Positions 1-53,208 of a stretch of DNA of 53,208 bases are shown here, in pieces (positions within the stretch are counted from its first letter, which is position 1; each line of letters starts with the position of its first letter). This stretch comes from a virus (Duplodnaviria > Heunggongvirae > Uroviricota > Caudoviricetes), in the IMG/VR virus record IMGVR_UViG_2671181011_000016; one strand, given 5' to 3'. The notes under the pieces are model-generated. The model was not told where the DNA came from. It did not search any database and saw only the letters and a list, made by a program, of their open reading frames with translations. Both the position numbers and the translations under genes were made by a program.

Positions 1-2259
1 TTATTCTTCGCTTCCTGTTAACTGCCGGACAAGCGCTTCAAGTTTAGTGATCCGCTCATCCATGACGGCAATGTTAGCGCGTAAGCTGGCGTTTTCCTCT
101 TCCAGTTCGGTGACGCGGTTATCTGTTTCGCGTGCCACCTGGACAAGTAAACCAGTCACCGCAGCGTAGTCAACATTGAGGTAACGCGTTTCCTCGCGTA
201 GCTCGTTGCCGTCAGTGGTCGGGCCTTGTAATGCTTTACCGTAATGAGTAAACGATCCCACAGCCTCCGGCAGCGCCTCCATTACCTCTTGAGCGATAAC
301 GCCAGCGTAAGGCAGGCCGTTTTCCTTGAGGGTGTAGGTGTACCCGTTCATTTTACGGATTGCTTCAGTTGCATCACCTATAACCTGAATGTTGTCCTTC
401 AGATCGCGATCTGAAGTCTGATTAACTGCTGTGCAGTTTACTACGCCGTTAACCTGAAAACTAATTACTCCGTCTGGGTTAAGCTGGCAATAAAAGCCAT
501 ATGTATTATACTCATCGGTTTCAGCGTTCGAGAGTCCATATTCTAAAACGGACTGCCTTGTTTCTGATCCCCATAAGCGTAACCGTGCGTTTGTTTTTGC
601 GTTTTCTATCACATCGATAGTTAAACGTCTTGTGAAATCATAAGAGTTAATTTTTGTCGTCACAAAATGCTGGCCGGCAGTCCATTTTTGACCGGATGTG
701 TTAAGCGTAGCTAGTTGACGCCATTCCTGAACTGTTCCGTTTTCAATTGTTCTACCCCAAAAACCGGAATTTCGACCTCCGAATTGCACAGCGTAATTTG
801 TGCTGTATTGCGCATGGAAGCCGCCAAGCACCATTGCTCCGGCGGGGCCGTTTGTACTTCCCGCCATTGGGATAAATTTTTGGATATTGTCGGTGTGCTG
901 AGTATTCCAGTCCCTTCCTGTTTTTACGAGTACACCTAAATTTGCGTCTAGCGCCTCAGCTAACGTAAGGTTTTTGAATTTAACCGCATTGCTTTCACCA
1001 AGATTTAAATTATTTCTCGCGTCAGATGCTGTTAGCGCACCTGTCCCACCCTGGGATAATGACAAAGGAACCCATCCAGATCCGTTATGACAACCCCACA
1101 ATCCAGATGTTGACACCTGAAGGCGTGGCGCTTCTGGTAAATATTTCGAATAAACGTAAGTGGTGGATTCGCCTTCTTCAACTCTTTCTATTAATACTAT
1201 TTTTTTCCATGCGGTCCAACCTTGTGTGCTGGTATGTGTCCTTGCATAAAAAATTGATGAATTGTTATATACAAAATATTTCTGGATACAACCATCACTA
1301 CCATTAGCACCAGTTCTTTGCACTAACAACGAGCCAGCAAGCTGTATAGGGTAGTTTAATTCAGGTTTTGCGTTTACTGATAACGATTGATGATAAAAGC
1401 CTGCTGCGTTCCCTTTTAAGTCATCAAGATTCTGGCTATCGCTAAGGGTAGTTTTTGCATCATGCATAACCATTAGGTTTTTTCTTGCTTCTGCTTCATT
1501 CCCTGCACCAGTACCGCCAGCAGAAATTGAAAGCGGTATATATTTACTAGCCTCTGAGTCGAAACAACCCCACGAGCCGGAATCGTAGACGGTAAGGAAT
1601 TTATTTGCGTTTTGAGAGCATACGCGCGTTTCTCCTGTCCTCTGAACAAGCCTGTCTACTTCATTTTTTTTTGCGTGACGCGTCCAGTTAGCGCCTGATG
1701 TTGCGACCCATGTATACGTATAAAGTGATCGCGTAGCCCAACCGACAAAGACGCCTGTATATGAAGGCACTGTGTCTCGCTGACAGATAAATCCACTCAA
1801 AAATGATTCGCCAGCCGCTACGGAAGGAAAACCCTTAGTCGTTTCCTTTATGCGCAAAAAGCCAACGTAAGAAGACGGATCGCCTGATATATCGGCGCAA
1901 TCTCGCGGCTCTGGCCCCAAGCCAATATTGCTGCCATCTATTGCGCTGGATATTTCATCTTCCTTTTCCTGATAAAAACGAAGCGTTTCCGCTACATCCT
2001 GGGCAAGCCCATCAACTGAGATAGAGTCAGAAAGCAGAATGCTGAATTTTGCCCCGGCAGCAATTGCAGGGTTAGCCGCTGGCGTCACTGACAGTTCAGT
2101 GCCGCTCTTGATTTCAGTAACGGTAAAGATCTGAATAGGGTTGCTAATAGCAATAAGCGTGCAACCAACACGGATAAGAGAAAGCGGCGCGGAGAAGTTT
2201 GTGCCCGTGCCTTTAACAGTGTTGCCATTGATGGCAATTGTTCCAGTTGTGTAAATCAT
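1..2259 (-). CDS. tail fiber protein with C-terminal intramolecular chaperone (self-cleaving, peptidase S74-like) domain
   Basis: 752-aa ORF with stop at window start; Gly/Ser/Thr-rich body; C-terminus (...RYLNVDYAAVTGLLVQ... then coiled coil) resembles chaperone domains of phage fibres; last gene of the tail operon. Confidence 0.65.
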   Translation of the reverse strand: MIYTTGTIAINGNTVKGTGTNFSAPLSLIRVGCTLIAISNPIQIFTVTEIKSGTELSVTPAANPAIAAGAKFSILLSDSISVDGLAQDVAETLRFYQEKEDEISSAIDGSNIGLGPEPRDCADISGDPSSYVGFLRIKETTKGFPSVAAGESFLSGFICQRDTVPSYTGVFVGWATRSLYTYTWVATSGANWTRHAKKNEVDRLVQRTGETRVCSQNANKFLTVYDSGSWGCFDSEASKYIPLSISAGGTGAGNEAEARKNLMVMHDAKTTLSDSQNLDDLKGNAAGFYHQSLSVNAKPELNYPIQLAGSLLVQRTGANGSDGCIQKYFVYNNSSIFYARTHTSTQGWTAWKKIVLIERVEEGESTTYVYSKYLPEAPRLQVSTSGLWGCHNGSGWVPLSLSQGGTGALTASDARNNLNLGESNAVKFKNLTLAEALDANLGVLVKTGRDWNTQHTDNIQKFIPMAGSTNGPAGAMVLGGFHAQYSTNYAVQFGGRNSGFWGRTIENGTVQEWRQLATLNTSGQKWTAGQHFVTTKINSYDFTRRLTIDVIENAKTNARLRLWGSETRQSVLEYGLSNAETDEYNTYGFYCQLNPDGVISFQVNGVVNCTAVNQTSDRDLKDNIQVIGDATEAIRKMNGYTYTLKENGLPYAGVIAQEVMEALPEAVGSFTHYGKALQGPTTDGNELREETRYLNVDYAAVTGLLVQVARETDNRVTELEEENASLRANIAVMDERITKLEALVRQLTGSEE

Positions 2260-2436
2260 CGCAATGACTCCATTATGTTAATTAACGGAATAATTCTACC
2301 ATTTTGTGATTTTTGTTGCATTTTCTGCTTACACAAAATGTATTTTTTGATTTTTATCAATATACGAAATGTGGTTTTGTCGGATATTTAAGTCACCGGA
2401 TGAACCGGACGAACCAACAAGAATGAGGATTCAAAA

Positions 2437-2685
2437 ATGAAAAACGTGTTCAAAGTGGTTTTGTTCGCTGCGGCTGTAGCTCTTACTGGCTGTGCTGTTG
2501 ACAAAGAGGCTGCATTGCATAATCTGCCGAATAGCGGAGTAATTCCACAAGATGTCGTCTATGATGGCAGCGGTCATCTTGTCTATGACACTGAAAAACT
2601 GCCGTATACTGGGCAATGGTGTCATGAACTCGATCACAACATGCGCCGCATCGGTAGCCCGTCGAATTGTGTAGCTAACTACTAA
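2437..2685 (+). CDS. small lipoprotein (candidate Cor/Llp-type superinfection-exclusion protein)
   Basis: 82 aa; signal peptide with lipobox LTGC; two Cys in the mature part; opposite strand to flanking tail genes; function inferred from context only. Confidence 0.7.
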   Translation: MKNVFKVVLFAAAVALTGCAVDKEAALHNLPNSGVIPQDVVYDGSGHLVYDTEKLPYTGQWCHELDHNMRRIGSPSNCVANY

Positions 2686-2717
2686 AAGAAAACCCCGCGC
2701 GAAGCGGGGTTGTTTTT
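2684..2717. terminator. bidirectional rho-independent terminator
   Basis: A-tract, hairpin CCCCGC-GCGAA-GCGGGG (2693-2709), T-tract; sits between the convergent lipoprotein and J genes. Confidence 0.75.
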
Positions 2718-5700
2718 ATCCTGAGAATGAACCAGAACCGCGCGACACAATGACGGTCGGCGAGTTTATATATGCACCCCTACTATTTTGAGCGGATACC
2801 CTGATTTTAACCGTAACGCCCCTGCTAGTTACCGATGATGAGTGCATAACAAGGCGCTCGTCGCCATTCATAGACAGACTTTTCTCTGAACTGCCGATGA
2901 TTATCGTACAACCACCAAAACCTTTAACGTTTGCCATGACGCAAATATGTCTGCTGTGCGCTGCATTAGATGTGTCATTGTATGTGATTGTTTTTTCCAG
3001 TACTCCATCGGCTAACCTGCTGACGTCGGATCCTGTGTACATGTTCGCAACGTCACCTATAAAGGTTTTAGCCTCAAGTGAACCAGAAAATTTACCGCTA
3101 CTGGCGTGCACTTCACCTCTAACAACAACATTGTTAAATTCAGATGATCCGTCTTTTGTTATCCTCCAACCATTCGAACCAGCGACATAGTTTGATGATT
3201 TTATTTCATTAACAATTTTAGCCATAGTAATGGCTGCATCCGCAATTTTAGCTGTCCCTATTGATGCATTTTTAATAAACGCTTCTTTCACATACATTGC
3301 ACCGTTAGACACATAGAAAGGCGTTGTATATGTGCCGTTTGCTGCAGTCATCAATACGAAGCGGTCAACAAGGAAAATACACTGCGATTGAACGTTAGTA
3401 CCGTTGCCAGTCAGCCCAAGTGACATACCTGTTGCGTACTTCATGCCGTTGTTGTCGGTTGCCAGCTTGATAGAGTACGTCGCATCAACATTACCCTTGA
3501 AGTCGGTTAACGCTTTTGACGTCGTTTCTATTGCTGTTGTGTTCCCGTTAACGGTCACTGTTAGTTGATCGATCTTGCTTGATAGTGCCTCGTCAGCCGT
3601 TGCCATAGCCTGTGACCATTCTGTAATGCTTGAGTTTACAGAATCGAAAGACGCTGAGATCTGGCCGAATTTTTCCGCGCTTGATGCCTCATGCGTAGAA
3701 AGCGCCGTTGATACCTCAGACACCTTCGAGTTTATCGTGCTGGTAAGCGATGAGTTAAGGCTACTTATCGCGTCAGTGCGTGCCTTCGTTTCGTCTGCAA
3801 TTGCCTTGTCAATACGGGTCACGTTGCTTGTAACTTTGCCATCAAGGGTTGAAATTGACGCATTCACGCCGCTGATGGCTTGTGCTCTGGCACTGGCCTC
3901 GTCAGCAATTGCCTGGTCCAGTCTGCTAACTTCGGATTCAGTGTTGCTTTCAAGCGTGTTGATGCTTGCGTTCACACCGCTGATAGCCTCACTTCTTGCG
4001 CTGGTTTCGTCAGCGATTGCCTGGTCTAAGCGCTTAACGCTGGCGGCGGTTTTCTTGTCGAGCGCTGAAATGCTTGCGTTAACGTCGCTTACCGCCTCGC
4101 TGCGTGCGCTGGTTTCGTCAGCGATGGCCTTGTCAAGTCGTGAAACGCTGGCGTTTGTGTTACTTTCGAGCGTTGTTAAATCAGCTTTGACCTCTGTTAT
4201 TGCGTCGCTTCTTGCCTGCGTTTCGTCAGATATTGCCTTATCGAGTCTGCTCACGCTGGCGTCGGTTTTGCTTTCAAGATTGCTTATTGAGGCATTAACG
4301 CCGCTGATTGCCTGCGCACGGGCGCTTGATTCGTCAGCGATTGCTTGATCAAGGCGGTTCACGCTGGCGTCAGTTTTCTTGTCAAGATCAGCGATCGATG
4401 CGTTCACGTTATTAATTGCTTCTGCGCGGGCGCTTGATTCGTCTGCCACTGCGCGTTCCACGCTGGAGATCTGACCCTTAAGGTTGGAATCCATCGTGTT
4501 CATTTCTGCCGTGATGGTTTTCAGCGATTCAGCCGTGGCCCGCTTCTCTTCGGCAATAACGTTGTCGATGCGGTCAATCTGCGCGTTTGTTTCTGATTGC
4601 CCTTTCTTGTACTGTGCAGTGAGCGTAACCCGCGTGTTGGTCTGCGCGAGAGAGTTATTAATCAGCGCCAAAGATGCGTTTTGCAGGCTTGCTTTTGCTT
4701 GCGCCAGTTCGCTGTCGATTCTTTCGCTGGATACCTCTAGCGAGTCAATCCTTACCTCATGTTGCCCAATACCATCGGTGTTTTCACCAACCTTTTTATA
4801 AAGATCTTCCGTCTCTTTTTTCAGCGTGTCAGTGTCAGCTTTTATTTCACCTGTTTCTGTGATTAAGCTGTCAGTGTCAGTCCTCAATTCGTCAGTGATG
4901 TTTGTCAGGTTGTCAGTTGCAGTTTTTAGGTTGTCAGTAGCGTTTTTAAGGTCATTTGTGGCGCTTTCGATAAGGTCGGCACGGTCGCCAAGATCTTTAA
5001 TGTCGCCAATCATGTCCTTGAACTGTTCTGACTCCATGACATCCTTCATCACGTAGTCGCTGATTTCGTCGAAGTTTTCAGTCGGTTTTCCTGATGCCTC
5101 AACGAAGTCTGACACACCGAAAGCGTTACGCGTGCGCACATAAACGTAATATTTATGGCCCGTGTTCATGCCGCCGAAAGTCCATTGGTAGCCGCGCCCG
5201 GTGAATTGCGCCAAAGTTGTTACTTTTGACGGGTCAGTGATCTGATTTTCACCTGAGTAGTAAAACTCATATGCTGTATCAGTTGTCAGGGTTGTTTTGC
5301 TGATCGGATACACTGTTGCCTGGAAAACGCCAGGAACCCAATTAACACCAATCGGGGCGGCTGGCGCACCAATGACCAGATCCACAATACTTTCCGCACC
5401 CTTCATGCCAGTGTCATTACGCCCGCGAATACCAAGCGTGTAGCTGCCAGCGTCGAGGCCATAAAAATCATAGCGGTAGTTCGTGGTTTCATCAGTTGCC
5501 ACTACACGCCCATCGGCGTTATATACGCGAATTTCAAAGGTCAGGCGATGCGTTGTTGTCTGTGTTTCCCACGTTGCGCGACATTGAACAGTTTCAGAAC
5601 CAACATTTAACACCTTCAGGTTTTCGATGTTCGGCACGCGGAAGTGATTAAGCGTGTCGTTGTTTACCTCGAAGATTGCGCCTTCATCAACTACAGCCTG

Positions 5701-7482
5701 TTTGTGTGGATCGTGCTGTGCAGCCTCGATGGTGTACACGCTGTTATTTTCGGTTTCTGCTACGCTAGTGATTCGACACAGAACAGGTTTTGCAGATTCA
5801 GTAGACACGGCGAATACGGTTCCGTTGCGGATCCATGCTGGCGCTTCCGCAAGGGTAATATTGTTTCCGTTAACCCCAGTGATCTGATGTTTTTTGAACT
5901 TGCCGTCGCTGTCCAGTAAGCTGATAGTGTCGCCAGCCGCCACCAGGTCAGAATCAACCTTGTCTACAGTTATCACCTTCCCGTTATTCGCAACGATGCG
6001 ACCGCCCAAACGAGCGCCAGCGCGGTTATTGTCGAGTATCTCGATAATATCCCCTGGCGTGAAGTGAATTGCGTCACGGGCCATTTTAAACGTGAATTTT
6101 GAGGGTTCGCGTTTTGCTGTTTCTATCAGCCATTTGCCAGCGCGGTACGCCTGCCCGCGTGACGTGCAACCGAAAGCCTCCAACGTGGTTTCGTTGTAAC
6201 CATCGCGGGCGATCAGTTCGTCATCTGCCACGTATTCTTTTGATTGTTCCCAACCGTTTTCCGGGTCAGTCCATGACACGATCACGGCGTTGTAAGATTC
6301 TGCGCGGGCGATACTTGAACGAGTAAACGCACCATCAACGACATTAGCATTTGTGATGGTGGCAATTGGATCCTGCGGCGCATCAATCATCACAGTAAGG
6401 CGCTGCCCGTCCCATAACGCGATACCACGGAACATACCTGCAATGTTGTCCAGCAAGTCGCGGGCGCTCATTTGCTCCGTGATGTAAGCGTTAAGCGTCA
6501 TGCGTGGTTCAAGGCCACCGTAACCGTCGTTCACCAACTGGTCGCAGTATTGAGAAAGCGTATACAGTGCGCCATCATCAACGTCGATGTAACCAGCGTG
6601 GCGGGCAAGCCCGAAGCGTTCATTTTTCACCAGATACCGGAAAAGCCATGCAGGGTTATTGGTGTATGCCTTTTTAAAGCCACCAAGCCATAAACCTGAG
6701 TACGTGCGCGTTTCCGGGTCGTAGTTATCAGGCACGTCAACAATCAGGCCGCGCATGTGATAAGTACGTGTCGGCGTGTCAGTATACTGATCGTGGTCAA
6801 TTACCGCGCCTGCTACAGCGGTGTGAGGATAAGATAAATTATCGTCGATTATCTCGCTGTAACTGCTCCACCTGGTGTCGTTGTGAAGTAGATCGCCTGT
6901 GCTGTCTGGCGTTACGCGACGAACGCGAATATCAAACGGTTTTTCATCCGGCGCTTTGATGATGTGCGCTTCGAGGTACTCACCGCTTTGTTTACCCGGG
7001 CCGATGTGAATATCTTTAACCAGTGACCACGTTGTTGAAGATGAAGGCTTAACGTCAACCATCAACGTAACGGATGTATTGTATTGATTGCCCTTATCAT
7101 CTGACTGAACCAGAGAATCAACGCCAAGATTCAGCCTTACGCGGTTAACGTTTGGATCTGAAACGGTCCTGATTATTGGCGTATCGTGAGTCACTTTTGC
7201 GTTGACAATAACGGTTGATTCAATGGCGTTGAAGCCATTGATTGGTGACTGGTCAGCCGTACCATTACGCCACGCCACACTAACGCCGGGGACTGATGTA
7301 CTGCCGTCGCTACCAGTGATAGGCGTGTCATTAAGCATTACGCTGTTTAATGGCGCTTTCTGGTTTACAGGGCCGTATATTGGGCCTTCGCTGAGAATGT
7401 CCAAAACACGATAAAACTGTTTGTGGAACAGGTTATCGTTTAATAGTGTTGGTGTTTTGGCTTTGCCGCCGCCGCTACTCAT
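2716..7482 (-). CDS. J: tail tip attachment / host specificity protein, lambda J-like, with expanded coiled-coil repeat region
   Basis: 1588 aa; N-terminal half aligns by eye with lambda gpJ (ILSEGPI.GPV, PFDIRVRR.TPDST, TLNAYITEQ, EAFGCTSRGQAYRAGKWL); C-terminal part also J-like around the repeat insertion. Confidence 0.85.
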   Translation of the reverse strand: MSSGGGKAKTPTLLNDNLFHKQFYRVLDILSEGPIYGPVNQKAPLNSVMLNDTPITGSDGSTSVPGVSVAWRNGTADQSPINGFNAIESTVIVNAKVTHDTPIIRTVSDPNVNRVRLNLGVDSLVQSDDKGNQYNTSVTLMVDVKPSSSTTWSLVKDIHIGPGKQSGEYLEAHIIKAPDEKPFDIRVRRVTPDSTGDLLHNDTRWSSYSEIIDDNLSYPHTAVAGAVIDHDQYTDTPTRTYHMRGLIVDVPDNYDPETRTYSGLWLGGFKKAYTNNPAWLFRYLVKNERFGLARHAGYIDVDDGALYTLSQYCDQLVNDGYGGLEPRMTLNAYITEQMSARDLLDNIAGMFRGIALWDGQRLTVMIDAPQDPIATITNANVVDGAFTRSSIARAESYNAVIVSWTDPENGWEQSKEYVADDELIARDGYNETTLEAFGCTSRGQAYRAGKWLIETAKREPSKFTFKMARDAIHFTPGDIIEILDNNRAGARLGGRIVANNGKVITVDKVDSDLVAAGDTISLLDSDGKFKKHQITGVNGNNITLAEAPAWIRNGTVFAVSTESAKPVLCRITSVAETENNSVYTIEAAQHDPHKQAVVDEGAIFEVNNDTLNHFRVPNIENLKVLNVGSETVQCRATWETQTTTHRLTFEIRVYNADGRVVATDETTNYRYDFYGLDAGSYTLGIRGRNDTGMKGAESIVDLVIGAPAAPIGVNWVPGVFQATVYPISKTTLTTDTAYEFYYSGENQITDPSKVTTLAQFTGRGYQWTFGGMNTGHKYYVYVRTRNAFGVSDFVEASGKPTENFDEISDYVMKDVMESEQFKDMIGDIKDLGDRADLIESATNDLKNATDNLKTATDNLTNITDELRTDTDSLITETGEIKADTDTLKKETEDLYKKVGENTDGIGQHEVRIDSLEVSSERIDSELAQAKASLQNASLALINNSLAQTNTRVTLTAQYKKGQSETNAQIDRIDNVIAEEKRATAESLKTITAEMNTMDSNLKGQISSVERAVADESSARAEAINNVNASIADLDKKTDASVNRLDQAIADESSARAQAISGVNASISNLESKTDASVSRLDKAISDETQARSDAITEVKADLTTLESNTNASVSRLDKAIADETSARSEAVSDVNASISALDKKTAASVKRLDQAIADETSARSEAISGVNASINTLESNTESEVSRLDQAIADEASARAQAISGVNASISTLDGKVTSNVTRIDKAIADETKARTDAISSLNSSLTSTINSKVSEVSTALSTHEASSAEKFGQISASFDSVNSSITEWSQAMATADEALSSKIDQLTVTVNGNTTAIETTSKALTDFKGNVDATYSIKLATDNNGMKYATGMSLGLTGNGTNVQSQCIFLVDRFVLMTAANGTYTTPFYVSNGAMYVKEAFIKNASIGTAKIADAAITMAKIVNEIKSSNYVAGSNGWRITKDGSSEFNNVVVRGEVHASSGKFSGSLEAKTFIGDVANMYTGSDVSRLADGVLEKTITYNDTSNAAHSRHICVMANVKGFGGCTIIIGSSEKSLSMNGDERLVMHSSSVTSRGVTVKIRVSAQNSRGAYINSPTVIVSRGSGSFSG
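3760..4460 (-). repeat. in-frame tandem repeats (about 7 copies of a ~105-bp / 35-aa unit) inside J
   Basis: Protein shows repeated units SVSRLD(K/Q)AIADE(T/S)SARSEAISGVNASI...; the antisense ORF track shows matching periodic LALVSSAIAWS units; boundaries approximate. Confidence 0.7.
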
Positions 7483-7495
7483 GGTTTTTCTCCTG

Positions 7496-8026
7496 TTAAC
7501 TTACAACGTCAAGGGCGTCTCTGTTGTTATTTGTGTCTATGCCTAACGATCCGACGTTTGAACCTATTTTCATTTCACCCAACAGGATCGGCACTGGTCT
7601 ACCCTGTCCCACCTTGTTTTCGATGCTGGTGTAGGTGTTGTTAGATATGGTGTTATCTTGTGCGCTTTCTGCTGATGTTTTTATCTTCATGTTGCGAGAC
7701 ATAAAGATCGAGAACGCAACGCTAACAACCGAAACACCGATCAAAATCCAGCCTACAACGCCAATCCCTGCAATACCGCCTTCCACCACTGGCGCAACAA
7801 TGACGGTAGTCCCGTCCGGGTATTTACTGTTAACCGCTGCGGGCGCGGTCTTTTCGTCATAATCCTTTCCGGCAATTCGCAAGCGCAACGGGGTGCTTAA
7901 AAACGCCTTTTTGAACTCATGATTCTGCGCAACCAGCAAGCCAAGCCCCTGCGCTGGCGTATCAACGTTTAAACACACTTTGCCGTAATATCTTCGAAGA
8001 TTGCCCGTAAATCTAAACTTGAGCAT
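7496..8026 (-). CDS. I: tail assembly protein, lambda I-like
   Basis: 176 aa; hydrophobic Gly-rich central segment and C-terminal ...VGQGRPVPILLGEMKIGSNV similar to lambda gpI ...VAQGNVLPVLYGEMRVGSRV; position between K and J. Confidence 0.65.
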   Translation of the reverse strand: MLKFRFTGNLRRYYGKVCLNVDTPAQGLGLLVAQNHEFKKAFLSTPLRLRIAGKDYDEKTAPAAVNSKYPDGTTVIVAPVVEGGIAGIGVVGWILIGVSVVSVAFSIFMSRNMKIKTSAESAQDNTISNNTYTSIENKVGQGRPVPILLGEMKIGSNVGSLGIDTNNNRDALDVVS

Positions 8027-8700
8027 TTGTCAGATCTCCATATTGAATTGGTCTGTCGAACATACGCGGGCCGCATTTGCTCGCGGCGGCTTAACAGTCC
8101 GGCATTGTCATGATGCAAAACAGTGTTATCGCCCAGGTAAATCATCGCGTGACATGGGTCAGCGCCTTTAAACGGCTGACGGATAATCACATCACCAGGC
8201 TGAATGCTTTTCGCGTCAACCATGAAAAACCCGTTCAATGGCAGGTTTTTTATGTACAGGTTTTCCCCACGCAGCCACCACCCATCGTGGCGCTCAAAGT
8301 CCGGTAGATCCACGCCGCACAGGTGATAGGCATCACGGAAAAGCGAATAGCAATCTGTTTTCCCGTGCTCAAATTTACGGCCCAACAGGTGCGCCACCGG
8401 GCGGAATTTTCTAACCCTGCCACCGGAACACAAATACCACGGCAGGCCGGAAATAACCTGCTGTTGTCGATCCCGCGCTGACAATACCAATGAATCATTA
8501 GTATGTGAGTGGAAAACGGCTGTTATAACACCCAATTCGTCAGCTTTGATATAATCGTCAGGCGAGATTTTAAAGCTGTTGTGCGGCGTTTCAGACACGT
8601 TAGCGCACGGGTAAAAATAATCGTTATCTATCACCAGCCCGCACACTTCCTCGCGCGGGTGGGCTGCCGCATAGCGAATCATTTTATCTTCAAGTGCCAT
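7969..8700 (-). CDS. K: tail assembly protein, lambda K-like (JAMM/MPN plus NlpC/P60 domains)
   Basis: 243 aa; JAMM-like HSH..D motif (AVFHSHTNDS) and C-terminal Cys-containing NlpC/P60-like part; position between L and I. Confidence 0.7.
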   Translation of the reverse strand: MALEDKMIRYAAAHPREEVCGLVIDNDYFYPCANVSETPHNSFKISPDDYIKADELGVITAVFHSHTNDSLVLSARDRQQQVISGLPWYLCSGGRVRKFRPVAHLLGRKFEHGKTDCYSLFRDAYHLCGVDLPDFERHDGWWLRGENLYIKNLPLNGFFMVDAKSIQPGDVIIRQPFKGADPCHAMIYLGDNTVLHHDNAGLLSRREQMRPAYVRQTNSIWRSDKCSSLDLRAIFEDITAKCV

Positions 8701-8702
8701 AA

Positions 8703-9407
8703 TTAACCGACCTTACTGGACCCAGGGAAGCAGGAAATCGGTAACGGATTCGGGCGCGGGAAACGCAAACGGCAACCGCTCAGGCGGTGGCTGCACTTAT
8801 CCAGCTTCGGATCACTGGTGGGTTCGTCTTTCTCAGTAGCTACAGGGCCGCCACTGTATCCGCAACCGTCGCCGCGATATTGCCATTGGCAAACGTCAGC
8901 GAGGATTGTGCGCCCTGGGATAACCGCCTTGTCAGCATCAATTGGCGTTGATAGTTCATATTGCACCTGGTCGGCTGTTTCTTCGCTCATCGCCTCAACG
9001 ACGTAAAAAGATACCGCCTCGATAGACGGATCTGCATCAGGGTTGCCATTGGGGAAGTTGACAGCGTCCAGGTATTTTACTTCCACCTGGCGGCGCGTAA
9101 CCTTCATTCCTCGCAGGTCGTTGAAATCGTTATTCATCCCGGTGATTAGCCCGCCAATGTTGGCTACAACCATTTGGGGGCGTGAGTAAACGCCTTCGTT
9201 TTTCATTTCGAAGCCAGTAGCCTCGATTGGGTAGCTGTTGTAAGTCACTCCCTTCCAGATAACCGGGCCGTAATAGCCATTCGCGCCTGAATGGAAGCGG
9301 ATAACCTCGCCACCCAGTGGCGTGAGGTCTAATTCAAACAAGTCAATTACCGCGCCGACTCCGGCATCCACGGAATCAATAATCATTTCTGTAGGTATGC
9401 TGCGCAT
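8703..9407 (-). CDS. L: minor tail protein, lambda L-like
   Basis: 234 aa; strong by-eye match to lambda gpL (RFLDAVNF.NGN..ADP, C.W.YRGD.CGYSG, DKCSK.LSGC). Confidence 0.85.
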   Translation of the reverse strand: MRSIPTEMIIDSVDAGVGAVIDLFELDLTPLGGEVIRFHSGANGYYGPVIWKGVTYNSYPIEATGFEMKNEGVYSRPQMVVANIGGLITGMNNDFNDLRGMKVTRRQVEVKYLDAVNFPNGNPDADPSIEAVSFYVVEAMSEETADQVQYELSTPIDADKAVIPGRTILADVCQWQYRGDGCGYSGGPVATEKDEPTSDPKLDKCSHRLSGCRLRFPRPNPLPISCFPGSSKVG

Positions 9408-9460
9408 TTTATCACCTTGTCATTTTGTGATCTCAATCACGCTAAATCATGCCAAAACGG

Positions 9461-9489
9461 TTGATCGCGTTTTTTACAATATGTATATT
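9461..9489 (+). promoter_or_regulatory. sigma70-like promoter of moron cassette A
   Basis: -35 TTGATC, 17-bp spacer, -10 TATATT; about 17 nt upstream of the first + strand gene; an inverted motif variant ATCACAAAATG lies at 9421-9432. Confidence 0.5.
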
Positions 9490-9505
9490 GTACTCAAAAG
9501 GAAGC

Positions 9506-9691
9506 ATGGTTAACAAAATGGCGCGGAGGTGTGAAATGGATGATAAGGTGTGGAGGTTGGCGGTGTTCCTTGCGGATGGCAGGAAAATGACTGTGGCCCT
9601 GTATAAAGATGAAGGCGAGGCACTTACCGACGCGCTCTTACTCGCTGAAGACGAACGCGTTTTGGGGTACAGGATCGAACCTGTCAAATGA
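9506..9691 (+). CDS. hypothetical protein (moron A1)
   Basis: 61 aa; RBS AAAGGAAG before ATG; start chosen among three in-frame ATGs; no recognisable domain. Confidence 0.5.
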   Translation: MVNKMARRCEMDDKVWRLAVFLADGRKMTVALYKDEGEALTDALLLAEDERVLGYRIEPVK

Positions 9692-9705
9692 GAGGTTAAC
9701 GAAAA

Positions 9706-10056
9706 ATGCAAAAATACTCGTTAGAAGTGTGGACCGATAAATGTGAATGGGAGCGCATGGGCCTGTTTGATACATATGTCGAAGCTCGTGATGAAGGTCG
9801 CGAATTGCTACGCTGTTGGTCTAACGCTCGTGATTTTGATATTACTCCGGTCCAAGTACCTGACAAGGTGGAAGAGATGAACCCGAAAGATATTAACTTT
9901 AACGTCAATGTTGAATTTGCAGGCTCTATGGATCAGGCTTGCCCTGGTGAAATCCACGCAAAAGGCTTCCCGGCTGACGATCCTGAGGCAAAACGCGAAT
10001 ACGAAAAAGCGGCGAAAGACTTCTGCATTGATAACCTGGGCGCGTTCGATAAATAA
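9706..10056 (+). CDS. hypothetical acidic protein (moron A2)
   Basis: 116 aa; RBS GAGAGG; rich in Asp/Glu; no recognisable domain. Confidence 0.6.
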   Translation: MQKYSLEVWTDKCEWERMGLFDTYVEARDEGRELLRCWSNARDFDITPVQVPDKVEEMNPKDINFNVNVEFAGSMDQACPGEIHAKGFPADDPEAKREYEKAAKDFCIDNLGAFDK

Positions 10057-10065
10057 GGCGGCAAC

Positions 10066-10314
10066 ATGGGGCGGCGCAATCACGGCGATTATGTGTACAC
10101 GTTGAAACAGGCCGCCCGCCTCGTCGGTTATCATGAGCACGAATTTATTGATTTGCTGATTGAGCGCGGGATACTGTACCAGGTATGTTTAACGCTGTAC
10201 CCGAAAGCAAAATACCTACAGGAAAAGTTATTCATCATCATGACGGATGAAAACCAGGTTAATCATTCATTCGTCACTGATAATGGCGTTAATTATCTGC
10301 GTGATAACTTATAG
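10066..10314 (+). CDS. hypothetical small protein with possible HTH (moron A3)
   Basis: 82 aa; RBS AAGGCGG; segment LKQAARLVGYHEHEFIDLLIERGIL looks helix-turn-helix-like. Confidence 0.5.
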   Translation: MGRRNHGDYVYTLKQAARLVGYHEHEFIDLLIERGILYQVCLTLYPKAKYLQEKLFIIMTDENQVNHSFVTDNGVNYLRDNL

Positions 10315-10322
10315 GACTGTAT

Positions 10323-10526
10323 ATGTTAAAGTACGACGGTCAAAAAATGGTTAGGTTTACGGGTTTTGCTAAAGGTAACAATAGAGAATTAACAGAGTAT
10401 TACAGTTTAAATATTGGTGACGTTTACCGCGTGGAAGAATGTCTGCATTCAATTAATTCTTTAATAATTATAAATAAAGAAAATCAAGGGGTGCTTGTTA
10501 CATTTAACGAAGTGGAGTTACCTTAA
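10323..10526 (+). CDS. hypothetical protein (moron A4)
   Basis: 67 aa; tightly packed after A3; AT-rich codons. Confidence 0.45.
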   Translation: MLKYDGQKMVRFTGFAKGNNRELTEYYSLNIGDVYRVEECLHSINSLIIINKENQGVLVTFNEVELP

Positions 10527-10616
10527 TCAATAAAGCGACGAAGTGATTGGAAATGTTTTGGTAGTGGTTGGCGCGATTGCCATCGTTTATGCCTTTCTGA
10601 GCTAATGGAGTGGATC

Positions 10617-10754
10617 ATGAAAATCGAAGTTTTAGCGCTAATCGCAATGGGCTTGATAGTATTTGGCGTGCACGCTGCGGATTGGGACTGGAGCGCAATA
10701 GCTGAGAATATGGCGCACGCTCACCCGATTGGATTAGTGCACATGAATTTTTAA
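10617..10754 (+). CDS. small hydrophobic protein (moron A5)
   Basis: 45 aa; N-terminal hydrophobic stretch IEVLALIAMGLIVFGVHA (signal/TM-like); RBS GGAGTGG. Confidence 0.45.
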   Translation: MKIEVLALIAMGLIVFGVHAADWDWSAIAENMAHAHPIGLVHMNF

Positions 10755-10795
10755 CACAAACCCCGCTTCGGCGGGGTGTTATAGGTAGGTGAGAT

Positions 10796-10972
10796 ATGAA
10801 AGAGGGTGTGACTTATCAGCATGTGTATACATTTGAAATTTACCGCATATGTGATGGTTATGTTGAAGAGTATAAAATCTTCCCCCGTGGATACTGGAAG
10901 AGAGTTAAGATTTCTGTAAGGTTATTAAAGAAAATGTTTAAAAAAGGATTAATTCAAGAAATTGATTTTTAG
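10796..10972 (+). CDS. hypothetical basic protein (moron A6)
   Basis: 58 aa; RBS AGGTGAG 6 nt upstream of ATG. Confidence 0.5.
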   Translation: MKEGVTYQHVYTFEIYRICDGYVEEYKIFPRGYWKRVKISVRLLKKMFKKGLIQEIDF

Positions 10973-10980
10973 TAAACAAT

Positions 10981-11020
10981 AAAAAAAAGGGGGGGGTACC
11001 CCCTTATTGTTTTATTTGTC
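10981..11020. terminator. rho-independent terminator ending moron cassette A
   Basis: A8 run, G-run / TAC / C-run hairpin, then TTATTGTTTTATTT. Confidence 0.65.
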
Positions 11021-11098
11021 GTGACAACTTTCTATTTCATAGATGATCGTCATTCCTACCGCGATAATAAATACCATTACTAAGCCATCAACCAGCAT
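11012..11098 (-). CDS. micro-ORF encoding a 28-aa hydrophobic peptide
   Basis: MLVDGLVMVFIIAVGMTIIYEIESCHDK; ATG 2 nt after the stop of the upstream gene (TAATATG); single predicted TM helix. Confidence 0.35.
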   Translation of the reverse strand: MLVDGLVMVFIIAVGMTIIYEIESCHDK

Positions 11099-11099
11099 A

Positions 11100-11285
11100 T
11101 TAAACACCCTCAATCAAGAATAAATATTCCTTCCCTTCGTAAGATCTGCACCCCACGTACCCGTCGCCGTAGTCATGCAGATACCAGGTATCCCCTTTAT
11201 CACTCACCACTGTGAGATTATCGATCTGGTAGTCTTCGAATAGCGTAAATGATTCATCGCCAGCTTTAACGCACATCCCGTACAT
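11100..11285 (-). CDS. hypothetical protein coupled downstream of M
   Basis: 61 aa; strong RBS AAAGGGGG; start directly after the M stop. Confidence 0.5.
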   Translation of the reverse strand: MYGMCVKAGDESFTLFEDYQIDNLTVVSDKGDTWYLHDYGDGYVGCRSYEGKEYLFLIEGV

Positions 11286-11295
11286 ATTGCCCCCT

Positions 11296-11649
11296 TTAAT
11301 TCATCACTTGCTCAAACGTCGCGGTTAGCGTGAATACAGGGCCGTCCTTCGTCATGCTCCATTTTCGGCAGACAAAAAGCCTTTGCACCCCATCCATCGA
11401 CGGCGACCAGTAAAAAGCCTCGACAGCGCCGCGCGCCCTCAAGAATGCTTCCGCCTGGATCGCTACATTCCCACCATCGCCGCATCCTGCACTACTGCCT
11501 TTAAAAACCAGGGTGTAACTATCAAGCAACGTGTTAATCCCTTTCGCCTGGCGCTGTTCATAACCATCACCAAGTTTAACGACCGACACATTTGGTTCCC
11601 TGGTCACGCTGTAGCTTCTTTGCGGCGTCCATCTGAAAACTTCTGGCAT
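11296..11649 (-). CDS. M: minor tail protein, lambda M-like
   Basis: 117 aa; matches lambda gpM pattern (FRW.P...GDGY.QR...G.N, KWS......ATFEQV.N). Confidence 0.8.
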   Translation of the reverse strand: MPEVFRWTPQRSYSVTREPNVSVVKLGDGYEQRQAKGINTLLDSYTLVFKGSSAGCGDGGNVAIQAEAFLRARGAVEAFYWSPSMDGVQRLFVCRKWSMTKDGPVFTLTATFEQVMN

Positions 11650-11735
11650 GATTCCCCCTATAAGTTACATATTGCATACATCTTTACGCGCTTCTACGCG
11701 AAAAATGAGAAATTCATCACAAGAATTATAACCAG

Positions 11736-11777
11736 TTTACAAAATGGCTTCACATAGGGCGTGACAAGATGTATATA
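11736..11777 (+). promoter_or_regulatory. sigma70-like promoter of moron cassette B with upstream TTTACAAAATGG motif
   Basis: motif 11736-11747, -35 TTCACA (11749-11754), 17-bp spacer, -10 TATATA (11772-11777). Confidence 0.6.
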
Positions 11778-11818
11778 GAAAGCAAGAAGAAAAAGCAGTA
11801 CCGACAAAGGGGGACAAT

Positions 11819-11974
11819 ATGGAACGCTATGTGGTTGTGATGCTGAACAACGCATTCGAACAGGTGGAGGTGGCGATAGTCAAAGGCTTTGATGACGCAT
11901 TCAAATACGGTCAATTCATGATGAACGCGAAGGAAAATGAGTACCGTGATTTCTTCCTGAAAGTGGTCAACTAA
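11819..11974 (+). CDS. hypothetical protein (moron B1)
   Basis: 51 aa; RBS AAAGGGGGA; MERYVVVMLNNAFEQ... Confidence 0.55.
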   Translation: MERYVVVMLNNAFEQVEVAIVKGFDDAFKYGQFMMNAKENEYRDFFLKVVN

Positions 11975-11992
11975 TGGATTGCGGGGTGGGTT

Positions 11993-12247
11993 ATGAAATT
12001 GGTAGCGATTGGTAAAAATCTGAAAGCACAGAAAAACGCACAGGACCGGATCATCAAAAAGGGCAAGGCTTTATTAAATGCTTTCCTGAGAAAAGAGGCC
12101 ACCCCCAAAAAATTACGCGATGGTTACGGTTATAAATTTGATATTAACCCCGATTGGCGGTTATTCAGCGAAGATTTAAAGGCGTGGTTAATTATCGACC
12201 ATCTGGAATATAACAGACACTGTGGGGTTAAAGGGGCGCATAAGTAA
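11993..12247 (+). CDS. hypothetical basic protein (moron B2)
   Basis: 84 aa; RBS GGGGTGGG; Lys-rich N-terminus. Confidence 0.55.
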   Translation: MKLVAIGKNLKAQKNAQDRIIKKGKALLNAFLRKEATPKKLRDGYGYKFDINPDWRLFSEDLKAWLIIDHLEYNRHCGVKGAHK

Positions 12248-12354
12248 GGCGGGCATGAAGGGCGATAAATTCACCCGGCGGGGGAACTGGAATGTTTGAC
12301 AGGTAATTTTGGATAGGGTGTATCGCGCGGAATGGTTGTTTATAAATACGAAAA

Positions 12355-12388
12355 TAGCCCCGGCATTGTACCGGGGTTTGGTTTATTT
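12355..12388. terminator. bidirectional rho-independent terminator (moron B / tape measure gene)
   Basis: hairpin CCCCGG-CATTGTA-CCGGGG followed by TTTGGTTTATTT; overlaps the TMP stop codon. Confidence 0.65.
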
Positions 12389-14731
12389 GCGGCGAGGTTG
12401 CAACATTCCTCCGGGTCGCTGCGATTCCCTTGCCATCATTTTCATCGCGACGCGTTCCATCGTCTGTTCAAGTCTGCGACTGTCTTCGTCGCTAAATCCG
12501 TTTGTGGTCTGTACGGTGATGTTAACAGGCATATTGATGCCGCCGCCGCTGAAGAGATCACGGCCAGGAATTACCCTACCATTCTCGCCAGGAATCATAT
12601 ACTGACGCCCATTGCTCGTCTGGAATAGCTCTGGGATTCCGTGCTCACCTACGCGATACAGGCTGCCACCATTAACAGAACCACCATTATAACGCCCGCC
12701 ACCAAAGATTGACGTTGCCAGCGACATGATCGCAGAAAGCGCCGCAGCACCAGCCGCCGCCCAGCTACCACCAGTTGACGCCGCAGTCGCCGCCGCCGCT
12801 GGGGCCGCCGCCGCTGCAATCTGGCCTTGTGCCGCTACTGCGCCAGCCGTTGTACTTGCCTGGGTAGCCTTGCTTTGCGTTTCCATCATCAATTGATCTG
12901 CTATCCAGTTAGCGGCAATTTCTGACAGTTTGTTGCCAACGGTGTTAAGTATGCTACTTCCCAGGTTGGCGAAAACCTCGCTTAATGATTGAGTGCCGTT
13001 TAGCAGTCCGGTAAGGGCATTACCCATGCCACCCTTCAGGCCGCTGACGCACGCACCAATCAGGCCGTTTGTTTCGCTTTGCGCCTGCCATTGTTCCCAT
13101 TTCAGATCTCTGATCTGTTGTTCATATTCCAATAGCGCCTGTTTCTGTTGCGCCTCTGTAGCGCCCAAGTCTATCAGCATTTGTTTGCGAACGGCCCATT
13201 CATTTTGTGCCTGCTTGATTGGGTCAATTTCTCCCTTAAGCTGGTCCATCGGGCTGACTATGTGATCCCATTTGTCGCGTAGCTCATCAACAGGGATTTG
13301 CGCCAATTCGTCCTTCAGTTCCTTGCCTATCCCTTTCTGCGCGGCCTTGTACTCAAGTAGGGTTATTTTGCCCTGGGCGAATGCAGCTTCAATGGCCTTG
13401 CCGTTCTCTAATGCGTTGCGCATAGCGGCGGCGTCCTTGTTGTACTGGTCGGACACTTTTATGCCTTCATCACCAAGCCGATCAGCTTCAGATTTCTTGT
13501 CCTTTTTGCCCTTTTTCCCTTTTTTAGGCTTACCGACTGGCTGATCGAATCCGGTGATCTTGCCATCGTCAGCCTCATCCTGTTTCTGCATTAACTCATC
13601 ATAGGCGGCGGTCGCGTTTTTAATGTCGTTTGCAAACGTCATGACTTTGCCGACGGTGGGGCCAAATTTTTTCTCGTTGTTGCTGTTTAGCTCTTCCTTG
13701 CGTTTATCGACGATCTCCTTCATCCACTTGTAACCATCCATTAGCGCTTTGATTGGCGTTACCATTTTGATGATTTCTTCCGCCACCTCACCAGCCTTAA
13801 CAGCAACGTCGTCAAACATGTCGATGAACTCGTTACCAGCGGTTTTAAGTGTGTTGAAACAGGTTGCGGCGAATTTTGCGCCTTTACCCAATCCCTCAAC
13901 GCCACTAGTGATTAAGTCTATTGCTGTTACAACGCCGTCAGATATGCCGAAAAGATCATCAAGCTGTTCGACAAGTCCCATAACCTCAACTTTAAGCTCG
14001 TTGAAGGCCATGCCGGATGTGCGCGGCAACTGTGCGAACTTCTCGTTTGTTTCCTGCGTAGCGGCCTGGATCGCGTTAAGCATCCTTTCAGCCGTGATCT
14101 TACCGTCCAGCATTTCAGCGCGGAACTGACCCATAGACAACCCCATTTGGCGGGCCATTTCCTGTATGATTGTTGGTGTGTTGTCACGTATTGAGTTAAA
14201 TTCCTCAGCCTGCAACACGCCAGCATCAATAGCCTGGCGGAACTGAAGCATGGAGTTTGATAGTTGTTCCGCAGACACGCCGCCCAGGTTGCCGAGTTTT
14301 TGCAGCGTGCTAACCAGGTTGAGTACCTGGCCTTCTGTAGCGGATGTGTTTTTTAGCGATATAGCAAGACCTTGCCACAGGGCACCAGTATCCTTAAGGC
14401 TTTGCCCTGTTTCTTTTGATATATCTTTCAGTCTGTTGAAAACACGCTCCGTGGCCTCCGCTTCACCTGTAAGCAGTTTGATTTTTACGCGAAGCATTTT
14501 CGCTTGCTCCGCCATGTCAATAAACTGGCGTACAGCCTCCGCAGCAAGTAGCAAATGGATAACCCTGGATAGCGCTTTGATTGAAGTCTTAAGCGTGTTC
14601 ACCTGGCGGTCAGCGCGTTTTGCGCCACGCTCGATGCTGTCAAAAGCCTGGTCTGCCTGTCGTTGAGCAACGAGAAGTTGACCAGTTTTTGCATCAACTT
14701 CGTAGTAAATTGTACCTAAACTAGTTGCCAT
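12383..14731 (-). CDS. tail tape measure protein
   Basis: 782 aa, largely alpha-helical and Ala/Gln/Lys-rich with a Gly-rich C-terminal part; sits at the lambda H position upstream of M. Confidence 0.85.
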   Translation of the reverse strand: MATSLGTIYYEVDAKTGQLLVAQRQADQAFDSIERGAKRADRQVNTLKTSIKALSRVIHLLLAAEAVRQFIDMAEQAKMLRVKIKLLTGEAEATERVFNRLKDISKETGQSLKDTGALWQGLAISLKNTSATEGQVLNLVSTLQKLGNLGGVSAEQLSNSMLQFRQAIDAGVLQAEEFNSIRDNTPTIIQEMARQMGLSMGQFRAEMLDGKITAERMLNAIQAATQETNEKFAQLPRTSGMAFNELKVEVMGLVEQLDDLFGISDGVVTAIDLITSGVEGLGKGAKFAATCFNTLKTAGNEFIDMFDDVAVKAGEVAEEIIKMVTPIKALMDGYKWMKEIVDKRKEELNSNNEKKFGPTVGKVMTFANDIKNATAAYDELMQKQDEADDGKITGFDQPVGKPKKGKKGKKDKKSEADRLGDEGIKVSDQYNKDAAAMRNALENGKAIEAAFAQGKITLLEYKAAQKGIGKELKDELAQIPVDELRDKWDHIVSPMDQLKGEIDPIKQAQNEWAVRKQMLIDLGATEAQQKQALLEYEQQIRDLKWEQWQAQSETNGLIGACVSGLKGGMGNALTGLLNGTQSLSEVFANLGSSILNTVGNKLSEIAANWIADQLMMETQSKATQASTTAGAVAAQGQIAAAAAPAAAATAASTGGSWAAAGAAALSAIMSLATSIFGGGRYNGGSVNGGSLYRVGEHGIPELFQTSNGRQYMIPGENGRVIPGRDLFSGGGINMPVNITVQTTNGFSDEDSRRLEQTMERVAMKMMARESQRPGGMLQPRRK

Positions 14732-14768
14732 GATTTAACCTCATGAAAGTGTGATCTACGTCTCTATT

Positions 14769-14811
14769 TTATACAAAATGGCTTCACTTCAACGAGTACA
14801 TTTTGTATAAA
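14769..14811 (+). promoter_or_regulatory. sigma70-like promoter of moron cassette C with upstream TTATACAAAATGG motif
   Basis: motif 14769-14781, -35 TTCACT, 17-bp spacer, -10 TATAAA (14806-14811); inverted motif copy CATTTTGTATAA overlaps the -10. Confidence 0.6.
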
Positions 14812-14887
14812 GAAGATAAAGGAAAGGGATAGAACGAAGGGACTTAAAAGGCCGGATTAACCGGAGGAAGCAAAAGAGGATAAGAAA

Positions 14888-14977
14888 ATGAAAAACGTAA
14901 ACTACCGCCCCAACGAACATGAGCGTTATGCCGACTTTATCGAAGAAATGCTGAAAGCACTTAAAAACAAAAACTAA
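14888..14977 (+). CDS. micro-ORF (29 aa) leading moron cassette C
   Basis: MKNVNYRPNEHERYADFIEEMLKALKNKN; RBS AAGAGGA. Confidence 0.4.
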   Translation: MKNVNYRPNEHERYADFIEEMLKALKNKN

Positions 14978-14989
14978 GCGGGGTGAGTT

Positions 14990-15406
14990 ATGAAACGGTT
15001 AATTAGAGCGGCAATGATGGCGGTAATGGTTGGTTTGGCATTCAACGCAAATGCAAACGATGTAATAAATATAAACTGCGATGAAGTAGCAAATAACGTT
15101 GCCGAATACCATAAAATTTTCAAGAAGGAACCCGCAGCCATCAAGGTTTTTTATAAAGCAATTGACAAGCATTTCGAAGGTAAAGCAGTTTATGCAAGAT
15201 GGTTTAATTATGGGCTTGTGAAGGAGGCTGCTGTAGGTGTCGTATTCGAAGGTAACAATGAAATAAGAAACAGAATAGCCAACGAGTGCAACGCTGATAA
15301 AGCCGCATTTGCTGAAAGAATATTTAACGAAGGCGGCGCGGGTGTAAAAAATCATGCTATCGTTGATTTAGGTAACGGCAGAATTGAAATTGTAAGGATT
15401 AGATAA
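14990..15406 (+). CDS. Sec-exported small protein (moron C2)
   Basis: 138 aa; signal peptide MKRLIRAAMMAVMVGLAFNANA with AxA cleavage motif; two Cys in the mature part; RBS GGGGTGAG. Confidence 0.65.
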   Translation: MKRLIRAAMMAVMVGLAFNANANDVININCDEVANNVAEYHKIFKKEPAAIKVFYKAIDKHFEGKAVYARWFNYGLVKEAAVGVVFEGNNEIRNRIANECNADKAAFAERIFNEGGAGVKNHAIVDLGNGRIEIVRIR

Positions 15407-15440
15407 TGAGCACTATCAAAAAGCATCATCGACATATAAC

Positions 15441-15465
15441 GCCCGGTTCTACCGGGCTTTTTCTT
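15441..15465 (+). terminator. rho-independent terminator after moron cassette C
   Basis: hairpin GCCCGG-TTCTA-CCGGGC followed by TTTTTCT; overlaps the 3' end of the convergent minus-strand gene. Confidence 0.65.
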
Positions 15466-16126
15466 GCTCGCGTTTTTTCATCAATTCCAGCACCCTTTTA
15501 GCGGCCTCCATTTGCTCATCATAATCACGTTTATTTATCTGAACGTTTGGCTTACGTTTCTCGTTTCTTTCGTCTGGTGGCGTTTTAGCGCGTACAGCGG
15601 CCCTATATCCGGTCATTGTCATGCCCCACGCTTCAGACTCAGACAATCCCAGGTGAGCAACAGCAGAATAAACATACTCAAGGATGTCGAATGTGGGCTT
15701 GTACTCGCCATCCTGGTTTTCGCCCGTGTCTTCTTCTGGACCGTCACCAATTAAACCGTGGAACATGCAGTGTTGCGCCAGTGTGATAACGTCGCTGGTG
15801 GGCATTAATCCAGGCTTTAGCCTCAACTTACCCGAAGGAGTAAAGCTACATTCGCCCAATAACGGGCCTATTTCGCATTCTGAGCAACATTTCAGTATAT
15901 GGATGGACGTTTGCACCAGCTCACCATAACAACGCGCCAGAATTCGATTGCGGAGGTCTGTATCCATTGGCATACGCCGTGGGTATCTGCCACCGTGAAC
16001 CGTTGCGAAATATTCGACCAGTTCCCTGTCACTGCCGATCTTAGCCATTGCAGCAAAGCATGGATTGAACTCGTAACGTCTTCCATCAACCACAACCGCA
16101 AATTGTCCTGTTCGAACATGGATCAT
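15449..16126 (-). CDS. putative tail assembly chaperone (lambda G/GT position)
   Basis: 225 aa from the ATG with RBS AGGGTGA (track ORF extends to 16156); lies between major tail and tape measure genes; acidic middle, basic C-terminus; assignment positional. Confidence 0.45.
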   Translation of the reverse strand: MIHVRTGQFAVVVDGRRYEFNPCFAAMAKIGSDRELVEYFATVHGGRYPRRMPMDTDLRNRILARCYGELVQTSIHILKCCSECEIGPLLGECSFTPSGKLRLKPGLMPTSDVITLAQHCMFHGLIGDGPEEDTGENQDGEYKPTFDILEYVYSAVAHLGLSESEAWGMTMTGYRAAVRAKTPPDERNEKRKPNVQINKRDYDEQMEAAKRVLELMKKREQEKAR

Positions 16127-16181
16127 AGCTGTCACCCTAAAAAATAAAGGGGCCAAATGGCCCCGATGTTAATATTTACTG

Positions 16182-16658
16182 TTACAGTGACGGAACGTCA
16201 CCTACCGTGACCTTGCCAGCGCTTTCGCACTCAATGGACCAGGTGGACACATCGTCGTGCGGATCTTCTTCTTTAAAGGAGGTGCAAAGGAACGGACCTT
16301 CGGTTACGTCGAGCGGGGAAACGAGTTTTAGCCAGACGTAAGGCTGCGCACCAGTTGTTTCGCCAGGGTTAATAACGTGGCGTTTAAGTGCTTTCTGGTT
16401 GTGGATCTCTTCGGTGCGGGATACGCCGTCGCCGGAGAAAGAAACGGACTTGTAAGTTACCATTGATTCTTTGGTATAGTCTGCTGATTTATCAGCGGTG
16501 GCGTCTGCAGTTTCCCATTCTACGGAAAGCGATTTGCCACGCATCATACCTAACGCTTTATAAGCGCTTTCTTCAGGTTTCGCATTAGGGCAAGCGATAG
16601 CGTAAAATGCGGCAACGTCGCGGCCTAAGAACGAACCTTTATCACAAGTCTGAGACAT
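16182..16658 (-). CDS. major tail (tube) protein
   Basis: 158 aa; position immediately upstream of the chaperone/TMP genes; beta-rich composition. Confidence 0.55.
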   Translation of the reverse strand: MSQTCDKGSFLGRDVAAFYAIACPNAKPEESAYKALGMMRGKSLSVEWETADATADKSADYTKESMVTYKSVSFSGDGVSRTEEIHNQKALKRHVINPGETTGAQPYVWLKLVSPLDVTEGPFLCTSFKEEDPHDDVSTWSIECESAGKVTVGDVPSL

Positions 16659-16671
16659 GTTTAGTTACCTC

Positions 16672-17058
16672 TTATCTTGATATGATGGTTTGGAAAGCTA
16701 CGGTGAAGATGAAGCGCCCTTCCCTTGTCTGCATTGCAGGAATCGCGCCAATTGGTTTCATGTGTGTAATTTTATCAGTTTTGTATTCGGTTATCATACT
16801 CTGGCGTATTGCGTCGGCGAGATCTTCCACTTCACTGATATTTGCGTCATTACGCGCTGAAATAACCAGGATGCGGAAATAGTCACGGGTTACAGCTTCT
16901 TCACCAGCCGCCCCGCCGTTTTGCTGTATGACAATATATCTGCTGTTATTGGAATTGGATCGCTCATTCCAGAAACGGGCCTGCAAAATATAACCTTCGT
17001 CATACCCGTGGGACTTAATCCAATCCCTTATTTCGTCGTATACTTCGCTGCGTTTCAT
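16672..17058 (-). CDS. tail terminator / tail completion protein (positional)
   Basis: 128 aa ORF between the head-tail connector genes and the major tail gene. Confidence 0.4.
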   Translation of the reverse strand: MKRSEVYDEIRDWIKSHGYDEGYILQARFWNERSNSNNSRYIVIQQNGGAAGEEAVTRDYFRILVISARNDANISEVEDLADAIRQSMITEYKTDKITHMKPIGAIPAMQTREGRFIFTVAFQTIISR

Positions 17059-17528
17059 GATTGTTTCGTCCAGTACCCAAGTTTTATCGTGTTCCAGATT
17101 TCATTGAAATTATCTGGTTCCTCGAACGCCTTGCGCAAAAATTCAGGTTCCGCGTTTGGATCCCAGTAATAACCCTTCCCGGTGCCGCCGCCGAACTCAA
17201 CTACTTGTTTCGGTCCAAAATCAGAAAGGTTGTTGGTTTTCCCGAAATGCTCGCGAGGCTGTCCCATTAATGTCCCTGGCATGTCATGCACCCATTCAGC
17301 ATAGCGGGCGGTATATCCAACCCTGAGGCAAAGGCCATTGCCGTTTTTCTCGACAGTCTGGTACATACTGTTAATCAAAAAACCCGTATCAACTGGCGTC
17401 ATTCCAGATGCAAGGCCGGATGCAACGTTGCCAACAATCCATAGCACTTCATAAGTCTTTTTGTCTGCTATGTTCCTGATTTCTTCCGTCATTTTCATAC
17501 GGACGCGCTTGACGCCTTTCAGTGGCAT
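17055..17528 (-). CDS. head-tail joining protein, HK97 gp10-like family
   Basis: 157 aa; contains the VDTGFL.NS-type motif typical of the HK97 gp10 family. Confidence 0.5.
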   Translation of the reverse strand: MPLKGVKRVRMKMTEEIRNIADKKTYEVLWIVGNVASGLASGMTPVDTGFLINSMYQTVEKNGNGLCLRVGYTARYAEWVHDMPGTLMGQPREHFGKTNNLSDFGPKQVVEFGGGTGKGYYWDPNAEPEFLRKAFEEPDNFNEIWNTIKLGYWTKQS

Positions 17529-17529
17529 A

Positions 17530-17904
17530 CTAACCTCCCGTGACGATCTTATAGTCCGGCGTGTCGTTAAACATACTCATGTCCCATTCAACGATCCCGG
17601 TTATAAAGTTGGCCCCAGCCGCCAGCGGGTCAGAAATAGCAGTGGTGTCGCCAGTTGCAATCATCCATCCTTTTTCCGGGCGCTGCACTGGCTGCATCTT
17701 GTGAAGCAGTTCGGTATATACGGTTATCGTGTTGCTAACCTCATTCCCGTTTGCGTCTGTTGCGGTTCCGTCAGTGCGTTCCCATGCACAATCAATCAGG
17801 TATGGCGTTCCGTATACATCGGAGTTTGTCCAGTCGTCACGCGTCACGGGGTAAATGGTGGCTAATGCCTTGTAACTGAATCTCGCGATCTTACTCATAG
17901 CCAT
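17530..17904 (-). CDS. head closure / head-tail adaptor protein (positional)
   Basis: 124 aa ORF in the connector gene cluster. Confidence 0.4.
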   Translation of the reverse strand: MAMSKIARFSYKALATIYPVTRDDWTNSDVYGTPYLIDCAWERTDGTATDANGNEVSNTITVYTELLHKMQPVQRPEKGWMIATGDTTAISDPLAAGANFITGIVEWDMSMFNDTPDYKIVTGG

Positions 17905-18076
17905 AGCTCCATTTAACGATTTTCGGATGGGTTTTCGCCACTCGCGGGCAAAGAATCACCCATTCGCCAGCATCATTGAGATAGGCCGCCACCTGTCGCC
18001 CGGTGTCAGTCTTCACCCACACGCGGGTGAACGGCTTCGGCAATAGCGGTTTAGGTAATGTAAGGTCATTCCACAT
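17891..18076 (-). CDS. hypothetical small protein in connector cluster
   Basis: 61 aa ORF overlapping neighbours by a few nt. Confidence 0.35.
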   Translation of the reverse strand: MWNDLTLPKPLLPKPFTRVWVKTDTGRQVAAYLNDAGEWVILCPRVAKTHPKIVKWSYGYE

Positions 18077-18078
18077 TG

Positions 18079-27202: not shown

Positions 27203-27480
27203 CAGAATATTCCTCTATCCTGAAAAATATAACCCCCGCAAAACAGGACACCGCAGGGAGTGAAAACAGCTATAAAACACTAAAAACGGCGCTGCATGAG
27301 TACCGTTTTCAGAATTTTATAAAACTGGATAATGGCGCTTTCTTCTACCCAGGTAGCGCCGGACCTGTTAATGAGATTGTTTACCCGGTATTACGTGTTT
27401 TTGAATTTCCGCCGTCGCTCGCGGGAAGGATTGGCCCGGTTATGGCTGGCTGGTAGAAACGGCGACACGTCCGCGCGCTG

Positions 27481-27951
27481 TTATTCTTTGCGTAAACACT
27501 GCGTTTTGATGTAGCCCTGAAGTGCGGTTATCTTCGCGTCTTTCTCTTTTAGTTGTTCTCTGAGGGATAGATAAGCCGATTCAGCGTCGGGAGTGAGTCT
27601 ACAGGCGGCTCCATCAATGGCGCTGGCGGATCCGGCGGGGTCGGACACTCGCACGGGTATTGCGTTGACGCGCAACCGGATAGTACCGTTATCAATACCA
27701 GTGCGCAGATCGGCAATGTCAGATCTGATAGCTTTAATCTCATCGTGATACCTCTTATCAAGTTTTGACAGTTCGGCGTTTCGCTCCTTCATTTGCTGTA
27801 TGGTGTTACTCGCTGTTTTTAATGCGCCTTGCGTTGTCGTTAGTTCTTCCTGTAAGCGCGTTACAGCTCCCTGTGTCTGACATAGTGCAGCGGTAAGCCC
27901 GACGATAATGCAAACAACCACGGCGATGATTAACGTCTTCACCTTGTCCAT
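27481..27951 (-). CDS. Rz: i-spanin Rz
   Basis: 156 aa; N-terminal TM helix then coiled-coil periplasmic domain; directly downstream of the endolysin with overlap; contains embedded Rz1. Confidence 0.8.
27549..27743 (-). CDS. Rz1: o-spanin Rz1 (lipoprotein, embedded in Rz in another frame)
   Basis: 64 aa from ATG with RBS AAGAGG: signal peptide with lipobox LSGC, Pro-rich mature part; fully inside the Rz ORF. Confidence 0.75.
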   Translation of the reverse strand: MRLKLSDLTLPICALVLITVLSGCASTQYPCECPTPPDPPAPLMEPPVDSLPTLNRLIYPSENN

Positions 27952-28430
27952 TTCTCACCCCATTCGCAAACGGCATATTCAACATCGCGGCGGTTTACCA
28001 GGCCTTGCCACTTCTTACCGCCAGCGTATACCCAGCGCTTAAGCTGTGCGCACGCTTCTGATTTCTTGCCGTCATTGAGTAGCTTTAATAAGGTTGATGT
28101 TTTGAAGTTGGTTGCGCCTACGTTATAGGCGAAGGAATAAAGTGCTGCGCGGGTAAAATCTGATATTTCGACTTTGATATATGGGTCAATCGCTTTTGCG
28201 GTCTTATGTAGATCTTTGTTCAACAAAGCATCGCATTCTGATTGCGTGTAAGTCTTCCCAAGCATGATGTCTTTTCCGGTGTGACCGTAGCAAACAGTCC
28301 ATACACCAACAACATCACGATAAGGATCGTATTCCACGCCCTCTAATGGCTTAATCATCACCGCCGCAATAGCGATCGCCCCACCAGCCGCCGCCGCAAC
28401 AATCTTGTTTTTCAGCGATTGGCTAATCAT
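27939..28430 (-). CDS. SAR endolysin (T4-type lysozyme, GH24)
   Basis: 163 aa; N-terminal weakly hydrophobic Ala/Gly-rich SAR segment; catalytic-type E..D..T spacing ([16 protein letters not shown]); ATG abuts holin stop. Confidence 0.85.
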
Positions 28431-28631
28431 TTACTTATTCCCCATTCGCGCGTCGTGTTCCTCTTGCGCTCGCTTGTTCTCCTGTGATTTGAAGTAATAA
28501 TTAACGGCAAATGTGCCTACGGTTGATAAGATACCCACAAAGACGGCAATGTCATTGATGGTTATCGCGCCGAAAAAAGCAGTTACGGCCCCAGTCACAT
28601 ACGCACACGCCTCCCGTATTCTGTCGAACAT
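28431..28631 (-). CDS. holin (pinholin-like, two TM domains)
   Basis: 66 aa; two hydrophobic segments and charged C-terminus; resembles phage 21 S-type pinholin; paired with a SAR endolysin; RBS GGAGGA. Confidence 0.8.
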   Translation of the reverse strand: MFDRIREACAYVTGAVTAFFGAITINDIAVFVGILSTVGTFAVNYYFKSQENKRAQEEHDARMGNK

Positions 28632-28643
28632 AGATTTTCCTCC

Positions 28644-28673
28644 AACAAAACAAAAACCCGGCGCGGGGCCGGG
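28644..28673 (-). terminator. intrinsic terminator immediately upstream of the holin gene (tR'-like)
   Basis: minus-strand hairpin CCCGGCCCCGCGCCGGG followed by TTTTTGTTTTGTT, about 10 nt before the holin RBS. Confidence 0.7.
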
Positions 28674-28701
28674 TAGTTACAGTTTCGCATTGTTAGGTAA
28701 T

Positions 28702-28730
28702 ATTTTAATCTGTTTGTTTTCGACCCACAA
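28702..28730 (-). promoter_or_regulatory. candidate late promoter (pR'-like)
   Basis: minus strand -35 TTGTGG, 17-bp spacer, -10 TAAAAT, 25-40 nt upstream of the terminator hairpin. Confidence 0.45.
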
Positions 28731-28738
28731 ATACGGCT

Positions 28739-28966
28739 TTAACGGTAAGGGCCAAGCAAACGAACAAGCCATTCTTTGTATTTGGCGGCGACGTGTTTCG
28801 GTGCAAAATATCCTTGCACTTCCTTACCGCCTCGCCACTCCCTTCTAAATTCGCATTCGTTTTGATACCCCTTTCCGCTTTTACTATCCAGCCAGCAAGC
28901 AGGCGAGTAACCTTTTTCACTCCCGAACCGATGCCATATTAATGACAGCAAAATCATTTCTTCCAT
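28739..28966 (-). CDS. hypothetical protein
   Basis: 75 aa ORF; stop codon begins the 18-bp duplicated junction element. Confidence 0.45.
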   Translation of the reverse strand: MEEMILLSLIWHRFGSEKGYSPACWLDSKSGKGYQNECEFRREWRGGKEVQGYFAPKHVAAKYKEWLVRLLGPYR

Positions 28967-28987
28967 ACTGCCCCCACAAATACGGCT

Positions 28988-29164
28988 TTACCGCTTCCTG
29001 TATATCAGGCCATTATCAAGCAGCATTTGCATGTGCCAACGATCCACCATGCTTGATTCCCAGCATTTATTCTCTGGATACTGAATCATCACCTTATCAC
29101 CTTTAACCAAATAGGCGATATTAAATAACATGTGCAAATAAATACCGTCTTCGATCTCGTTCAT
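28988..29164 (-). CDS. hypothetical protein
   Basis: 58 aa; ATGA overlap with upstream gene; stop codon begins the second copy of the 18-bp element. Confidence 0.4.
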   Translation of the reverse strand: MNEIEDGIYLHMLFNIAYLVKGDKVMIQYPENKCWESSMVDRWHMQMLLDNGLIYRKR

Positions 29165-29391
29165 AGCTCGCCAACCTTTACCAGTTCACCAGCATCAAGA
29201 AATATTTTAATTGTTTCTCGCGTCGTCTTAATGATTGGTGCTACCCACTCGCCACCGCCAACACGGATACGAATATCATCACCTTCCACGCGGTAAAACA
29301 GCCTGTCGACTACTGTTGCTGCGTACACGCCATCTTCAATCATTTTTGCGCTCCTTAATGGCTCGCATGATGTTAATACGCATAGCGTCAC
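29161..29391 (-). CDS. hypothetical protein
   Basis: 76 aa ORF in a tightly packed series. Confidence 0.4.
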   Translation of the reverse strand: MTLCVLTSCEPLRSAKMIEDGVYAATVVDRLFYRVEGDDIRIRVGGGEWVAPIIKTTRETIKIFLDAGELVKVGEL

Positions 29392-29578
29392 TGAATGCGT
29401 ATATAGTAATGAAAGGCCAGAAGACTAGCTCGAACCAAATAATGCCGTCACTATCAACAGCTTTCTGAAAAGCGCCCATTAAAATGACGCCAGCCAGGTA
29501 AATGATAACTACCGCAATAATAAGGCATTCAATCATAATCATCCTCATCGTCTTCATGTTCAGCCAGGAACTCATCAA
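29336..29578 (-). CDS. hypothetical membrane protein
   Basis: 80 aa (start uncertain); two hydrophobic segments. Confidence 0.4.
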   Translation of the reverse strand: MMSSWLNMKTMRMIMIECLIIAVVIIYLAGVILMGAFQKAVDSDGIIWFELVFWPFITIYAFSDAMRINIMRAIKERKND

Positions 29579-29843
29579 CCACGCGGCAAGTCACTGGCGG
29601 GATGTATTCGAAATCATCAGAATCGAGATCAAGCGTCCGGCTGTCGCCGTCATCGTCCAGCGTATTCATCCCTAATTCACCGAAAGGGCCGTACCCAATA
29701 CAGCCCAGGTATTCGCATCCAGTAGTAAAGCCAGGGTATTCGCCTTTACAACGGATTTTGTAAGGTCTATTTGATGCGCTCAATTTTTGATGCTCCGCTT
29801 TCTTCTTCAGTAATTTTGTACTCTGCCACCAGTTCCGCACCAA
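29529..29843 (-). CDS. hypothetical protein
   Basis: 104 aa ORF; acidic C-terminus; start uncertain. Confidence 0.4.
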   Translation of the reverse strand: MVRNWWQSTKLLKKKAEHQKLSASNRPYKIRCKGEYPGFTTGCEYLGCIGYGPFGELGMNTLDDDGDSRTLDLDSDDFEYIPPVTCRVVDEFLAEHEDDEDDYD

Positions 29844-30090
29844 GCAATTTCACTTCAGCATCAGGGTAAGGATTAAGTACCAGTGATGCGAAAACAAAAT
29901 GTCTGACGTGATTCACATTATCAAGGTCTTTCACGTCAAAAGGCGGCTCAGTTAAGTGGAAGCATTTAACGTGCGCATCGTCTTCAGTAGCCACACGGAA
30001 ACATGCGCCACGCTCACCTGCGAATTGTCCAAAGTCTTTATTTTCTGGAAAAGATCCACGGAAAACTTTAACGCTGATAAATTTAGACAT
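29767..30090 (-). CDS. hypothetical protein
   Basis: 107 aa ORF. Confidence 0.4.
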   Translation of the reverse strand: MSKFISVKVFRGSFPENKDFGQFAGERGACFRVATEDDAHVKCFHLTEPPFDVKDLDNVNHVRHFVFASLVLNPYPDAEVKLLGAELVAEYKITEEESGASKIERIK

Positions 30091-30093
30091 TGT

Positions 30094-30348
30094 TTATTCT
30101 CCTTCATAAAGCACAGTAACCAGTTCAGCATCAATTAGCGTGTTATGATCTGTATAAAACCCGTGGCGCAGAATTGAGGCAAGGCCGGCCACTTTACGCC
30201 ACATAGGGGTCGATTCGTTCAGATATTCTTTCTCCCTTTTTTCGCTGTATACCAATTCATAAAACCGACCACGATTAACATCTTCAATCACGCGGATATA
30301 TTTACCATCAAATCGGCTATTACCGCGCCATAGTCTGATCACAACCAT
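30094..30348 (-). CDS. hypothetical protein
   Basis: 84 aa ORF. Confidence 0.4.
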   Translation of the reverse strand: MVVIRLWRGNSRFDGKYIRVIEDVNRGRFYELVYSEKREKEYLNESTPMWRKVAGLASILRHGFYTDHNTLIDAELVTVLYEGE

Positions 30349-30350
30349 AA

Positions 30351-30650
30351 TTAAAACTCCGCACCAGGTAAGCTACGCGCTTTGTTTACCGCATCGTGCT
30401 TTAACGATAAACTTGCGTAATAATTCATAATCCCCATATTACCGACTGGTATTTCATTATTTTCTGCCTTTATTCTTAATAACTGGTTTTTAGTGAAAAT
30501 CCTGTCTCCATCGGTGATATATAACCAGTCGCAGCGCTTACCAACTACAACATGAGATCTGCCTAAACTGTCTTTAAATTCATAATTGCAGAAGACATCA
30601 CCTTTAGGCACTTCAACAAAACAGCACGCTATGAATTTATCGCTTTTCAT
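30351..30650 (-). CDS. hypothetical protein
   Basis: 99 aa ORF. Confidence 0.4.
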   Translation of the reverse strand: MKSDKFIACCFVEVPKGDVFCNYEFKDSLGRSHVVVGKRCDWLYITDGDRIFTKNQLLRIKAENNEIPVGNMGIMNYYASLSLKHDAVNKARSLPGAEF

Positions 30651-30691
30651 GATTCAACCCTTCTGGTTTGATTGGCCATCCGGCCCCGCGC

Positions 30692-30832
30692 TTATCCTTC
30701 TTTGCCTCCTTTGAACCCCAGACACTCCGCGTATTCGTCAATGCTTAATGCTTCTTCACCTGGTGCCAGTAGTTCGAAGTATCTGGCATATAACTCAAAC
30801 ACCCAGGCAGGATATTTTGCGTTTGCGTTCAT
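30692..30832 (-). CDS. hypothetical small protein
   Basis: 46 aa from ATG with RBS GGGAGG (MNANAKYPAW...); first gene downstream of the 30865-30908 promoter. Confidence 0.45.
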   Translation of the reverse strand: MNANAKYPAWVFELYARYFELLAPGEEALSIDEYAECLGFKGGKEG

Positions 30833-30864
30833 CTTCTTGCCTCCCATCCGCCTTTCTGTGCCCA

Positions 30865-30908
30865 TATATAACAAAACGGCACTGCCGTAACAATGCCATT
30901 TTGTATAC
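30865..30908 (-). promoter_or_regulatory. sigma70-like promoter with upstream GTATACAAAATGG motif
   Basis: minus strand: motif (30896-30908), -35 TTGTTA, 17-bp spacer, -10 TATATA (30865-30870). Confidence 0.55.
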
Positions 30909-30916
30909 TTTGTGAT

Positions 30917-31740
30917 TCAGATCACGTTATTATCACAAGCGAAAGCCTCGCAACTTTCAGAACAACTACCTGAATCAAACTCTTTCTTGTTAATAATGCT
31001 GCTGCGTATCTCTTCTGTTTCCTCCAGCCTGAACATTGCTATTACGTCCTGCAATGCCATTTTGTTGCGATACATTTCCGGCTTACCTTCCTTGCAATCA
31101 TGTTCTGCAATGCAACTACAAAACTGGTCATATAGTTCAGGTTCATCCCTTGCTGCCAATGCCAACTTCTTGTTGCTCTTCTTAATGCAGAAAACACAAT
31201 TACCAAGATGTTCGGGGATCTCTAAATCAAATGACTGCCCTGACCACCAATCAATAATATCCTGCTTCTCAAAGTCACTTATATCTGCCAGATAGTGAAA
31301 ACCCTCCCTTTCGTGTAGTCTGCGTGGCTCATCTGCCCTAATACCTAACCAGCGTTCATAATTGCCTTTGCCATAGTGTTCATCACAATACTTTTCAAAA
31401 GGTAGTTGTTTCATCCTGTGAGTACAGAATGCCCCGCCGATATAAGGATGGCCATAATGTTCCAGGATTCTCCGCCACGGAACAAGGTCACATCTTATAT
31501 CATCAATACCAATGATCTCGTAACTGAATTTACCGTATTTAATTGCAGGAGGAACGCAGCGGAGGCAAGTTATTTTAATGTTAAAATGTGAGGATAAATT
31601 CTTTATGAACTCGTATGTTTTAGGGTGTTCACCCCTGTATCCATGAAGATAACCTCTGCGTCAGGGTGAATTTTCAATACCTCTAGAGTCATGCAAGCAG
31701 AAGTCCTTCCACCACTGAATGATATTACTTGATGTTTCAT
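30917..31740 (-). pseudogene. PAPS reductase-like (PP-loop ATPase family) gene disrupted by a 1-nt frameshift
   Basis: N-terminal frame MKHQVISFSGGRTSA...FMDTG stops after 45 codons; reading continues in another frame (EHPKTYEFIKN... to 30917); shift lies at a G4 run (31633-31636); a fifth G would restore FMDTGGEHPKTYEF. Confidence 0.65.
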
Positions 31741-31756
31741 AGGCAACAACCTTAAA

Positions 31757-32023
31757 TCAGAAAACCCCTTTATAATCTGCCGTGTATTTTGCCACTAATT
31801 TCCAGTCACAATAGTTTTCCATGTCGCGCGGTTGCCAGCCTCTCATGCCTACAGCACCACGCACGCCGTGGCGACGATAATTATCGTTATAGTCAGCTAC
31901 GCACCATGGCTGAAGTACAAACATATAATTGGCCTCGTTAACCAGGATCGCCATCTGCTTTCCTGTTGCCTTATCTTTCGCCCGGAAATAACTCACCCTG
32001 ATTTTCATTTTTAATAACCTCAA
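31757..32023 (-). CDS. hypothetical protein
   Basis: 88 aa ORF. Confidence 0.4.
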   Translation of the reverse strand: MRLLKMKIRVSYFRAKDKATGKQMAILVNEANYMFVLQPWCVADYNDNYRRHGVRGAVGMRGWQPRDMENYCDWKLVAKYTADYKGVF

Positions 32024-32219
32024 TCAACATTTCTTCTTCCAGGTTGGCAGGACGTTTACGGAACACGCCAGCGAAGACAAGATCTTCCAGTAGGTCTTTA
32101 CTTTTGAATAACCACTCTTTCATTACTATCCCGTCATCACTGCGATATACGACGCCGTTTTTAATAAAATAAAAAGTACGGGTGTTTGTCTGGAGGTATA
32201 GATCTTCGTAAACATCCAT
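31971..32219 (-). CDS. hypothetical protein
   Basis: 82 aa ORF; start uncertain. Confidence 0.35.
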   Translation of the reverse strand: MDVYEDLYLQTNTRTFYFIKNGVVYRSDDGIVMKEWLFKSKDLLEDLVFAGVFRKRPANLEEEMLIEVIKNENQGELFPGER

Positions 32220-32223
32220 GATA

Positions 32224-32451
32224 TTAACCCTCGACTACTTGCAGCCCGCGCCCCTTGTCGCCGACGAAGTCTGCCAGGCTGAACGTATACGACCATGCCG
32301 GATTAATGTAATGGTCATCAGCGCCAGCGGCAATTAGGTCAGCACCGTTAATCACGCAAGTTACATCATCACTATGAACGACGTTAACCACCTTACCAAC
32401 AACCTGTTTCAGTGACGGATAACCGTGATCGTGCAAGAATTTTACTTTCAT
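32224..32451 (-). CDS. hypothetical protein
   Basis: 75 aa ORF. Confidence 0.4.
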   Translation of the reverse strand: MKVKFLHDHGYPSLKQVVGKVVNVVHSDDVTCVINGADLIAAGADDHYINPAWSYTFSLADFVGDKGRGLQVVEG

Positions 32452-32726
32452 TAATCTGTCTCCCAGCGTTCAATGCTGATTAAGAAGTCACGGATAGCAT
32501 GGCGTTCGTCGCGCGTTGGTTTACGTTTCCGGTAGATCCTGAAATCGAACCATTCTTTTTCCTGCTCAAAATCCAGGTCGTAAGCAAGCGCCTCAATGTA
32601 TCCGCATTCGTGATACCAGTACGCAACGCCAGCACGAACAAAAAAGCGGGTTTTATCCCGCTTGTGCTCATAGATACGCATATTCACCCCGTTATGCAAT
32701 TGTGTAGCTGTCAACCAGCTTTTCAT
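32451..32726 (-). CDS. hypothetical protein
   Basis: 91 aa ORF. Confidence 0.4.
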   Translation of the reverse strand: MKSWLTATQLHNGVNMRIYEHKRDKTRFFVRAGVAYWYHECGYIEALAYDLDFEQEKEWFDFRIYRKRKPTRDERHAIRDFLISIERWETD

Positions 32727-32922
32727 CTTTCATTCTGGCAAGCTGTGCGATGTTCATCGTGTAGCCACCTTCTAAGAAAAACCACTCCGCAGTCCTGCGA
32801 CGAAAAGCAATATCATCATAGTGATGCGTCCATGTAATAATCGCCACGCGTTTTCCATCAGTGGCGAACATAGATAACGCATTATCAACAACGTCGATAG
32901 CCTGCCAGATTTTTAATTCCAT
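32692..32922 (-). CDS. hypothetical protein
   Basis: 76 aa ORF. Confidence 0.35.
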   Translation of the reverse strand: MELKIWQAIDVVDNALSMFATDGKRVAIITWTHHYDDIAFRRRTAEWFFLEGGYTMNIAQLARMKDEKLVDSYTIA

Positions 32923-33278
32923 GATTTATCCCCGTAGATCTTGAATAGTTCACACGCTTCCTGATTTTCAAATATATTCATATGCAGGTCACGCAGGCGG
33001 CGCATTGTGCGGAAGCGCGGCCTGAACTCCTGGCTACGTTTAATGTATTTGCCGCCAATTGAATAAATATGCCCGTATGCGTACCATCTGTTACCTACCC
33101 ATATATCATATTCTTTGCCTTCGTAATTAAATTTTATCGTTAGCTCGCCAACCTCAACTATTAACCCTTTGTCAATAATGTCATTAAGCATTTCGTCCCA
33201 TTCTTTGAGGAATGGTTGTTGATAAAAACCAAAAAGCGTATTTACAGCATGGCAGAGATAGTCAATGATTATTTGCAT
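32913..33278 (-). CDS. hypothetical protein
   Basis: 121 aa ORF. Confidence 0.4.
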   Translation of the reverse strand: MQIIIDYLCHAVNTLFGFYQQPFLKEWDEMLNDIIDKGLIVEVGELTIKFNYEGKEYDIWVGNRWYAYGHIYSIGGKYIKRSQEFRPRFRTMRRLRDLHMNIFENQEACELFKIYGDKSWN

Positions 33279-33282
33279 ATTA

Positions 33283-33495
33283 TTACCACATCATATAATA
33301 AACGTTCTCGTCAGCTAACATGTCAGCCACATCCTGCGTCATGTGTCTGGCCTCAAGGAAAAAATCCTCACTATGCCATTCCCTCACAAGCATACGCGCC
33401 CATTTACGGCGCTGGCGTTTATTACGTCGCAGATCATCAAAAGCCTTTAATGCTTTGTCGTATGCCCTTACAAGGCGCTTACGGTTACTTTTCAT
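33283..33495 (-). CDS. small basic protein, tandem paralog 1
   Basis: 70 aa; MKSNRKRLVRAYDKALKAFDDLRRNKRQRRKWAR...; about half of the first 40 residues are identical to the adjacent gene. Confidence 0.5.
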   Translation of the reverse strand: MKSNRKRLVRAYDKALKAFDDLRRNKRQRRKWARMLVREWHSEDFFLEARHMTQDVADMLADENVYYMMW

Positions 33496-33507
33496 TTTTC
33501 ACCCCAA

Positions 33508-33696
33508 TTAACCAAATAAATCCTCAGCAACAACATCATAAGCCTGATCAGCGGTTAATTTAGTATCACCAAAATTCCATTCCTTTGCTAATTTCCTGGC
33601 TATTCGTCTTCTCTTGCGCTTATTGTTTTTCAGGTCGTCAAAATAACACAAACATTTATCATACGCCCTTACAAGGCGCTTAAGGTTACTTTTCAT
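33508..33696 (-). CDS. small basic protein, tandem paralog 2
   Basis: 62 aa; MKSNLKRLVRAYDKCLCYFDDLKNNKRKRRRIAR... Confidence 0.5.
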   Translation of the reverse strand: MKSNLKRLVRAYDKCLCYFDDLKNNKRKRRRIARKLAKEWNFGDTKLTADQAYDVVAEDLFG

Positions 33697-33699
33697 ATT

Positions 33700-33999
33700 T
33701 TAAAACCTATATTGCCAATAAATATCGCAGTGGATAGCGAAAACCTTAACAGGTTCGTCACCAAACAAAGGATGCTGAATCGTCTTTATTGTGTACCCCA
33801 TGTAAGGGAGAATAAGAATCCGCTTCTTATCGTCGTTTGCAGGGTATCCCAATTTAAGAATCAATCTTGTGTAGTCGCGTCCCTCCAGACGTTTTCGCCA
33901 ATAGTCATTATAAAGCCGGTATTCCTCCACCTTCTTTCCCGCGCGTATGGCGTGGAAGTATTCACCTTTTAAATTCAAATGTAAGTGTTTATTTGCCAT
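33700..33999 (-). CDS. ASCH / DUF3850-like (PUA-fold) protein
   Basis: 99 aa from MANKHLHLNLKGEYFHAIRAGKKVEEYR, a pattern typical of ASCH-type domains; track ORF extends to 34035. Confidence 0.45.
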   Translation of the reverse strand: MANKHLHLNLKGEYFHAIRAGKKVEEYRLYNDYWRKRLEGRDYTRLILKLGYPANDDKKRILILPYMGYTIKTIQHPLFGDEPVKVFAIHCDIYWQYRF

Positions 34000-34321
34000 C
34001 GCTATGATCCTGTAAACAGTCGTTATAGCCTTCAATGTATCCAGTTATCCCAGTGTTGCTAACTGACCAATCAGCCGAACGGCGTTTGATGGCCTTGTCC
34101 ATAGTCATAGCGTCAACCGGATCTGTTAGGTCTATATATTTCCGCAATTCTGTAACTATTACCGCCCTTAATTGTTGTGCATTTGAGTACGTCCTTGCTT
34201 TGTCAGTTATTCCGTTTACAAGCTCCCTAAATTCATGATCCTTTAATTTAGGCTTCATTGTCGTTGCTCCGTCCGTAAATATGTACTGGCTCAACTGGCA
34301 CGGCTGGCAATTCACCATCAT
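33989..34321 (-). CDS. hypothetical protein
   Basis: 110 aa ORF; true start probably an internal Met (MKPKLKDHEF...). Confidence 0.35.
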   Translation of the reverse strand: MMVNCQPCQLSQYIFTDGATTMKPKLKDHEFRELVNGITDKARTYSNAQQLRAVIVTELRKYIDLTDPVDAMTMDKAIKRRSADWSVSNTGITGYIEGYNDCLQDHSDGK

Positions 34322-34448
34322 TTAACGCGCTTGCCATACCCAATATCAATCGCGCTTCTGCACCAGTGACTTTCTTACACCATGCACCGCCCGTTTTATC
34401 TTCGAACAAGATAACGGCAAACTTATCGTTTATTTCCAGCTTATCCAT
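34248..34448 (-). CDS. hypothetical protein
   Basis: 66 aa ORF. Confidence 0.35.
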   Translation of the reverse strand: MDKLEINDKFAVILFEDKTGGAWCKKVTGAEARLILGMASALNDGELPAVPVEPVHIYGRSNDNEA

Positions 34449-35170
34449 TATTCACCCCGCGTCACTCGTTTAATTTCGTTATCTGCCCGCGCCTCTTCTT
34501 TGAACAATTCAGCAATGGCGTCTTCATAGAAAACCCGGTATTTCTTCCACCATGTTGATCGGCTTACCGGAAAAACAAGCTGATTAACCGCCTGCCGGAC
34601 AAGATCTACAGGGAAACGCGAGTACCCGCGCCCGCCGCAGTGATGGCACGTTTTGAACACTGGCATTTCCGCCGCTTCACTGGCTGCTTTATCCGGTACT
34701 TCGCCACGACCCTTGCATTGTTTACAATGATTGCGAACTGTCCCATGCCCCTTGCATTTTTTGCAAAGGTGTTTTTCTCCGTATTCGTCAAACGTAAATT
34801 TATATCCGCCGCACTCCACGCAAGTTTTTTCCGTCGCGGCACTCTGGCAATAATCCCGAAACGCGAAAACGGCAACAAGAATAATGAGATCATTGCGTTT
34901 GGCCTCGTCCAGTTCCATAACGTATTCATAATCTTTTGCCATAGCCCTTAAACGCTCTGTAAGCAAAACTACGGCCTTATGTTTTTCTGCTTGTGATAGT
35001 TCCATCTTCCCTAAAAAAGCACTGTAACCAAGCTCTACGCGCGATTGCGCCATACCTGCGGCAGTTAGTGCATCCGTAGTATTAAGCGCATCCGGGGACG
35101 TGCCCCGGCTTTCATCTGATAAACGCGGCGATTTTGGGAAGTGGAATTTTAGAATTGATTCCAAATTCAT
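34448..35170 (-). CDS. zinc-finger protein with four CxxCxGxG repeats; possible antiterminator Q (phage 82/21 type)
   Basis: 240 aa; CVECGGYK, CKKCKGHG, CKQCKGRG, CHHCGGRG; lies downstream of ninG/rusA as Q does in lambdoid phages; Q assignment is positional. Confidence 0.4.
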   Translation of the reverse strand: MNLESILKFHFPKSPRLSDESRGTSPDALNTTDALTAAGMAQSRVELGYSAFLGKMELSQAEKHKAVVLLTERLRAMAKDYEYVMELDEAKRNDLIILVAVFAFRDYCQSAATEKTCVECGGYKFTFDEYGEKHLCKKCKGHGTVRNHCKQCKGRGEVPDKAASEAAEMPVFKTCHHCGGRGYSRFPVDLVRQAVNQLVFPVSRSTWWKKYRVFYEDAIAELFKEEARADNEIKRVTRGE

Positions 35171-35352
35171 TATTTGCCCCCGTAACGCGCAACAAGTCTT
35201 TTGCGATCAGATATTGCCTGCGCCAACTTTCTTTCAAGCTCTTTCAGCGCAAGCAATTCTCGCATGTGGAAAGCCTGTATTTGTCGCACAGTCTCTAAAT
35301 CATGCTCATCGCGCTGAATATCTATTTGCAGATCTTTAATTTCATTTTTCAT
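35170..35352 (-). CDS. hypothetical coiled-coil protein
   Basis: 60 aa ORF. Confidence 0.4.
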   Translation of the reverse strand: MKNEIKDLQIDIQRDEHDLETVRQIQAFHMRELLALKELERKLAQAISDRKRLVARYGGK

Positions 35353-35618
35353 TTCTCTACCACCTTAAACCTAGTTTTAAAATTACCCTGCAAGAAATAC
35401 TCATTGCTTGATGGAAAATACTGGACTAATCGCCATGCGTCTGCTTCATCGAAATCAGATACAAGATCGTCTTGCAAAATGAAGGCAAAGCATCCGTGCT
35501 TTATAAAACCAGAATATTTTTTACCTTCCGTGAAAAAATCGACGCTTGATTGAATACATTTAACAACAATGTTTATTTGTTCCATTGTCACCCCACATAT
35601 TAGTTTCGTATTCACCAA
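35349..35618 (-). CDS. hypothetical protein
   Basis: 89 aa ORF; start uncertain, overlaps the rusA 3' end. Confidence 0.35.
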   Translation of the reverse strand: MVNTKLICGVTMEQINIVVKCIQSSVDFFTEGKKYSGFIKHGCFAFILQDDLVSDFDEADAWRLVQYFPSSNEYFLQGNFKTRFKVVEK

Positions 35619-35988
35619 TATCCGGTAACAGGTCGCCGCGTTCGCGAACTTTAATAAACAATCGCCCGCCTTTTACCTTCCGGCAGCGAACAATTTTTAT
35701 TGCGTCGATTTGTCCGTCATCCTTCCAGAACTCTGCATAAGTAAGACTATCAAAAAGGCATTTAGGGATATTATCCAGATCCCTGGTTCGGTTATCCGGC
35801 GGCGCAACATGAATGGTAATTGCCAGTCGGCAAGATAGGTTGATGTTTAAATTTAATAGCTCGATGATGTCTCTTACCTGCTCCCGGTACTCTTTCCCAA
35901 CCTTGCTGATATAGTGAAAACCTCGTGAATGTCGGTAATAGCGGTTATTCGATGGTGGGTAAGGCAGACTAAATGTATATTCGTTCAT
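35560..35988 (-). CDS. rusA: Holliday junction resolvase RusA
   Basis: N-terminus MNEYTFSLPYPPSNNRYYRH and RDLDN..K..FD.LT motifs match RusA by eye. Confidence 0.8.
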   Translation of the reverse strand: MNEYTFSLPYPPSNNRYYRHSRGFHYISKVGKEYREQVRDIIELLNLNINLSCRLAITIHVAPPDNRTRDLDNIPKCLFDSLTYAEFWKDDGQIDAIKIVRCRKVKGGRLFIKVRERGDLLPDIGEYETNMWGDNGTNKHCC

Positions 35989-36590
35989 GCTGCCTTTCTC
36001 CTTAAGGCGTCTAATTTAGCCTGATAGACTTTTATGATTTCCTTACATTCTTCTATCGTCCATTTGTGAGTTTCGTTGTTGTTCTCCAGAGCTACCACCC
36101 TGGCGAGGCCAATTTTTCGAATCAGCGCCGGGCGATACCCTCCGATGTTGCCGTCTAGTGTCTGGTTGCAGTGCCTGCATTGCTTGTGACAATTATCCTC
36201 GTTGAAACGAAGGTGTCCGGCGGCGGCTACCGTCCTGTAATGGCCTGCATCCCACCCGCATTGCTCACCGTAGTAAGTCCCGCATGATATGCACGGCAAT
36301 CGCGAGTCACGCTCGCGTATATAAGCGTTAAAAACGTTTTGCGCCTGTTTAATCCAGTAGCTACGCGGATTTAACTGCTTCCTCTTCCGGCTGCGCTCTT
36401 CCCGCTGGCTATCACGGCGCTTCTTCCGTTCCATAGCCTTCATAGCCTTCTCACGGTCGCGGCATAACTGGTCAAACTTCAGTTCTTCCAGACATTCATC
36501 GCTGCACCACGTTTGATTATGATATTTAGGCTCAAAAAAAACGCCGCAGCACTTGCAACGGCGTCTTATGGGTTTTTTAGGGTTTTGCAT
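35985..36590 (-). CDS. ninG: recombination protein NinG (Rap)
   Basis: 201 aa from ATG with RBS GGGGTGG; strong by-eye match to lambda NinG (PRSYWIKQAQ, RLPCISCGT, WDAGHYRT, LRFNE.N.HKQC, RWTIEECK). Confidence 0.85.
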   Translation of the reverse strand: MQNPKKPIRRRCKCCGVFFEPKYHNQTWCSDECLEELKFDQLCRDREKAMKAMERKKRRDSQREERSRKRKQLNPRSYWIKQAQNVFNAYIRERDSRLPCISCGTYYGEQCGWDAGHYRTVAAAGHLRFNEDNCHKQCRHCNQTLDGNIGGYRPALIRKIGLARVVALENNNETHKWTIEECKEIIKVYQAKLDALRRKAA

Positions 36591-36604
36591 AAAAACCACC
36601 CCGA

Positions 36605-36781
36605 TTATTTTTGATTCTCTGTTTCGTTCAGCCTTTCGGCGTGTCCGGCCCTTAGCCAATGTTCTAAGCATTCGTTGCACTCGTTACAGCCTCCTTTCTT
36701 CGTGCTGCATACATTGCACATTGCACGCATGACGCTCTCTCGTTCATAGTCGTCATGCCATTGGTAATCATCAAAAGGCAT
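36605..36781 (-). CDS. small Cys-rich (zinc-ribbon-like) protein
   Basis: 58 aa MPFDDYQWHDDYERESVMRAMCNVCSTKKGGCNECNECLEHWL...; RBS AAGGAGAG; not in the supplied ORF track (below cutoff). Confidence 0.45.
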   Translation of the reverse strand: MPFDDYQWHDDYERESVMRAMCNVCSTKKGGCNECNECLEHWLRAGHAERLNETENQK

Positions 36782-36940
36782 AATGCTCTCTCCTTTTCAG
36801 GTGATTTCTACGCATTTCAGCGCTGCCGGATTTTTAAAGAGCATTTCGTTTGCTTGAAGTATACAAAATGGATACACCAGAACAAGGCAAAAAGCGCCAT
36901 TATGTGATCTGTATCACGCAATGACGCCATTATGTAAACT

Positions 36941-37723
36941 TCAGTCCGGCAAAACGCGGTTGAGCGTAGTACGATTGATGGCCCGGTCATTAGCCATGAA
37001 TACAGCACGGGCAAAGCCGCGCGGCGTTAGTGAGCGGATCATCTTTGTTCGTTTCGTCCGGCCTCCTGTTTTTGCCCACCCCGGGTTATCACCAGAGTTA
37101 AGATCTACAGGCCTGAAAAGTGGCTGCTTAAATCCATTACCGCACCAAATACAAGTTTTCTTTGTATACGCGTCGCGCGCCGGGTAAACATCCGGGAAAG
37201 CAGGATGTTTGTCGTCTTCCGGCAGGTAGCCACCGTAATCGCACGGGTTGAAGATAAAATCAGGTTTGCGCCATAGCGTTGACAGTGCTCCCACCGGATT
37301 TTCCACCATCCACGGCACGTTGTGCATATCAGCCAGTTTTTCTACCAGTTTTGCGCTATTCGCCGCCTTCACCTGGAAGTCAGGATCTTTTTCCCGTTTG
37401 TCAGCGAACCAGCGAGCGCCAGACACTGCGAGATCGTCGCACGGCGGGAAGCCCAGGATAATATCAGGATCCGGGTAAACAGATAATTCAGGCGAGAACA
37501 TCACCAGGAAGTGACTGTCAATCCATACGTTAACATATTCAATATTCGGATGAATGATTTTAACGCCTTCATAATCGCCGTGATTTGCGCCGTCATAGTT
37601 GAAGCAATAGCACTTATATCCCGCTTCCGCCCAGTCTTTAACGGCGTAGCCGCTGCCGTCGTACAGCGACCACACAACCCAACTTCTAAGCCAATTATTT
37701 AACCAGTGTTTAGCCTTGCTCAT
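36941..37723 (-). CDS. DNA (cytosine-5)-methyltransferase-like protein with atypical motif IV
   Basis: 260 aa; motif I-like (LYDGSGYA), motif IV-like GFPPCDD (PC followed by D, not Q), motif VI-like MVENPVG; short for a canonical C5-MTase. Confidence 0.45.
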   Translation of the reverse strand: MSKAKHWLNNWLRSWVVWSLYDGSGYAVKDWAEAGYKCYCFNYDGANHGDYEGVKIIHPNIEYVNVWIDSHFLVMFSPELSVYPDPDIILGFPPCDDLAVSGARWFADKREKDPDFQVKAANSAKLVEKLADMHNVPWMVENPVGALSTLWRKPDFIFNPCDYGGYLPEDDKHPAFPDVYPARDAYTKKTCIWCGNGFKQPLFRPVDLNSGDNPGWAKTGGRTKRTKMIRSLTPRGFARAVFMANDRAINRTTLNRVLPD

Positions 37724-38265
37724 TTTCTGCCCTCAAACGTGAAATAGCGGCGCATGATGATAGTGATCACCGTTACCGCTGCCATTTTTGAGATGAATTG
37801 CATCGCTGATATTTCCGGCATAAACGCCATAAACGATAGCGTCGGGAAAATTAACGCATCCCCGATGGCTGAAGCTATATTTGCAGGCCAGCGCTTCGAG
37901 TCGAAATCACCAGGTAAAACCCGGTAAACACCGCCAGATATAAGCGCACCGGAAACAACCGCGACGAATGACGCTATTGCTACCATTCCTGCATCGTAAT
38001 TTATTAGCACCGTGATTGCGCCCGCGGCGGCGCATGTTGTAGCCGACCATTTCAGGCCGCCGTCATATAACAGGAAGTCGCGGATCATCATATTGACACA
38101 CACAGCGGCTACCGTAGTGATCGGAATTACCCACGGGCCGCAATGGTTAACAATAAGGTTGATGATCACGAAAACGGCGACATAAACGCAGGCCAATAAC
38201 CTGTCAATTGTCACCTTTTTCATTTGGGTCATACCTCTTATCGCGAATAGCTTCAGATCTGTCAA
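37720..38265 (-). CDS. integral membrane protein
   Basis: 181 aa (start uncertain); several hydrophobic segments. Confidence 0.5.
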   Translation of the reverse strand: MTDLKLFAIRGMTQMKKVTIDRLLACVYVAVFVIINLIVNHCGPWVIPITTVAAVCVNMMIRDFLLYDGGLKWSATTCAAAGAITVLINYDAGMVAIASFVAVVSGALISGGVYRVLPGDFDSKRWPANIASAIGDALIFPTLSFMAFMPEISAMQFISKMAAVTVITIIMRRYFTFEGRK

Positions 38266-38719
38266 AACTCAAATCAAGCCGAGTTGAAATACAACCGCAT
38301 TGAGGGTTAAGCATTGAAGGGGGCAACCCCTTACAGCTTGTTATTGCTCCGTCATTTATTATTCCATCATTAATATTGGCGGCAGTGAACTGATTTTTCT
38401 TTAGCTCTTCATCGCGATCATTTAATATTTGCTCAGCTTTTAGTGCGTTGTAGCTGATTAGGTCAACCAAAGTGTCAGCAGGATCGCTACCATTAGCCAA
38501 AATGGCCTCTAAACGCGCCTCCTTGAGACAAATCAACAGATCCCATACATCAAGCGGGGTTAAATTTGCGCCCTTCTTAGCGTTATATATAGTGGCTATT
38601 TTTGGCGCTGATTTTTCTTCTTTTCTGTCGTAGCCGTTTTGTTTACCTCTTTGCTCAATTGTTTCCGCTGCAATTCGTAATAAATCAGCCGCACTAGTCA
38701 TTTTCTGCACCTCTTGCAT
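38204..38719 (-). CDS. hypothetical protein
   Basis: 171 aa ORF; no recognisable domain. Confidence 0.45.
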   Translation of the reverse strand: MQEVQKMTSAADLLRIAAETIEQRGKQNGYDRKEEKSAPKIATIYNAKKGANLTPLDVWDLLICLKEARLEAILANGSDPADTLVDLISYNALKAEQILNDRDEELKKNQFTAANINDGIINDGAITSCKGLPPSMLNPQCGCISTRLDLSFDRSEAIRDKRYDPNEKGDN

Positions 38720-39233
38720 ATATCTCTTTACGCGTTATGTGTGTGAAAATACATTCATGTCTGCACCGTGGATGCCAGATCAAAAACAAGCTGCCTTTGT
38801 TGTTTCCGCTTACCGGCTTACCCGTCGCAGCATTGATAAACGCCAGCCTCCCGCGCGTGATTAATCGGCACTCGTTTGCCGTCTCAACGCCGTTCATGAA
38901 CCAGCTAACAGAAATGTCAGCGGGCAACAACATTACGCAACCAATGTGATTTCGTTGATGTTCAAGCGCCGCTTTATCAACGAATGGCCCTGGGTTTGAG
39001 TATGGCGGATTCATCCAGACATATTCACCAGGCATTGCCACCGCTCCCCACGGATAATGCAGCGTGTTCATTTCTTCGGTTATATATCGCGGGATTAATG
39101 CGTTTGCCTTGTTTGCCGCAACGTCAGCGACAAATTCAAATTCACGATCCATTCCACTGAAAACTGGTTTAGGCGTCTGCCACAGGTCTTTTATTTCCTT
39201 CGGCGTGTTGCTGCCTCCGAAATCATTTTTCAT
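38694..39233 (-). CDS. dam: DNA N6-adenine methyltransferase (phage Dam family)
   Basis: 179 aa from MKNDFGGSNTPKE; catalytic NPPY motif (VWMNPPYS). Confidence 0.7.
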   Translation of the reverse strand: MKNDFGGSNTPKEIKDLWQTPKPVFSGMDREFEFVADVAANKANALIPRYITEEMNTLHYPWGAVAMPGEYVWMNPPYSNPGPFVDKAALEHQRNHIGCVMLLPADISVSWFMNGVETANECRLITRGRLAFINAATGKPVSGNNKGSLFLIWHPRCRHECIFTHITRKEIYARGAEND

Positions 39234-39250
39234 TATTACCCCCCCCCACA

Positions 39251-39496
39251 CTAAAAATAATCCTGGTCAGTCCCCCATCGGTTATTGAGATACCCCACCA
39301 ACCACACAAAACGCTCAATGCTGATTAGCGGGGCAACCTTGCGATAATGCTTTTCTAATATCAGCCGCGTAGCTTTATCGCTGTAGCCGTTTCTTTCTAC
39401 CTCTGCTTTGCAGGCAGAAAGCGCCGCACGCGCGGCAGTTTTTACGGCGTTGAATTGCGGCTCTGACAGGTTGAATAAAGCCATTTTATAAATCAT
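39251..39496 (-). CDS. hypothetical protein
   Basis: 81 aa ORF. Confidence 0.4.
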   Translation of the reverse strand: MIYKMALFNLSEPQFNAVKTAARAALSACKAEVERNGYSDKATRLILEKHYRKVAPLISIERFVWLVGYLNNRWGTDQDYF

Positions 39497-39728
39497 CAGT
39501 AGAATCAGCGAAAAAGAACCCTATAAATACGCTGGCAGCAATAATAATCCTTAACATATAAAGCGCATCATCAGGTGATGGCATTTCTGGTAGTTCCCAT
39601 GTAACAAAAGACACGCCGCACAAAATTCCAATAAAAACAGTGGCTATACATGAAAATACGAAAAAAGAACAGAACAACCAGCCAACGATGAAATCAACAA
39701 GTGCACGCATCATTTTAAACGTCCTCAA
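39486..39728 (-). CDS. hypothetical membrane protein
   Basis: 80 aa; two hydrophobic segments. Confidence 0.4.
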   Translation of the reverse strand: MRTFKMMRALVDFIVGWLFCSFFVFSCIATVFIGILCGVSFVTWELPEMPSPDDALYMLRIIIAASVFIGFFFADSTDDL

Positions 39729-39918
39729 TCACTCCGCCTTTCACGCGCTCCTTAATGTCCCACGTATGCGGTTTACATAACTCATGGTAATAGTGATCCG
39801 GCCTGCTGCCGAAATACCATTTACCTTCCATATAAAAATAAACGCCCGAAAAAATTCCGGGCGCTGCCTTTGTTGCTTCTTCTGGAATCTTCCATTCTTT
39901 ATACTGTTTAAACTTCAT
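39715..39918 (-). CDS. hypothetical protein
   Basis: 67 aa ORF. Confidence 0.4.
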   Translation of the reverse strand: MKFKQYKEWKIPEEATKAAPGIFSGVYFYMEGKWYFGSRPDHYYHELCKPHTWDIKERVKGGVIEDV

Positions 39919-40099
39919 ACATTAACACCGCCTTTTTAAGTGCGCTTAATTCAAAGTGCATAAGACGAAAATGCTGTACACCACCAACAATACTGACCTG
40001 ATAAATATCACCAACGCAGTTATAGTAATAACAACCAAATTGACCGATTCCGGCTAATTTAGCGTTATCCGGTATCATGTATTCGCCAACCTTTTTCAT
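39908..40099 (-). CDS. hypothetical protein
   Basis: 63 aa ORF; RBS GAGGTGA. Confidence 0.4.
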   Translation of the reverse strand: MKKVGEYMIPDNAKLAGIGQFGCYYYNCVGDIYQVSIVGGVQHFRLMHFELSALKKAVLMYEV

Positions 40100-40102
40100 A
40101 GA

Positions 40103-40195
40103 TCACCTCATATGGTATTCAATAAACCACCTGATAAACAGGCATAAGGCAATAAAACCCCAGCAACAGCACATATAAAACAATGTATCGTCCAT
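40103..40195 (-). CDS. micro-ORF encoding a 30-aa hydrophobic Cys-rich peptide
   Basis: MDDTLFYMCCCWGFIALCLFIRWFIEYHMR; start 2 nt after the upstream stop (TAATTATG). Confidence 0.35.
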   Translation of the reverse strand: MDDTLFYMCCCWGFIALCLFIRWFIEYHMR

Positions 40196-40197
40196 AA

Positions 40198-40416
40198 TTA
40201 AGCCTCAATAACACCGTAATCAAACGTGCCTAAATACCGTTCGATGCTTACAACCTCAATACCATCAATGCACCGTTTCCACACAGACACCCGGCTTTCA
40301 TTTTCCCGGAAGTGCATATTAGAAAGCACTTCATCGGCTGGATAGCTTTTCCCGGCGACGTAGGCATCATGTCCCACGCCACCTTCTATGCAATAAAGCA
40401 TCAATTCGCGTGCCAT
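40198..40416 (-). CDS. hypothetical protein
   Basis: 72 aa ORF. Confidence 0.4.
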   Translation of the reverse strand: MARELMLYCIEGGVGHDAYVAGKSYPADEVLSNMHFRENESRVSVWKRCIDGIEVVSIERYLGTFDYGVIEA

Positions 40417-40515
40417 CTTGTTTCCCTCCGTACCGTAAACCTTTTGATTTAAGTTTACAAAACGGATTCGCGATCACAGTACAAAATGTATAGCTATGTG
40501 ATCGCAATCACAATA

Positions 40516-41136
40516 TTAATGAAGTACGCGCTTTTCAGGTTCAGGCATTGGCTGTGACATTTTTCGTGCTTCATTAAGCATAGATATAGCCGCCTGCACG
40601 CCTAAATCATTTGCACGCATGTTAATACCAACCATTTCGCCATAAAACAACGGCATGATCGCCATTACGTCTTCCTCGTTGTGCCCTTCATCAATGCACT
40701 TCTGTAACGCTTTGGCCTCAAATATTTTCTTCATTACGCCGCGCACAGAATAAAGTGCAGCGCTACCCATATGGTTTTCGTCTAACGGGAAGATAACAGC
40801 ACTGCCGAACGCCAGCGGATCAAGCTCTTCCGGCACTGGCACGCGACCATATTCTTCTTCCATGCGTTTCACAAAAGTGAGGCAGAAGACATAACGAGCT
40901 ACAGCCGTTTTTTCTTCATTATCAAAAGACACATAGTCGCGCATCGACGCTTCCATCACAATATCAGCAACCTGTAACGCCAGATTCAAATCAGCGTCAT
41001 ACTTGCCAGCTTCCATATCTTTCAATACTTCGTGATAATCTTTAATTTCAACTTCATGAAAACTTGCGTCTTCAGTGTAGCGAGTGATTAACATGCCTTC
41101 GCTGCCGAGTGAATAAGCCGTTTTGATGTCTTTCAT
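40516..41136 (-). CDS. hypothetical protein
   Basis: 206 aa ORF; no recognisable domain. Confidence 0.5.
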   Translation of the reverse strand: MKDIKTAYSLGSEGMLITRYTEDASFHEVEIKDYHEVLKDMEAGKYDADLNLALQVADIVMEASMRDYVSFDNEEKTAVARYVFCLTFVKRMEEEYGRVPVPEELDPLAFGSAVIFPLDENHMGSAALYSVRGVMKKIFEAKALQKCIDEGHNEEDVMAIMPLFYGEMVGINMRANDLGVQAAISMLNEARKMSQPMPEPEKRVLH

Positions 41137-41149
41137 GATATTTATCCTT

Positions 41150-41482
41150 TTATAGTGGGTGATGCCATTTCATTTCAGTTTCTGAATTAAACGGGTTTCC
41201 TTCGCTTGAAAGGAATAAATCACGCTCCCGTTTCAGTTCTTCCGGGCTTATTTCTATTTCATCAATCTGACCGAACGATCCCGGCATCATTCGTTTTAAA
41301 TCAGATAGCGGACGCATAAGGCCGCAACCGCGTAACAGCATATCGACCGCGAATTGTCTACGTCCGGCGGCGTCATTAAAGCGCCGCGCCCAGGGCACAA
41401 CCACGATCCGGCGTTCGAATTTGATAAATAGTGATAGTTTGTTTGTTTCGCTATCATATGCTTTATGGAATTTAATTTTCAT
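41150..41482 (-). CDS. hypothetical protein
   Basis: 110 aa ORF. Confidence 0.45.
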   Translation of the reverse strand: MKIKFHKAYDSETNKLSLFIKFERRIVVVPWARRFNDAAGRRQFAVDMLLRGCGLMRPLSDLKRMMPGSFGQIDEIEISPEELKRERDLFLSSEGNPFNSETEMKWHHPL

Positions 41483-41663
41483 TTAACACCTCGACGTATT
41501 GCTCAAGATGCCATTTACCAACTTCATCCATGTTTTCGTCGTATATAATGACCTCTCCGCCTTGCCTGAATCTGAAAGCAGTGGCTGTAAATTCACGGCC
41601 CCACCACGCCTTTAAGCGCTCCCCACCTTTCAGGTCTTTGACCTTTACTTCTTTTATAGCCAT
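41472..41663 (-). CDS. hypothetical protein
   Basis: 63 aa ORF. Confidence 0.4.
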   Translation of the reverse strand: MAIKEVKVKDLKGGERLKAWWGREFTATAFRFRQGGEVIIYDENMDEVGKWHLEQYVEVLNEN

Positions 41664-41926
41664 ACGCCGTACATCCCATTCAGTCCGGCGAACAATTTCC
41701 GCCAGTGGTCTTCAACATAAGCCCGGAACGGCTTAACGCGAACATTGCGGGCCTTAAGTTCAATATCATCAAAGTAGCGCGGTTCTATGATTGTTCCGTC
41801 CAGGTATTTAACCACTAGCGGGCGCTCAAGATCGTTATACATCTTATTCAGTACAACTAGGCCAGGGTCATCACGATATTCAGGCAATACGACAAGATCA
41901 CCAGACTTTGCATCCCATGTTTTCAT
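41654..41926 (-). CDS. hypothetical protein
   Basis: about 90 aa from the ATG; RBS GGGGTGA. Confidence 0.4.
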   Translation of the reverse strand: MKTWDAKSGDLVVLPEYRDDPGLVVLNKMYNDLERPLVVKYLDGTIIEPRYFDDIELKARNVRVKPFRAYVEDHWRKLFAGLNGMYGVWL

Positions 41927-42042
41927 CACATCACCCCGCCGATATAGCTAATAATTGCCGCAGTCGCGCCAGCTATTACCACCATGAAGACGAAAGCGAC
42001 CACACAGAAAACAGCCTTGACAGTATTTTTGTCGACTCGCAT
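41926..42042 (-). CDS. micro-ORF encoding a 38-aa single-TM peptide
   Basis: MRVDKNTVKAVFCVVAFVFMVVIAGATAAIISYIGGVM; RBS GAGG; stop overlaps the next start (TGATG). Confidence 0.4.
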   Translation of the reverse strand: MRVDKNTVKAVFCVVAFVFMVVIAGATAAIISYIGGVM

Positions 42043-42049
42043 ATAAACC

Positions 42050-42157
42050 TCACATATCAGTAATCAGCTTAACAATCGCCACAGTGATATATAGTGACGC
42101 ACTAAGGTAAACAGCCGCCACAGCAACGGCGACGGATAACATTGCAATCTTTTTCAT
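42050..42157 (-). CDS. micro-ORF encoding a 35-aa single-TM peptide
   Basis: MKKIAMLSVAVAVAAVYLSASLYITVAIVKLITDM; strong RBS GGAGGGTGA; ATGA overlap with upstream gene. Confidence 0.45.
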   Translation of the reverse strand: MKKIAMLSVAVAVAAVYLSASLYITVAIVKLITDM

Positions 42158-42378
42158 TTGTCACCCTCCGCAATGAACTTGTTAAGCCACTTGTTATTAG
42201 CAAGGCGTTCGGCATCTTCGCCGAATGATTTTCGGTCGTTCAATTCCTTGCGAGTAGGCAGAGGCCATTTATCATGCCAGCCAGCCGACGTATCAAGCTC
42301 ATACATGCCGCCATCAAAATAAATAAGCTCATCACGACCATCAGGCATTTCTTTATCAATTTCTTTTTCTTCGATCAT
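42154..42378 (-). CDS. hypothetical protein
   Basis: 74 aa ORF. Confidence 0.4.
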   Translation of the reverse strand: MIEEKEIDKEMPDGRDELIYFDGGMYELDTSAGWHDKWPLPTRKELNDRKSFGEDAERLANNKWLNKFIAEGDK

Positions 42379-42392
42379 GATTTAATACCTCA

Positions 42393-42671
42393 TTAATCGT
42401 TAATAACCTGGCCCATACGCCCGCGATATTTGCGCATACGTGGATCGACATATTCAGGCCAGTGCATATCCAGTTTTCTTTGCAGTGGGTAAAAACTTGC
42501 CTGCCAGTTGTCGAACCATATTTGCTTTGCGTACAGGTCACTAAATCTTTTCGCCATCCGTTCCGCTGCCGTGCCGCATAAAAAAAGCCCGCGATCGATT
42601 TGATCACGGGCTTCTTTTAGAACTTGCTCTTTTGTTCGCGGTGGTGGTGGCGCTTTTAAATAATCAACCAT
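42393..42671 (-). CDS. hypothetical protein
   Basis: 92 aa ORF. Confidence 0.4.
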   Translation of the reverse strand: MVDYLKAPPPPRTKEQVLKEARDQIDRGLFLCGTAAERMAKRFSDLYAKQIWFDNWQASFYPLQRKLDMHWPEYVDPRMRKYRGRMGQVIND

Positions 42672-42686
42672 CGCTAACCTATTAAT

Positions 42687-43106
42687 TTAAAAAGGGATGT
42701 CATCATCAAAATCCATTGGTGGTTCTTTATATCCACCGTTATGATTCTGCTGCGGCTGCGCTTTCTGCTGCTGTCCTTGCTGCTGGCCTTGCTGGTTAAT
42801 GTTCATGAATTCGAACTCATTAACCGCCACTTCTACCGCAGTTCCCTTCGTGCCGTCGTTCCGGTCATATTGCCGAACATCCAGGCGACCGCTTACCACT
42901 ATTTTTCCATCCTTACGGATATGTGGCGCTAATTTTTCCGCACGCTCGCCAAATACCAGGCAAGTGATCCACATTGTCCGTTTATTATCACCGTAGCCAT
43001 TCGTTACAGCTAACGGAAAACTACCAATCGCTTTCCCGTTTTGTGTGTAGCGAACTTCCATATCATTCCCGATATTACCGCCCAGCGTGATTGAATTTAA
43101 GCTCAT
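42687..43106 (-). CDS. ssb: single-stranded DNA-binding protein
   Basis: 139 aa; OB-fold-like N-terminal part, Gln/Gly-rich linker and acidic C-terminal tail ending DFDDDIPF. Confidence 0.85.
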   Translation of the reverse strand: MSLNSITLGGNIGNDMEVRYTQNGKAIGSFPLAVTNGYGDNKRTMWITCLVFGERAEKLAPHIRKDGKIVVSGRLDVRQYDRNDGTKGTAVEVAVNEFEFMNINQQGQQQGQQQKAQPQQNHNGGYKEPPMDFDDDIPF

Positions 43107-43747
43107 TAACTGATCTCCCCTTTAAGCTCTTTTAAGCGAATGTCATAAACGTCTTTCGCTTTCTGCTGCTGCTCTGAATCTTTAGGCAGTAGTTTCCAGC
43201 ACTTCCCGAAGATCTCGCGTAACTTGTTAGCGTCCTGTGCTTTCGCTGCCGCATCACAGAAACGCGCTAACACCTCATCAGGATTTGGCGGCGCTTTCGG
43301 CGGCTGTGGTTGTTGTTTTGGTGGATTTTTCTGTTGGCGAGGCTGCTGGCCTGTCTGCTTGGCGTATGCGTCAGTATCAGGATCTCGCGCATCATCAATA
43401 CAGAACAATCCGTTCAACGCGTATTTACGCGCATAACTTGATGTCGCGCCAGTTAACTGGCTTGCGTCCATTCCCTTCTTGCTTTCTTCTTCCCTGGCGT
43501 AAGCAGTTACCGCAATTTCATCTTCGCCGTCGCTTAGTGTAGCCGTTGCTTTCACATAATAGCGATTGCCGATCAGGACAATTTCATCACTAACAGTCAG
43601 CGTGATATTTTGAAGCAGTGGTTTAACCGCCTCTAAAATATCCTCCGCCGACCTGTAATTATATCCACCAAAATTATTACGCTGATTTTTCGGCGCGTTC
43701 AGCGTTTGCTGAATCGTCCATAGCTTTTTATGTAACTCTGTTTTCAC
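43106..43747 (-). CDS. erf: ERF-family single-strand annealing recombinase
   Basis: 213 aa; N-terminal NFGGYNYRSAEDILEAVKPLL typical of Erf; adjacent to ssb as in P22. Confidence 0.75.
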   Translation of the reverse strand: MKTELHKKLWTIQQTLNAPKNQRNNFGGYNYRSAEDILEAVKPLLQNITLTVSDEIVLIGNRYYVKATATLSDGEDEIAVTAYAREEESKKGMDASQLTGATSSYARKYALNGLFCIDDARDPDTDAYAKQTGQQPRQQKNPPKQQPQPPKAPPNPDEVLARFCDAAAKAQDANKLREIFGKCWKLLPKDSEQQQKAKDVYDIRLKELKGEIS

Positions 43748-43896
43748 TATTTAATCTCCCGTGCTGTTAACACTATGTATAAGGCTTTATTCGCGGCGCT
43801 CCACATTTCGGCATCGTGAAGCATTTCCGCTACTGCCAGTTTGAATTGAAGCGCCTGAATAACCATAATGTCATCTCCGGACGTTTACATTTTGTA

Positions 43897-44187
43897 TTAA
43901 TGATAGCGGACTTTATCCAGGGGTTTTTCCCCTAAATGGCGTGGTTGCGTTGCGTGGTAGTAGCTGCCGCTTTCATTTTCCGTATACCATTTTACTGATC
44001 CTTTGCGACGTTCTTTAATGCTATTTGGTTTGCATCTTTCCTCGTTTGCAAATCGAATAGCTTTATCCACATTGTCTGTTTTATTGATTGCAGGTGATGA
44101 TTTTCTTTCGTTTTCTCTTTTTATCCTTCTGCGTTCCCTGGCATTCATTTTGCTATCACATTTACCATATATAATTGTAACGCTCAT
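43897..44187 (-). CDS. N-like transcription antiterminator (P22 gene 24-like)
   Basis: 96 aa; N-terminus MSVTIIYGK...NARERRRIKRENERK resembles the P22 N start and the arginine-rich motif of N proteins (from memory); first gene downstream of PL and nutL. Confidence 0.55.
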   Translation of the reverse strand: MSVTIIYGKCDSKMNARERRRIKRENERKSSPAINKTDNVDKAIRFANEERCKPNSIKERRKGSVKWYTENESGSYYHATQPRHLGEKPLDKVRYH

Positions 44188-44243
44188 AATCTGATCTCCG
44201 TATATCCTTGATGATACTTAATAAAAAATCATCTTCGTTAATT

Positions 44244-44281
44244 GCCGCACTTCCAGCGGCTGACCAGATTGTTAATGAGCG
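44244..44281 (-). promoter_or_regulatory. candidate nutL site (boxA plus boxB hairpin)
   Basis: minus strand CGCTCATTAACAA (boxA-like, cf. CGCTCTTA) then GCCGC-TGGAAGT-GCGGC hairpin (boxB-like), 60-100 nt upstream of the N-like ATG. Confidence 0.45.
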
Positions 44282-44535
44282 GCTTAACATCTTTCAACTA
44301 ATCCCGCAATCATCGCCGTTCCCGGCGTGACCTTGCTCACTCCAAGCAAGCTGACTCGTCGCCTTGCGTGCGGTTTCGTGGGGGATGTAACGCTTTAAAC
44401 ACCCCATGCGCCTTGTTATCAGTGCCGCTTTCGGTCCCCCATCGGGGAGTTACTCCACGGTTGACAAGGTGTTAAGCCTGATTTTTAAAGTGCCAGGAAG
44501 TTGCTTTTGTTACCTGCGCCCTTCCTTTGATTCGC

Positions 44536-44578
44536 AATATACGCCCCGTAAAACACCGAGTCAATCCATTTTGTATAC
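44536..44578 (-). promoter_or_regulatory. candidate PL promoter with upstream GTATACAAAATGG motif
   Basis: minus strand: motif (44566-44578), -35 TTGACT, 17-bp spacer, -10 TATATT (44536-44541). Confidence 0.55.
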
Positions 44579-44654
44579 TTTTTTAAAATATTTTATATGC
44601 CATTGATATTTAAATAATAAATAACGTTTTCTGTTTACGTTTTGGTGTTTTCCA

Positions 44655-44683
44655 GGCAAAGAAAAGCCGCCATTCGGCGGCTA
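44655..44683 (-). terminator. rho-independent terminator after cI
   Basis: hairpin GCCGCC-ATTC-GGCGGC immediately 3' of the cI stop, followed on the minus strand by TTTTCTTTG. Confidence 0.6.
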
Positions 44684-44687
44684 ATGT

Positions 44688-45335
44688 TTATGGCAGGTTT
44701 ACGATCTTCGCATCAACCACCACGCCTATAATTTTTGATTCTGGATTCATAGGGATTGGCGGATACAGCGGATTCAGCGAACGTAAAAGCCTTTGACCTC
44801 CATCAATAATCAACTGTTTAAACGTCGGTATCTGCCCTTCCTCAAGCTGGGCTATAACCAGTTTGCCGTCAATAGCTGGCGCGTGCGGGTCAACAAGTAT
44901 CATCGTCCCCGCCGGGATGCTCAACCCCTGCGGCGCGTTCATTGATTCACCTTTGGCAACCAGCCAGTAACTATCATCTGAACAAATAACGCTAGTCGTA
45001 ACGTGTGGTAATGCTGATCGCCTTGTGTCATCCATATTGTTTACTGTGTCCTTCCAGTCAATAACCGGGTAACTACCTAAATCACGCGGCGGTGCGGCCT
45101 GAAGTGTATTAGAAACAGAATCATCAATGACCATACCATCATGTGTAACAGTGAACTGCCGACGACCAAGCGCCCGCATAATCCGCGCAATATCTTCAAG
45201 ATTTGGCTCGCGGCGACCGTTCAGCCAGTGTGACAGGCCGCCTTTAGTTATCCCCATGAGATCTGCGAGTGAATCCTGACTCATGCCCTGCGCCCGCATG
45301 AGCTGCTTTGCTAAGTCATACCATTTTGTTTTCAT
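44688..45335 (-). CDS. cI: CI-type prophage repressor (HTH plus S24 LexA-like autopeptidase domain)
   Basis: 215 aa; N-terminal HTH (QDSLADLMGITKGGLSHWLNG); C-terminal GESM Ser motif and TFKQLIIDGGQRLLRSLNPLYP closely resembling the lambda CI C-terminus. Confidence 0.85.
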   Translation of the reverse strand: MKTKWYDLAKQLMRAQGMSQDSLADLMGITKGGLSHWLNGRREPNLEDIARIMRALGRRQFTVTHDGMVIDDSVSNTLQAAPPRDLGSYPVIDWKDTVNNMDDTRRSALPHVTTSVICSDDSYWLVAKGESMNAPQGLSIPAGTMILVDPHAPAIDGKLVIAQLEEGQIPTFKQLIIDGGQRLLRSLNPLYPPIPMNPESKIIGVVVDAKIVNLP

Positions 45336-45641
45336 GTCGCTACCCTATAACCTCAAAAAGTTTGATGCAAGTCACAAAACGTGTATTTTAAGCCTTGATC
45401 TTAAAATTCCATTTTGTAAACTTGCAGACAAGGTAAGGCCATACTTGCAAAGACGCAAGGAAAAAGATAACGGAAGGCACAAAAAGGCACTTACCTTAAG
45501 CTCTTTAAAAATCCGGTGTCGCTGCGAAGCGAAAAACAAATATCACGCAACGGCGGGATCTGTTCAGCGGTCAGTCACTGCTATCTAATGCTAATGGGAT
45601 GCCCGCCCGCGCGTTCACTCTAACCATAGGAGAAAAACAAG
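45336..45641. promoter_or_regulatory. immunity-region intergenic segment (divergent promoters / operators)
   Basis: 306 bp between divergent cI and rightward operon; CTTGC..GCAAG inverted repeats (e.g. CTTGCAAAGACGCAAG); motif copy TTTACAAAATGG at 45409-45420 (minus); exact -10/-35 boxes not resolved. Confidence 0.5.
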
Positions 45642-45896
45642 ATGAGTATGCACATGATGAATGAAGCATGGAACGTAAAACTTAACAGCCCGATCCAAAA
45701 ACTTGTCTTAATTGCGTTTGCAGAAAAGGCAGACAACAAAGGCCGCGCACATGCTTCACGCGAAGAGATCGCAAAAGTGTGCGAACTGCCACTGCATACT
45801 ACTGTTGACGCATTAAATTCATTGATCCGCAAAGGATTCATTAAACGCGCTGACGAATACGGCGACATTTATGACATTGCATTGCCGGAGGAATGA
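45642..45896 (+). CDS. HTH DNA-binding protein (first gene of rightward operon)
   Basis: 84 aa; RBS AGGAG; winged-helix/HTH-like segment ASREEIAKVCELPLHTTVDALNSLIRKGFIKR; not an obvious Cro. Confidence 0.55.
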   Translation: MSMHMMNEAWNVKLNSPIQKLVLIAFAEKADNKGRAHASREEIAKVCELPLHTTVDALNSLIRKGFIKRADEYGDIYDIALPEE

Positions 45897-45899
45897 TCT

Positions 45900-46958
45900 A
45901 TGAAGTGGTTTAAGCATGATAGCGATGCGAACCGCGATGAAAAACTTCAAAACGTTTTATTAGATTATGGCCTGGAAGGGTACGGGCTTTATTGGTATTG
46001 CCTAGAACTAATAACTTATGACGTAGATCAGCACAATCTAACTTTTGACCTACGACATGACGCAAGAATAATTGCGCGAAACGTCGGATCTACTGAAAAA
46101 CGTATAGAAGAAATGATGAAATACTTCATCGAAATTGGTTTGTTTGAATGTTCTCAAGGCCACATAACTTGTTTAAAGTTATTGAAAAGGCTGGACCAAT
46201 CAATGACTTCTAAAAGCGCTTACAGGGCCGCCATAAACACAGCGAAGGAGCAATTAAAATTAGAAAAGTTAATCAATCCAACACAAAAAGGTCATGATAG
46301 GGTCATGACCGGGTCAGGAAAGGGTCATGAATTAGAATTAGAATTAGAAGTAGAAAAAGAAAGAGAAAAAGATATATACACTTCGTGTATTGTCGAAAAT
46401 GAACAAAAAATGGTCAATCAGGATGGCGCAAACGAAGCGGCGTTGCGTTGCCTGGCCTTCTACAACGACAAGGCAGGATGCAAATGTCGTGATGCGAAGC
46501 CATTCATCGAACTACTGACAGAAACAAAAACACGTAAAGCGTATACGGAGGATGAGATCACATTAGTGATTGAGTGGGCTTTAACGCAATGGCGTAGCCG
46601 TGGTGGAACACCTAAGCCTATAAACATTTGCCGGGTAACTAAATTTGATGGGTATCTGGCTGATGCTGAAAAATGGCGCAAACTGTCAGCCACTGCAAAC
46701 GCTGCCGACGTAGTGGAGGCATTTAACAGCACGTTTGATGGCCTGTTGCCACCTGCCGAACTGGATCGGGATCTTGAACGCAAGATTTATGCGTTCACTG
46801 ACTACCTGAAAGACAAAAGCATCAACGGCTTTGTCGCCTACTTTGAAACGTTCAAAAACACGGCTTCAGATTTTTACTTCGGCAATGGCTTCACAGCGAC
46901 ACTTGATTTCCTTCTTAAACCAAAAACGCTACGTGATACACGATGTGGCGCTCTTTGA
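45900..46958 (+). CDS. replication initiation / replisome organizer protein
   Basis: 352 aa; N-terminus MKWFKHDSDANRDEKL...GLEGYGLYWYCLE resembles organizer-type N-terminal domains; contains phased iterons plus AT-rich tract like lambda O/ori. Confidence 0.55.
   Translation: MKWFKHDSDANRDEKLQNVLLDYGLEGYGLYWYCLELITYDVDQHNLTFDLRHDARIIARNVGSTEKRIEEMMKYFIEIGLFECSQGHITCLKLLKRLDQSMTSKSAYRAAINTAKEQLKLEKLINPTQKGHDRVMTGSGKGHELELELEVEKEREKDIYTSCIVENEQKMVNQDGANEAALRCLAFYNDKAGCKCRDAKPFIELLTETKTRKAYTEDEITLVIEWALTQWRSRGGTPKPINICRVTKFDGYLADAEKWRKLSATANAADVVEAFNSTFDGLLPPAELDRDLERKIYAFTDYLKDKSINGFVAYFETFKNTASDFYFGNGFTATLDFLLKPKTLRDTRCGAL
46288..46382. other. candidate origin of replication: four iterons with 11-bp phasing plus AT-rich tract
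   Basis: GGTCATGA at 46290, 46301, 46323 and GGTCAGGA at 46312 (exact 11-bp spacing), followed by ATTAGAATTAGAATTAGAAGTAGAAAAAGAAAGAGAAAAAGATATATA. Confidence 0.6.
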
Positions 46959-47091
46959 CCAACCACGATCCGCAAAAATCAAAAATTACCCACAAGACAA
47001 CCTCACCAGCGAGCTAAATCGCATATGGTGCTACACTTGCTTACCTTTTTGCGATTAGCTCGTTAGAGAGCGATTCAGAGAGGATTTCAAA

Positions 47092-47193
47092 ATGGACGGT
47101 AAACACGTTTTCGCCCTGGCTTTTGCCATCGCTGCGGCAATCGCTGTTAACGTGGTTTTGTTCGGCGGTTTGTTCCTTCTTGTCAATCCATAA
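47092..47193 (+). CDS. micro-ORF encoding a 33-aa single-TM peptide
   Basis: MDGKHVFALAFAIAAAIAVNVVLFGGLFLLVNP; RBS AGAGAGGA. Confidence 0.4.
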   Translation: MDGKHVFALAFAIAAAIAVNVVLFGGLFLLVNP

Positions 47194-47325
47194 CCTTCAT
47201 ACCAGTCTGTAAATCAAAAATTAGCCACCTGATAGCGCCTCTGGCGCAATAAGACACTGCAACCTGTGCAAACGGGTTACGCGGTGGGATTTTTGCGTTG
47301 TAGCGCGTTTTACGGAGAAATTACA

Positions 47326-48069
47326 ATGTCTGAGTTGATGTGTTTTAATTTTGATGACAATAAAATCACTGCTGTAATTTATGATGGTAAACCTGCTTTT
47401 GTTGCAATGGATGTGGCGCGTGCGCTTGGGTACGCTACGCCACAAAAAGCTATCAAAGATCACTGTAAGTCATTGATAAAAATAAAATGTTCTGAAATGG
47501 AACATTTGGGATTCACTCCAATCCCGCAAGGCGTAACGCTAATCCATGAATCAGATGTTTACCGCCTGGTGATGCGATCAAAAATAGAATCGGCTGAGCG
47601 CTTCCAGGATTGGGTGTGCGAGGATGTTCTCCCTGCTTTGCGTGAAAATGGACATTACGGTTTTAAACCAGCTTTGCCGGATTTCACTGACCCGGTCGCT
47701 GCGGCTCGCGCATGGGCTGATGAGGTGGAACAAAAACTATTAGCACAGAAAGAAGCTGAACGGCTGGCGCTGGAAAACAAGGAATTAGCGCCAAAAGCGG
47801 CTGTCTGTGATGCGATTGTAAGGAACAAACAGTATCGCAACGCAACACAGGTTGCCAGGCCTTTGGGTATGACTGCTACGCAACTCAACAAAAAACTCGA
47901 ACAGGTTGACGTGTACGATACTCGAATTAAGCGCGGCGGGCGTATGTTCAAACAGTGGTTCGTAGATGAAGGCTATGGTGTGGTAAAATGTTCGGATGTT
48001 GGTTACGTACAATCACTATTTACTGCTAAAGGTCAGCTTTGGGTGTCTGAACTTTTTGCGTGTAAGTAG
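47326..48069 (+). CDS. antirepressor (Bro-N plus KilA-C/Ant-type domains)
   Basis: 247 aa from MSELMCFNFDD; RBS ACGGAG; N-terminal Bro-N-like segment (ITAVIYDGKPAFVAMDVARALGY), C-terminal antirepressor-like part. Confidence 0.65.
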   Translation: MSELMCFNFDDNKITAVIYDGKPAFVAMDVARALGYATPQKAIKDHCKSLIKIKCSEMEHLGFTPIPQGVTLIHESDVYRLVMRSKIESAERFQDWVCEDVLPALRENGHYGFKPALPDFTDPVAAARAWADEVEQKLLAQKEAERLALENKELAPKAAVCDAIVRNKQYRNATQVARPLGMTATQLNKKLEQVDVYDTRIKRGGRMFKQWFVDEGYGVVKCSDVGYVQSLFTAKGQLWVSELFACK

Positions 48070-48102
48070 GTATACATTTTGTTAACTGGAGGGATTAACA
48101 TT

Positions 48103-49221
48103 ATGTCGCAAAGAAAAATCAGCGATGAGCAATTGATCGCTGAATACAACAACGGTTTAACGTACAAACAGATTGCTGAGAAGTACGGCATGTCTAAACG
48201 CAATGTCGAGCGCCTGGGCGCAAAACTGGCGAAACGTGGTTTATTATCAACACGCCGCGCGCCTGGTTTTGGCGTCAATGGCGAGTCGTTGCTAGTCGAT
48301 AAAAACGGCAATGTGATCATGCGCTGGATTAAAACAGCCCGTGACCGCGACGAAATGGAACAGTTAATGGAAGCGGCCCGCGACGCTTTCATGGATGAAA
48401 TACCACGCGCGGAGGCTGTGCCAGTGCCTGAAATTGATTTTCAAAAAAGCCTGGCCCTTTATCCGGTGTTTGATCTGCATATCGGGGCGCTTGCTCATAA
48501 AGCTGAATGCGGAGAGAGCTACGATACTGGGATCGCTGAGCGCGTGTTGAATGACTTCTTTGACTACGCCGTTGGCGCTGCTCCGATGTCTGAAAAAGCC
48601 GTTTTGCTTCTCGGTGGCGACCTGCTTCATTCTGACGGTATGGTCCCGGTGACGCCAATAAGCGGGCACATTCTTGATCAAGATAGTCGCTACGCAAAAC
48701 TTGTTTATGTGGCGATCAGGTCTGTCCGGCGGGCGGTAGGTAAAATGTTGTTAAATCATAAGGATGTTGAAATCCAGGTGTTATCAGGCAATCACGATCA
48801 GTCAGGCATGATTTGGCTACGTGCGGCGCTGGCGGCTTTTTACGAAGATGAACCGCGCGTGACGGTTGATGTGTCACCTGCTATCGTCCACCACACACAG
48901 TACGGCAAAACATTCCTTGCTTACCACCACGGGCACACTATCAAAAAGCCGGAAAATTTATTGTCTGCTTGCGTAGCTGACTGGCGTGAGGATTTTGGCA
49001 AGTCTGCGGCGGTTTACGCTCATTGCGGGCACTGGCACCATCAACGGCTGATTGAATCATCGCTAGGCGTTGTTGAGTATCACGGCACATTAGCGGGTAA
49101 AGACGCTTATTCAACTAATGGCGGCTGGCGGTCGCGGCGTCTGGCGGCGGTGGTTATTTACAGCCCGGATCATGGGGAGATCGGGCGCTTTGTTTATTAC
49201 CCTGAATTTTCCATTTTGTAA
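48103..49221 (+). CDS. HTH-domain protein fused to a calcineurin-like metallophosphoesterase domain
   Basis: 372 aa from MSQRKISDEQ (RBS GGAGGG); N-terminal HTH (LTYKQIAEKYGMSKRNVERL); phosphoesterase motifs DLHIG, GGDLLH, GNHD, HHGH. Confidence 0.55.
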   Translation: MSQRKISDEQLIAEYNNGLTYKQIAEKYGMSKRNVERLGAKLAKRGLLSTRRAPGFGVNGESLLVDKNGNVIMRWIKTARDRDEMEQLMEAARDAFMDEIPRAEAVPVPEIDFQKSLALYPVFDLHIGALAHKAECGESYDTGIAERVLNDFFDYAVGAAPMSEKAVLLLGGDLLHSDGMVPVTPISGHILDQDSRYAKLVYVAIRSVRRAVGKMLLNHKDVEIQVLSGNHDQSGMIWLRAALAAFYEDEPRVTVDVSPAIVHHTQYGKTFLAYHHGHTIKKPENLLSACVADWREDFGKSAAVYAHCGHWHHQRLIESSLGVVEYHGTLAGKDAYSTNGGWRSRRLAAVVIYSPDHGEIGRFVYYPEFSIL

Positions 49222-49239
49222 ACCGGAGGCAATAACATA

Positions 49240-50655
49240 ATGGTAACTGAACAAATAAACTCACTACGGCAGGAACGTGAGGCGTCAGTTATCGGCGGGC
49301 TGCTGTTGGGCGGCCTTACTCCTAACGCGCAAGATGTTCTCGCCACGCTTGATCCTGAAGTGTTCACGATCCCGCTCTATAAACGTGCGTTTGAAGTTAT
49401 CCGGGCACAAGCCAGAAACAGAAATCTTATTGATGCATTGCTGGTCGGTGATGAGATTGGTAATGAAAATTTCGTACCGCTAATGCAAACGGCGCGATCG
49501 TGCCCGTCTGCTGCCAACCTGAAGGGATACGCACAGCTACTACGTGAAGAGCACCAGCGGCGGCAGATGTTGGAACTCATCGACGATATGCGCTACAAAC
49601 TGGAAACGGGGACGCTTGAGGTCGTCAAAGAGACGATGAAAGATTTTGATTCCCGGTACTCAAAATTAAAGGTAACGAAAGATAAGATCATTCCGGTTCT
49701 GTTGCGCGATGCGGTACAGGAATATACGGATGTTTTAAGCAAGCGCATGGAATGCGGTGTCAATTCTGACAACATCAAAACAGGTATAGAACCACTCGAC
49801 GAAATGTTGGGCGGCATTAACGCTACTGATTTGGTACTTCTCGCCGGACGCCCTGGGTCTGGTAAATCTGCGTTGGCGCTGACAATTGCCCGCGCTGCCG
49901 CTGAACGCCCTTACCCTGGCAGTAAAGATCAGCGGGTTGGCGTTTTGTTCTTCACTCTTGAAATGTCACTCGATCAGATGACTGAGCGAGCTATCGCTGG
50001 CGCTGGTAATTTATCAACTGACTGCCTGCGCAATCCGGTAAAACTTGATGATGAAGGGTGGGCGCATGTCGGCCAGGGTATGAGCGCACTTGCTAACCTT
50101 GATGTGTGGATCGTTGACGCGTCGCAGTTAACGGTTGAGGAAATACGCGCAACAACGGAACGCATGAAACAGGATCACCCAAATTTGGGTATGGTAATGA
50201 TTGACTATATCGGCTTAATGCAGCTGGCTAAGGCCGAACGTCACGATCTCGCCGTTGGGCAATTGTCGTGGTCGTTAAAGATGATGGCGAAAGAATTGCG
50301 TGTACCAGTGTTGGCGCTGGCGCAACTGTCACGCCGCGTTGAGGAACGACCGAACAAGCGCCCTAACAATTCTGATCTTCGTGATTCTGGCAACCTTGAG
50401 CAAGATGCCGACAGGATCATCATGGTTTACCGCGATGGGTATTACGACGAACAGTCTGTTGCCCGCGAATATATGGAAATCATTGTGTCAAAAAACCGTC
50501 ATGGTAAGTCTGGAACTGTTTACCAGCGGTTTGATGACAACGGTAATATCTTGCCATGCGACCAGGCTCGCGCAGCCGCCGCGTGTATTCAGTCAATGAA
50601 TCATCGCACAAGCCGTTTTAACCAACGAAACAATCAGAATAACACATCTTTTTAA
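49240..50655 (+). CDS. dnaB: replicative DNA helicase, DnaB family
   Basis: 471 aa; Walker A GRPGSGKS, Walker B-like VMIDYIGLM, N-terminal DnaB-like domain; RBS GGAGG. Confidence 0.85.
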   Translation: MVTEQINSLRQEREASVIGGLLLGGLTPNAQDVLATLDPEVFTIPLYKRAFEVIRAQARNRNLIDALLVGDEIGNENFVPLMQTARSCPSAANLKGYAQLLREEHQRRQMLELIDDMRYKLETGTLEVVKETMKDFDSRYSKLKVTKDKIIPVLLRDAVQEYTDVLSKRMECGVNSDNIKTGIEPLDEMLGGINATDLVLLAGRPGSGKSALALTIARAAAERPYPGSKDQRVGVLFFTLEMSLDQMTERAIAGAGNLSTDCLRNPVKLDDEGWAHVGQGMSALANLDVWIVDASQLTVEEIRATTERMKQDHPNLGMVMIDYIGLMQLAKAERHDLAVGQLSWSLKMMAKELRVPVLALAQLSRRVEERPNKRPNNSDLRDSGNLEQDADRIIMVYRDGYYDEQSVAREYMEIIVSKNRHGKSGTVYQRFDDNGNILPCDQARAAAACIQSMNHRTSRFNQRNNQNNTSF

Positions 50656-50731
50656 TTAATCTGAGCAAACGGCTTACCGGAAAGTTTACCGCTTTCTGGT
50701 GGCTGTTATCGCGTTTTAAACGAGGCTAAAA

Positions 50732-51289
50732 ATGAGCGCTGAAATTGAAACAAAAATTATCAATATCCTTGAACTTGATGGCATCGCAACAATGCACCAG
50801 TTACGCCAGAAAACAGGGTTATTGGCTTGGTATGATAAGGATGGAATCATGCCTGAGACAATTAAACACTTAATAAAAAACGGCATCGTCGAGCGCGTGT
50901 ATACATGTTTTGGACGCCGCCGCCGCCTGCTGGGTTATCGCATTAAACAGTTATATGCTGAACGTCGTGAGCGTGTTGCGTCGTTATTTGGTGACTACAG
51001 CGTTAAAAAACGTATGCGCGACATTAGCGCTGAGACTGGTATCCCGTGGAATTATCTTTCTCGTACTCTTCGCCTAATGGTGATTGATGAAACACTTTGC
51101 GTTGATCCAAATAGGCACGGAGTTAACTTTTACTCACTGTTTAAACCTGGGCGATTCGGTCACGCTAATGATTTGGCGTTTGACTTTGACAGCCGCCTGA
51201 ACGAATACCGGAAAAATAACGGCCTGCTACCTGATAAACCAGTGTTTGAGATTGAAAAACTTAACGGTGAAACGGGGTTGGAATTATGA
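50732..51289 (+). CDS. hypothetical protein with N-terminal winged-helix-like segment
   Basis: 185 aa; RBS ACGAGG; no recognisable catalytic motif. Confidence 0.5.
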   Translation: MSAEIETKIINILELDGIATMHQLRQKTGLLAWYDKDGIMPETIKHLIKNGIVERVYTCFGRRRRLLGYRIKQLYAERRERVASLFGDYSVKKRMRDISAETGIPWNYLSRTLRLMVIDETLCVDPNRHGVNFYSLFKPGRFGHANDLAFDFDSRLNEYRKNNGLLPDKPVFEIEKLNGETGLEL

Positions 51290-51492
51290 GACGGGTAATT
51301 TTTTATTCAGTTGAAACGTTTATTGACGAATCTCACTTTAAATTCACACGCGATCCTTGCGGAACGATGGTTTATACGCCTCCACTAATGCGCAAGTATA
51401 AGCACGTAAAATTTAACCGTGCTTTTGTGCCGATTCGTTACGCTTTGCAGGCGTTGCGCGGTGAATTACGAAACACAATGCGTATTGTGTAA
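51286..51492 (+). CDS. hypothetical protein
   Basis: 68 aa; ATGA overlap with upstream gene. Confidence 0.4.
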   Translation: MRRVIFYSVETFIDESHFKFTRDPCGTMVYTPPLMRKYKHVKFNRAFVPIRYALQALRGELRNTMRIV

Positions 51493-51502
51493 GGGGGAGA
51501 TC

Positions 51503-51700
51503 ATGAACAGGGAATTGGATTTGACCGTGGAAGACTTAAGCACGATTGCGGAATACATGCGCGGCGGCGATCCTGATAAGCCTGTTGTTGTTGATATGAG
51601 GTACTTAAAAAGCGCTTTTATGACAAGCTCGCGCCTAATTTCTTTGCGGGCGATCATGTATGCGCGGGCACAGTGGAAAAATAGTAACGGTGTATCATGA
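51503..51700 (+). CDS. hypothetical protein
   Basis: 65 aa from ATG with strong RBS AAGGGGGAG; overlaps ninB start (ATGA). Confidence 0.5.
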   Translation: MNRELDLTVEDLSTIAEYMRGGDPDKPVVVDMRYLKSAFMTSSRLISLRAIMYARAQWKNSNGVS

Positions 51701-52128
51701 GGCAAATAAGATTTGAAATAGTAAACGACGCCGTAAAAGAAAACGCTATCAGGCAGATAAGAGAGATCCAGCCTGATAGCAAAAGCCCGCTGGTAATTAC
51801 CATCCGTGAGAAGACACGCTCACTGAGTCAAAATGCGTTGCTTTGGGCGCTATTAACAGACGTTAGCGATCAGGTTAATTGGTACGGAAAAAAGCTGTCG
51901 CCGGAAGATTGGAAAGCGGTATTTACTGCCGGGCTTAAGAAATATGGCGTTGTCCCTAACCTGGATAAATCAGGTTTTGTTGTGCTGGGTACGTCAACCA
52001 GCCGGATGAGTAAGGCTGAATTTAGCGAATTAATCGAACTGATCTACTCGTTCGGCGCGGAACATGGTGTTCAGTGGTCTGGCGATACGAAGTTAAACGA
52101 GGAATTTATAAAACGCTGGGGGCAATAA
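51697..52128 (+). CDS. ninB: recombination protein NinB (Orf family)
   Basis: 143 aa; by-eye match to lambda NinB (FEI...NAI..I..I.PD...P.V.TI.E..RSL.QN..LWA.L.DVS.QV.W.G..L..E.WK.VFTA.LK...VVPNL...GFVV.G.STSRM). Confidence 0.8.
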   Translation: MRQIRFEIVNDAVKENAIRQIREIQPDSKSPLVITIREKTRSLSQNALLWALLTDVSDQVNWYGKKLSPEDWKAVFTAGLKKYGVVPNLDKSGFVVLGTSTSRMSKAEFSELIELIYSFGAEHGVQWSGDTKLNEEFIKRWGQ

Positions 52129-52304
52129 TGGTTCGTTACTACATGGCTAAACCTACAGGCATTTTGTATAAGATTGATGGCGAATATGTTTATTACTTTC
52201 ACAATCAGGCGCGTGAGTGGCGATTATGTCACGCGCACTTTCAGCACGAAATAGAAAACCATCCTGAATATTTTATCAAAGTTGACAATGTAACGGTGGC
52301 GTAA
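52128..52304 (+). CDS. hypothetical protein
   Basis: 58 aa; ATG overlaps ninB stop; not in the supplied ORF track (below cutoff). Confidence 0.4.
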   Translation: MVRYYMAKPTGILYKIDGEYVYYFHNQAREWRLCHAHFQHEIENHPEYFIKVDNVTVA

Positions 52305-52318
52305 TTGAGGATAAGAAA

Positions 52319-52978
52319 ATGAATAAACTTAAAGTAATTGGCGTGATTAGCCATCGTACTAACCCTGAGTGTTACCCATCGTTTGAGGTAACAACATGCC
52401 GCACAGAATATAATTTTGGATCATGCTATTTAATGGGCATTCGCGCTGACACTGGCGGCACTTATTCTGTTATGGCTGCAAGCTGGAAATTTGAAAAATA
52501 CGATGATTTATCGAATAAGGATGATGACGGCATGAATAAAGAAAGTGAAGTTGTTGATGAATTAATCGAAGACGAACGCCGTGACTGCGAAACGAAACAA
52601 GAAAAAACGGAATGGAAGCCAGGAGAAAAGCCGCCGTGCGGCGTGTGGCTTGAATGTTATTATCCTGATGGTTATCTAGTTGGGATTGTAATGTTTAAAT
52701 TTGTCGGTGATAAATTCGGTGTGTACACTGAAAAAGGCAGTAAACAGCAAGAACATACTATTGATTGGGGTTTTTGTAATTATTTTTTATATGTTGACCC
52801 GAAAGAAAAAGCACTTGCTGAAATCGCGTTTGCACTTGCTATCAAAGTTATGGGTGAAGACGCGGCAAAAGAGATTGACTTTAACCATGACAATGATTTT
52901 TCGTGCGATTATCGCAATATGGCGCAAGCTATTATTGATGGATGTATCGGACACGTTGAATACACGGGGAAAAGATAA
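52319..52978 (+). CDS. hypothetical protein
   Basis: 219 aa ORF; no recognisable domain. Confidence 0.5.
   Translation: MNKLKVIGVISHRTNPECYPSFEVTTCRTEYNFGSCYLMGIRADTGGTYSVMAASWKFEKYDDLSNKDDDGMNKESEVVDELIEDERRDCETKQEKTEWKPGEKPPCGVWLECYYPDGYLVGIVMFKFVGDKFGVYTEKGSKQQEHTIDWGFCNYFLYVDPKEKALAEIAFALAIKVMGEDAAKEIDFNHDNDFSCDYRNMAQAIIDGCIGHVEYTGKR

Positions 52979-53208: not shown

Follow-up and report, generated by a model that had tools for sequence, protein, structure and literature searches.

The closest described relatives of the locus analyzed here are the exclusion lipoproteins of the mEpimmI phages. The gene for gp116 of phage mEp010 was cloned as pLpp010 (Negrete-Mendez et al. 2025, Front Microbiol 16:1480411, PMC11893012), and its product, Lpp010, expressed alone in Escherichia coli K-12, excluded mEp010, mEp044, mEp554 and lambda and did not exclude mEp013. 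The assay relied on IPTG-inducible expression from a Ptac plasmid rather than on a lysogen (PMC11893012). Experiments with Keio mutants described there attribute a need for LamB to mEp010, mEp013, mEp044 and mEp554 and a need for OmpA to mEp021 and mEp515, and the type-A lipoprotein Lpp021 of mEp021 is described as excluding mEp021 and mEp515 only (PMC11893012). A second reference system is Llp of phage T5, which binds the plug of FhuA from the periplasm and folds the loops EL7 and EL8 inward (PMC9586334). LamB lacks a plug domain, no allostery is known for it, and lipoproteins directed at LamB have been flagged as mechanistically unexplained (PMC9586334). Because LamB is plugless, the mechanism of Llp is not simply transferable to it.

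We analyzed a stretch of 53,208 nucleotides of DNA from a virus of the Caudoviricetes (IMG/VR record IMGVR_UViG_2671181011_000016), which as a whole is referred to below as the window. The DNA of its lipoprotein region was 86-91% identical to that of Escherichia phages mEp044, mEp554, mEp013 and mEp010. Across 85-91% of its length, a 24.5-kb stretch of the window was ~90% identical to mEp010, mEp554 and mEp044, indicating that the phage belongs to the mEpimmI group, that is, to the Nus-dependent, non-lambdoid temperate coliphages. No deposited genome was identical to the window. Positions 1-3 of the window hold the stop codon of the tail-fibre gene, and its orientation is the reverse complement of that of the mEp GenBank records, in which J, lpp and the tail-fibre gene come last; this gives it the appearance of an entire phage or prophage genome that was cut at the conventional end.

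The lipoprotein gene is flanked by two genes of the minus strand. On one side lies a side tail-fibre gene (1-2259, minus strand, 752 aa) whose product carries a C-terminal Peptidase_S74 intramolecular chaperone domain. On the other side lies gene J (2716-7482, minus strand), which encodes the central tail fibre or tip attachment protein of 1588 aa with five GpJ/tail-tip Pfam domains, all scoring over the curated Pfam cut-offs. The gap of 458 bp between the start of the tail-fibre gene and the stop of J holds an ORF on the plus strand (2437-2685; 82 aa plus stop), with a GAGGA Shine-Dalgarno sequence at 2425-2429 and 7 nt between it and the ATG. Read from the sequence, the product begins with MKNVFKVVLFAAAVALTG and continues with CAVDK, the cut falling before Cys19. 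The signal peptide (residues 1-18; 2437-2490, plus strand) is made up of the n-region MKNVFK, the hydrophobic core VVLFAAAVA and the residues LTG that precede Cys19. The lipobox L-T-G-C thus occupies residues 16-19, with Cys19 as the lipidated residue; the pattern applied, [LVI][ASTVI][GAS]C, was taken from PMC11893012. The mature lipoprotein of 64 aa (2491-2682, plus strand) consists of a variable tether (residues 20-30) and a conserved core (residues 31-82), and it contains two further cysteines, C62 and C78. An earlier reading of the same DNA, made from the letters alone and referred to here as the sequence-only reading, had described an 82-aa plus-strand lipoprotein with an LTGC lipobox and two mature cysteines between two minus-strand genes, and every element of that description is present.

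The ORF at 2437-2685 is a genuine gene and no chance ORF, because homologues are encoded in 44 phage records and because the 13 nucleotide differences from the mEp010 ORF are all synonymous (13/13, with 0 non-synonymous). Compared with the ORFs of mEp013, mEp044 and mEp554, there are 6-11 synonymous and 2-3 non-synonymous differences. The wholly synonymous divergence from mEp010 points to strong purifying selection on the lipoprotein gene. We aligned homologues in two sets (18 and 22 sequences) and found no exception to the lipobox cysteine in either. C78 was constant in both alignments, and C62 was constant in the 18-sequence alignment and replaced in just one metagenomic sequence of the 22-sequence alignment; the two residues probably form a disulphide. 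The motifs PNSGV.P, TE, TGQW and SNC were also constant across the alignments, and the 10 residues that follow the lipidated cysteine differed in sequence and length among homologues, in the manner of a tether. At position +2 after the lipidated cysteine the residue is Ala here and is Asp in no family member. Under the Lol sorting rule, by which a residue other than Asp at +2 leads to outer-membrane targeting, this predicts that the lipoprotein is sorted to the outer membrane.

The product is identical to that of mEp010_116 (gp116, Lpp010), a type-C Lpp of the mEpimmI phages, at 82 of 82 residues, and it is 93-99% identical to the lipoproteins of mEp013, mEp044, mEp554 and MagusPhagus. The profile phrog_12984, named 'lipoprotein', matched residues 7-82 with an E-value of 1e-26. 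Among the features that define the Lpp010 family, those found here are homology over the whole mature protein, the lipobox cysteine, the location between J and the tail fibre on the opposite strand and convergent with J, and a J tip of the LamB type. Compared with the Lpp010 locus itself, the amino acid sequence, the phage group, the opposite-strand site between J and the tail fibre and the shared terminator are the same; the two loci differ by the 13 synonymous nucleotides and by a J tip that is 72% identical to that of mEp010. Given the complete identity to an experimentally assayed protein, the superinfection-exclusion function of this lipoprotein is already known, published as that of Lpp010. 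We consider it probable that this protein, the same as Lpp010, serves a LamB-dependent mEpimmI phage in superinfection exclusion (lytic/lysogenic conversion) and that it blocks LamB. A receptor-blocking superinfection-exclusion lipoprotein is also what the sequence-only reading had proposed, and the 100% identity to a protein that excludes LamB-dependent phages bears this proposal out.

To which receptor the exclusion relates can be approached from the tip of J. The last 110 aa of J (2719-3048, minus strand) form a putative LamB-binding domain that is found together with Lpp010-type lipoproteins. The tip encoded in the window was 88% identical to those of mEp554 and CSP1C, 86% to that of mEp044, 75% to that of mEp013, 72% to that of mEp010, and 60% to those of KurtStettler and 9g. 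From the 88% identity to the mEp554 and CSP1C tips, LamB is likely the receptor of the window phage, and the phage is predicted to be sensitive to its own lipoprotein. The sequence-only reading had listed FhuA, BtuB, OmpC and similar receptors for testing and had not named LamB. The carriers of the Lpp010 family with a known receptor (mEp010/013/044/554, CSP1 and KurtStettler/Bas22) all use LamB, the evidence for CSP1 coming from PMC13577005 and that for the Seuratvirus KurtStettler (Bas22) from PMC8594841.

The phenotype of Lpp010 agrees with a receptor-directed action. In a comparison with lambda J, the last ~110 residues of the window's J showed no detectable similarity past the FIGDV motif. 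Because lambda is excluded despite its unlike J C-terminus and shares just LamB with the mEp010 group, exclusion is directed at the receptor rather than at any one phage. Cells that express Lpp010 still contain LamB in a usable form, since mEp013, which is strictly LamB-dependent, plates on them. This favours a masking or conformational change of LamB, tolerated by some tip variants, rather than a loss of LamB. The tip of mEp013 is among the more divergent ones (75% identity to that of the window, against 86-88% for mEp044 and mEp554).

The plating of mEp013 also bears on whether exclusion might be indirect, that is, whether an over-produced lipoprotein causes envelope stress that lowers the amount of LamB, so that the phenotype would be an artefact of plasmid expression. 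Small RNAs that depend on sigmaE repress both lamB and ompA, which would give such an artefact a route. The dependence of the published assay on Ptac expression would also fit it. The absolute need of mEp013 for LamB is, however, hard to reconcile with its growth on Lpp010-expressing cells under this explanation, and the patterns of Lpp010 and Lpp021 are reciprocal and receptor-specific. Strong purifying selection and the conserved linkage to the receptor-binding domain argue in addition for a dedicated function. Taken together, indirect exclusion through envelope stress is very unlikely.

We further analyzed the distribution of the lipoprotein and the J tip among phages. The lipoprotein family accompanies the J tip domain in five or more lineages of phages whose tails differ. 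The convergent pair of J and lipoprotein genes was also found in Seuratvirus, Nonagvirus (9g), Dhillonvirus (EP23) and a Drexlerviridae phage (Henuseptimavirus AS5); in the first three, the lipoprotein gene is flanked by a tail-fibre gene on the side away from J, and AS5 has none there. In the Queuovirinae-like phages CSP1 and CSP1C, DNA similarity was confined to the 3' parts of two genes, namely half of the lipoprotein gene and the terminal portion of J. The lipoprotein gene and the J tip thus appear to form a mobile host-recognition module, and we propose that the gene and the C-terminal receptor-binding domain of J may be exchanged as such between unrelated siphovirus lineages. The pairing is not strict. 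MagusPhagus encodes a lipoprotein that is 93% identical, but its J tip is of a different subtype (28-34% identity to that of the window; locus L002, 6478-7210), which also occurs in Dhillonvirus EP23 and in Enterobacter phage AS5. This mismatch indicates that the lipoprotein and the tip domain can recombine apart.

The same distribution helps to evaluate a block that acts after binding, in which LamB is left untouched and the passage of DNA through the periplasm or the inner membrane is impeded, either at the tape-measure or ejection proteins or at the ManXYZ route of lambda. Such a block would sidestep the lack of a plug or of allostery in LamB. Its difficulty is that specificity tracks the receptor: Lpp010 acts on LamB users including the unrelated lambda, and Lpp021 acts on OmpA users only, although these belong to the same group and have near-identical tail and ejection machinery. 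A family that accompanies the J tip across at least five lineages with different tails is likewise not what a target in the ejection machinery would lead one to expect, and the residue at +2 predicts the outer and not the inner membrane. We consider a post-binding block improbable.

For the preferred reading, a lipoprotein that blocks LamB, we propose the following course of events. The precursor would be exported, lipidated at Cys19 and cleaved by signal peptidase II, and the Ala at +2 would lead to its delivery to the outer membrane by the Lol pathway. The disulphide between C62 and C78 would form in the periplasm. The 52-residue core, held on a short variable tether, may then bind LamB and alter or mask the surface that the J tip recognises. 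An incoming phage, or progeny at cell debris, would consequently be left without irreversible adsorption or without the trigger for DNA ejection. A more specific version, which we hold only tentatively and regard as having somewhat less than an even chance, is that LamB is blocked by a mechanism other than that of Llp. The disulphide loop might be threaded into the channel from the periplasm, or a surface-flipped cap might sit on the loops bound by J, and the J variant of mEp013 would escape. If this were true, it would provide the first tractable model of porin-directed exclusion, a gap named by van den Berg et al. 2022. The mechanism alone would then be new, the protein and its phenotype having been published already.

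A small outer-membrane lipoprotein with cysteines also recalls Rz1 and Bor, so that a role in lysis, as an Rz1-type o-spanin, or in virulence, as a Bor-like serum-resistance factor, has to be weighed; the location in the tail region would then be incidental. The window contains a separate lysis cassette 25 kb away, comprising a phage lysozyme gene (27939-28430, minus strand), an Rz i-spanin gene (27481-27951, minus strand) and, embedded in Rz in another frame, a Pro-rich lipoprotein ORF with the lipobox LSGC that resembles an Rz1 o-spanin (27549-27761, minus strand). The product of 2437-2685 was rejected as an Rz1-type o-spanin because Rz with its embedded Rz1-like gene is found at 27481-27951. 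A Pfam search with E-values up to 10 gave no match of the lipoprotein to Bor, Rz1 or any other family, and Pfam (E up to 10) and NCBIfam together returned nothing past generic signal-peptide matches. The probability that this is a lysis or virulence lipoprotein is negligible.

Searching the PDB sequences with the family profile gave chance-level matches only, to unrelated proteins (E 0.83 and 1.6), and did not match the FhuA-Llp entry. AlphaFold2 with the family alignment reached a pLDDT of 57.6 for the full-length protein and 54.7 for the mature form, values at which a search for similar folds would not be meaningful. When 1.84 billion representatives were searched exhaustively with a profile, just 3 small relatives and one odd repetitive protein of 4444 aa came up. 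The latter (P0028) aligned with positions 7-44 of the family profile at 39 separate places (E 6.8e-06), and this match is probably a repetitive or low-complexity artefact. Among 5426 complete E. coli genomes, the lipoprotein gene was found in 17.

Finally, we examined the sequences around the gene. A bidirectional intrinsic terminator (2691-2711, both strands) is common to the lipoprotein gene on the plus strand and J on the minus strand. It has an 8-bp stem with 6 GC pairs, is flanked by an A-run and a T-run, and lies 6 bases past the stop codon of the lipoprotein gene. The hairpin was called on both strands, at -17.7 kcal/mol on the plus strand (z -3.9) and -14.8 on the minus strand (z -2.6), in agreement with the bidirectional terminator noted in the sequence-only reading, and the mEp phage records annotate the same terminator. 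The non-coding region upstream of the gene (2260-2436, plus strand, 177 bp, including the GAGGA site) has a GC content of 32%, against 46.5% for the whole window, and is 96% conserved among mEp010/013/044/554 and MagusPhagus, exceeding the flanking genes. It had been called AT-rich and promoter-like, and the first part of this description holds. For the second, a scan of 2100-2900 for consensus sigma-70 promoters found 0 against 1.7 expected by chance, and the best hit of a relaxed sigma-70 scan upstream of the gene had 8/12 matches. Because neither scan gave a consensus promoter, what is left behind the term promoter-like is the AT-richness and the conservation. The fold of the 5' UTR of the lipoprotein gene was no more stable than that of shuffled sequences (z +1.26).

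Within the upstream region, a 38-aa ORF (2275-2391, plus strand) was considered and rejected as a gene. In mEp010 its stop codon is missing, and in mEp013 its reading frame is shifted by a deletion of 1 nt. PHANOTATE annotates its counterpart as 'hypothetical protein' in mEp010, mEp013, mEp044, mEp554 and MagusPhagus. The ORF is probably no gene, and given the 96% conservation, the DNA at 2275-2391 may instead be regulatory sequence. The 5' leader also contains a tandem 9-mer, ACCGGATGA ACCGGACGA (window 2395-2413, plus strand), where relatives have two copies of CCGGATGAA. This tandem arrangement is retained across the mEp relatives, and it could be a protein-binding site.

Gene J contains repeats of its own. 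In the coiled-coil part, tandem repeats of 108 nt (36 aa) are present in 2-2.6 copies with a 74-79% match (window 3962-4268, minus strand), and 21-nt repeats occur at 4891-4952. The length of J ranges from about 1500 to 1830 aa among mEp relatives in which J is fully visible and is 1478 aa in MagusPhagus, and this variation probably arises via the repeat region. The description of the mEpimmI phages likewise mentions repeats that differ in length (PMC11893012).

These results allow a functional name to be attached to a gene whose public label is still 'hypothetical protein', both in the GenBank entries of the mEp phages and in the RefSeq prophages of E. coli among the 17 carriers. A suitable new name is LamB-associated superinfection-exclusion lipoprotein, and the joint presence of the gene and the J tip domain predicts LamB as the receptor of the window phage. 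The Lpp010 family is the sole experimentally supported group of phage lipoproteins that exclude lambda and other LamB users. Because the family recurs in several common coliphage genera of phage-therapy collections, lysogens or plasmids with the gene would be cross-resistant to many LamB-dependent phages.

Among known exclusion systems, Cor, found in T1, phi80, N15, HK022 and lambdoid mEp phages, is comparable in several respects. At about 75-80 aa, it is likewise a small lipoprotein of the outer membrane, and it likewise shuts out phages that depend on the same receptor in that membrane. The target of Cor is FhuA, a TonB-dependent transporter with a plug, whereas the link here is to LamB, a plugless trimeric porin. 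T5 Llp is similar in having a small, disulphide-constrained mature part and in inactivating the receptor of its own phage, and it guards against both superinfection and the loss of progeny on debris. Llp, too, is poorly predicted by AlphaFold2 (PMC9586334). The resemblance in layout that the sequence-only reading had drawn to both Cor and Llp applies to one of them: T1 cor is convergent, lies just downstream of the receptor-binding genes and shares a terminator with them, while T5 llp and oad run divergently and have a promoter region in common.

Sequence comparisons separate the lipoprotein from both families, and the caution voiced earlier about similarity to Llp and Cor was well placed, as all of these alignments were confined to the signal peptide. 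The PHROG of Cor (phrog_1119) matched residues 1-22 only (E 0.25), hhalign aligned T1 Cor with residues 1-23 only, and the alignment with T5 Llp covered residues 1-22 only with a probability of 53%. The profile search of 1.84 billion representatives gave no sequence-level bridge to Cor or Llp. Because its mature part has no sequence similarity to either, the lipoprotein is a functional analogue of Cor and Llp outside both families.

The homologues in LamB-targeting Seuratvirus, Nonagvirus and Dhillonvirus phages (for example KurtStettler, CAjan, Seurat, 9g, EP23 and CSP1) are more closely related. Their identity is 50-66% when the full length is compared and rises to 67-77% within the 52 conserved residues at the C-terminus, and the cysteines and the lipobox are kept. 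Their layout, convergent with J, is alike, and the receptor is LamB wherever it is known. They differ in a shorter, Gly/Asn-rich tether after the lipidated cysteine. Because their carriers are virulent, these lipoproteins must act during lytic growth. Their exclusion role is putative, and the literature searched contained no experimental test of them. The lipoprotein gene of KurtStettler has a near-consensus sigma-70 promoter (TTGACT-16-TATATT; locus L008, 2361-2388), of a kind that the window lacks, and its own bidirectional terminator. This difference hints that the gene may be regulated differently in the virulent KurtStettler and in temperate phages of the mEp type.

The last comparison is with Lpp021 (gp81 of mEp021, a type-A Lpp), which is also a lipoprotein with experimentally shown exclusion and is encoded at the same locus by a phage of this group. 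The two sequences are unrelated (24% identity, E 0.02), and Lpp021 targets OmpA-dependent phages. The mEp021 locus differs as well, in that lpp is followed by an extra virion gene on the plus strand and J has no tip domain of the LamB type. That extra gene, gp80, encodes a 311-aa 'virion structural protein' on the same strand as gp81 and opposite to J (locus L014, 1762-2915), and J of mEp021 ends shortly past the motif WMINKDG...VRG. It is unusual for a structural protein, which in this case may bind a receptor, to be encoded antisense to the tail operon. At this locus, a different cassette accompanies a different receptor: the OmpA-dependent mEp021 has another lipoprotein and another J end.

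Follow-up and report, generated by a model that had tools for sequence, protein, structure and literature searches.

The J-type central fibre protein of this phage carries an in-frame tandem array of seven 36-residue units, which probably lengthens, module by module, the alpha-helical shaft of the central tail fibre. The array is genuine but ordinary: it is a structural trait of a coliphage group already published, in which it had been noted before. The window, that is, the whole stretch of DNA analysed (53,208 nucleotides), belongs to an E. coli phage of the published mEpimmI (mEp021) group. Its J homologue, a J-type tip attachment/central fibre protein, is encoded by a minus-strand ORF with an intact frame (2716-7482, 1588 aa; all the features of J given below are on this strand) and shares 38% identity with lambda J over aa 1-850. 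The ORFs upstream of J on the same strand (8703-9407, 7969-8700, and 7496-8026) follow the tail-module order L-K-I-J, and in the identical locus L009 the corresponding genes carry the Pfam domains Phage_tail_L and NLPC_P60. In J itself, the Pfam domains are FNIII-A_GpJ (aa 88-214), Phage-tail_3 (aa 335-492), Ig_J (aa 609-707), Ig_J_second (aa 709-811), and Phage_Tail_Tip. The hub region was matched by PF24801 (E 8e-36) and PF13550 (E 1e-28), followed by two Ig/FNIII domains and then the tip domain (PF24421, PF24489, and PF09327). PDB 8iyk (lambda J) matches aa 1-851 (E 3e-182). The hub and FNIII/Ig domains (aa 1-803, 5074-7482) are collinear with lambda J by Pfam and BLASTP, and the protein has the lambda-type order of a hub with FNIII-A, two Ig/FNIII domains, a helical shaft, a beta-prism tip, and a C-terminal receptor-binding domain. 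The whole predicted alpha-helical shaft covers aa ~804-1301 (3580-5073), as judged from AF2 models and a hydrophobic period of 3.54-3.60; its N-terminal limit is a putative one, set from the BLASTP alignment with lambda J.

The seven good units follow one another with copies exactly 108 nt apart, in agreement with the in-frame array described in the initial annotation, and the peptide quoted there (SVSRLDKAIADETSARSEA...) was found in J. The period is 36 aa (108 bp) instead of the ~35 aa (105 bp) given there, and the array does lie at the proposed 3760-4460 but is slightly wider (3721-4476, aa 1003-1254) and is on the minus strand. With a protein HMM of the unit, the seven copies scored 57-69 bits (E 1e-19 to 1e-22). 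These are unit A (aa 1003-1038, 4369-4476, 58.7 bits), unit B (aa 1039-1074, 4261-4368, 67.3 bits), unit C (aa 1075-1110, 4153-4260, 62.7 bits), unit D (aa 1111-1146, 4045-4152, 64.4 bits), unit E (aa 1147-1182, 3937-4044, 69.0 bits), unit F (aa 1183-1218, 3829-3936, 66.4 bits), and unit G (aa 1219-1254, 3721-3828, 57.1 bits), the last being a terminal unit type. Such a unit-level HMM was required for counting, Tandem Repeats Finder (TRF) being blind to most diverged copies. The array is preceded by a degenerate lead-in unit H (aa 967-1002, 4477-4584, AQIDRIDNVIAEEK...; HMM 8.4 bits, E 9e-4), with 19-36% aa identity to the other units, and by a 46-aa pre-array segment (aa 921-966, 4585-4722), recognised from the array strings and present here in a single copy. 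At the top of the shaft, a small heptad (21-nt) repeat of the TDNLKxA type was detected (4891-4952, TRF period 21), the length of which in relatives is +14 or -21 aa compared to J here.

The array had been described as standing before the receptor-binding region, but it does not do so directly. A conserved non-repeat helical linker of ~60 aa (aa 1255-1316, 3535-3720, defined by AF2 and the alignment of relatives), 91-99% identical to that of six of seven relatives, leads from the array to the beta-prism, or central straight fibre, formed by the Phage_Tail_Tip domain (PF09327, aa 1317-1464, 3091-3534, Pfam E 1e-37), which AF2 models as a beta meander. For the tip domain, the best Foldseek matches were the lambda central tail fibre (8xcj/8xci) and SU10 (7z4b). 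The receptor-binding region (aa 1465-1588, 2719-3090) is variable and is the least conserved stretch among relatives. It is nearest to that of the phages mEp554, mEp044, and mEp013, which are LamB-dependent (PMC11893012), and shares 83.5% nt identity with the tail fibre gene of Cronobacter phage CSP1.

Compared to lambda J, the proposed insertion was confirmed: two BLASTP blocks (J 1-850 to lambda 1-857 and J 1314-1478 to lambda 841-997) leave ~460 extra residues between them, and the array accounts for 252-288 of these. The alpha-helical shaft (AHS) of lambda gpJ (residues 809-861) is a three-helix bundle between FNIII-2 and the beta-prism (PMC11101478). The shaft here is its counterpart and occupies the equivalent place, after FNIII-2 and before the central straight fibre (beta-prism), with homologous flanks (8xcj, 8xci, and 8iyk), but the AHS has 53 residues against ~500 here and lambda is devoid of the 36-aa repeat. 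[quoted passage not shown] They have in common with J here variable repeats between a conserved N-terminal part and a conserved C-terminal stretch, and they differ from it by carrying 4, 4, 9, 12, 12, and 12 units, mostly in two blocks, instead of a single block of seven. J proteins of varying size with 'repeats of different length (positions 950-1,475)' were reported for these phages in 2025 (PMC11893012), and in that paper neither the 36-aa unit and its types nor the helical register and recombination junctions are described. In the literature on tandem repeats in J, nothing else relevant was found. Outside this group, aa 1161-1418 can be aligned across the helix/tip junction with the F2-pyocin tail fibre (PDB 25vf, E 5e-27), and the central fibre proteins (CFPs) of F-type pyocins likewise have a long helix directly upstream of the homologous tip domain; here, in contrast, the helical region is built from regular 36-aa tandem repeats and is roughly threefold longer. 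A profile search with the unit returned only 74 clusters among 1.84 billion representatives, with repeat periods of 36, 18, 33, 40, and 47, each of them a sum of 7s and 11s. One YadA-anchor trimeric autotransporter stalk with 18-residue repeats was matched. YadA stalks resemble the array in their near-3.6 periodicity, variable repeat number, and trimeric surface fibre, but they have no domain architecture in common with J, and the likeness is an analogy or at most a distant motif similarity.

It had also been suggested that recombination could vary the length of the fibre, and such variation was seen directly in relatives, in whole-unit steps. An array-only word-indexed homologue search gave six proteins, low-complexity candidates being dominant, and a full-length J query was used instead. 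Among 128 related J proteins, from a protein database clustered at 90% identity in which distinct length variants are over-represented, the unit count ranged from 4 to 14 and followed protein length (r 0.90, slope 40 aa per unit). Insertions and deletions in the array measured 36, 72, 108, or 118 aa (118 being 36+46+36), and more than 60 architectures were built from shared unit types in a conserved order. Unit G or Z closes nearly all arrays, G being kept in nearly all relatives. When the N-terminal 800 aa of two proteins were at least 99% identical, the unit count still differed in 66% of pairs. The array here, ABCDEFG, equals the commonest two-block arrangement, (H)ABCI-46aa-JDEFG, minus I-46aa-J (354 nt). 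Alignment with mEp010 places this 118-aa gap at J position 1110, the junction of the missing 354-nt block being the unit C 3' boundary (window 4152/4153), with a crossover interval within ~20 nt at the start of a unit; unit D here matches unit D of the second mEp010 block. Two-block relatives carry the 46-aa pre-array segment twice, the second copy as a 'spacer', and in mEp010 the two are identical at 36 of 46 residues. The majority arrangement suggests that the 354-nt event was a deletion here and not an insertion elsewhere. Array length may change by in-register unequal (homeologous) recombination of one unit with another, either in the same genome or across phages and prophages that reside together, and whole units or blocks would then be gained or lost while the helical register stays unbroken. 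Among the eight phages compared, no link of unit number with receptor class was found, LamB users having 4, 9, 12, and 12 units and OmpA users 12 and 4.

The helical, coiled-coil nature predicted for the array was upheld by AF2 and by hydrophobic periodicity. Hydrophobicity recurs most strongly every 3.60 residues (power 199, versus 88 at the next peak), with predicted core positions 3, 6, 10, 13/14, 17, 21, 24, 28, 31, and 35 of the unit. The units consist of 35% Ala plus Ser and contain no aromatic residues, and residues E13 and R17, spaced i, i+4, are invariant. Modelled as a monomer from its single sequence, the region formed helices at aa 968-1137 and 1144-1329 (pLDDT ~75), and with a 12-row alignment a helix at aa 1148-1301 (pLDDT 77-92) with tip-domain strands from 1305; being monomer models, they do not address trimer packing or the beta-prism. 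The helical hairpin at aa 1138-1143 of the single-sequence model was missing from the alignment-based one and was rejected as a monomer artefact. A repeat-derived alignment of four-unit windows was set aside for AF2, its diversity (55-86% identity) being too low for use as a deep alignment. Similarity to SF-assemblin/beta-giardin (PF06705, 25.3 bits for a cutoff of 30.6) was considered generic to coiled coils, and a faint match to PF28217 'FAM81B' was dismissed as coiled-coil noise. Each 36-residue unit would make ten helical turns with heptad plus hendecad spacings. Three J chains, as the trimeric J of PDB 8iyk and the lambda AHS suggest, may pack into a nearly straight trimeric coiled coil of ~5.3 nm per unit, so that seven units would span ~37 nm and the whole shaft (aa ~804-1301) ~74 nm if fully extended. 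Such a shaft would act as a spacer giving reach, keeping the beta-prism tip and the receptor-binding domain distant from the tail hub. That the rod is extended to its full 74 nm is an assumption, since the models are monomeric and the single-sequence helix folds back at the hairpin; moreover, mEpimmI tails measure ~130 nm and the paper describing them does not mention a long central fibre (PMC11893012), which counts against a long rod.

The array could owe its unit number to an assembler that collapsed or expanded it, or it could be a recent, slippage-prone contingency repeat that frequently changes length within a phage population. The divergence of the units bears on both. Although the initial annotation called them nearly identical, they share 28-78% aa and 47-72% nt identity in pairs, and the longest exact in-register nucleotide match between two of them is 21 nt. 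TRF saw only 2.0-2.6 copies with 74-79% matches, because the units are too diverged. Between units, mean pS is 0.70 (range 0.57-0.83), near saturation, and pN is 0.32. Since pS is this high and unit types are shared by different phages, in conserved order, the units are ancient paralogues of distinct types and not the product of a recent expansion. The assembly risk raised at the outset is not supported: apart from the generic hazard that tandem repeats pose to assemblers, nothing speaks for it, and it has next to no probability because the units are so diverged and their exact matches so short. The reading frame is intact, the exact 1588-aa protein is encoded by 10 contigs (50 kb to 1 Mb) from independent assemblies, an identical protein is present in NCBI as an E. 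coli prophage J, and complete E. coli genomes contain length variants of a similar kind. Slippage would explain why closely related J backbones often differ in unit count, but saturated synonymous sites, shared and ordered unit types, and an array that TRF barely detects all make it highly improbable. With exact tracts of at most 21 nt, the changes look like occasional homeologous or inter-phage recombination.

Two further readings concern what the shaft does. The coiled coil may be metastable and, upon receptor binding, refold into a beta-prism, with the adjacent tip-domain strands as its nucleus; the fibre would shorten, the tail tip would open, and ejection of the tape measure and DNA would be driven, unit number setting the stroke length or the energy stored. 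Such a switch would add to the shaft explanation without contradicting it, and we regard it as possible but unlikely. In the F7 pyocin CFP, a 163-residue coiled coil (921-1083) switches to a beta-prism, and CF-random, which is AlphaFold-based, predicted both folds for 21 of 24 siphophage CFPs (bioRxiv 10.64898/2026.01.28.702463). Residues 841-861 of the lambda AHS become beta strands upon LamB binding (PMC11101478). The shaft here is in the same position, its helix ending at aa 1301 next to 'seed' strands that start at 1305, and the homology to the F-pyocin fibre spans this junction. The published motif, SxSxxMxxLxS, occurs twice per unit in opposite orientations, reversed at position 1 and forward at position 16, as seen in 7-8 of 8 units, with L and M at predicted core positions and S on Ala/Ser; the invariant E13/R17 pair and the Ala/Ser-rich, aromatic-free composition point the same way. 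The motif regex gave 27 matches versus 7.1 ± 2.6 in shuffles of the region, the units not being independent, and shuffled consensus units gave at least one orientation in 62% and both without overlap in 6%. The motif match is weak evidence because of this non-independence and of the 6% obtained by shuffling. Its spacing of ~18 residues per strand also departs from the ~27 of F7 (by our arithmetic, 163 residues/6 strands), and the E13/R17 pair is off the M position of the motif. Furthermore, both AF2 runs gave only helix, a weak test as monomers were modelled where the published approach uses trimers and deep alignments; a switch of 250-500 residues would be far bigger than any observed, and He et al. 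state that lambda and T5 do not show an extensive switch (bioRxiv 10.64898/2026.01.28.702463). That the units are quantised fold-switch modules, the whole array zipping into a beta-prism with two strands per unit so that 4-14 units tune the stroke or stored energy of a non-contractile tail, we consider quite unlikely; if true, the mEpimmI phages would already provide the alleles with which the F7-pyocin mechanism can be studied in an actual phage. Alternatively, side tail fibres or other accessory virion proteins might bind to the repeats or to the 46-aa non-repeat node, unit or block number setting the accessory load. In the F7 pyocin, three side-fibre trimers are docked at an acidic gap of the coiled coil, and the particle depends on them for its integrity. 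Here, J is closely followed by a gene for a 752-aa side fibre with a Peptidase_S74 chaperone domain, the shaft includes an acidic heptad stretch, and the 46-aa node is duplicated in two-block relatives. However, side-fibre gene length (449-1160 aa, from annotated coordinates) showed no relation to unit number in eight phages, and the units are uniformly helical, the one predicted break being confined to the single-sequence monomer model. Docking is therefore very unlikely in our opinion, and an extension of the helical shaft remains the preferred explanation.

The array gives no warning about the quality of the assembly. The module is now defined as a 36-aa unit of ten turns that occurs in distinct types, in arrays that begin and end with a fixed unit and recombine in register. 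Natural alleles of 4-14 units exist on near-identical J backbones, with both LamB- and OmpA-type tips. This allele series could be used to relate central-fibre length to adsorption through O-antigen or capsule layers, and to ask whether the coiled-coil-to-beta-prism switch of F-type pyocins operates, and scales, in a siphophage. Finally, with such a modular register, it may be possible to engineer fibres that are longer or shorter by one unit at a time.

The array was found to be a real, in-frame series of ancient, diverged 36-aa repeats that makes the helical shaft of J's central fibre longer. It lies inside a 4767-nt ORF (window 2716-7482, minus strand) whose 1588-aa product has, by Pfam, every domain expected of a lambda-type tip attachment protein J: FNIII-A_GpJ (aa 88-214), Phage-tail_3 (aa 335-492), Ig_J (aa 609-707), Ig_J_second (aa 709-811) and Phage_Tail_Tip (aa 1317-1464). 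The closest solved structure is lambda J (8iyk, E 3e-182, aa 1-851). ORFs in the I, K and L gene positions were found upstream of J on the same strand; in L009, a locus with an identical J protein, the L counterpart carries Phage_tail_L and the K counterpart NLPC_P60. At the DNA level, the J gene shares 84-92% identity with J of mEp554, mEp044, mEp010, mEp013, mEp021 and mEp515, and 82% with that of phage MagusPhagus, and its neighbour genes match those of MagusPhagus and of the mEpimmI phages, the published coliphage group concerned. Since just 13 nt separate I from J in the window (7483-7495), the window lacks the mobile-looking 567-nt ORF located between them in mEp021 (L005 1937-2503, annotated putative HNH endonuclease) and mEp515 (L006 1937-2503, annotated hypothetical). 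Downstream of J, a 752-aa ORF (window 1-2259, minus, stop codon at positions 1-3) is a side tail fibre, because a Peptidase_S74 domain (an intramolecular chaperone) is present in its L009 equivalent. An 82-aa ORF convergent with J (window 2437-2685, plus), starting MKNVFKVVLFAAAVALTGC with a lipoprotein signal and LTGC lipobox, shares with J a bidirectional terminator-like hairpin (window 2691-2711). It occupies the site of relatives' genes annotated 'lipoprotein' or hypothetical and probably encodes the lipoprotein that has been discussed in connection with superinfection exclusion by mEpimmI phages.

Motif positions and in-register slicing gave a period of exactly 36 aa (108 nt), not the 35 aa (105 bp) of the initial annotation, whose count of seven units was correct according to a unit HMM. 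These units (aa 1003-1254, window 3721-4476) score 57-69 bits each and are preceded by a degenerate lead-in unit (AQIDRIDNVIAEEK..., aa 967-1002, window 4477-4584). Their consensus is ASVSRLDxAIADETSARxxAISxVNASIxxLxSKTx, with A9, D12, E13, A16, R17 and A20 invariant. The units had been described as nearly identical, but they share only 28-78% aa and 47-72% nt identity, with 21 nt as the longest exact in-register match, and Tandem Repeats Finder recovered just 2.0-2.6 copies (74-79% matches). Between units, the proportion of differences averages 0.70 at synonymous sites (range 0.57-0.83) and 0.32 at non-synonymous ones, indicating that they are old duplicates. Such short exact matches make it implausible that assembly collapsed or expanded the array, a risk suggested earlier. 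In addition, an E. coli prophage J in NCBI is the identical 1588-aa protein, 10 contigs (50 kb to 1 Mb) from independent assemblies encode it, and homologous genes in complete E. coli genomes match one 2001-nt query over spans of 1743 to 2613 nt. The artefact explanation was therefore dismissed.

Other features were seen in and around the array. A 257-aa ORF with a TTG start (window 3575-4348, plus) runs antisense through it; rather than a gene, it is most likely a side effect of the antisense frame being repetitive and poor in stops. The GenBank records of mEp554 (L001 4689-4727), mEp044 (L002 4685-4731) and mEp515 (L006 5684-5722) carry ARNold-predicted Rho-independent terminators on the antisense strand of the J repeat region, probably false positives from repeat sequence. 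A second, smaller in-frame repeat of TDNLKxA-type heptads (21-nt period, window 4891-4952, minus, aa ~844-864), Thr-rich and acidic, lies at the shaft top; this stretch is 14 aa longer in mEp554, mEp044, mEp021 and mEp515 and 21 aa shorter in mEp013 and MagusPhagus. Speculatively, it might be a side-fibre docking site, as in F7 pyocin.

By BLASTP, residues 1-850 align to lambda J 1-857 and residues 1314-1478 to lambda 841-997. As lambda J aligns on both sides, the ~460 additional residues, proposed earlier as an insertion, replace the lambda alpha-helical shaft (residues 809-861), a three-helix bundle linking FNIII-2 to the beta-prism (PMC11101478). The hydrophobicity spectrum of the array has a single dominant peak at 3.60 residues, so that 36 residues make ten turns, and the core positions are 3, 6, 10, 13/14, 17, 21, 24, 28, 31 and 35. 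Run on aa 967-1480 as a single sequence, AlphaFold2 gave helices at 968-1137 and 1144-1329 (pLDDT about 75); on aa 1147-1500 with a 12-row alignment, it gave one helix at 1148-1301 (pLDDT 77-92) and a beta meander from 1305, the top structural matches of this model being the lambda central tail fibre (8xcj, 8xci) and the SU10 tip fibre. The unit profile matched just 74 clusters (E ≤ 1e-3), many 1000-2000 aa long, in a search of 1.84 billion representative proteins; of six scanned with Pfam, two were J-type, three had no match and one was a YadA-anchor trimeric autotransporter. Repeat periods among the matches were 36, 18, 33, 40 and 47, all sums of 7 and 11. Together, these results support a nearly straight coiled-coil shaft, in line with the coiled coil first proposed. 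From J being a trimer, we infer trimeric packing.

The C-terminal half of the lambda shaft turns into beta strands upon LamB binding (PMC11101478). In the F7 pyocin central fibre, a 163-residue coiled coil becomes a beta-prism, driving ejection, and both conformations were predicted, using AlphaFold, for 21 of 24 siphophage central fibre proteins (2026 preprint, bioRxiv 10.64898/2026.01.28.702463). The F2-pyocin fibre (PDB 25vf) aligned to aa 1161-1418 (E 5e-27). The units of the window contain the preprint's SxSxxMxxLxS pattern twice each, in opposite orientations, and an invariant E13/R17 pair. However, shuffled units contained both orientations in 6% of trials, the pattern being loose for an Ala/Ser-rich composition, and both AlphaFold2 runs (single-sequence and 12-row alignment) gave helix only. 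For these reasons, an F7-style fold switch of the shaft is treated as an unlikely possibility and not as a conclusion.

Units in relatives were counted with the unit HMM. The window has 7; mEp554, mEp044 and mEp021 have 12 each (7+5, with a 46-aa spacer between), mEp010 9 (4+5), mEp515 and MagusPhagus 4 each, and mEp013 3+1. In global alignments, array indels were without exception 36, 72, 108 or 118 (36+46+36) aa. Across 120 further relatives, 4 to 14 units were counted, tracking protein length (r 0.90, slope 40 aa/unit). Written as strings of unit types, the window array is ABCDEFG and the commonest one HABCI-(46)-JDEFG, so that the window equals the commonest form without I-(46)-J (354 nt). 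More than 60 architectures occurred in 128 proteins, with first and last unit types common to nearly all. The window DNA, compared with mEp010, follows the left copy until 9 nt into the next unit and the right copy from ~20 nt further on, which is an in-register crossover where two units meet. The spacer with unit type J duplicates the pre-array segment with unit H (identical at 36 of 46 residues), which makes the two-block form a duplication of higher order. Of the protein pairs with at least 99% identity over the first 800 residues, 66% differ in unit number, a figure inflated by the database's 90% clustering. Length variation by unit-wise recombination, anticipated in the initial annotation, is thus confirmed across relatives. 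Unit number did not match receptor class (PMC11893012) among LamB users (4, 9, 12, 12) and OmpA users (12, 4), nor did it correlate with side-fibre length (449-1160 aa) among relatives.

At the receptor-binding end, the last ~130 aa of J (window 2716-3112, minus) are 83.5% nt identical to 'tail fiber protein' genes of Cronobacter phage CSP1 and Escherichia phage CSP1C. The rest of J had no match to either in the same search, which suggests tip-module exchange. Among the mEp phages, those with the most similar tip are the LamB-dependent mEp554, mEp044 and mEp013.

The array is a case of an already known, published kind, of modest interest by itself. The mEpimmI paper (PMC11893012) already records that J proteins of this group vary in size and carry repeats whose length differs (positions 950-1,475); its text does not contain the definition of the unit, its types and register, or the age and junctions of the units. 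The mEpimmI relatives provide a useful natural series for tests of fibre length and fold switching.

Follow-up and report, generated by a model that had tools for sequence, protein, structure and literature searches.

Between the minus-strand tail genes L and M, the window (by which we mean the whole analysed stretch of 53,208 nucleotides, virus record IMGVR_UViG_2671181011_000016) carries six plus-strand open reading frames, g1 to g6, plus a mini-ORF of 20 codons which is missing from the ORF list. The original prediction had placed six small genes here, facing the late operon, and their presence was confirmed. The features of the interval are the following:

8703-9407, minus strand: tail gene L, flanking the island
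9426-9441: palindrome of CRP type, TGTGATCTCAATCACG, 19 nt ahead of the -35 hexamer
9461-9489, plus strand: candidate sigma70 promoter TTGATC-17-TATATT
9536-9691, plus strand: g1, core gene, 51 aa, acidic (pI 4.7)
9706-10056, plus strand: g2, core gene, 116 aa, acidic (pI 4.47)
10066-10314, plus strand: g3, core gene, 82 aa, ANT/KilAC domain with a helix-turn-helix (HTH)
10323-10526, plus strand: g4, accessory gene, 67 aa
10543-10605, plus strand: mini-ORF MIGNVLVVVGAIAIVYAFLS, 20 aa, entirely hydrophobic, GTG start
10617-10754, plus strand: g5, 45 aa
10760-10777: hairpin ACCCCGCTTCGGCGGGGT, the island terminator in relatives without g6
10782-11010, plus strand: g6 unit, a 229-bp insertion that comprises a ribosome-binding site, g6 and its own terminator
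10796-10972, plus strand: g6, 58 aa, pI 9.5
10987-11005: bidirectional intrinsic terminator, a 7-bp G/C hairpin with U-tracts on both strands
11012-11113, minus strand: candidate ORF of 33 aa, hydrophobic, between M and the island
11100-11285, minus strand: gene of 61 aa, between M and the island
11296-11649, minus strand: tail gene M, flanking the island

We compared this interval with 46 L-M regions (hereafter the relatives) and with further loci, L051 to L057. The window is 90-93% identical in DNA to mEp010, mEp021 and related phages and, judged on sequence, it belongs, as a phage or as a prophage, to the mEpimmI (mEp021-like) group described in PMC11893012 and is not lambda. Lambda, which has no genes between L and M, had served as the yardstick for calling the block an insertion. 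This was misleading, as g1, g2 and g3 are fixed in the mEpimmI group: they occupy the slot in all 46 relatives, and again in L051 to L057. The distal genes are patchy, g4 being found in 10, g5 in 33 and g6 in 2 of the 46 relatives. Hence the proposed six-gene insertion does not hold for g1 to g3; it holds for g4 and g6, and in part for g5. Among the relatives the L-M region measures between 1198 and 1890 bp, the longest being that of the window.

The block had also been described as AT-richer than its flanks. This is correct for positions 10315-11010, whose GC content of 0.381 corresponds to the 0.3rd percentile of stretches of the same size, but not for the g1-g3 core, at 0.469 against 0.465 for the genome. 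By part, the GC content is 0.319 in g4, 0.332 in the g6 unit and 0.464 in g5. The plus-strand genes are not alone between L and M. The 61-aa late-strand gene, present in 46 of 46 relatives with a dN/dS of 0.09, matches phrog_3249, a family without assigned function, and the 33-aa candidate ORF (maximum 19-residue hydropathy 2.51) is found in four of them.

Orthologues of g1 to g3 are annotated at the same position as gp71-gp74 of mEp021 and gp108-gp111 of mEp010 (MH706966, PP180001), with 88-99% protein identity. The literature on these phages (PMC11893012) does not analyse the genes beyond including a KilAC-like protein in its manually compiled core set for the group, and the supplementary files of that paper hold nothing on gp70 to gp74. 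The window differs from these phages in carrying g4 and g6, neither of which occurs in any of the seven phage records matching the region.

The candidate promoter agrees with the sigma70 consensus at 9 of 12 positions. It is the only plus-strand promoter-like site of the island, in a scan which overall did not exceed shuffles (5 sites found against 6.3 expected), and its -35 and -10 hexamers are invariant in the 46 relatives, which supports the sigma70-like promoter initially proposed, as a predicted element. In the intergenic region upstream of g1 the pairwise distance is 0.117, to be compared with a dS of 0.51-0.72 in the flanking genes; this puts the conservation of the non-coding stretch at 4-6 times that of synonymous sites. 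The palindrome TGTGATCTCAATCACG agrees with TGTGA-N6-TCACA at 9 of 10 core positions; its half-sites are invariant in the 46 relatives and its central bases vary. There are four CRP-type sites in the window against 0.44 expected, and two of these four hold their position in mEp021. In class I CRP-dependent promoters the centre of the site falls near -61.5, -71.5 and so on. Here the centre would lie at about -62.5 from the predicted transcription start, and at -63.5 in the relatives with one extra base, the distance from the palindrome to the -35 hexamer differing by 1 bp among relatives. This palindrome may bind a phage factor instead of CRP.

Two further candidates in this region were rejected: the palindrome ACAATATGTATATTGT over the -10 hexamer, considered as an operator, has one arm broken in about half of the relatives, and the conserved ATG in AACAAAATGG, considered as the start of g1, is out of frame in L018-type relatives. 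An Rfam scan of positions 9000-15600 gave zero matches.

The gene g1 has a ribosome-binding site, GGAGG, 6 nt upstream. A member of its cluster is counted in 46 of 46 L-M regions, though in one of these, L036, the position is taken by an unrelated ORF of 52 aa. The dN/dS values of 0.22 for g1, 0.21 for g2 and 0.12 for g3 indicate purifying selection. The product of g2, which is the acidic 116-aa protein of the original prediction, consists of a hypervariable N-domain (residues 1-57), a linker of one of two types and an invariant C-domain (residues 72-116). The AF2 model of the N-domain is a beta-beta-alpha-beta fold with a pLDDT above 90. The p-distance of this domain is 0.395 and its correlation with every neighbour stays at r <= 0.26, unlike the tail genes, which correlate with each other at 0.46-0.74; these figures indicate that the N-domain reassorts freely among relatives. 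The g1 protein appears to be a beta-beta-alpha-beta domain paralogous to the N-terminal half of g2, hhalign giving an E-value of 1.2e-4 (controls 0.12-0.76) at a probability of only about 50%. At the same locus, a 172-aa protein has an extra N-terminal domain joined to g2. No relatives of g2 in fold or sequence were found outside its own family: the profile HMM run against 1.84 billion representatives returned only the family, its fragments, stand-alone C-domains and low-complexity noise.

The product of g3, which had been noted as HTH-like, is the only one of the island with a named profile match, so that the claim of unrecognisable products does not hold throughout. It scores 26.2 bits against Pfam PF03374 (E 1.1e-5), barely above the gathering cut-off of 25.3, and the match spans profile positions 23-105 of 108. 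The gene is found in 46 of 46 relatives at 88-99% identity; all homologues are 82 aa long, and six of their seven clusters have a precomputed PF03374 match. The ANT/KilAC domain, which g3 shares over nearly its whole length with AriS of Listeria phage phi10403S, Ant1/2 of P1 and Gp07 of phi11, stands here alone, without the two-domain architecture in which it follows an AntA/B, Bro-N or pRha N-terminal domain. Compared with AriS and the Ant proteins, g3 also has a marginal score and is encoded in the tail region, not in the early region. With the AF2 model of g3 (pLDDT 73), Foldseek returned nothing significant; MerR-type HTH domains top the list, which is only a hint. Sequence searches of the PDB with g3 and with the g2 profile gave nothing below E 0.3.

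Downstream of the core, g4 (pN/pS 0.19) matches phrog_14327 at E 1e-6, again a family of unassigned function, and tblastn with g4 gave no match among 50,697 phage records. The gene g5 (pN/pS 0.195) is the small hydrophobic protein initially noticed; its N-terminus (...VFGVHA/ADWDW...) resembles a signal peptide or a transmembrane segment. In relatives the mini-ORF has 23 aa and an ATG start. The g6 unit is a clean indel with respect to two relatives (L021 and L029) and is common to the window and L032. Among 5.8 billion proteins, g6 forms a single cluster drawn from 11 contigs, and all six of those shown sit in the L-M slot; it was not found in 5,426 complete E. coli genomes, nor by tblastn in phage records, and the stretch before it showed no promoter-like site. 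In the window, the insertion of g6 has parted hairpin ACCCCGCTTCGGCGGGGT from its T-tract. The terminator at 10987-11005 consists of a run of G, TAC and a run of C. Its folding energies are -16.2 and -15.1 kcal/mol, and it agrees with the strong terminator which had been predicted.

Taken as a whole, the L-M interval is in our opinion probably, though by no means certainly, an antisense accessory island conserved in the mEpimmI lineage and not a recent insertion of six genes. The conserved non-coding region with the promoter candidate and the CRP-type palindrome is followed by the fixed genes g1, g2 and g3, and then by a variable cargo slot, which in the window holds g4, the membrane mini-ORF, g5 and the gene-plus-terminator unit of g6; the bidirectional terminator closes the island next to the late genes. 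Host RNA polymerase would transcribe the island independently of late transcription and convergently to it, and late transcripts would have to read through two hairpins to reach L. The core would most likely encode small cytoplasmic proteins acting on the host or in phage-phage conflict, not parts of the virion. In this core, g2 would couple its invariant C-domain to a hypervariable N-terminal recognition domain, of which g1 would be a paralogue, and g3 would be a stand-alone ANT/KilAC HTH domain. In Listeria, the KilAC domain of AriS alone is enough to inhibit the SOS response, an activity documented only for Firmicute proteins with at least 30% identity to AriS (PMC9043618). The g2 C-domain with the mini-ORF and g5 would form a small mobile unit which also circulates alone in large phages unrelated to this group. 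The distal genes are, on this view, true morons, and the small membrane peptides would be the best candidates for superinfection exclusion in the way of HK97 gp15.

A similar layout is seen in the neighbouring M-H interval, also antisense, where a conserved 5' part, made of a 51-aa gene (44 of 46 relatives) and a ParE-like toxin gene (46 of 46), precedes patchy 3' cargo. The toxin gene has a ParE_like domain (PF24732, E 3.7e-11), as in type II toxin-antitoxin systems of prophages, but the L-M island holds nothing similar to toxins or antitoxins. We also considered whether the 51-aa gene is paralogous to g1 and the g2 N-domain, as a third member, and rejected this, its hhalign E-values of 0.25-0.29 being the same as those of negative controls. 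At least two islands, and probably three (L-M, M-H and upstream of H), interrupt the tail operon.

A first alternative is a membrane-associated module, of exclusion or toxin-like function, built from g2, the mini-ORF and g5, with g3 as no more than its transcriptional regulator and g1 as a duplicated accessory domain. In three unrelated phage contigs of 120-140 kb (L046, L048 and L049), a stand-alone gene for the g2 C-domain is followed by a g5-like gene, and in two of the three, L048 included, the mini-ORF lies between them; in the 135-140-kb contigs this triplet stands behind a promoter of its own, TTGACA-17-TAAGAT. These large contigs have no match to any phage or plasmid record. The mini-ORF and g5 co-occur, both being present at 21 loci and only one of them at three, and the signal-peptide-like start of g5 fits a membrane module, as does the appearance of DNA-binding HTH domains, albeit without significance, as the top structural neighbours of the proposed regulator. 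However, 13 of the 46 relatives keep g2 without g5, hence g2 does not need g5; many relatives, mEp010 for example, have g5 without the mini-ORF; and searches of Pfam, PHROGs and PADLOC linked none of the products to a known Sie or toxin family. We consider this module doubtful.

We find it less credible still that the whole 1.6-kb block is an acquired moron cassette, expressed in the prophage for conversion, exclusion or defence, as originally proposed. Morons, a term defined by Juhala/Hendrix, are recognised as extra DNA relative to related phages and by their deviant GC content (reviewed by Cumby et al. 2012, PMC3594210). By these measures, read from distribution and composition, the distal genes g4, g5 and g6 are true morons. 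Since g1 to g3 are fixed in all relatives and have the average GC content of the genome, they are not more DNA than the relatives carry. As to the other mark of a moron, a promoter and a terminator of its own, both are predicted for the island. For a further mark, expression from the repressed prophage, the single and indirect hint is that the repeats beside the repressor gene are missing from the island promoter. Like the lambdoid morons (HK97 gene 15, lambda lom and bor), the island would be an independent unit within a tail operon; g4 and g6 share with them the deviant GC content and the patchy spread, and g6 is a gene-plus-terminator unit. Unlike them, it has three fixed promoter-proximal genes of lineage-like composition and is antisense and multigenic, and no sequence relation of its products to Lom or Bor was detected. 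In favour of the cassette are its opposite strand, its promoter-like site and its terminator; the hypervariability of the g2 N-domain is what one expects of a conflict gene, and the AT-rich, patchy distal half encodes small membrane peptides. A precedent is HK97 gp15, the product of a moron in the tail operon, which excludes phages (PMC3594210); exclusion proteins of the gp15 type are small, sit in the inner membrane and block DNA entry.

The profile and structure searches which the original prediction had called for give no support to a defence function. We searched Pfam, PHROGs, NCBIfam and PADLOC with all ten island proteins: PADLOC-DB v2 gave 0 matches at E <= 0.1, Pfam and NCBIfam showed no defence domains, the PHROG families matched, that of g1 (phrog_29559) included, are all of unassigned function, and the only named matches are KilAC (g3) and the ParE_like domain of the neighbouring island. 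No defence, structural or solved-structure relative was obtained for the L-M island. As no product matches PADLOC, the defence or exclusion reading is a guess, which could at most concern the variable tail and the hypervariable N-domain of g2.

An induction module, with g3 as antirepressor of a non-cleavable CI-like repressor and g1 and g2 as its modulators, seems to us similarly improbable. The name of the Pfam family and the RefSeq and GenBank annotations do call g3 an antirepressor; mEpimmI lysogens are not UV-inducible and the repressor of the group has no Ala-Gly cleavage site (PMC11893012); and the conservation of g3 is as expected of a partner to the single, highly conserved repressor of the group. 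Against this, g3 lacks the N-terminal domain of the characterised Ant and AriS proteins, and it is to the N-terminal domain of AriS, not to KilAC, that phage-specific regulation maps (PMC9043618). Moreover, the island promoter region contains neither a LexA box (CTG-N10-CAG) nor any copy of the ACTTGCA repeats adjoining the repressor gene.

That g1 to g3 should encode proteins of tail assembly, or accessory proteins of the virion, and just happen to lie on the opposite strand is highly improbable. Their strictly kept position between tail genes would fit an assembly role, as would the place of the KilAC-like protein in the core list, but convergent transcription from a sigma70-type promoter is unusual for genes of morphogenesis, and all KilAC domains studied so far are regulatory. 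The hypervariable g2 also differs from the tail proteins around it, which are conserved, and the mEp021 GenBank record, where proteins detected by mass spectrometry are labelled structural, gives no such label to gp70 to gp74. The original prediction was to fall if the six genes turned out to be conserved structural or assembly factors of related phages; since g1 to g3 are conserved in the relatives, half of this is what we observed, and nothing suggests a structural role.

Coming back to the lineage-conserved island, one may imagine for its core a previously unrecognised module of host manipulation or conflict, in a phage family common in the gut, which we regard as unlikely in its entirety. 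Its promoter would be catabolite-responsive, g3 would damp RecA and the SOS response, the N-domain of g2 would be a swappable specificity determinant directed against rival phages or the defences of the host, and the C-domain of g2 would work with the two membrane peptides. If the conflict-module reading is true, g3 would keep co-resident SOS-inducible prophages quiet, in the manner of AriS.

The tail-operon islands of the mEpimmI phages have had no earlier analysis, though in E. coli from human faeces these phages are reported to equal lambdoid phages in frequency (PMC11893012). The map shows where this family keeps functions which are non-essential but selected: in antisense units with a fixed 5' part and a 3' slot into which genes are swapped. 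The fixed genes, encoding the stand-alone KilAC protein and the hypervariable-domain protein, are better targets for functional work than the cargo, because they are retained across the whole family. Should g3 act on SOS or RecA, the AriS paradigm would extend to Gram-negative hosts, and this would bear on why the lysogens of the group are not inducible by UV.

The phage belongs to the mEpimmI group, a lineage described in 2025 as family-level and separate from lambda, with lambda-like tail genes (PMC11893012). Over 9300-10315, and limited to that stretch, it shares 90-93% DNA identity with the phages of this group, the Escherichia phages mEp010, mEp554, mEp044, mEp013, mEp515, mEp021 and MagusPhagus; of 5,426 complete E. 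coli genomes, 34 carry related prophages. Lambda is therefore a misleading reference for what lies between tail genes L and M, where the original prediction had seen an inserted cassette of six opposite-strand genes.

Tail genes and L-M interval, with selection estimates (pairwise Nei-Gojobori; dN/dS, but pN/pS for g4 and g5)
2716-7482, -, J
7496-8026, -, I
7969-8700, -, K
8703-9407, -, L; 0.04
9536-9691, +, g1, 51 aa, GGAGG ribosome-binding site; 0.22
9706-10056, +, g2, 116 aa, pI 4.47; 0.21 (N-domain 0.23 with dS 1.18; C-domain 0.07)
10066-10314, +, g3, 82 aa; 0.12
10323-10526, +, g4, 67 aa; 0.19
10543-10605, +, mini-ORF, 20 aa, hydrophobic throughout
10617-10754, +, g5, 45 aa; 0.195
10796-10972, +, g6, 58 aa
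10987-11005, both strands, terminator, 7-bp G/C hairpin with a U-tract on each strand
11012-11113, -, hydrophobic ORF between M and the island, 33 aa
11100-11285, -, acidic gene between M and the island, 61 aa, matching phrog_3249 (function unknown); 0.09
11296-11649, -, M; 0.065
12383-14731, -, tape-measure gene H

The six + strand ORFs are present together with a seventh, the mini-ORF, and so are the expected terminator, the acidic 116-aa product (g2) and a small hydrophobic product (g5). The selection estimates indicate that the island genes are genuine. We compared 46 L-M regions, drawn from 44 loci found by scanning IMG/VR with g2, three annotated records and the window. Each of g1, g2 and g3 is present in all 46, and the same core was found in seven additional contigs retrieved via other proteins. 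The distal genes are patchy (g5 in 33/46, g4 in 10/46, g6 in 2/46), five loci place another gene, of 77-81 aa, between g2 and g3, and the combination of g4, g5 and g6 was not found in any relative examined. The interval varies from 1198 to 1890 bp, that of the window being the longest. The island is real and sharply bounded, but its core is a conserved part of the family and not an insertion. On the late strand, the 33-aa ORF is kept in 4 of the 46 regions and the 61-aa gene in all of them; the latter has no counterpart at that position in lambda. Composition divides the block in the same place: the AT-richness noted by eye (GC 0.422 over 9408-11020, genome 0.465) holds for 10315-11010 (0.381, at the 0.3rd percentile among windows of equal size; g4 0.319, g6 unit 0.332) but not for g1-g3 (0.469).

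The predicted sigma70-like promoter has one candidate on the + strand, TTGATC-17-TATATT (9461-9489). It is unremarkable as a consensus match (five sites in the region, against 6.3 in shuffles). The 128-bp spacer between L and g1 is nevertheless under constraint: its mean pairwise distance is 0.117, versus synonymous distances of 0.51 in g1 and 0.72 in L. All 46 sequences share TTGAT of the -35 element, TATATT of the -10 element and both half-sites of a palindrome further upstream, TGTGA-N6-TCACG (9426-9441), whose central bases differ. This palindrome matches the CRP consensus at 9/10 core positions, as good a match as the lac CRP site, and would be centred about -62.5 from the predicted start at 9496; about half of the relatives have an additional base, which moves the centre by 1 bp. 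TGTGA-N6-TCAC, in the form TGTGAT-N4-ATCAC, occurs four times in the window (9426, 30911, 36903, 40497) against 0.44 expected, a roughly 9-fold enrichment, and at 7521 and 11098 of L050, apparently always between ORFs. Two of the other sites hold their position in mEp021, with half-sites kept and central bases altered. The binder may be CRP or a phage protein. The spacer contains no LexA box (CTG-N10-CAG) and none of the ACTTGCA repeats that adjoin the repressor gene.

Some further elements may be recorded here. One CRP-type palindrome overlaps the terminator annotated TERM_4 in mEp021. On the - strand of the same conserved spacer, a promoter-like TTGTTA-18-TACAAT (9487-9516) faces L and overlaps the island promoter head-on; it could serve transcription of L-K-I-J without the late operon, or promoter interference. 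The 9-mer TACAAAATG has 12 exact copies in the window, mostly between ORFs (11738, 14772, 14799, 22364, 30897, 36862, 40480, 43888, 44567, 45410, 49212, 52160), several adjoining CRP-type palindromes. Before the antisense units between M and H and upstream of H it lies directly 5' of promoter-like elements of the form TTCAC(A/T)-17-TATA(T/A)A and there looks like a proximal UP-element.

The products were said to be unrecognisable. This does not hold for g3, which aligns with ANT/KilAC over nearly the whole profile, passing the Pfam threshold marginally. Every homologue of g3 is an E. coli protein of 82 aa. None of the island products matches a defence-system model. The HTH-like protein of the prediction is probably this one: the AF2 model is strand-HTH-helices (pLDDT 73), although Foldseek gave no significant match, its top non-significant neighbours being MerR-type DNA-binding domains. 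The g2 family, also confined to E. coli (55 clusters, identity down to 44%), consists of an N-domain that varies (residues 1-57), a linker of one of two types and a near-invariant C-domain (SMDQxCPGEIHAKGFPADDPEAKREYEKAAKDFCIDNLGAFDK); a set of 1.84 billion representatives, searched exhaustively by HMM, yielded the family and fragments of its members but no additional relatives. The N-domain resembles g1 (hhalign E 1.2e-4 over 45 columns, unrelated controls 0.12-0.76), and in one relative g1 and g2 are replaced by one 172-aa gene that joins two domains of this type to the C-domain. The RefSeq name "transporter" of the g1 orthologue (L003 4237-4392, WP_096038014.1), a 51-aa soluble acidic protein, has no support in Pfam, NCBIfam or PHROGs.

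In three phage contigs of 120-140 kb, none of which has a relative among the phage and plasmid records, the g2 linker and C-domain form a stand-alone gene of 60-66 aa followed by a g5-like gene (45-47 aa); two of them have the hydrophobic mini-ORF, here of 23 aa, in between and a promoter, TTGACA-17-TAAGAT, ahead. Because these genes travel together, the C-domain probably works with the mini-ORF and g5-like peptides. In mEpimmI loci the mini-ORF and the g5 type, whose N-terminus is signal-peptide-like (...VFGVHA/ADWDW...), co-occur (both in 21, one only in 3); against the partnership, 13/46 relatives have g2 without g5. The g6 unit is a clean 229-bp indel (10782-11010) of ribosome-binding site, gene and own terminator, inserted between the hairpin ACCCCGCTTCGGCGGGGT and its T-tract, which directly trails it in g6-less loci. 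One protein cluster among 5.8 billion contains g6, in 11 contigs, all six locations shown being the L-M slot; it is absent from complete E. coli genomes and from phage records.

The architecture of the island is well supported, unlike its function. The only activity assigned experimentally to an isolated KilAC domain is SOS inhibition, which Listeria AriS and two homologues exert through their C-terminal domain, probably via RecA (PMC9043618); the KilA-C part of phi11 Gp07 inhibits E. coli growth (PMC5944126). In our preferred reading the core acts on the host or in conflicts between phages, g3 being a putative KilAC-type regulator and g2 a putative specificity protein, and the distal peptides have accessory functions of the moron type, possibly exclusion. 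That g3 is an antirepressor is attractive, since the repressor of the group is non-cleavable, but g3 lacks an N-terminal domain such as carries phage-specific regulation in AriS. A structural role is unlikely because transcription would converge on that of the late operon, because g2 is hypervariable, and because the mEp021 record, which flags proteins detected by mass spectrometry as structural, does not flag gp70 to gp74.

Further antisense units of the tail operon
11650-12382, antisense, M-H island: the 51-aa gene, then the ParE_like gene
11819-11974, 51-aa gene, in 44/46
11993-12247, ParE_like toxin-domain gene (PF24732, E 3.7e-11), in 46/46
12356-12378, terminator, bidirectional hairpin
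14732-15448, +, third unit, upstream of H, ORFs within 14889-15406
about 14889-14978, +, ORF of ~29 aa
14990-15406, +, 138-aa protein, signal peptide, no Pfam match

The first two genes of the M-H island are probably a toxin-antitoxin pair. The M-H interval can be as short as 684 bp and as long as 2078 bp, the window's being among the shortest, and many relatives have variable distal cargo there, including HNH and zinc-ribbon genes. The third unit was seen in only about a third of relatives (tblastn matrix). An HNH endonuclease gene, gp78 (L002 1618-2184), lies between I and J in mEp021 and is missing from the window and mEp010, which marks a further variable insertion point. The L-M island is of a known kind, the moron or accessory islands of tail operons, from which it differs by an unusually conserved and uncharacterised three-gene core. 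With the L-M, M-H and H-upstream units, antisense insertions thus punctuate the tail operon in this family; in every unit the part next to the promoter is fixed, the distal slot takes swap-in cargo, and a bidirectional terminator closes the slot.

Follow-up and report, generated by a model that had tools for sequence, protein, structure and literature searches.

A small two-gene cassette lies between the gene for a gpM homologue and the gene for the tape measure protein in the phage genome described here, on the strand opposite to that of the tail operon. The genome was analysed as one stretch of 53,208 nucleotides, which is referred to below as the window. In the late operon, the tape measure gene precedes the gpM gene, and in phage lambda the two genes are adjacent. 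The genes and control elements of the region are the following:

11296..11649, - strand: gpM homologue, minor tail protein, 117 aa (PF05939 E=8.8e-29; phrog_14)
11667..11678, + strand: inverted degenerate copy of a recurrent 12-mer, a conserved block in 41 distinct upstream regions
11706..11721, no strand assigned: CRP-consensus-like palindrome TGAGAAATTCATCACA, with 1 mismatch to TGTGA-N6-TCACA
11736..11747, + strand: recurrent 12-mer TTTACAAAATGG, at -48..-37 of the promoter, nearly invariant in relatives
11749..11777, + strand: predicted sigma-70-type promoter, with -35 TTCACA (11749-11754), a 17-nt spacer and -10 TATATA (11772-11777)
11819..11974, + strand: orfA, 51 aa, acidic, pI 4.8 (phrog_29810; dN/dS 0.054)
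11993..12247, + strand: orfB, 84 aa, basic, pI 9.95, with a predicted RelE/ParE-superfamily toxin fold (Pfam PF24732 ParE_like)
12248..12355, + strand: cargo slot, empty in the window
12356..12388, either strand: predicted bidirectional intrinsic terminator, with its hairpin at 12356-12378
12383..14731, - strand: tape measure protein, 782 aa (PF20155 E=6.5e-49; phrog_1538)

Over about 1.5 kb around the cassette, the window is 87-92% identical to the genomes of seven E. coli phages that belong to the mEp021 group: mEp010, mEp013, mEp021, mEp044, mEp515, mEp554 and MagusPhagus. By its sequence, the window is a mEp021-like (mEpimmI) coliphage. The cassette is also carried by prophages in 33 of 5,426 complete E. 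coli genomes and is chromosomal in every case. The mEpimmI phages were named in 2025 as Nus-dependent non-lambdoid temperate phages, and N-like antitermination has been reported for the group (PMC11893012). The same paper, the only one on the mEpimmI group, contains no discussion of orfA and orfB, and a literature search returned nothing on PF24732 or on either gene. The comparisons described below are based on 52 related loci, comprising 44 viral contigs, two phage records, four complete E. coli genomes, the window and others.

Both genes are real. The + strand open reading frames of 51 and 84 aa that the earlier note had placed between M and the tape measure gene have exactly the coordinates given there. 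They are separated by 18 nt, and each is preceded by a G-rich Shine-Dalgarno sequence (GGGGG at 11809-11813 for orfA, GGGGTGG at 11983-11989 for orfB). Database versions of orfA with 68-89 aa are spurious. The 51-aa protein is taken as the real form because the frame of the N-terminal extension differs between relatives.

The pooled Nei-Gojobori dN/dS over the 52 loci is 0.054 for orfA (dS 0.63; 29 distinct alleles at the nucleotide level, 18 at the protein level) and 0.082 for orfB (dS 1.58; 36 and 29 alleles, respectively). As these ratios are low, both genes are judged to be protein-coding and under strong purifying selection. The reading frames are therefore conserved in related genomes, a point on which the earlier note had made its own reading depend. 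In 48 of the 52 loci, an intact orfA stands next to an intact orfB. Two of the loci (L012, from E. coli PAR, and L038) carry single-base frameshifts within A-runs of orfB next to an intact orfA; they could reflect either true loss of function in a gene that carries a cost or errors in the sequencing of homopolymers. A search of positions 11000-12800 against Rfam gave no match to any RNA family.

The promoter of the cassette agrees with the consensus in five of six positions of the -35 hexamer and in four of six positions of the -10 hexamer, and transcription would start near 11784. With nine of the 12 positions matched and the last T of the -10 hexamer missing, its earlier description as near-consensus was too generous. 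The consensus promoter scan did not call this promoter, because that final T is absent. In the alignment of relatives, TTTACAAAATGGCTTCAC and TGTATA(T/C)AG are conserved in 41 distinct upstream regions, and the 17-nt spacer between the hexamers is variable in sequence and fixed in length. This pattern appears to be the footprint of a working promoter and represents good comparative evidence for one. The spacer contains no operator palindrome that is conserved in this alignment.

The 12-mer TTTACAAAATGG ends one base upstream of the -35 hexamer, so that the recurrent element described earlier as lying directly before the -35 is indeed there. The window contains 11 copies of it with at most one mismatch, compared with 0.71 expected, and none of 100 shuffled sequences reached 11. 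It occupies the identical -48..-37 position in the sigma-70-like promoters at 14770, 30896 and 44566. The 12-mer is putatively either an UP-element-like sequence or a regulator-binding site. It was also considered as a cI operator; the 12-mer is asymmetric, and no operator of the cI-like repressor could be defined from the PL and PRM regions of the window. A reading of the TTTACA within the 12-mer as the -35 hexamer was rejected, there being no -10 at the proper distance. The sequence of the inverted copy at 11667..11678 is ACATATTGCATA in the window; most relatives have ACATTTTGTATA, the reverse complement of TATACAAAATGT.

The palindrome TGAGAAATTCATCACA is located upstream of the 12-mer, with its center at about -70.5 from the predicted start. 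CRP-like sites of the form TGTGA-N6-TCACA are found eight times in the window (at 9426, 11706, 30911, 36903, 40497 and 45361, and also at 25106 and 29902), compared with 1.53 expected, and the tighter palindrome GTGATC-N3-ATCAC has 12 matches against 0.85 expected. Of the eight CRP-like sites, six have a copy of the 12-mer (TWTACAAAATGG) no more than about 100 bp away. At the 30896 promoter, the center of the CRP-like palindrome is near -61. The TGAGAAATTCATCACA site is only moderately conserved; among the 41 related sequences, about 10 have a degraded left half. The arrangement resembles the geometry of class I CRP-dependent promoters, with the A/T-rich 12-mer at the place where the alpha-CTD would bind, a likeness that may serve as a lead only. 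The composite upstream region suggests that expression of the cassette is regulated rather than simply constitutive, and the combination of a CRP-like site with TWTACAAAATGG suggests a composite promoter module used throughout the phage.

At its other end, the cassette is closed by a predicted hairpin with a stem of 8 bp, six of them GC, and a calculated stability of -14 to -15 kcal/mol on either strand. The U-rich tail is UUUGGUUUAUUU on the + strand and the shorter CUAUUUUCGU on the - strand. The hairpin is four bases away from the stop codon of the tape measure gene (12383-12385). It corresponds to the terminator that was earlier proposed to be shared by the cassette and the tape measure gene, and the cassette is supported by its sequence as a self-contained unit with its own promoter and terminator. 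The late tail transcript would have to read through the minus-strand face of this terminator, which fits the N-like antitermination of the group (PMC11893012).

Other units of the window can be compared with this cassette, two of them also within the tail region:

9408-11099: cassette A, G+C 41.9%, which includes a KilAC antirepressor-like gene (10066..10314)
14770-15457: third opposite-strand unit, G+C 38.9%, between the tape measure gene and the DUF6246 gene

The earlier note had ascribed the same design to cassette A, which is true only in part. The promoter of cassette A that was called by the scan, TTGATC-N17-TATATT, is at 9461-9489 and is preceded by a palindrome at 9427-9440. The design of cassette A differs, because its copy of the 12-mer (9510) is downstream of this promoter and not before a -35. 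The design is instead shared by the unit at 14770-15457, in which the 12-mer is followed by TTCACT-N17-TATAAA and, at 15441-15457, by a bidirectional terminator. This unit contains a 138-aa gene (14990..15406) with a signal peptide and no Pfam match.

The same elements are present in the control regions of the phage. A strong promoter within 44520-44580, TTGACT-N17-TATATT, has the 12-mer (44566) at -48..-37, and the 96-aa protein with an arginine-rich motif that is encoded downstream of it (43897..44187, - strand) is probably the N-like antiterminator Gp17 of the mEpimmI phages. A 61-bp imperfect palindrome at 45366-45426 is located upstream of the cI-like repressor gene (44688..45335, - strand). 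It contains two inverted 12-mer-like copies (12-mer at 45409) and an inner ATTTTAAG/CTTAAAAT repeat, and probably represents the region from which PRM and PR are divergently controlled.

Morons of lambdoid phages, such as lambda lom and bor or HK97 gp15, are placed between late genes and have their own promoter and terminator. The earlier note had described the cassette as a moron, and several properties agree with this description: the predicted promoter and terminator that flank it, its position on the opposite strand, and a composition unlike that of its neighbors, the G+C content being 43.1% in the cassette compared with 52.0% in the M gene and 50.9% in the tape measure gene. The presence in some close relatives and absence in others that is expected of a moron was not found. 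The promoter and orfB are present in all 52 related loci, orfA is present in 50 of them, and all seven phages of the group that have been sequenced carry the orfA-orfB unit. This makes the unit a fixed feature of the lineage and not a sporadic moron.

Only the segment downstream of orfB varies. Across 40 loci, the distance between the stop codons of orfB and the tape measure gene ranges from 86 to 1476 nt, and this slot holds between zero and three further + strand genes. In the relatives, the products of these genes are members of two families of small proteins, a membrane protein of 95 aa, an HNH endonuclease and, in mEp021, a zinc-ribbon protein; additional slot genes are annotated in mEp021 and mEp554. 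The window represents the minimal form, with 135 nt between the two stop codons and no open reading frame. Judged by this comparison, the unit is in this lineage a fixed accessory operon that has a cargo slot at its 3' end and carries the structural hallmarks of a moron. A separate variation was noticed at the other end of the cassette. One viral contig with an orfB 100% identical to that of the window (L014, IMGVR_UViG_2695420423_000006) has an insertion of about 650 nt, at its positions 2170-2780, between gpM and the cassette promoter; the insertion is absent in the window.

Residues 19-75 of orfB match PF24732, the ParE-like toxin domain, with 43.3 bits (cutoff 24.4, E=3.7e-11), and RefSeq already names the protein "ParE family toxin-like protein". 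The predicted model of orfB has the small alpha/beta fold of the RelE/ParE proteins, with helices packed on an antiparallel sheet, and matches the toxins RelE, HigB, YafQ and YoeB. The assignment of orfB to the RelE/ParE superfamily is sound. That orfB belongs to a toxin fold went unrecognized in the earlier note, and it is the main clue to function.

In an alignment of 16 divergent PF24732 members, with identities to orfB down to 24-30%, R56 and H70 are the same in every sequence, and K40, L41, G44 and N74 vary very little. The comparison of orfB with E. coli RelE and YoeB by hhalign is not significant (E ~0.1). In its weak register, K40-L41 falls on K43-L44 of RelE, and R56 falls on R61 of RelE and R65 of YoeB. 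Searches of PDB sequences with single sequences and with profiles produced no meaningful match for orfB, nor was it matched in NCBIfam or PADLOC. We infer that orfB more probably belongs to the RNase branch of the superfamily than to the gyrase-poison branch.

When 1.84 billion representatives were searched with an HMM profile of the narrow family, only 10 matches were obtained. A tblastn search with a more central member (P0104) found relatives of orfB in 69 phage records, among them Sortsnevirus, Murrayvirus, Schitoviridae and jumbo phages. These distant relatives likewise match PF24732. One of them immediately precedes a T7-type RNA polymerase gene, another is near a homologue of T7 gp0.4, and others are found within long arrays of small genes. 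No orfA homologue, known antitoxin or conserved partner was found among the neighbors of the distant relatives. No characterized member of PF24732 was found, and the family is spread across many types of phage, virulent as well as temperate. In two phages of about 42 kb (vB-Eco-KMB41 and Sortsne; L058/L059), the PF24732 gene overlaps an upstream gene of 120-125 aa by 4 nt, and the two genes are located just before the lysis cassette. The overlapping gene belongs to no recognized family and might be a partner of another kind in that lineage.

orfA has no match in Pfam, NCBIfam, PADLOC or PDB sequences, and its homologues are found only in mEp021-like phages (an ORFan). The AF2 model of orfA, a single long helix of about 50 residues, was set aside as unreliable, since the alignment is shallow and the sequence is rich in beta-branched residues. 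orfA is dispensable in nature. In two of the related loci (L021 and L031), it has been deleted precisely, so that the orfA leader and Shine-Dalgarno sequence are joined to the start codon of orfB, and the promoter and orfB are intact despite the loss. L031 is 100% identical to a prophage of a cultured strain, E. coli UMNK88. The two orfA-less copies of orfB differ from one another in seven synonymous and two non-synonymous codons, and from their nearest orfA-bearing alleles in 22-27 synonymous and 2-3 non-synonymous codons. As synonymous differences prevail between the two orfA-less copies, orfB has been kept under constraint without orfA. The pairwise distances of orfA and orfB are uncorrelated (r=0.08). 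A single orfA protein is found beside orfB alleles whose identity to the window copy is 63%, 81% and 90%.

It is possible that the two genes form a classical type II module, in which orfA is a labile antitoxin that neutralizes orfB, and which stabilizes the prophage or causes abortive infection upon depletion of orfA. The layout is the canonical one: two small adjacent genes, an acidic protein upstream in the position of the antitoxin, an 18-nt gap and a basic toxin-fold protein downstream, sharing a promoter and a terminator. Nearly all of the loci keep the two genes intact and side by side, the strand opposite to the late genes is compatible with expression in lysogens, and the RefSeq name of orfB points in the same direction. 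The other properties that define such a module were sought in the sequence and are missing. The upstream protein is in no antitoxin or DNA-binding family; the toxin-fold gene is kept, with its promoter and under constraint, in two diverged prophages that have lost the supposed antitoxin, one of them in UMNK88; and the two genes do not co-vary. On these comparisons, the pairing fails three of the four defining in silico tests. The distant relatives of orfB in virulent phages also have no conserved partner, and no PADLOC defense model was matched. We regard a classical module as unlikely.

orfB might, on the other hand, have the fold of a toxin without its toxicity and act as a non-enzymatic decoy or counter-defense factor, orfA being an unrelated accessory gene on the same transcript. 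The targets of such a decoy could be a host antitoxin, the ribosome or a defense protein. This explanation would account for the tolerance of orfB in the absence of orfA and for the independent evolution of the two genes. It agrees as well with the solitary occurrence of the family in virulent phages, within early and accessory regions of the kind in which counter-defense genes cluster, and with the lack of a significant sequence link to catalytically characterized toxins. An arginine and a histidine that are invariant, together with a nearly invariant Lys-Leu pair and asparagine, at identities of 24-30% resemble an active site more than a binding surface, and the interaction partner cannot be named. 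A non-toxic orfB is quite improbable in our judgment. It is hardly conceivable that the reading frames arose by chance in tail-operon spacer DNA that is non-coding and conserved only for late-operon regulation: the genes are small, the function of neither is proven and the family of orfA is an unannotated PHROG only, but dN/dS is 0.05-0.08 at dS of 0.6-1.6, the frames are intact across about 50 diverged loci, the Pfam match of orfB exceeds the curated cutoff, Shine-Dalgarno sequences precede both genes, and the region contains no Rfam family.

The explanation that we prefer is that of a transcription unit with a conditionally acting toxin-fold effector, which has the layout of a toxin-antitoxin operon and is not a classical addiction module; it has, in our estimate, about an even chance of being correct. 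An effector that acts conditionally and alone, with an optional lineage-specific partner, is ranked above the classical addiction module because orfA belongs to no family, is deleted in L021 and L031, does not co-vary with orfB, and has no counterpart beside the solitary relatives. The 18-nt spacing, the pairing of an acidic with a basic protein and the 48 intact pairs among 52 loci speak against this preference, as they would also be expected of a genuine toxin-antitoxin pair, and so do the sequence profiles, which fall short of significance against RelE and YoeB (hhalign E ~0.1), the lack of a match among PDB sequences, and the frameshifts in L012 and L038, which could mean that orfB is costly.

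Under the preferred explanation, the cassette would be an independent accessory transcription unit that has become fixed at the junction of the tape measure and gpM genes in the mEp021-like (mEpimmI) coliphages. The host RNA polymerase would start near 11784 from a sigma-70 promoter of moderate strength, whose upstream region, with the 12-mer at -48..-37 and the CRP-like palindrome at about -70, seems to recur at other promoters of the phage that serve early and accessory genes. The transcript would cover orfA and orfB and end at the bidirectional hairpin beside the tape measure stop codon, and late tail transcription would pass through this hairpin by antitermination. orfB, a small basic protein with the predicted RelE/ParE fold, would be the functional core of the unit. 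Its activity is most likely the inhibition of translation by mRNA cleavage of the RelE/YoeB/HigB type and less likely gyrase poisoning of the ParE type. It may act conditionally, its target being either the host that is taken over or a rival phage. orfA would be an acidic partner specific to this lineage, which may temper orfB and is not an obligatory antidote.

A wider proposal, possible and rather unlikely, can be added to the preferred explanation. PF24732 might be a phage-specific clade of RelE-like effectors that are independent of antitoxins, and in mEpimmI prophages their expression might be tied to host physiology through the CRP-like site at a class-I distance and TWTACAAAATGG. If so, PF24732 effectors would serve host takeover or inter-phage warfare in virulent (T7-like, N4-like and jumbo) and in temperate phages alike, and the module of a CRP-like site and TWTACAAAATGG would also precede cI, the N-like gene and other accessory genes.

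Public annotation already names the family of orfB. The main additions made here are the recognition of orfB as a RelE/ParE-fold protein of a phage-wide family and the failure of the apparent toxin-antitoxin pairing in most of the sequence tests; the interest lies in the question of a solitary toxin and in the shared promoter grammar. Two hypothetical genes, fixed in a gut-prevalent and recently described family of coliphages, receive a name that bears on their function. The prophages that lack orfA are a natural experiment, which indicates that an operon with the appearance of a toxin-antitoxin pair need not be an addiction module and that annotation from layout only is risky. Phage mEp021 offers a tractable system in which the role of a solitary RelE/ParE-fold protein can be studied, and the shared promoter grammar may explain how the accessory genes of the phage are coordinated.

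The cassette can be compared with several known systems. It resembles the morons of lambdoid phages in having its own predicted promoter and terminator, in its position on the opposite strand, in its low G+C content and in its variable cargo slot, and it is inserted between genes that are adjacent in lambda. It is unlike them in that the head of the cassette is present in every relative examined and is thus core-like rather than sporadic.

With RelE, YoeB, YafQ and HigB, which are ribosome-dependent mRNA endonucleases, orfB has no significant sequence similarity. Unlike the systems to which these toxins belong, orfB is accompanied by no antitoxin of the RelB, YefM, DinJ or HigA type, and the gene upstream of it is naturally dispensable. 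The PaaR2-PaaA2-ParE2 system of E. coli O157 is prophage-borne and belongs to the ParE gyrase-poison family (PDB 5czf/5cw7). With the ParE gyrase poisons, including this system, orfB shares the Pfam name (ParE_like), the superfamily and the location in a prophage, and orfA is comparable to PaaA2, a small partner without a DNA-binding domain.

RegB of phage T4 is an endoribonuclease with the RelE/YoeB fold that is made early by a virulent phage which has no antitoxin for it. RegB is larger than orfB and specific for GGAG, whereas orfB is encoded in the tail region of a temperate phage. RegB constitutes a precedent for a solitary early effector with the RelE fold, and as such it matches the solitary PF24732 genes located beside the T7-type RNA polymerase gene and the gp0.4 homologue.

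Follow-up and report, generated by a model that had tools for sequence, protein, structure and literature searches.

A conserved 34-nt element before the portal and minor tail protein M genes of mEpimmI-group phages: a candidate leader operator

Why should a phage keep two copies of one short sequence, one just before the portal gene and the other just before the gene for minor tail protein M? The question arises in the window analysed here, i.e., the whole 53,208-nt stretch of IMG/VR record IMGVR_UViG_2671181011_000016, in which the late and structural genes lie on the minus strand. A first-pass annotation of this DNA had pointed to two copies of a shared element, and a repeat finder returns them as a 34-nt element (family D18) with 88% identity between copies (30/34). 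The direct repeat then described, with its 4-nt spacing and following A-tract, is present in both: on the plus strand, each copy reads TACGCG-N4-TACGCG and then AAAAAT. On the minus (coding) strand the element reads ATTTTTCGCGTAG(AAG/CAA)CGCGTAAA(G/C)ATGTAT(G/T)CA or, by blocks in gene sense, ATTTTT-CGCG-TAG-(AAG/CAA)-CGCG-TAAA-(G/C)ATGTAT-(G/T)CA. The shared core is T5-CGCG-TAG-NNN-CGCG-TAAA, and the copies lie as follows:

11673-11706, minus strand: element copy A, minus-sense ATTTTTCGCGTAGAAGCGCGTAAAGATGTATGCA, upstream of M in 25/25 distinct orthologous sequences
11687-11700, minus strand: copy A core, with 5' arm CGCG (11700-11697), loop UAGAAG (11696-11691) and 3' arm CGCG (11690-11687)
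23570-23603, minus strand: element copy B, minus-sense ATTTTTCGCGTAGCAACGCGTAAACATGTATTCA, in 43/43 distinct orthologous TerL-portal spacers
23584-23597, minus strand: copy B core, with 5' arm CGCG (23597-23594), loop UAGCAA (23593-23588) and 3' arm CGCG (23587-23584)

The bases of the copy A core double as two 10-bp-phased CGCGTA repeats. The distance from the end of copy A to the M start codon (ATG 11649, SD GGGGG) is 23 nt, and that from the end of copy B to the portal start codon (ATG 23557, SD AGGAG) is 12 nt, which we take as agreeing with the 15-25 nt originally proposed.

A search with TTTACGCGNNNCTACGCGAAAAAT, a 24-nt pattern with three free positions, finds only these two sites in the 53-kb window at up to three mismatches, and none in 100 shuffles. 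The 70 nt upstream of copies A and B align no better than shuffled sequence (P = 0.70). The likeness is therefore confined to the 34 nt, and the unit is a module rather than a duplicated promoter region. A -10 hexamer shared by the two sites (TATAAT vs CACAAT) was considered and dropped, CACAAT being CACAAC or ACAAAT in relatives. Coding roles were rejected on both strands: the plus-strand frame, FTR(F/C)YAKN, lacks a conserved start and is interrupted by indels, and the ATG inside the element on the minus strand is lost in most A-site variants.

The surroundings of copy A show how transcription would reach it. The gene names M, portal and TerL given in the first pass are upheld by the Pfam matches listed here and below; Pfam also recognises a CI-like repressor.

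10987-11005, both strands: predicted bidirectional intrinsic terminator closing the M operon
11100-11285, minus strand: 61-aa ORF co-transcribed with M, a homologue of mEp021 gp70 (phrog_3249) with an acidic sequence
11296-11649, minus strand: minor tail protein M gene (PF05939, E = 9e-29)
11725-11753, minus strand: P_M, a predicted sigma-70-type promoter with -35 GTGAAG (11753-11748), a 17-bp spacer and -10 TATAAT (11730-11725)
11749-12247, plus strand: inverted cassette between the tape-measure gene and M, consisting of a promoter, a 51-aa ORF and a toxin gene
11749-11777, plus strand: predicted cassette promoter TTCACA-17-TATATA
11819-11974, plus strand: 51-aa ORF of the cassette
11993-12247, plus strand: ParE-like toxin gene (PF24732)
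12356-12378, both strands: predicted bidirectional intrinsic terminator after the tape-measure gene, which also ends the plus-strand cassette

The cassette is of the toxin-antitoxin type. A 170-bp divergent control region separates it from M, and the cassette and terminators separate M from the rest of the late operon. P_M scores 10.14 in a simple PWM, which places it in the top 0.015% of window positions and level with the PR'-like promoter; a consensus scanner missed it because its -35 matches at only 3/6 positions. Its TATAAT has zero diversity between two variable flanks, and its -35, spacer and -10 are identical in 25/25 distinct orthologues, always 16-17 nt before the element. From this arrangement, transcription is expected to start near 11718, which would put copy A at approximately +13 to +46 of the M leader. 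Since copy A lies 16-17 nt downstream of the conserved P_M -10, it would be transcribed into the M leader; and with P_M upstream, M and the 61-aa ORF behind it and a terminator after them, M forms a small self-contained operon with the element in its leader. Neither P_M nor the isolation of M by the cassette and terminators had been noticed in the first pass. Pairing of the copy A leader's 5' end with the SD/AUG, which appears in the minimum-energy fold, was rejected as a mechanism: judged by eye, the complementarity is lost in the second A-site haplotype.

Copy B has a different setting, the spacer between the terminase large subunit (TerL) and portal genes:

22187-23557, minus strand: portal gene (PF06381), with its true start at 23557, served by AGGAG
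23636-25120, minus strand: TerL gene (PF17289), with its stop codon 32 nt upstream of copy B
23633-23662, minus strand: promoter-like TTACCG-18-TAAAAT overlapping the TerL stop codon (PWM 7.58)

ORF listings and the mEp021 GenBank record place the portal start at an upstream in-frame ATG, 23578, inside the element. The AGGAG ribosome-binding site (RBS) lies downstream of that codon and serves the second ATG, 23557. The spacer is 78 nt long; its 5' part is variable, C-rich and G-poor, and its 3' part is near-invariant from the element through the RBS to the first portal codons. In some relatives, 70 nt have been inserted immediately behind the TerL stop codon, and the element there is unchanged. 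The promoter-like site keeps its score of 7.58 in 21/43 distinct orthologous sequences, has A or C as its last -10 base in 12/43 (scores 3.1-5.8) and is missing from other variants. Being so variable among relatives, it is not a conserved promoter, which leaves copy B without one upstream; this copy is presumably reached by late-operon transcription. A possible antisense promoter that the first-pass annotation suggested on the plus strand at copy B (TTGTGG/TAAAAT) is not supported by conservation. It is weak, its spacer being 19 bp and its PWM score 6.94 (reached by 0.23% of window positions), and the best plus-strand site downstream of the element uses TAAAAT as its -10 in just 11/43 distinct orthologues, with varying -35 hexamers.

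Is the element conserved? By nucleotide similarity, the window is an mEpimmI-group phage and a relative of mEp021. It shares 87-90% identity over 84-96% of the tape-measure/M region with the Mexican E. coli phages mEp010, mEp554, mEp044 and mEp021, and 88-94% identity at the TerL-portal junction with these mEp phages and MagusPhagus. The mEpimmI phages are a recently described group of Nus-dependent, non-lambdoid temperate phages, and, apart from three early nut sites, the group's description names no promoters, operators or late control elements (PMC11893012). The element is not described in the accessible literature.

Loci were retrieved by protein similarity to M and portal and so independently of the element sequence. 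The element is in all mEpimmI-type IMG/VR contigs (30 M loci and approximately 50 portal loci, on approximately 80 contigs), and every relative examined has a copy at each site covered, never more than two per contig. An exact-core scan of IMG/VR finds the full element in the mEpimmI group only; approximately 15 outside matches share the core without the flanks and are therefore taken to be chance matches. A portal-based scan of species-representative genomes found no relatives. Beyond the group, portal homologue identity falls from 80-94% straight to 61%, and the 61%-identical relative has a TerL-portal spacer of similar length (79 nt) with no element. Nor is there an element in Klebsiella phage RAH1 (15-nt spacer), in ES18 (different genes at this position) or in phages whose M is approximately 70% identical, where M directly follows the tape-measure gene or a terminator.

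Diversity, calculated as the pairwise average over distinct sequences, is 0.011 in copy B, while copy A gives 0.077 as a whole and 0.016 in its core. Around copy B, third codon positions have values of 0.22 in TerL and 0.155 in portal, and the spacer 5' of the copy has 0.165; on the two sides of copy A diversity is 0.24 and 0.16. The element is thus approximately 15-20 times less diverse than neighbouring synonymous or intergenic sites, a constraint equal to that of non-synonymous sites (0.017-0.028). Conservation in related phages, on which the first-pass annotation had staked its proposal, is therefore found at both sites in every relative examined, at 0.011 (B) and 0.016 (A core) vs 0.15-0.24 in the flanks. 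On this comparative evidence, the element is a genuine, strongly selected and group-specific cis-regulatory module.

Its internal anatomy was read from an alignment of 34 distinct variants. Invariant or nearly so are the T-run, both CGCG blocks, TAG, TAAA, and then a fixed T, A and C in the 3' part. The triplet between TAG and the second CGCG varies freely (AAG, AGG, AAT, AAA, CAA, CTA, CGA or a 2-nt AT), and the variants contain two indels, one in the U-run and one in the loop. In some genomes the triplet typical of one site is present at the other, a sign that the copies exchange sequence, which suggests that A and B are functionally equivalent. Because CGCG is self-complementary, the core can be read in three ways: as a hairpin of RNA or DNA (UUU/AAA, then a U.U mismatch and CGCG/CGCG, with a fifth pair, U-G or U-A, in some cases), as a direct repeat with a 10-bp period (YGCGTAR-N3-YGCGTAR) or as a near-palindrome (TTTWCGCG-N6-CGCGWAAA).

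Which of these readings does the variation favour? Across the eight hairpin pairs and 34 distinct variants, 98% of helix cells are paired and five of the eight pairs never vary. A search of these pairs for compensatory double changes found none; as no pair has changed on both sides, covariation is uninformative either way. Fold z-scores of -1.2 and +0.3 are no better than those of shuffled sequence, and the copy B centroid fold keeps the hairpin alone, at -6 kcal/mol. The hairpin is preserved, then, but neither compensatory change nor significant folding energy backs the RNA structure suggested in the first pass. The 16 helix positions have seen three substitutions: a C to U giving U-G, a C to U giving G-U and a U to C at the mismatch. 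All three are structure-neutral in the sense RNA and not in the antisense RNA; the rough probability of three neutral changes out of three by chance is 0.02-0.07 (27-42% of possible changes are neutral, and the sample is small and post hoc). These substitutions, along with the placing of the indels in the U-run and loop, weakly favour RNA. To a similarly weak degree, DNA is favoured by the C to T change at the same position of each repeat, the TA after both CGCG blocks and the fixed stem sequence. One lineage (A17, two samples) has a 1-nt deletion between the repeats, and this loss counts against a phased dimer.

We lean, with modest confidence, towards an operator in the leader that acts after transcription initiation, counting its RNA and DNA forms together. 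The element would be a 34-nt recognition module between the point where transcription arrives and the RBS of portal and of M. In the form that acts on mRNA, the likelier of the two but held only tentatively, the sense transcript would fold the core into an irregular hairpin whose loop has a fixed 5' half (UAG) and a free 3' half. A sequence-specific factor, probably phage-encoded, would bind this hairpin and set the translation or stability of the downstream cistron, so that portal (the head-assembly initiator) and M (a tail-tip protein) would come under common control. The element exists, is under strong purifying selection, keeps a fixed orientation and a leader position at both sites, and all its variants are compatible with the hairpin; action on RNA rather than DNA, a trans-acting factor and the direction of the effect are inferred. 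A leader operator is also favoured by there being two copies where none is expected by chance, both of them in leaders, and by their presence throughout the mEpimmI relatives examined.

Several points weigh against the mRNA form. The near-invariant stem fits sequence-specific DNA recognition equally well, and the TA after each CGCG creates a 10-bp-phased repeat for which a hairpin has no need. Translational operators of the classic kind usually cover part of the SD or AUG, but between this hairpin and the SD there are 13 nt in copy B and 28 nt in copy A. It is also small, and to its lack of covariation and unremarkable z-scores can be added an Rfam search (cmscan of 11000-24500, E up to 5) with no match at either site. 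With only two copies, a shared orientation would arise by chance 50% of the time, and a search of the neighbouring ORFs turned up no candidate for an RNA-binding protein. Of the options offered in the first pass (a translational operator, an RNA structure or a promoter-like site), conservation supports the shared cis-regulatory element that they have in common; the data are compatible with action as RNA and as DNA alike, and the sigma-70 score is poor.

That poor score bears on the promoter-like option. An unaided sigma-70 promoter was rejected, as a consensus scan found none and the best in-element PWM scores are -0.7 (A) and -1.1 (B) vs 10.1 for P_M. The element could instead be a self-contained, activator-dependent (late) promoter, which we consider rather unlikely. 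The CGCG-N6-CGCG dyad or direct repeat near -21 would then be an activator site replacing the -35, AAANRT would be a weak -10, and the conserved C-A that closes the module at its 3' end (11673 and 23570) would be the start site. Repeats of a short motif before blocks of phage genes are often promoters, and the repeat of the P1 late promoters is centred near -22. These promoters number 11 in P1, and Lpa binds a 9-bp inverted repeat in each (PMC10695390). In the present element, TTTTCGCG and CGCGTAAA form an inverted repeat at 7/8 positions, centred approximately 21 nt before the putative start, although the promoter score within the element is poor. The unit shared by A and B would span approximately -33 to +1 and ends in an invariant C then A or G, the 3'-part invariants in that register being A(-11), T(-7), A(-4) and C(-1); an internal start at portal would raise head-gene transcription relative to terminase. 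However, the in-element scores are reached by 15-17% of positions, there is no -35 and -12 is A. Copy A would fire 45 bp downstream of a strong, conserved promoter already serving M, and the mRNA from copy B would begin at the SD, with a 12-nt leader. The tape-measure and L genes likewise follow inverted cassettes, yet have no element. A lambda-type Q (PF03589) is already present in the phage, as is a PR'-like promoter with a terminator behind it. No Lpa-like or other late activator was found among the 20 ORFs between Q and the lysis genes or in the M-adjacent ORF, and Pfam returned nothing relevant. The DNA form of the leader operator, for which lac O1 is a roadblock-type precedent, is in our judgement unlikely. 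Here, a phage or host protein on the two 10-bp-phased YGCGTAR repeats (equivalently, TTTWCGCG-N6-CGCGWAAA) would block polymerase coming from P_M or reading through from TerL, so that M and the head genes stay silent until relief. The core spans 22 bp with its repeats on one helical face, and both tolerated stem changes fall at the first base of each repeat. Relative to the strong P_M, which would otherwise be constitutive in the prophage, the copy A core occupies approximately +19 to +36. Mycobacteriophage stoperators offer a precedent, as repressor sites dispersed through phage operons at which elongation is halted (PMC9283540). Against such a roadblock, the A17 deletion alters repeat phasing, a conserved TAG beside a free NNN is unexpected for a symmetric dimer, copy B lacks a conserved upstream promoter and no protein emerged as a candidate. 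Such a block would probably not stop polymerase modified by Q. A third copy at up to three mismatches is absent from the window, including the surroundings of the repressor gene (44688-45335), and with no copy or near-copy in the immunity region, the immunity repressor is not the ligand.

Two further readings are each very improbable. The hairpin could be a boxB in a nut-like antitermination site, where the N-like Gp17 would make polymerase termination-resistant in the structural region. The phage's candidate boxB hairpins (CGCU-GAAA-UGCG, CGCU-GCGA-AGCG and GCCGC-UGGAAGU-GCGGC) also have 4-5 bp GC stems and purine-rich loops, one element variant has the loop UGGAAG and terminators lie downstream of both sites. 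But the usual loop is UAGAAG or UAGCAA, which starts with UAG and is not GNRA-like (GGAA occurs in one variant only), and no boxA (CGCTCTTTA-like; GCTCWTTAA at up to one mismatch) was found in 7342-13282 or 18746-25687. The phage's probable nut sites, each a boxA with a hairpin, are at approximately 44280, 36842 and 45500, which agree with the published early-region positions: the group has three (nutL, nutR1 and nutR2 of mEp021), near gp15, gp17 and gp32 (PMC11893012). Both copies of the element are in the structural region, and the short M operon needs no antitermination. The other such reading gives the element no regulatory role, making it either what remains of a short duplication or a linker for recombination whose copies gene conversion keeps alike. 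The triplets swapped between copies in some genomes do mean that the sites exchange sequence. However, diversity 15-20 times below that of adjacent non-coding DNA, in dozens of genomes with differing flanks, speaks against a lack of function, and gene conversion between two copies alone cannot hold a sequence constant across lineages.

The element was also compared with known classes. No intrinsic terminator is predicted at either site, where the minus-strand T-run precedes the hairpin and the plus-strand A-run follows it. The PR'-like region of the Q system shares nothing with the element, and host-factor motifs (CpxR GTAAA-N5-GTAAA, RfaH ops GGCGGTAG, dif and the PhoP/RstA/NarL boxes) give partial matches only. 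The SAS/ESAS repeats of Cluster K mycobacteriophages, for which a role in translation initiation has been proposed, resemble it in being short, group-specific, in one orientation immediately upstream of starts and kept when their neighbours differ; ESAS, moreover, is an inverted repeat whose spacer varies and for which covariation does not back an RNA hairpin (PMC3203893). However, SAS contains the SD, lies 3-7 bp from the start and precedes approximately 10-20 genes in the non-structural half of the genome (PMC3203893), whereas the present element has no SD, ends 12 or 23 nt before the starts, occurs in exactly two copies before structural genes and has no sequence similarity to SAS. Cluster A stoperators (L5 gp71 type) are likewise asymmetric, sit in short intergenic spaces within operons in one orientation and act after initiation, but they have the same sequence as the operator at the early promoter, serve as binding sites for the immunity repressor and occur in many copies (PMC9283540). 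Read as a promoter, the element would resemble the Lpa-dependent late promoters of P1, in which a conserved short inverted repeat goes with a -10 that is weak or ordinary and with no -35, and which likewise recur before blocks of late genes (PMC10695390). The element differs from them in having two copies rather than 11 and no recognisable activator, in a phage with a lambda-type Q and with copy A transcribed from P_M. Lambda-type nut sites, too, place in a transcribed leader a small hairpin that has a GC stem and a loop rich in purines, and they depend on orientation, but the element has no boxA and no GNRA-like loop, and is in the late rather than the early region. As it fails the defining features of SAS/ESAS, stoperators and P1 late promoters, we regard it as an analogue and not a family member of these.

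The element offers a clean experimental handle: it is near-invariant, has exactly two copies and stands before two assembly-starting genes, and copy A additionally belongs to the leader of a small operon that is bounded by terminators and driven by a strong promoter of its own. Identifying the ligand would reveal how tail genes stay expressed despite the inverted accessory cassettes that split the tail cluster, and whether synthesis of portal and of the tail-tip initiator is co-ordinated. We see it as a long shot that the element is the operator of an unrecognised circuit, in which a dedicated factor reads the RNA (or DNA) signal and couples or times head and tail-tip assembly apart from the Q-driven late operon; if so, the starts of two assembly lines, portal and M, would be coupled or timed. 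If the element is only a promoter or simple operator, it would be useful for annotation but ordinary. The mEpimmI phages are reported to equal lambdoid phages in how commonly they occur in human stool samples (PMC11893012). In a degenerate-pattern scan of metagenome contigs, the matches listed include random AT-rich sequences and at least eight true copies of the element, with no new variants among these.

A second motif, GCCATTTTGTAWAC, is repeated in the window, with 22 matches at three or fewer mismatches vs 8.7 expected. Its sites lie on both strands, among them:

9509-9522, 11735-11748, 14769-14782, 36859-36872 and 40453-40466, minus strand, GCCATTTTGTAWAC motif
30895-30908, 36926-36939, 44565-44578, 45408-45421 and 49210-49223, plus strand, GCCATTTTGTAWAC motif

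Copies of the motif flank the repressor gene and are also found upstream of three tail genes (L, M and tape measure). The motif also adjoins the -35 of strong sigma-70-like promoters, i.e., that of the N-like gene (TTGACT-17-TATATT, near 44556-44528) and, likewise, a plus-strand cassette promoter (11749-11777). It may be an operator or activator site common to the early promoters and to those of the inverted cassettes in the tail region. The mEpimmI group paper (PMC11893012) contains no description of this motif.

Cassettes on the opposite strand break the tail gene cluster at three places, and each has a divergent control region that faces whichever tail gene follows (L, M or the tape-measure gene):

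9449-10526, plus strand, cassette with a KilAC/ANT-like antirepressor fragment (10066-10314)
11819-12247, plus strand, cassette with a 51-aa ORF and a ParE-like toxin
14990-15406, plus strand, cassette with one 138-aa ORF alone

The window also holds four TGTGAT-N4-ATCACG palindromes, three exact and one with a single mismatch, a sequence that forms the core of the CRP consensus:

9426-9441, 30911-30926, 36903-36918 and 40497-40512, TGTGAT-N4-ATCACG palindromes

Three of the four are 3-31 nt from a copy of the GCCATTTTGT motif, and a degenerate version of the palindrome (TGTGATGAATTTCTCA) sits at the transcription start inferred for the M promoter.

Candidates for nutR1, nutR2 and nutL were located in the window, and on sequence features these are probably the sites themselves:

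about 44280-44235, minus strand, candidate nutR1
about 36842-36800, minus strand, candidate nutR2
about 45500-45535, plus strand, candidate nutL

In all three, a boxA (GCTCATTAACAA or GCTCTTTAAAAA) precedes a short GC hairpin whose loop is of the GNRA type. The candidate nutR2 and nutL have GCTCTTTAAAAATCCGG in common, which agrees with the published likeness of this pair, the most alike of the mEpimmI nut sites (PMC11893012).

At the TerL-portal junction, a subset of relatives (L089, L102, L103, L106, L108, L109, L116, L118, L125 and L132) has a 70-nt insertion that immediately follows the TerL stop codon and precedes the spacer. The insertion contains a palindrome, CTTCGAAAAATTTTCGAAG, and element B (the repeat copy before the portal gene) is unchanged in these relatives. 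In the GenBank record of mEp021 (L003; 20267-20279 there, 23557-23578 in the window), the portal CDS begins at an ATG within element B, and the record's own annotated RBS (AGGAG) falls within the annotated CDS. The true portal start is likely the codon 21 nt downstream of the annotated one. NCBI gives many portal homologues of 60% identity from Enterobacter and Citrobacter genomes (among P0009-P0117) the name 'anti-CBASS protein Acb1 family protein'. These homologues nevertheless match the portal family PF06381, and the naming looks like a propagated misannotation.

After the lysis genes comes a 194-aa ORF, and between it and terS are approximately 12 tandem tiny ORFs of 22-37 aa (25613-26621, minus strand). 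Each is dominated by a single hydrophobic stretch (e.g., MDAYVIAGLIGVSVFLVGFIIAVLIATKSKC), and they look like an array of paralogous single-pass membrane peptides. A 75-aa ORF has on both sides an 18-nt exact repeat, TAAAGCCGTATTTGTGGG (28724-28741 and 28973-28990, minus strand; 0 expected by chance), and is also bordered by two control elements:

29039-29012, PR'-like promoter TTGGCA-16-GATAAT, on one side of the ORF
28674-28656, strong terminator, on the other side, directly before the holin gene

The gene for the large tail protein (1588 aa, tail fibre/J-like) contains five tandem 108-nt (36-codon) repeats of 64-72% identity (3751-4446, minus strand). A 46-nt direct repeat of 89% identity (33454-33499 and 33655-33700) is present because two adjacent small phrog_8758 genes (33283-33495 and 33508-33696, minus strand) are paralogues.

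Follow-up and report, generated by a model that had tools for sequence, protein, structure and literature searches.

Phage lambda carries six operators at two loci. In phage P1 (C1) and mycobacteriophage L5 (gp71), a single repressor, unrelated to cI, serves many sites dispersed over promoters and operon interiors; these C1 operators and gp71 stoperators are best conserved in an asymmetric-looking word of 13–17 bp. Stoperators strictly follow the direction of transcription. Among the operator sets of phage L/ST64T c2, phage KPP5665-2 and prophages whose cI recognition helix reads ITKGAVSHW, we know of none that has been defined experimentally.

The window analyzed here (the whole stretch of DNA, 53,208 nucleotides) comes from a temperate coliphage and is a ~90% identity relative of coliphage mEp021 (mEpimmI group). 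Phages of this group are reported to match lambdoid coliphages in frequency in the human gut. Their immunity has been defined by genetics; one paper on the group (PMC11893012) gives no sequence for an operator. An earlier note, made from the sequence alone, described a 12–13-mer that recurs in the window next to several promoters. In our reading, to which we assign a probability of about 0.85, the 13-mer marks the conserved stretch within 17-bp operators for Rep, a lambda-cI-like repressor encoded in the window.

Recurrence and architecture of the motif

Across the whole window, KTWTACAAAATGG had 13 matches at ≤1 mismatch, against 0.64 expected, and none of 100 shuffles reached 13; ACAAAATG ranked second among 8-mers by frequency (23 copies). 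The recurrence beyond chance claimed by the earlier note was thus borne out, and the copies it listed were found to within one base at 11735-47(+), 14769-81(+), 30896-908(-), 36859-71(+), 44566-78(-) and 45409-21(-). Also present were the inverted partner of the 14769 copy (14798-14810(-)), the variants (36927-39(-) and about 36893-36909(-)) and a loose copy at 9421. Further good copies lay at 49211(-), 40453(+), 9509(+), 43887(-), 48074(-), 40477(+), 9472(+) and 2295/2329. Nearly all KTWTACAAAATGG copies were intergenic; placement at gene junctions was judged from the mEp021 annotation, because greedy ORF calling gave spurious ORFs. The matches at 22363 (portal gene) and 52159 (small ORF) are probably due to chance, because they are intragenic and drift at synonymous positions in relatives.

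Within a 17-bp pseudo-palindrome, the 13-mer spans the left half-site (GTWTAC) and the centre (AAAAT) and runs into the right half. The consensus has a 6-5-6 layout, namely GTWTAC, an A/T-rich centre (usually AAAAT), and then GTAWAC or a weaker GGnnnn; GTATACAAAATGGATTG and TAATACAAAATGTAAAC are examples. Symmetric 17-mers occur at sites C (TAATAC-AAAAT-GTAAAC), E (GTTAAC-AAAAT-GTATAC), D2 and 9472, and GTATAC-AAAAT-GGATAC (site H) was counted among them. Both the 17-bp length and the twofold pseudo-symmetry are those of lambda-type operators. Among 45 related loci, conservation ends exactly after position 17 at sites H and C, and the most conserved part is formed by the non-A/T flanks, GTWTAC and TGG. 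Column-wise conservation was of limited use, since whole regulatory regions are >90% conserved among close relatives. Altogether, ~23 candidate 17-mers lie at ~10 loci between 2266 and 49223 (Table 1). They do not share one orientation relative to transcription: D1, D2 and H face against the local genes, and C, I and the O2 sites run with them.

Scores from an ad hoc 17-bp half-site scheme were only modestly enriched and discriminated weakly (18 matches versus 7.1 in shuffles). Right halves of the most frequent class ('TGG'; GGATTG, GGCTTC and similar) fit the ideal half-site poorly. In L052, of a distant phage group (L052-54), an 18-bp (6-6-6) reading suits some sites better, so the exact register of the right half is uncertain. 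Conservation of the near-invariant AAAAT centre and of the GG also exceeds what a cI-type centre normally requires.

Several other readings of the word were tried and set aside: an embedded −35 (TTTACA) or reversed −10 (TATACT), for which partner hexamers are missing at most copies; a phage 434-type ACAA-N6-TTGT element, replaced by the 6-5-6 model; a nut site, the boxA/boxB-like sequences nearby being distinct words; a stoperator-like orientation against transcription, the orientation being mixed; and terminators formed by convergent pairs, plausible for one L052 pair only (GGTAGAC...GTCTACC, then a T-run) and not for pairs in the window.

Table 1. Candidate operators, promoters and neighbouring features, by position in the window.
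Feature	Position	Strand	Sequence and context
Three operator-like sites, gap between tail-fibre gene and lipoprotein accessory gene	2266..2345	mixed	2266-82 (−) ATTAAC ATAAT GGAGTC; 2295-311 (−) AATCAC AAAAT GGTAGA; 2329-45 (+) TTACAC AAAAT GTATTT
Promoter TTGATC-17-TATATT	9461-89	+	O1 TTTTAC AATAT GTATAT (9472-88) over spacer and −10
Downstream operator, 9461 locus	9509-25	+	GTTAAC AAAAT GGCGCG
Cassette, toxin-antitoxin-like accessory genes	11735..11777	+	O2 GTTTAC AAAAT GGCTTC (11735-51), −35 TTCACA (11749-54); O1 CGTGAC AAGAT GTATAT (11760-76), −10 TATATA (11772-77); 17-bp spacer
Cassette, 138-aa accessory gene	14769..14811	+	O2 TTATAC AAAAT GGCTTC (14769-85), −35 TTCACT (14783-88); 8-bp gap; O1 GAGTAC ATTTT GTATAA (14794-810), −10 TATAAA (14806-11); 17-bp spacer
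Operator-promoter cassette	30865..30908	-	O2 GTATAC AAAAT GGCATT (30908-30892), −35 TTGTTA, −10 TATATA (30870-65); 17-bp spacer
Operator cluster, cytosine methyltransferase/ninF gap	36859..36939	mixed	
Operator H	36859-75	+	GTATAC AAAAT GGATAC; 17-mer conserved, next 6 nt vary freely
Weak middle site, methyltransferase/ninF gap	36893-909	-	GATCAC ATAAT GGCGCT
CRP-like palindrome, methyltransferase/ninF cluster	36903-18		
Operator I	36923-39	-	GTTTAC ATAAT GGCGTC
Operator D1	40453-69	+	GTTTAC AAAAC GGATTC
Operator D2	40477-93	+	CAGTAC AAAAT GTATAG; then CRP-like palindrome 40497-40512
Symmetric operator C	43883..43899	-	TAATAC AAAAT GTAAAC; at end of N-like gene; 17-mer kept in 45 loci, bases directly after vary
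boxA/boxB-like sequences	about 44281-44244	-	same intergenic region as operators
Early-right operator O1	44537..44553	-	TTTTAC GGGGC GTATAT; 8 bp after O2; 5-nt overlap with −10 TATATT (44541-44536)
Early-right operator O2	44562..44578	-	GTATAC AAAAT GGATTG; last 3 nt TTG start −35 TTGACT (44564-44559)
rep	44688..45335	-	lambda-cI-like repressor, HTH_3 + Peptidase_S24; recognition helix ITKGGLSHWLNG; putative binder
Weak operator B'	45370..45386	+	AGTCAC AAAAC GTGTAT; 35 bp from B
Operator B	45405..45421	-	GTTTAC AAAAT GGAATT
boxA/boxB-like sequences	45500-45532	+	same intergenic region as operators
Symmetric operator E	48070..48086	-	GTTAAC AAAAT GTATAC; gene junction, early-left operon
Operator F	49207..49223	-	GTTTAC AAAAT GGAAAA; just 5' of helicase ribosome-binding site

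Candidate operators at promoters and gene junctions

In lambda-type switches, operators overlap the −35 and −10 of early promoters on both sides of the repressor gene, with adjacent sites ~24 bp apart; the window fits this pattern. At the early-right promoter (TTGACT-17-TATATT), O2 and O1 are 25 bp apart centre to centre. O2 is kept in 45 related loci, with an GTATACAAAATGTGTTG variant; O1 of relatives keeps its right half and varies in its left. On the other side of rep, the strong half of operator B reads, on the + strand, G and then TAAACT, which forms the −10 of a candidate early-left promoter, TTGATC (45395-400)-16-TAAACT (45417-22), on that strand. The left half of B is invariant in 47 loci, and the early-left −35 is TTGACC in many relatives. 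Read on the − strand, the weak site B' stops at the −35 hexamer TTGCAT (45370-65) of a candidate promoter for rep, a weak one with a 15-bp spacer and the −10 TATAGG (45349-44, − strand); B' has a counterpart, AGTCACAAAATGGCGCT, in L052. The motif and a boxA-like word are the only words of ≥9 nt common to both rep-flanking regulatory regions.

Three accessory-gene operons are likewise headed by an O2–8 bp–O1 cassette, and the promoter at 9461, a fourth one, carries O1. Within both early operons, gene junctions hold more operators, either single or in clusters. A ParE-like toxin is encoded downstream of the 11735 cassette (11993-12247), and O1 of the 30865-30908 cassette is degenerate (AGTGCC GTTTT GTTATA, 30883-67). 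The earlier note had described the word as lying 1–2 nt 5' of good −35 hexamers with 17-bp spacing; position and spacing were recovered at four copies (44566, 30896, 11735 and 14769). Of the four, 44566, at the early-right promoter, alone passes the promoter criteria; 'good' is generous for 30896, 11735 and 14769, because their −10 boxes end in A and the promoter scan did not list them. These three of the four cassette promoters may be weak or activator-dependent. The word also does more than abut the −35: the unit is the 17-bp operator, with its last 3 nt being the first 3 of the −35 and, in most cases, a second operator over the −10; the supposed inverted partner (14798-14810) is such a second operator.

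At the 9461..9525 locus, the downstream operator precedes the first gene of a cluster that includes an ANT/KilAC-domain ORF. The three sites at 2266..2345 are spaced 29 and 34 bp centre to centre. CRP-like palindromes (TGTGA-N6-TCACA) occurred 8 times at ≤1 mismatch, against 1.5 expected, and several operators have one beside them. In relatives, the arms of the palindromes are conserved and the centre is variable. Their centres lie about −60 to −71 from predicted (unmapped) starts, the reference positions for CRP being near −61.5 or −71.5.

Rep as the probable binder

Rep is a homologue of lambda repressor (3bdn, E=1e-19, residues 15-208) with, according to Pfam, the N-terminal HTH_3 and C-terminal Peptidase_S24 domains of a cI/LexA-type protein, and it is acidic at the positions aligned with lambda E34 and D38. 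A homologue search with its N-terminal domain alone returned fragments only. Its recognition helix (ITKG..SHW) is near-identical to the helix ITKGAVSHW found in cI proteins of classical cro/cI prophages of Enterobacter, Tatumella and Serratia. These prophages have three operators in the cro-cI gap (GTATAC-N5-GTATTC, [A/G]TATAC-N5-GTGTCT and nnATAC-N5-GTATnn), and the Enterobacter prophage has a PL-side pair, GTATACATTTTGTATTG-8 bp-GGATACGTTTTGTATAT, followed by T. Homologues with an ITQG or KTQG helix (Klebsiella phage KPP5665-2 and Salmonella phage L) have TAATAC-N5-GTATTA. Across five lineages, the half-site covaries with the cI recognition helix.

In the L052-54 group, whose proteins are 50–70% identical to those of the window, Rep is 55% identical overall and has an identical helix, ITKGGLSHWLNGRREP. 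The motif occurs there three times between cro and rep, with an O2-8-O1 pair on the early promoter, and also after the N-like gene, in the methylase-ninF gap and 5' of an antirepressor gene. These phages lack the gp14-like HTH and the 352-aa replication protein, yet keep the motif. From homology, position and helix/half-site covariation, we infer that Rep binds the operators and represses the promoters. This agrees with the earlier note, which had named the cI product as a suspect and had proposed a regulator that joins early and accessory ('moron') promoters through a shared cis element.

It is unlikely that the main binder is instead a host regulator or a Cro-like protein of the phage that uses the same operators. 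Cro does share cI operators in lambda-type switches, and in the L052 group a gene for a Cro-like HTH_3 protein adjoins the sites; several sites in the window have CRP-like palindromes as neighbours, so host factors probably act nearby. However, no Cro-type gene occupies the divergent position in the window or in mEp021, where the first gene encodes an HTH_36 protein that is missing in L052 although the motif is kept, and the covariation of the half-site is with the cI helix. To our knowledge, no E. coli regulator consensus resembles GTWTACAAAATGG, and the consensuses of IHF, Fis, OmpR, PhoP, CpxR, TyrR, MarA, ArcA, NarL and other host factors give no convincing match.

The UP-like option of the earlier note is very improbable. 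Under it, the A-rich word at about −49 to −37 would be a proximal UP subsite for the alpha C-terminal domain, with no specific regulator. Several promoters do have an A-rich tract near −42: four or five copies end 1–2 nt 5' of a −35 hexamer, and their AAAA run, near −43 to −40, coincides with an A-rich part of the proximal UP consensus. But UP elements are A/T-rich DNA confined to about −40 to −60, and this position fits those four or five copies only. Other copies cover −10 boxes (14794-810, 9472-88, 44537-53), follow a start site (9509-25), cover the early-left −10 in inverted orientation (45405-21) or stand at promoter-less gene junctions (43883-99, 48070-86, 49207-23). The sequence-specific flanks and the dyad symmetry, with fully symmetric 17-mers, are also unlike an UP element, and the same half-site builds triple operators between cro and cI in other prophages.

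Least credible is a module-boundary or recombination linker, a word kept for cassette exchange between related phages and read by no protein. In its favour, many copies stand exactly at gene junctions, alternative cassettes flank site E, and mEp021 and mEp010 have an HNH gene insertion some 12 nt past operator F. But a linker would explain neither the constant placement relative to −35/−10 hexamers nor the pairing at 25 bp, the dyad symmetry and the triple cro-cI arrays in unrelated lambdoid prophages, and the alternative cassettes at site E carry the operator in opposite orientation, which points to selection for a site rather than a crossover scar.

Proposed regulation and comparison with known systems

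With Rep as the binder, its dimers would fill the paired sites cooperatively and occlude RNA polymerase, so that both early operons and the accessory promoters would be silent in the lysogen; inactivation of Rep would release them jointly. Because the operator lies over the −10, the effect at such promoters is likely to be repression rather than enhancement. Like lambda OR2 at PRM, the weak B', adjacent to the −35 of a poor promoter, may activate transcription of rep. Sites within the operons may block the passage of transcription as roadblocks or anchor long-range loops formed by Rep.

More tentatively, and at odds that we put slightly short of even, the operator set of a cI-family repressor may have grown into a genome-wide network of ~20 sites at ~10 loci. 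It would put accessory genes of the tail region directly under immunity control, many of them beside CRP-type sites, and would set operators at gene junctions within the early operons as potential roadblocks or loop anchors. Its targets would include the ParE-like toxin pair, the ANT-domain cluster, the 138-aa gene and perhaps the gene for lipoprotein exclusion. That a lysogen should repress accessory genes is contrary to the usual view of morons, and the lipoprotein exclusion function, at least, is expected to act in lysogens. If the network is real, such 'morons' would be induction- or infection-phase genes, not lysogenic-conversion genes. The analysis gives an operator consensus, a map of early promoters and a predicted Rep regulon that reaches the accessory genes of the tail module. 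This map predicts the places of virulent mutations, the accessory genes that are switched on at induction, and a possible cAMP-CRP input to the decision. It also offers a checkable specificity rule for a widespread cI subfamily, in which a TK helix would pair with GTATAC and a TQ helix with TAATAC.

The window resembles lambda OR/OL and PR/PL in many respects: the repressors are sequence homologues; the operators are 17 bp and pseudo-symmetric; O2 and O1 are placed like OR2 and OR1 in the annotated lambda record, where OR2 runs into the TTG of the −35 of PR and OR1 overlaps the −10; sites are 24–25 bp apart centre to centre and lie on both sides of the repressor gene; and a weak repressor promoter adjoins a weaker operator. 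It differs in the half-site (GTWTAC versus TATCAC), the nearly invariant AAAAT centre, the gap between operators (8 versus 7 bp), the presence of only two clear sites per early promoter, the absence of a cro gene, and the number of sites (~20 at ~10 loci versus six at two). Rep has no Ala-Gly cleavage site, and the lysogens are not UV-inducible (PMC11893012).

The closest relatives of Rep outside its own group (44–51% identity) are phage L/ST64T c2 and the cI proteins of KPP5665-2 and the ITKGAVSHW prophages. Their operators have the same 6-5-6 layout, with TAC invariant at half-site positions 4-6; TAATACAAAATGGAAGT is found in KPP5665-2, and TACATTTTGTA occurs twice in phage L, on the OL side. 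Unlike the sites in the window, these operators are confined to the classical triplets flanking cI in the 1.4–3.7-kb stretches around cI that the analysis covered, and the TQ-helix proteins use TAATAC.

Judged by sequence, this would be an undescribed operator set of a known kind, placed over early promoters as in lambda and unusual in its spread over ~10 loci; recurrence at about ten other places, including tail-region accessory promoters, is the less usual feature. As with P1 C1 and L5 gp71, one repressor would have many genome-wide sites, and many of them lie outside the immunity region, as do the stoperators of mycobacteriophage cluster A. Unlike stoperators, the sites here have mixed orientation, an underlying dyad and symmetric versions. 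If it holds, the network would give the cI family its own version of the strategies seen with P1 C1 and with mycobacteriophage stoperators.

The recurrent unit and its genomic setting

Megablast aligns most of the window at about 90% identity with coliphages mEp010, mEp554, mEp044, mEp021 and MagusPhagus, and its orientation is the reverse of the mEp021 record. These phages make up the 'mEpimmI' group, which is Nus-dependent, non-lambdoid and temperate; one study of this group covers the structure of the repressor Rep and immunity, and does not name an operator sequence (PMC11893012). The boxA/boxB-like sequences near rep are probably the nutR1 and nutL reported for mEp021, and their words are distinct from the motif analyzed here.

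The word KTWTACAAAATGG occurs in 13 copies with at most one mismatch in the window (0.64 expected), a count reached in 0 of 100 shuffles, and ACAAAATG ranks second among 8-mers by abundance. The positions assigned to this motif in the earlier note were all right to within one base, and several extra copies are present. By homology with the mEp021 annotation, strong copies lie between genes or at gene ends. Two copies are clear exceptions, one inside the portal gene and the other within a small ORF (52159); they drift at synonymous positions in relatives and are probably chance matches. Another word, CAGAAAGCGCC, has 10 copies at ≤1 mismatch (1.1 expected) on both strands, mostly intragenic.

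Some motif copies form a dyad, TACAAAATGTA. Conservation was assessed in 45 related loci, comprising 43 IMG/VR contigs found with the Rep protein, mEp021 and mEp010. Among these, both the 36859 and the 43883 17-mers are retained, with free variation in the bases that directly follow, and at 48070 alternative flanking cassettes have an operator in the reverse orientation. Thus, the word described earlier as a 12-13-mer does recur, but the true unit is 17 bp; the 13-mer spans its strong left half and centre and reaches two bases into the right half. The right half is usually weaker, a poor match that may read in a 17- or an 18-bp register; the AAAAT centre and GG are nearly invariant.

Features of the window and of related loci (L052 and L053, from a distant phage group)
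Feature	Coordinates	Strand	Sequence or content
rep (repressor gene)	44688-45335	-	
Right-hand operon beside rep		+	boxA/boxB-like nut site, HTH_36 gene, replication genes
Left-hand operon beside rep		-	N-like gp17, erf, ssb, methylases, ninG, Q, lysis, head, tail genes
Small accessory cassettes		+	inserted among tail genes
Accessory cassette behind 11735 operator-promoter	11819-12247		51-aa ORF, then ParE-like toxin (PF24732, E=4e-11)
boxA-like and boxB-like hairpin sequences	about 44281-44244; about 45500-45532	-; +	boxA-like CGCTCATTAAC; GCTCTTTAAAAATC; boxB-like GCCGCTGGAAGTGCGGC; TCGCTGCGAAGCGA
6-5-6 site	9472-88		TTTTAC-AATAT-GTATAT
6-5-6 site	36859-75		GTATAC-AAAAT-GGATAC
6-5-6 site	40477-93		CAGTAC-AAAAT-GTATAG
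6-5-6 site (C)	43883-99		TAATAC-AAAAT-GTAAAC
6-5-6 site (E)	48070-86		GTTAAC-AAAAT-GTATAC
CRP-type palindromes, near-consensus	9426-9441, 30911-30926, 36903-36918, 40497-40512		TGTGAT-N4-ATCAC
Weaker CRP-type palindromes	11706-11721, 45361-45376		
CRP-type half-site	14750-14765		
CAGAAAGCGCC copies	3696, 7352, 7661, 12733, 25715, 27334, 36888, 39415, 42757, 43290		
GTATACAAAATGG operator copies and pRha/ANT antirepressor locus	L052 8547-8703 and 7845-8546; L053 8560-8640		

Candidate operators and promoters

A promoter scan found only one strong sigma-70 promoter near rep, TTGACT-17-TATATT (44564-44536, minus strand), which heads the N-like/erf operon. The early-right operator GTATACAAAATGGATTG (O2) terminates in the TTG of its -35, and 8 bp further on TTTTAC-GGGGC-GTATAT (O1) covers five bases of the -10. 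This O2-8 bp-O1 layout is repeated at 14769-14810, where O1 is the inverted partner listed in the earlier note, and at 11735-11776; a degenerate version lies at 30908-30867. In the promoter TTGATC-17-TATATT (9461-89), O1 lies across the spacer and -10, and a second operator follows shortly downstream. The operator-promoter register is fixed because the half-site GTATAT or GTATAA, with one further base, is also the -10 box. Accessory-gene -10 boxes are weak, and three operator-linked promoters, whose -10 ends in A and which the scan of the window did not call, may be of low strength. The ParE-like cassette looks like a toxin-antitoxin pair, apparently repressor-controlled.

The region upstream of rep has an imperfect inverted repeat (27 nt) that includes operator B (45405-21) and its weaker partner, B' (45370-86). 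The strong half of B, read on the plus strand, is G|TAAACT, 16 bp downstream of TTGATC, which is TTGACC in many relatives; TTGATC-16-TAAACT is a candidate early-left promoter with B as O1. B' adjoins the -35 of a poor minus-strand promoter, TTGCAT-15-TATAGG, just ahead of the rep start, a geometry like that of lambda OR2 at PRM. Where lambda has Glu34 and Asp38, residues with a role in positive control, the aligned residue of Rep is Asp in both cases. The only words of at least 9 nt common to both rep-flanking regions are the motif and a boxA-like word.

Operators C, D1/D2 (40453-93), H/mid/I (36859-36939), E and F (49207-23) lie at gene junctions. Neither these nor the 2266-2345 triplet has an assigned promoter, and any role as roadblocks or in looping is speculative. 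In mEp021 and mEp010 (L001 6062-6583; L002 5304-5894) an HNH/homing-endonuclease gene is inserted about 12 nt beyond operator F (49207-49240 in the window); the window lacks this gene. The long imperfect palindrome GCGCCATTATGTGATctgtATCACGCAATGACGCC (36889-36925) corresponds to TERM_4, a 'terminator' annotated in mEp021. It lacks a downstream T-run and resembles a set of overlapping sites for proteins (weak operators with a CRP-like core) more closely than it does an intrinsic terminator.

CRP-type palindromes number 8 at ≤1 mismatch in the window (1.5 expected), and in the 45 loci their arms are conserved and their centres variable. Their centres precede the predicted starts of Rep-operator promoters by about 60-71 bp, and they may link these promoters to cAMP-CRP; some overlap weak operator halves (GATCAC-AWAAT-G).

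The candidate binder

Rep is a genuine cI homologue. Outside its own group, Rep is closest to the repressor of Klebsiella phage KPP5665-2 (50% identity) and that of Salmonella phage L/ST64T (44%). Both phages have three 17-bp TAATAC-N5-GTATTA sites in the cro-cI gap and more on the other side of cI (among them TAATACAAAATGGAAGT in KPP5665-2 and two copies of TACATTTTGTA in phage L). The recognition helices of these two repressors are ITQGGLGHW and KTQGAIGHW, respectively, versus ITKGGLSHW in Rep. A TK helix (ITKGAVSHW or VTKGAVSHW) is found in homologues from ordinary cro/cI prophages of Enterobacter, Tatumella and Serratia, whose cro-cI gaps carry three operators with GTATAC-type half-sites. 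On the other side of cI, the Enterobacter prophage has GTATACATTTTGTATTG-8 bp-GGATACGTTTTGTATAT|T, the same design as early-right in the window. The half-site thus covaries with the helix, TK with GTATAC and TQ with TAATAC.

In the distant group L052-L054, proteins are 50-70% identical and Rep is 55% identical overall with an identical helix, and the motif is kept at equivalent positions. Because these phages keep it without the gp14-like HTH_36 gene or the 352-aa replication gene, both products were ruled out as binders. An inserted pRha/ANT antirepressor gene in this group is preceded by two operator copies in the same orientation (GTATACAAAATGG; 39 bp apart), and a sibling contig without that gene keeps them. 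One pair of convergent operators in L052 (19353-19400), ATCACAAAATGGTAGAC ... GTCTACCGTTTTGTATAA, could alternatively form the hairpin of a bidirectional terminator, with A and U tails; operator and terminator functions may overlap at this site.

A protein other than Rep, for example Cro or some host factor, is conceivable as an additional ligand but not supported as the primary one. The UP-like element proposed in the earlier note for a word adjoining -35 boxes fails on position, symmetry and comparative data. A recombination linker would leave the promoter register unaccounted for.

Proposed mechanism and known systems

By strong analogy with lambda, Rep dimers on the O1/O2 pairs and operator B would shut RNA polymerase out of both early promoters. 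Through the same cassettes, control by Rep would extend to four further targets: the ParE-like toxin pair, the 138-aa gene, the ANT-domain cluster and the transcription unit at 30908. These would then be derepressed jointly with the early genes.

The operator-promoter logic is that of a familiar cI-type switch: in the lambda record, OR2 also has the TTG of the PR -35 as its last three bases, and OR1, 7 bp further on (8 bp in the window), overlaps the -10. The operator set appears undescribed for the mEpimmI group and the TK-helix subfamily, and the TK helix was not found in any well-studied phage. Its distribution over about ten loci, tail-module accessory genes among them, is atypical of cI-family repressors; P1 and cluster-A mycobacteriophages are precedents for dispersed repressor sites, but with unrelated repressors.
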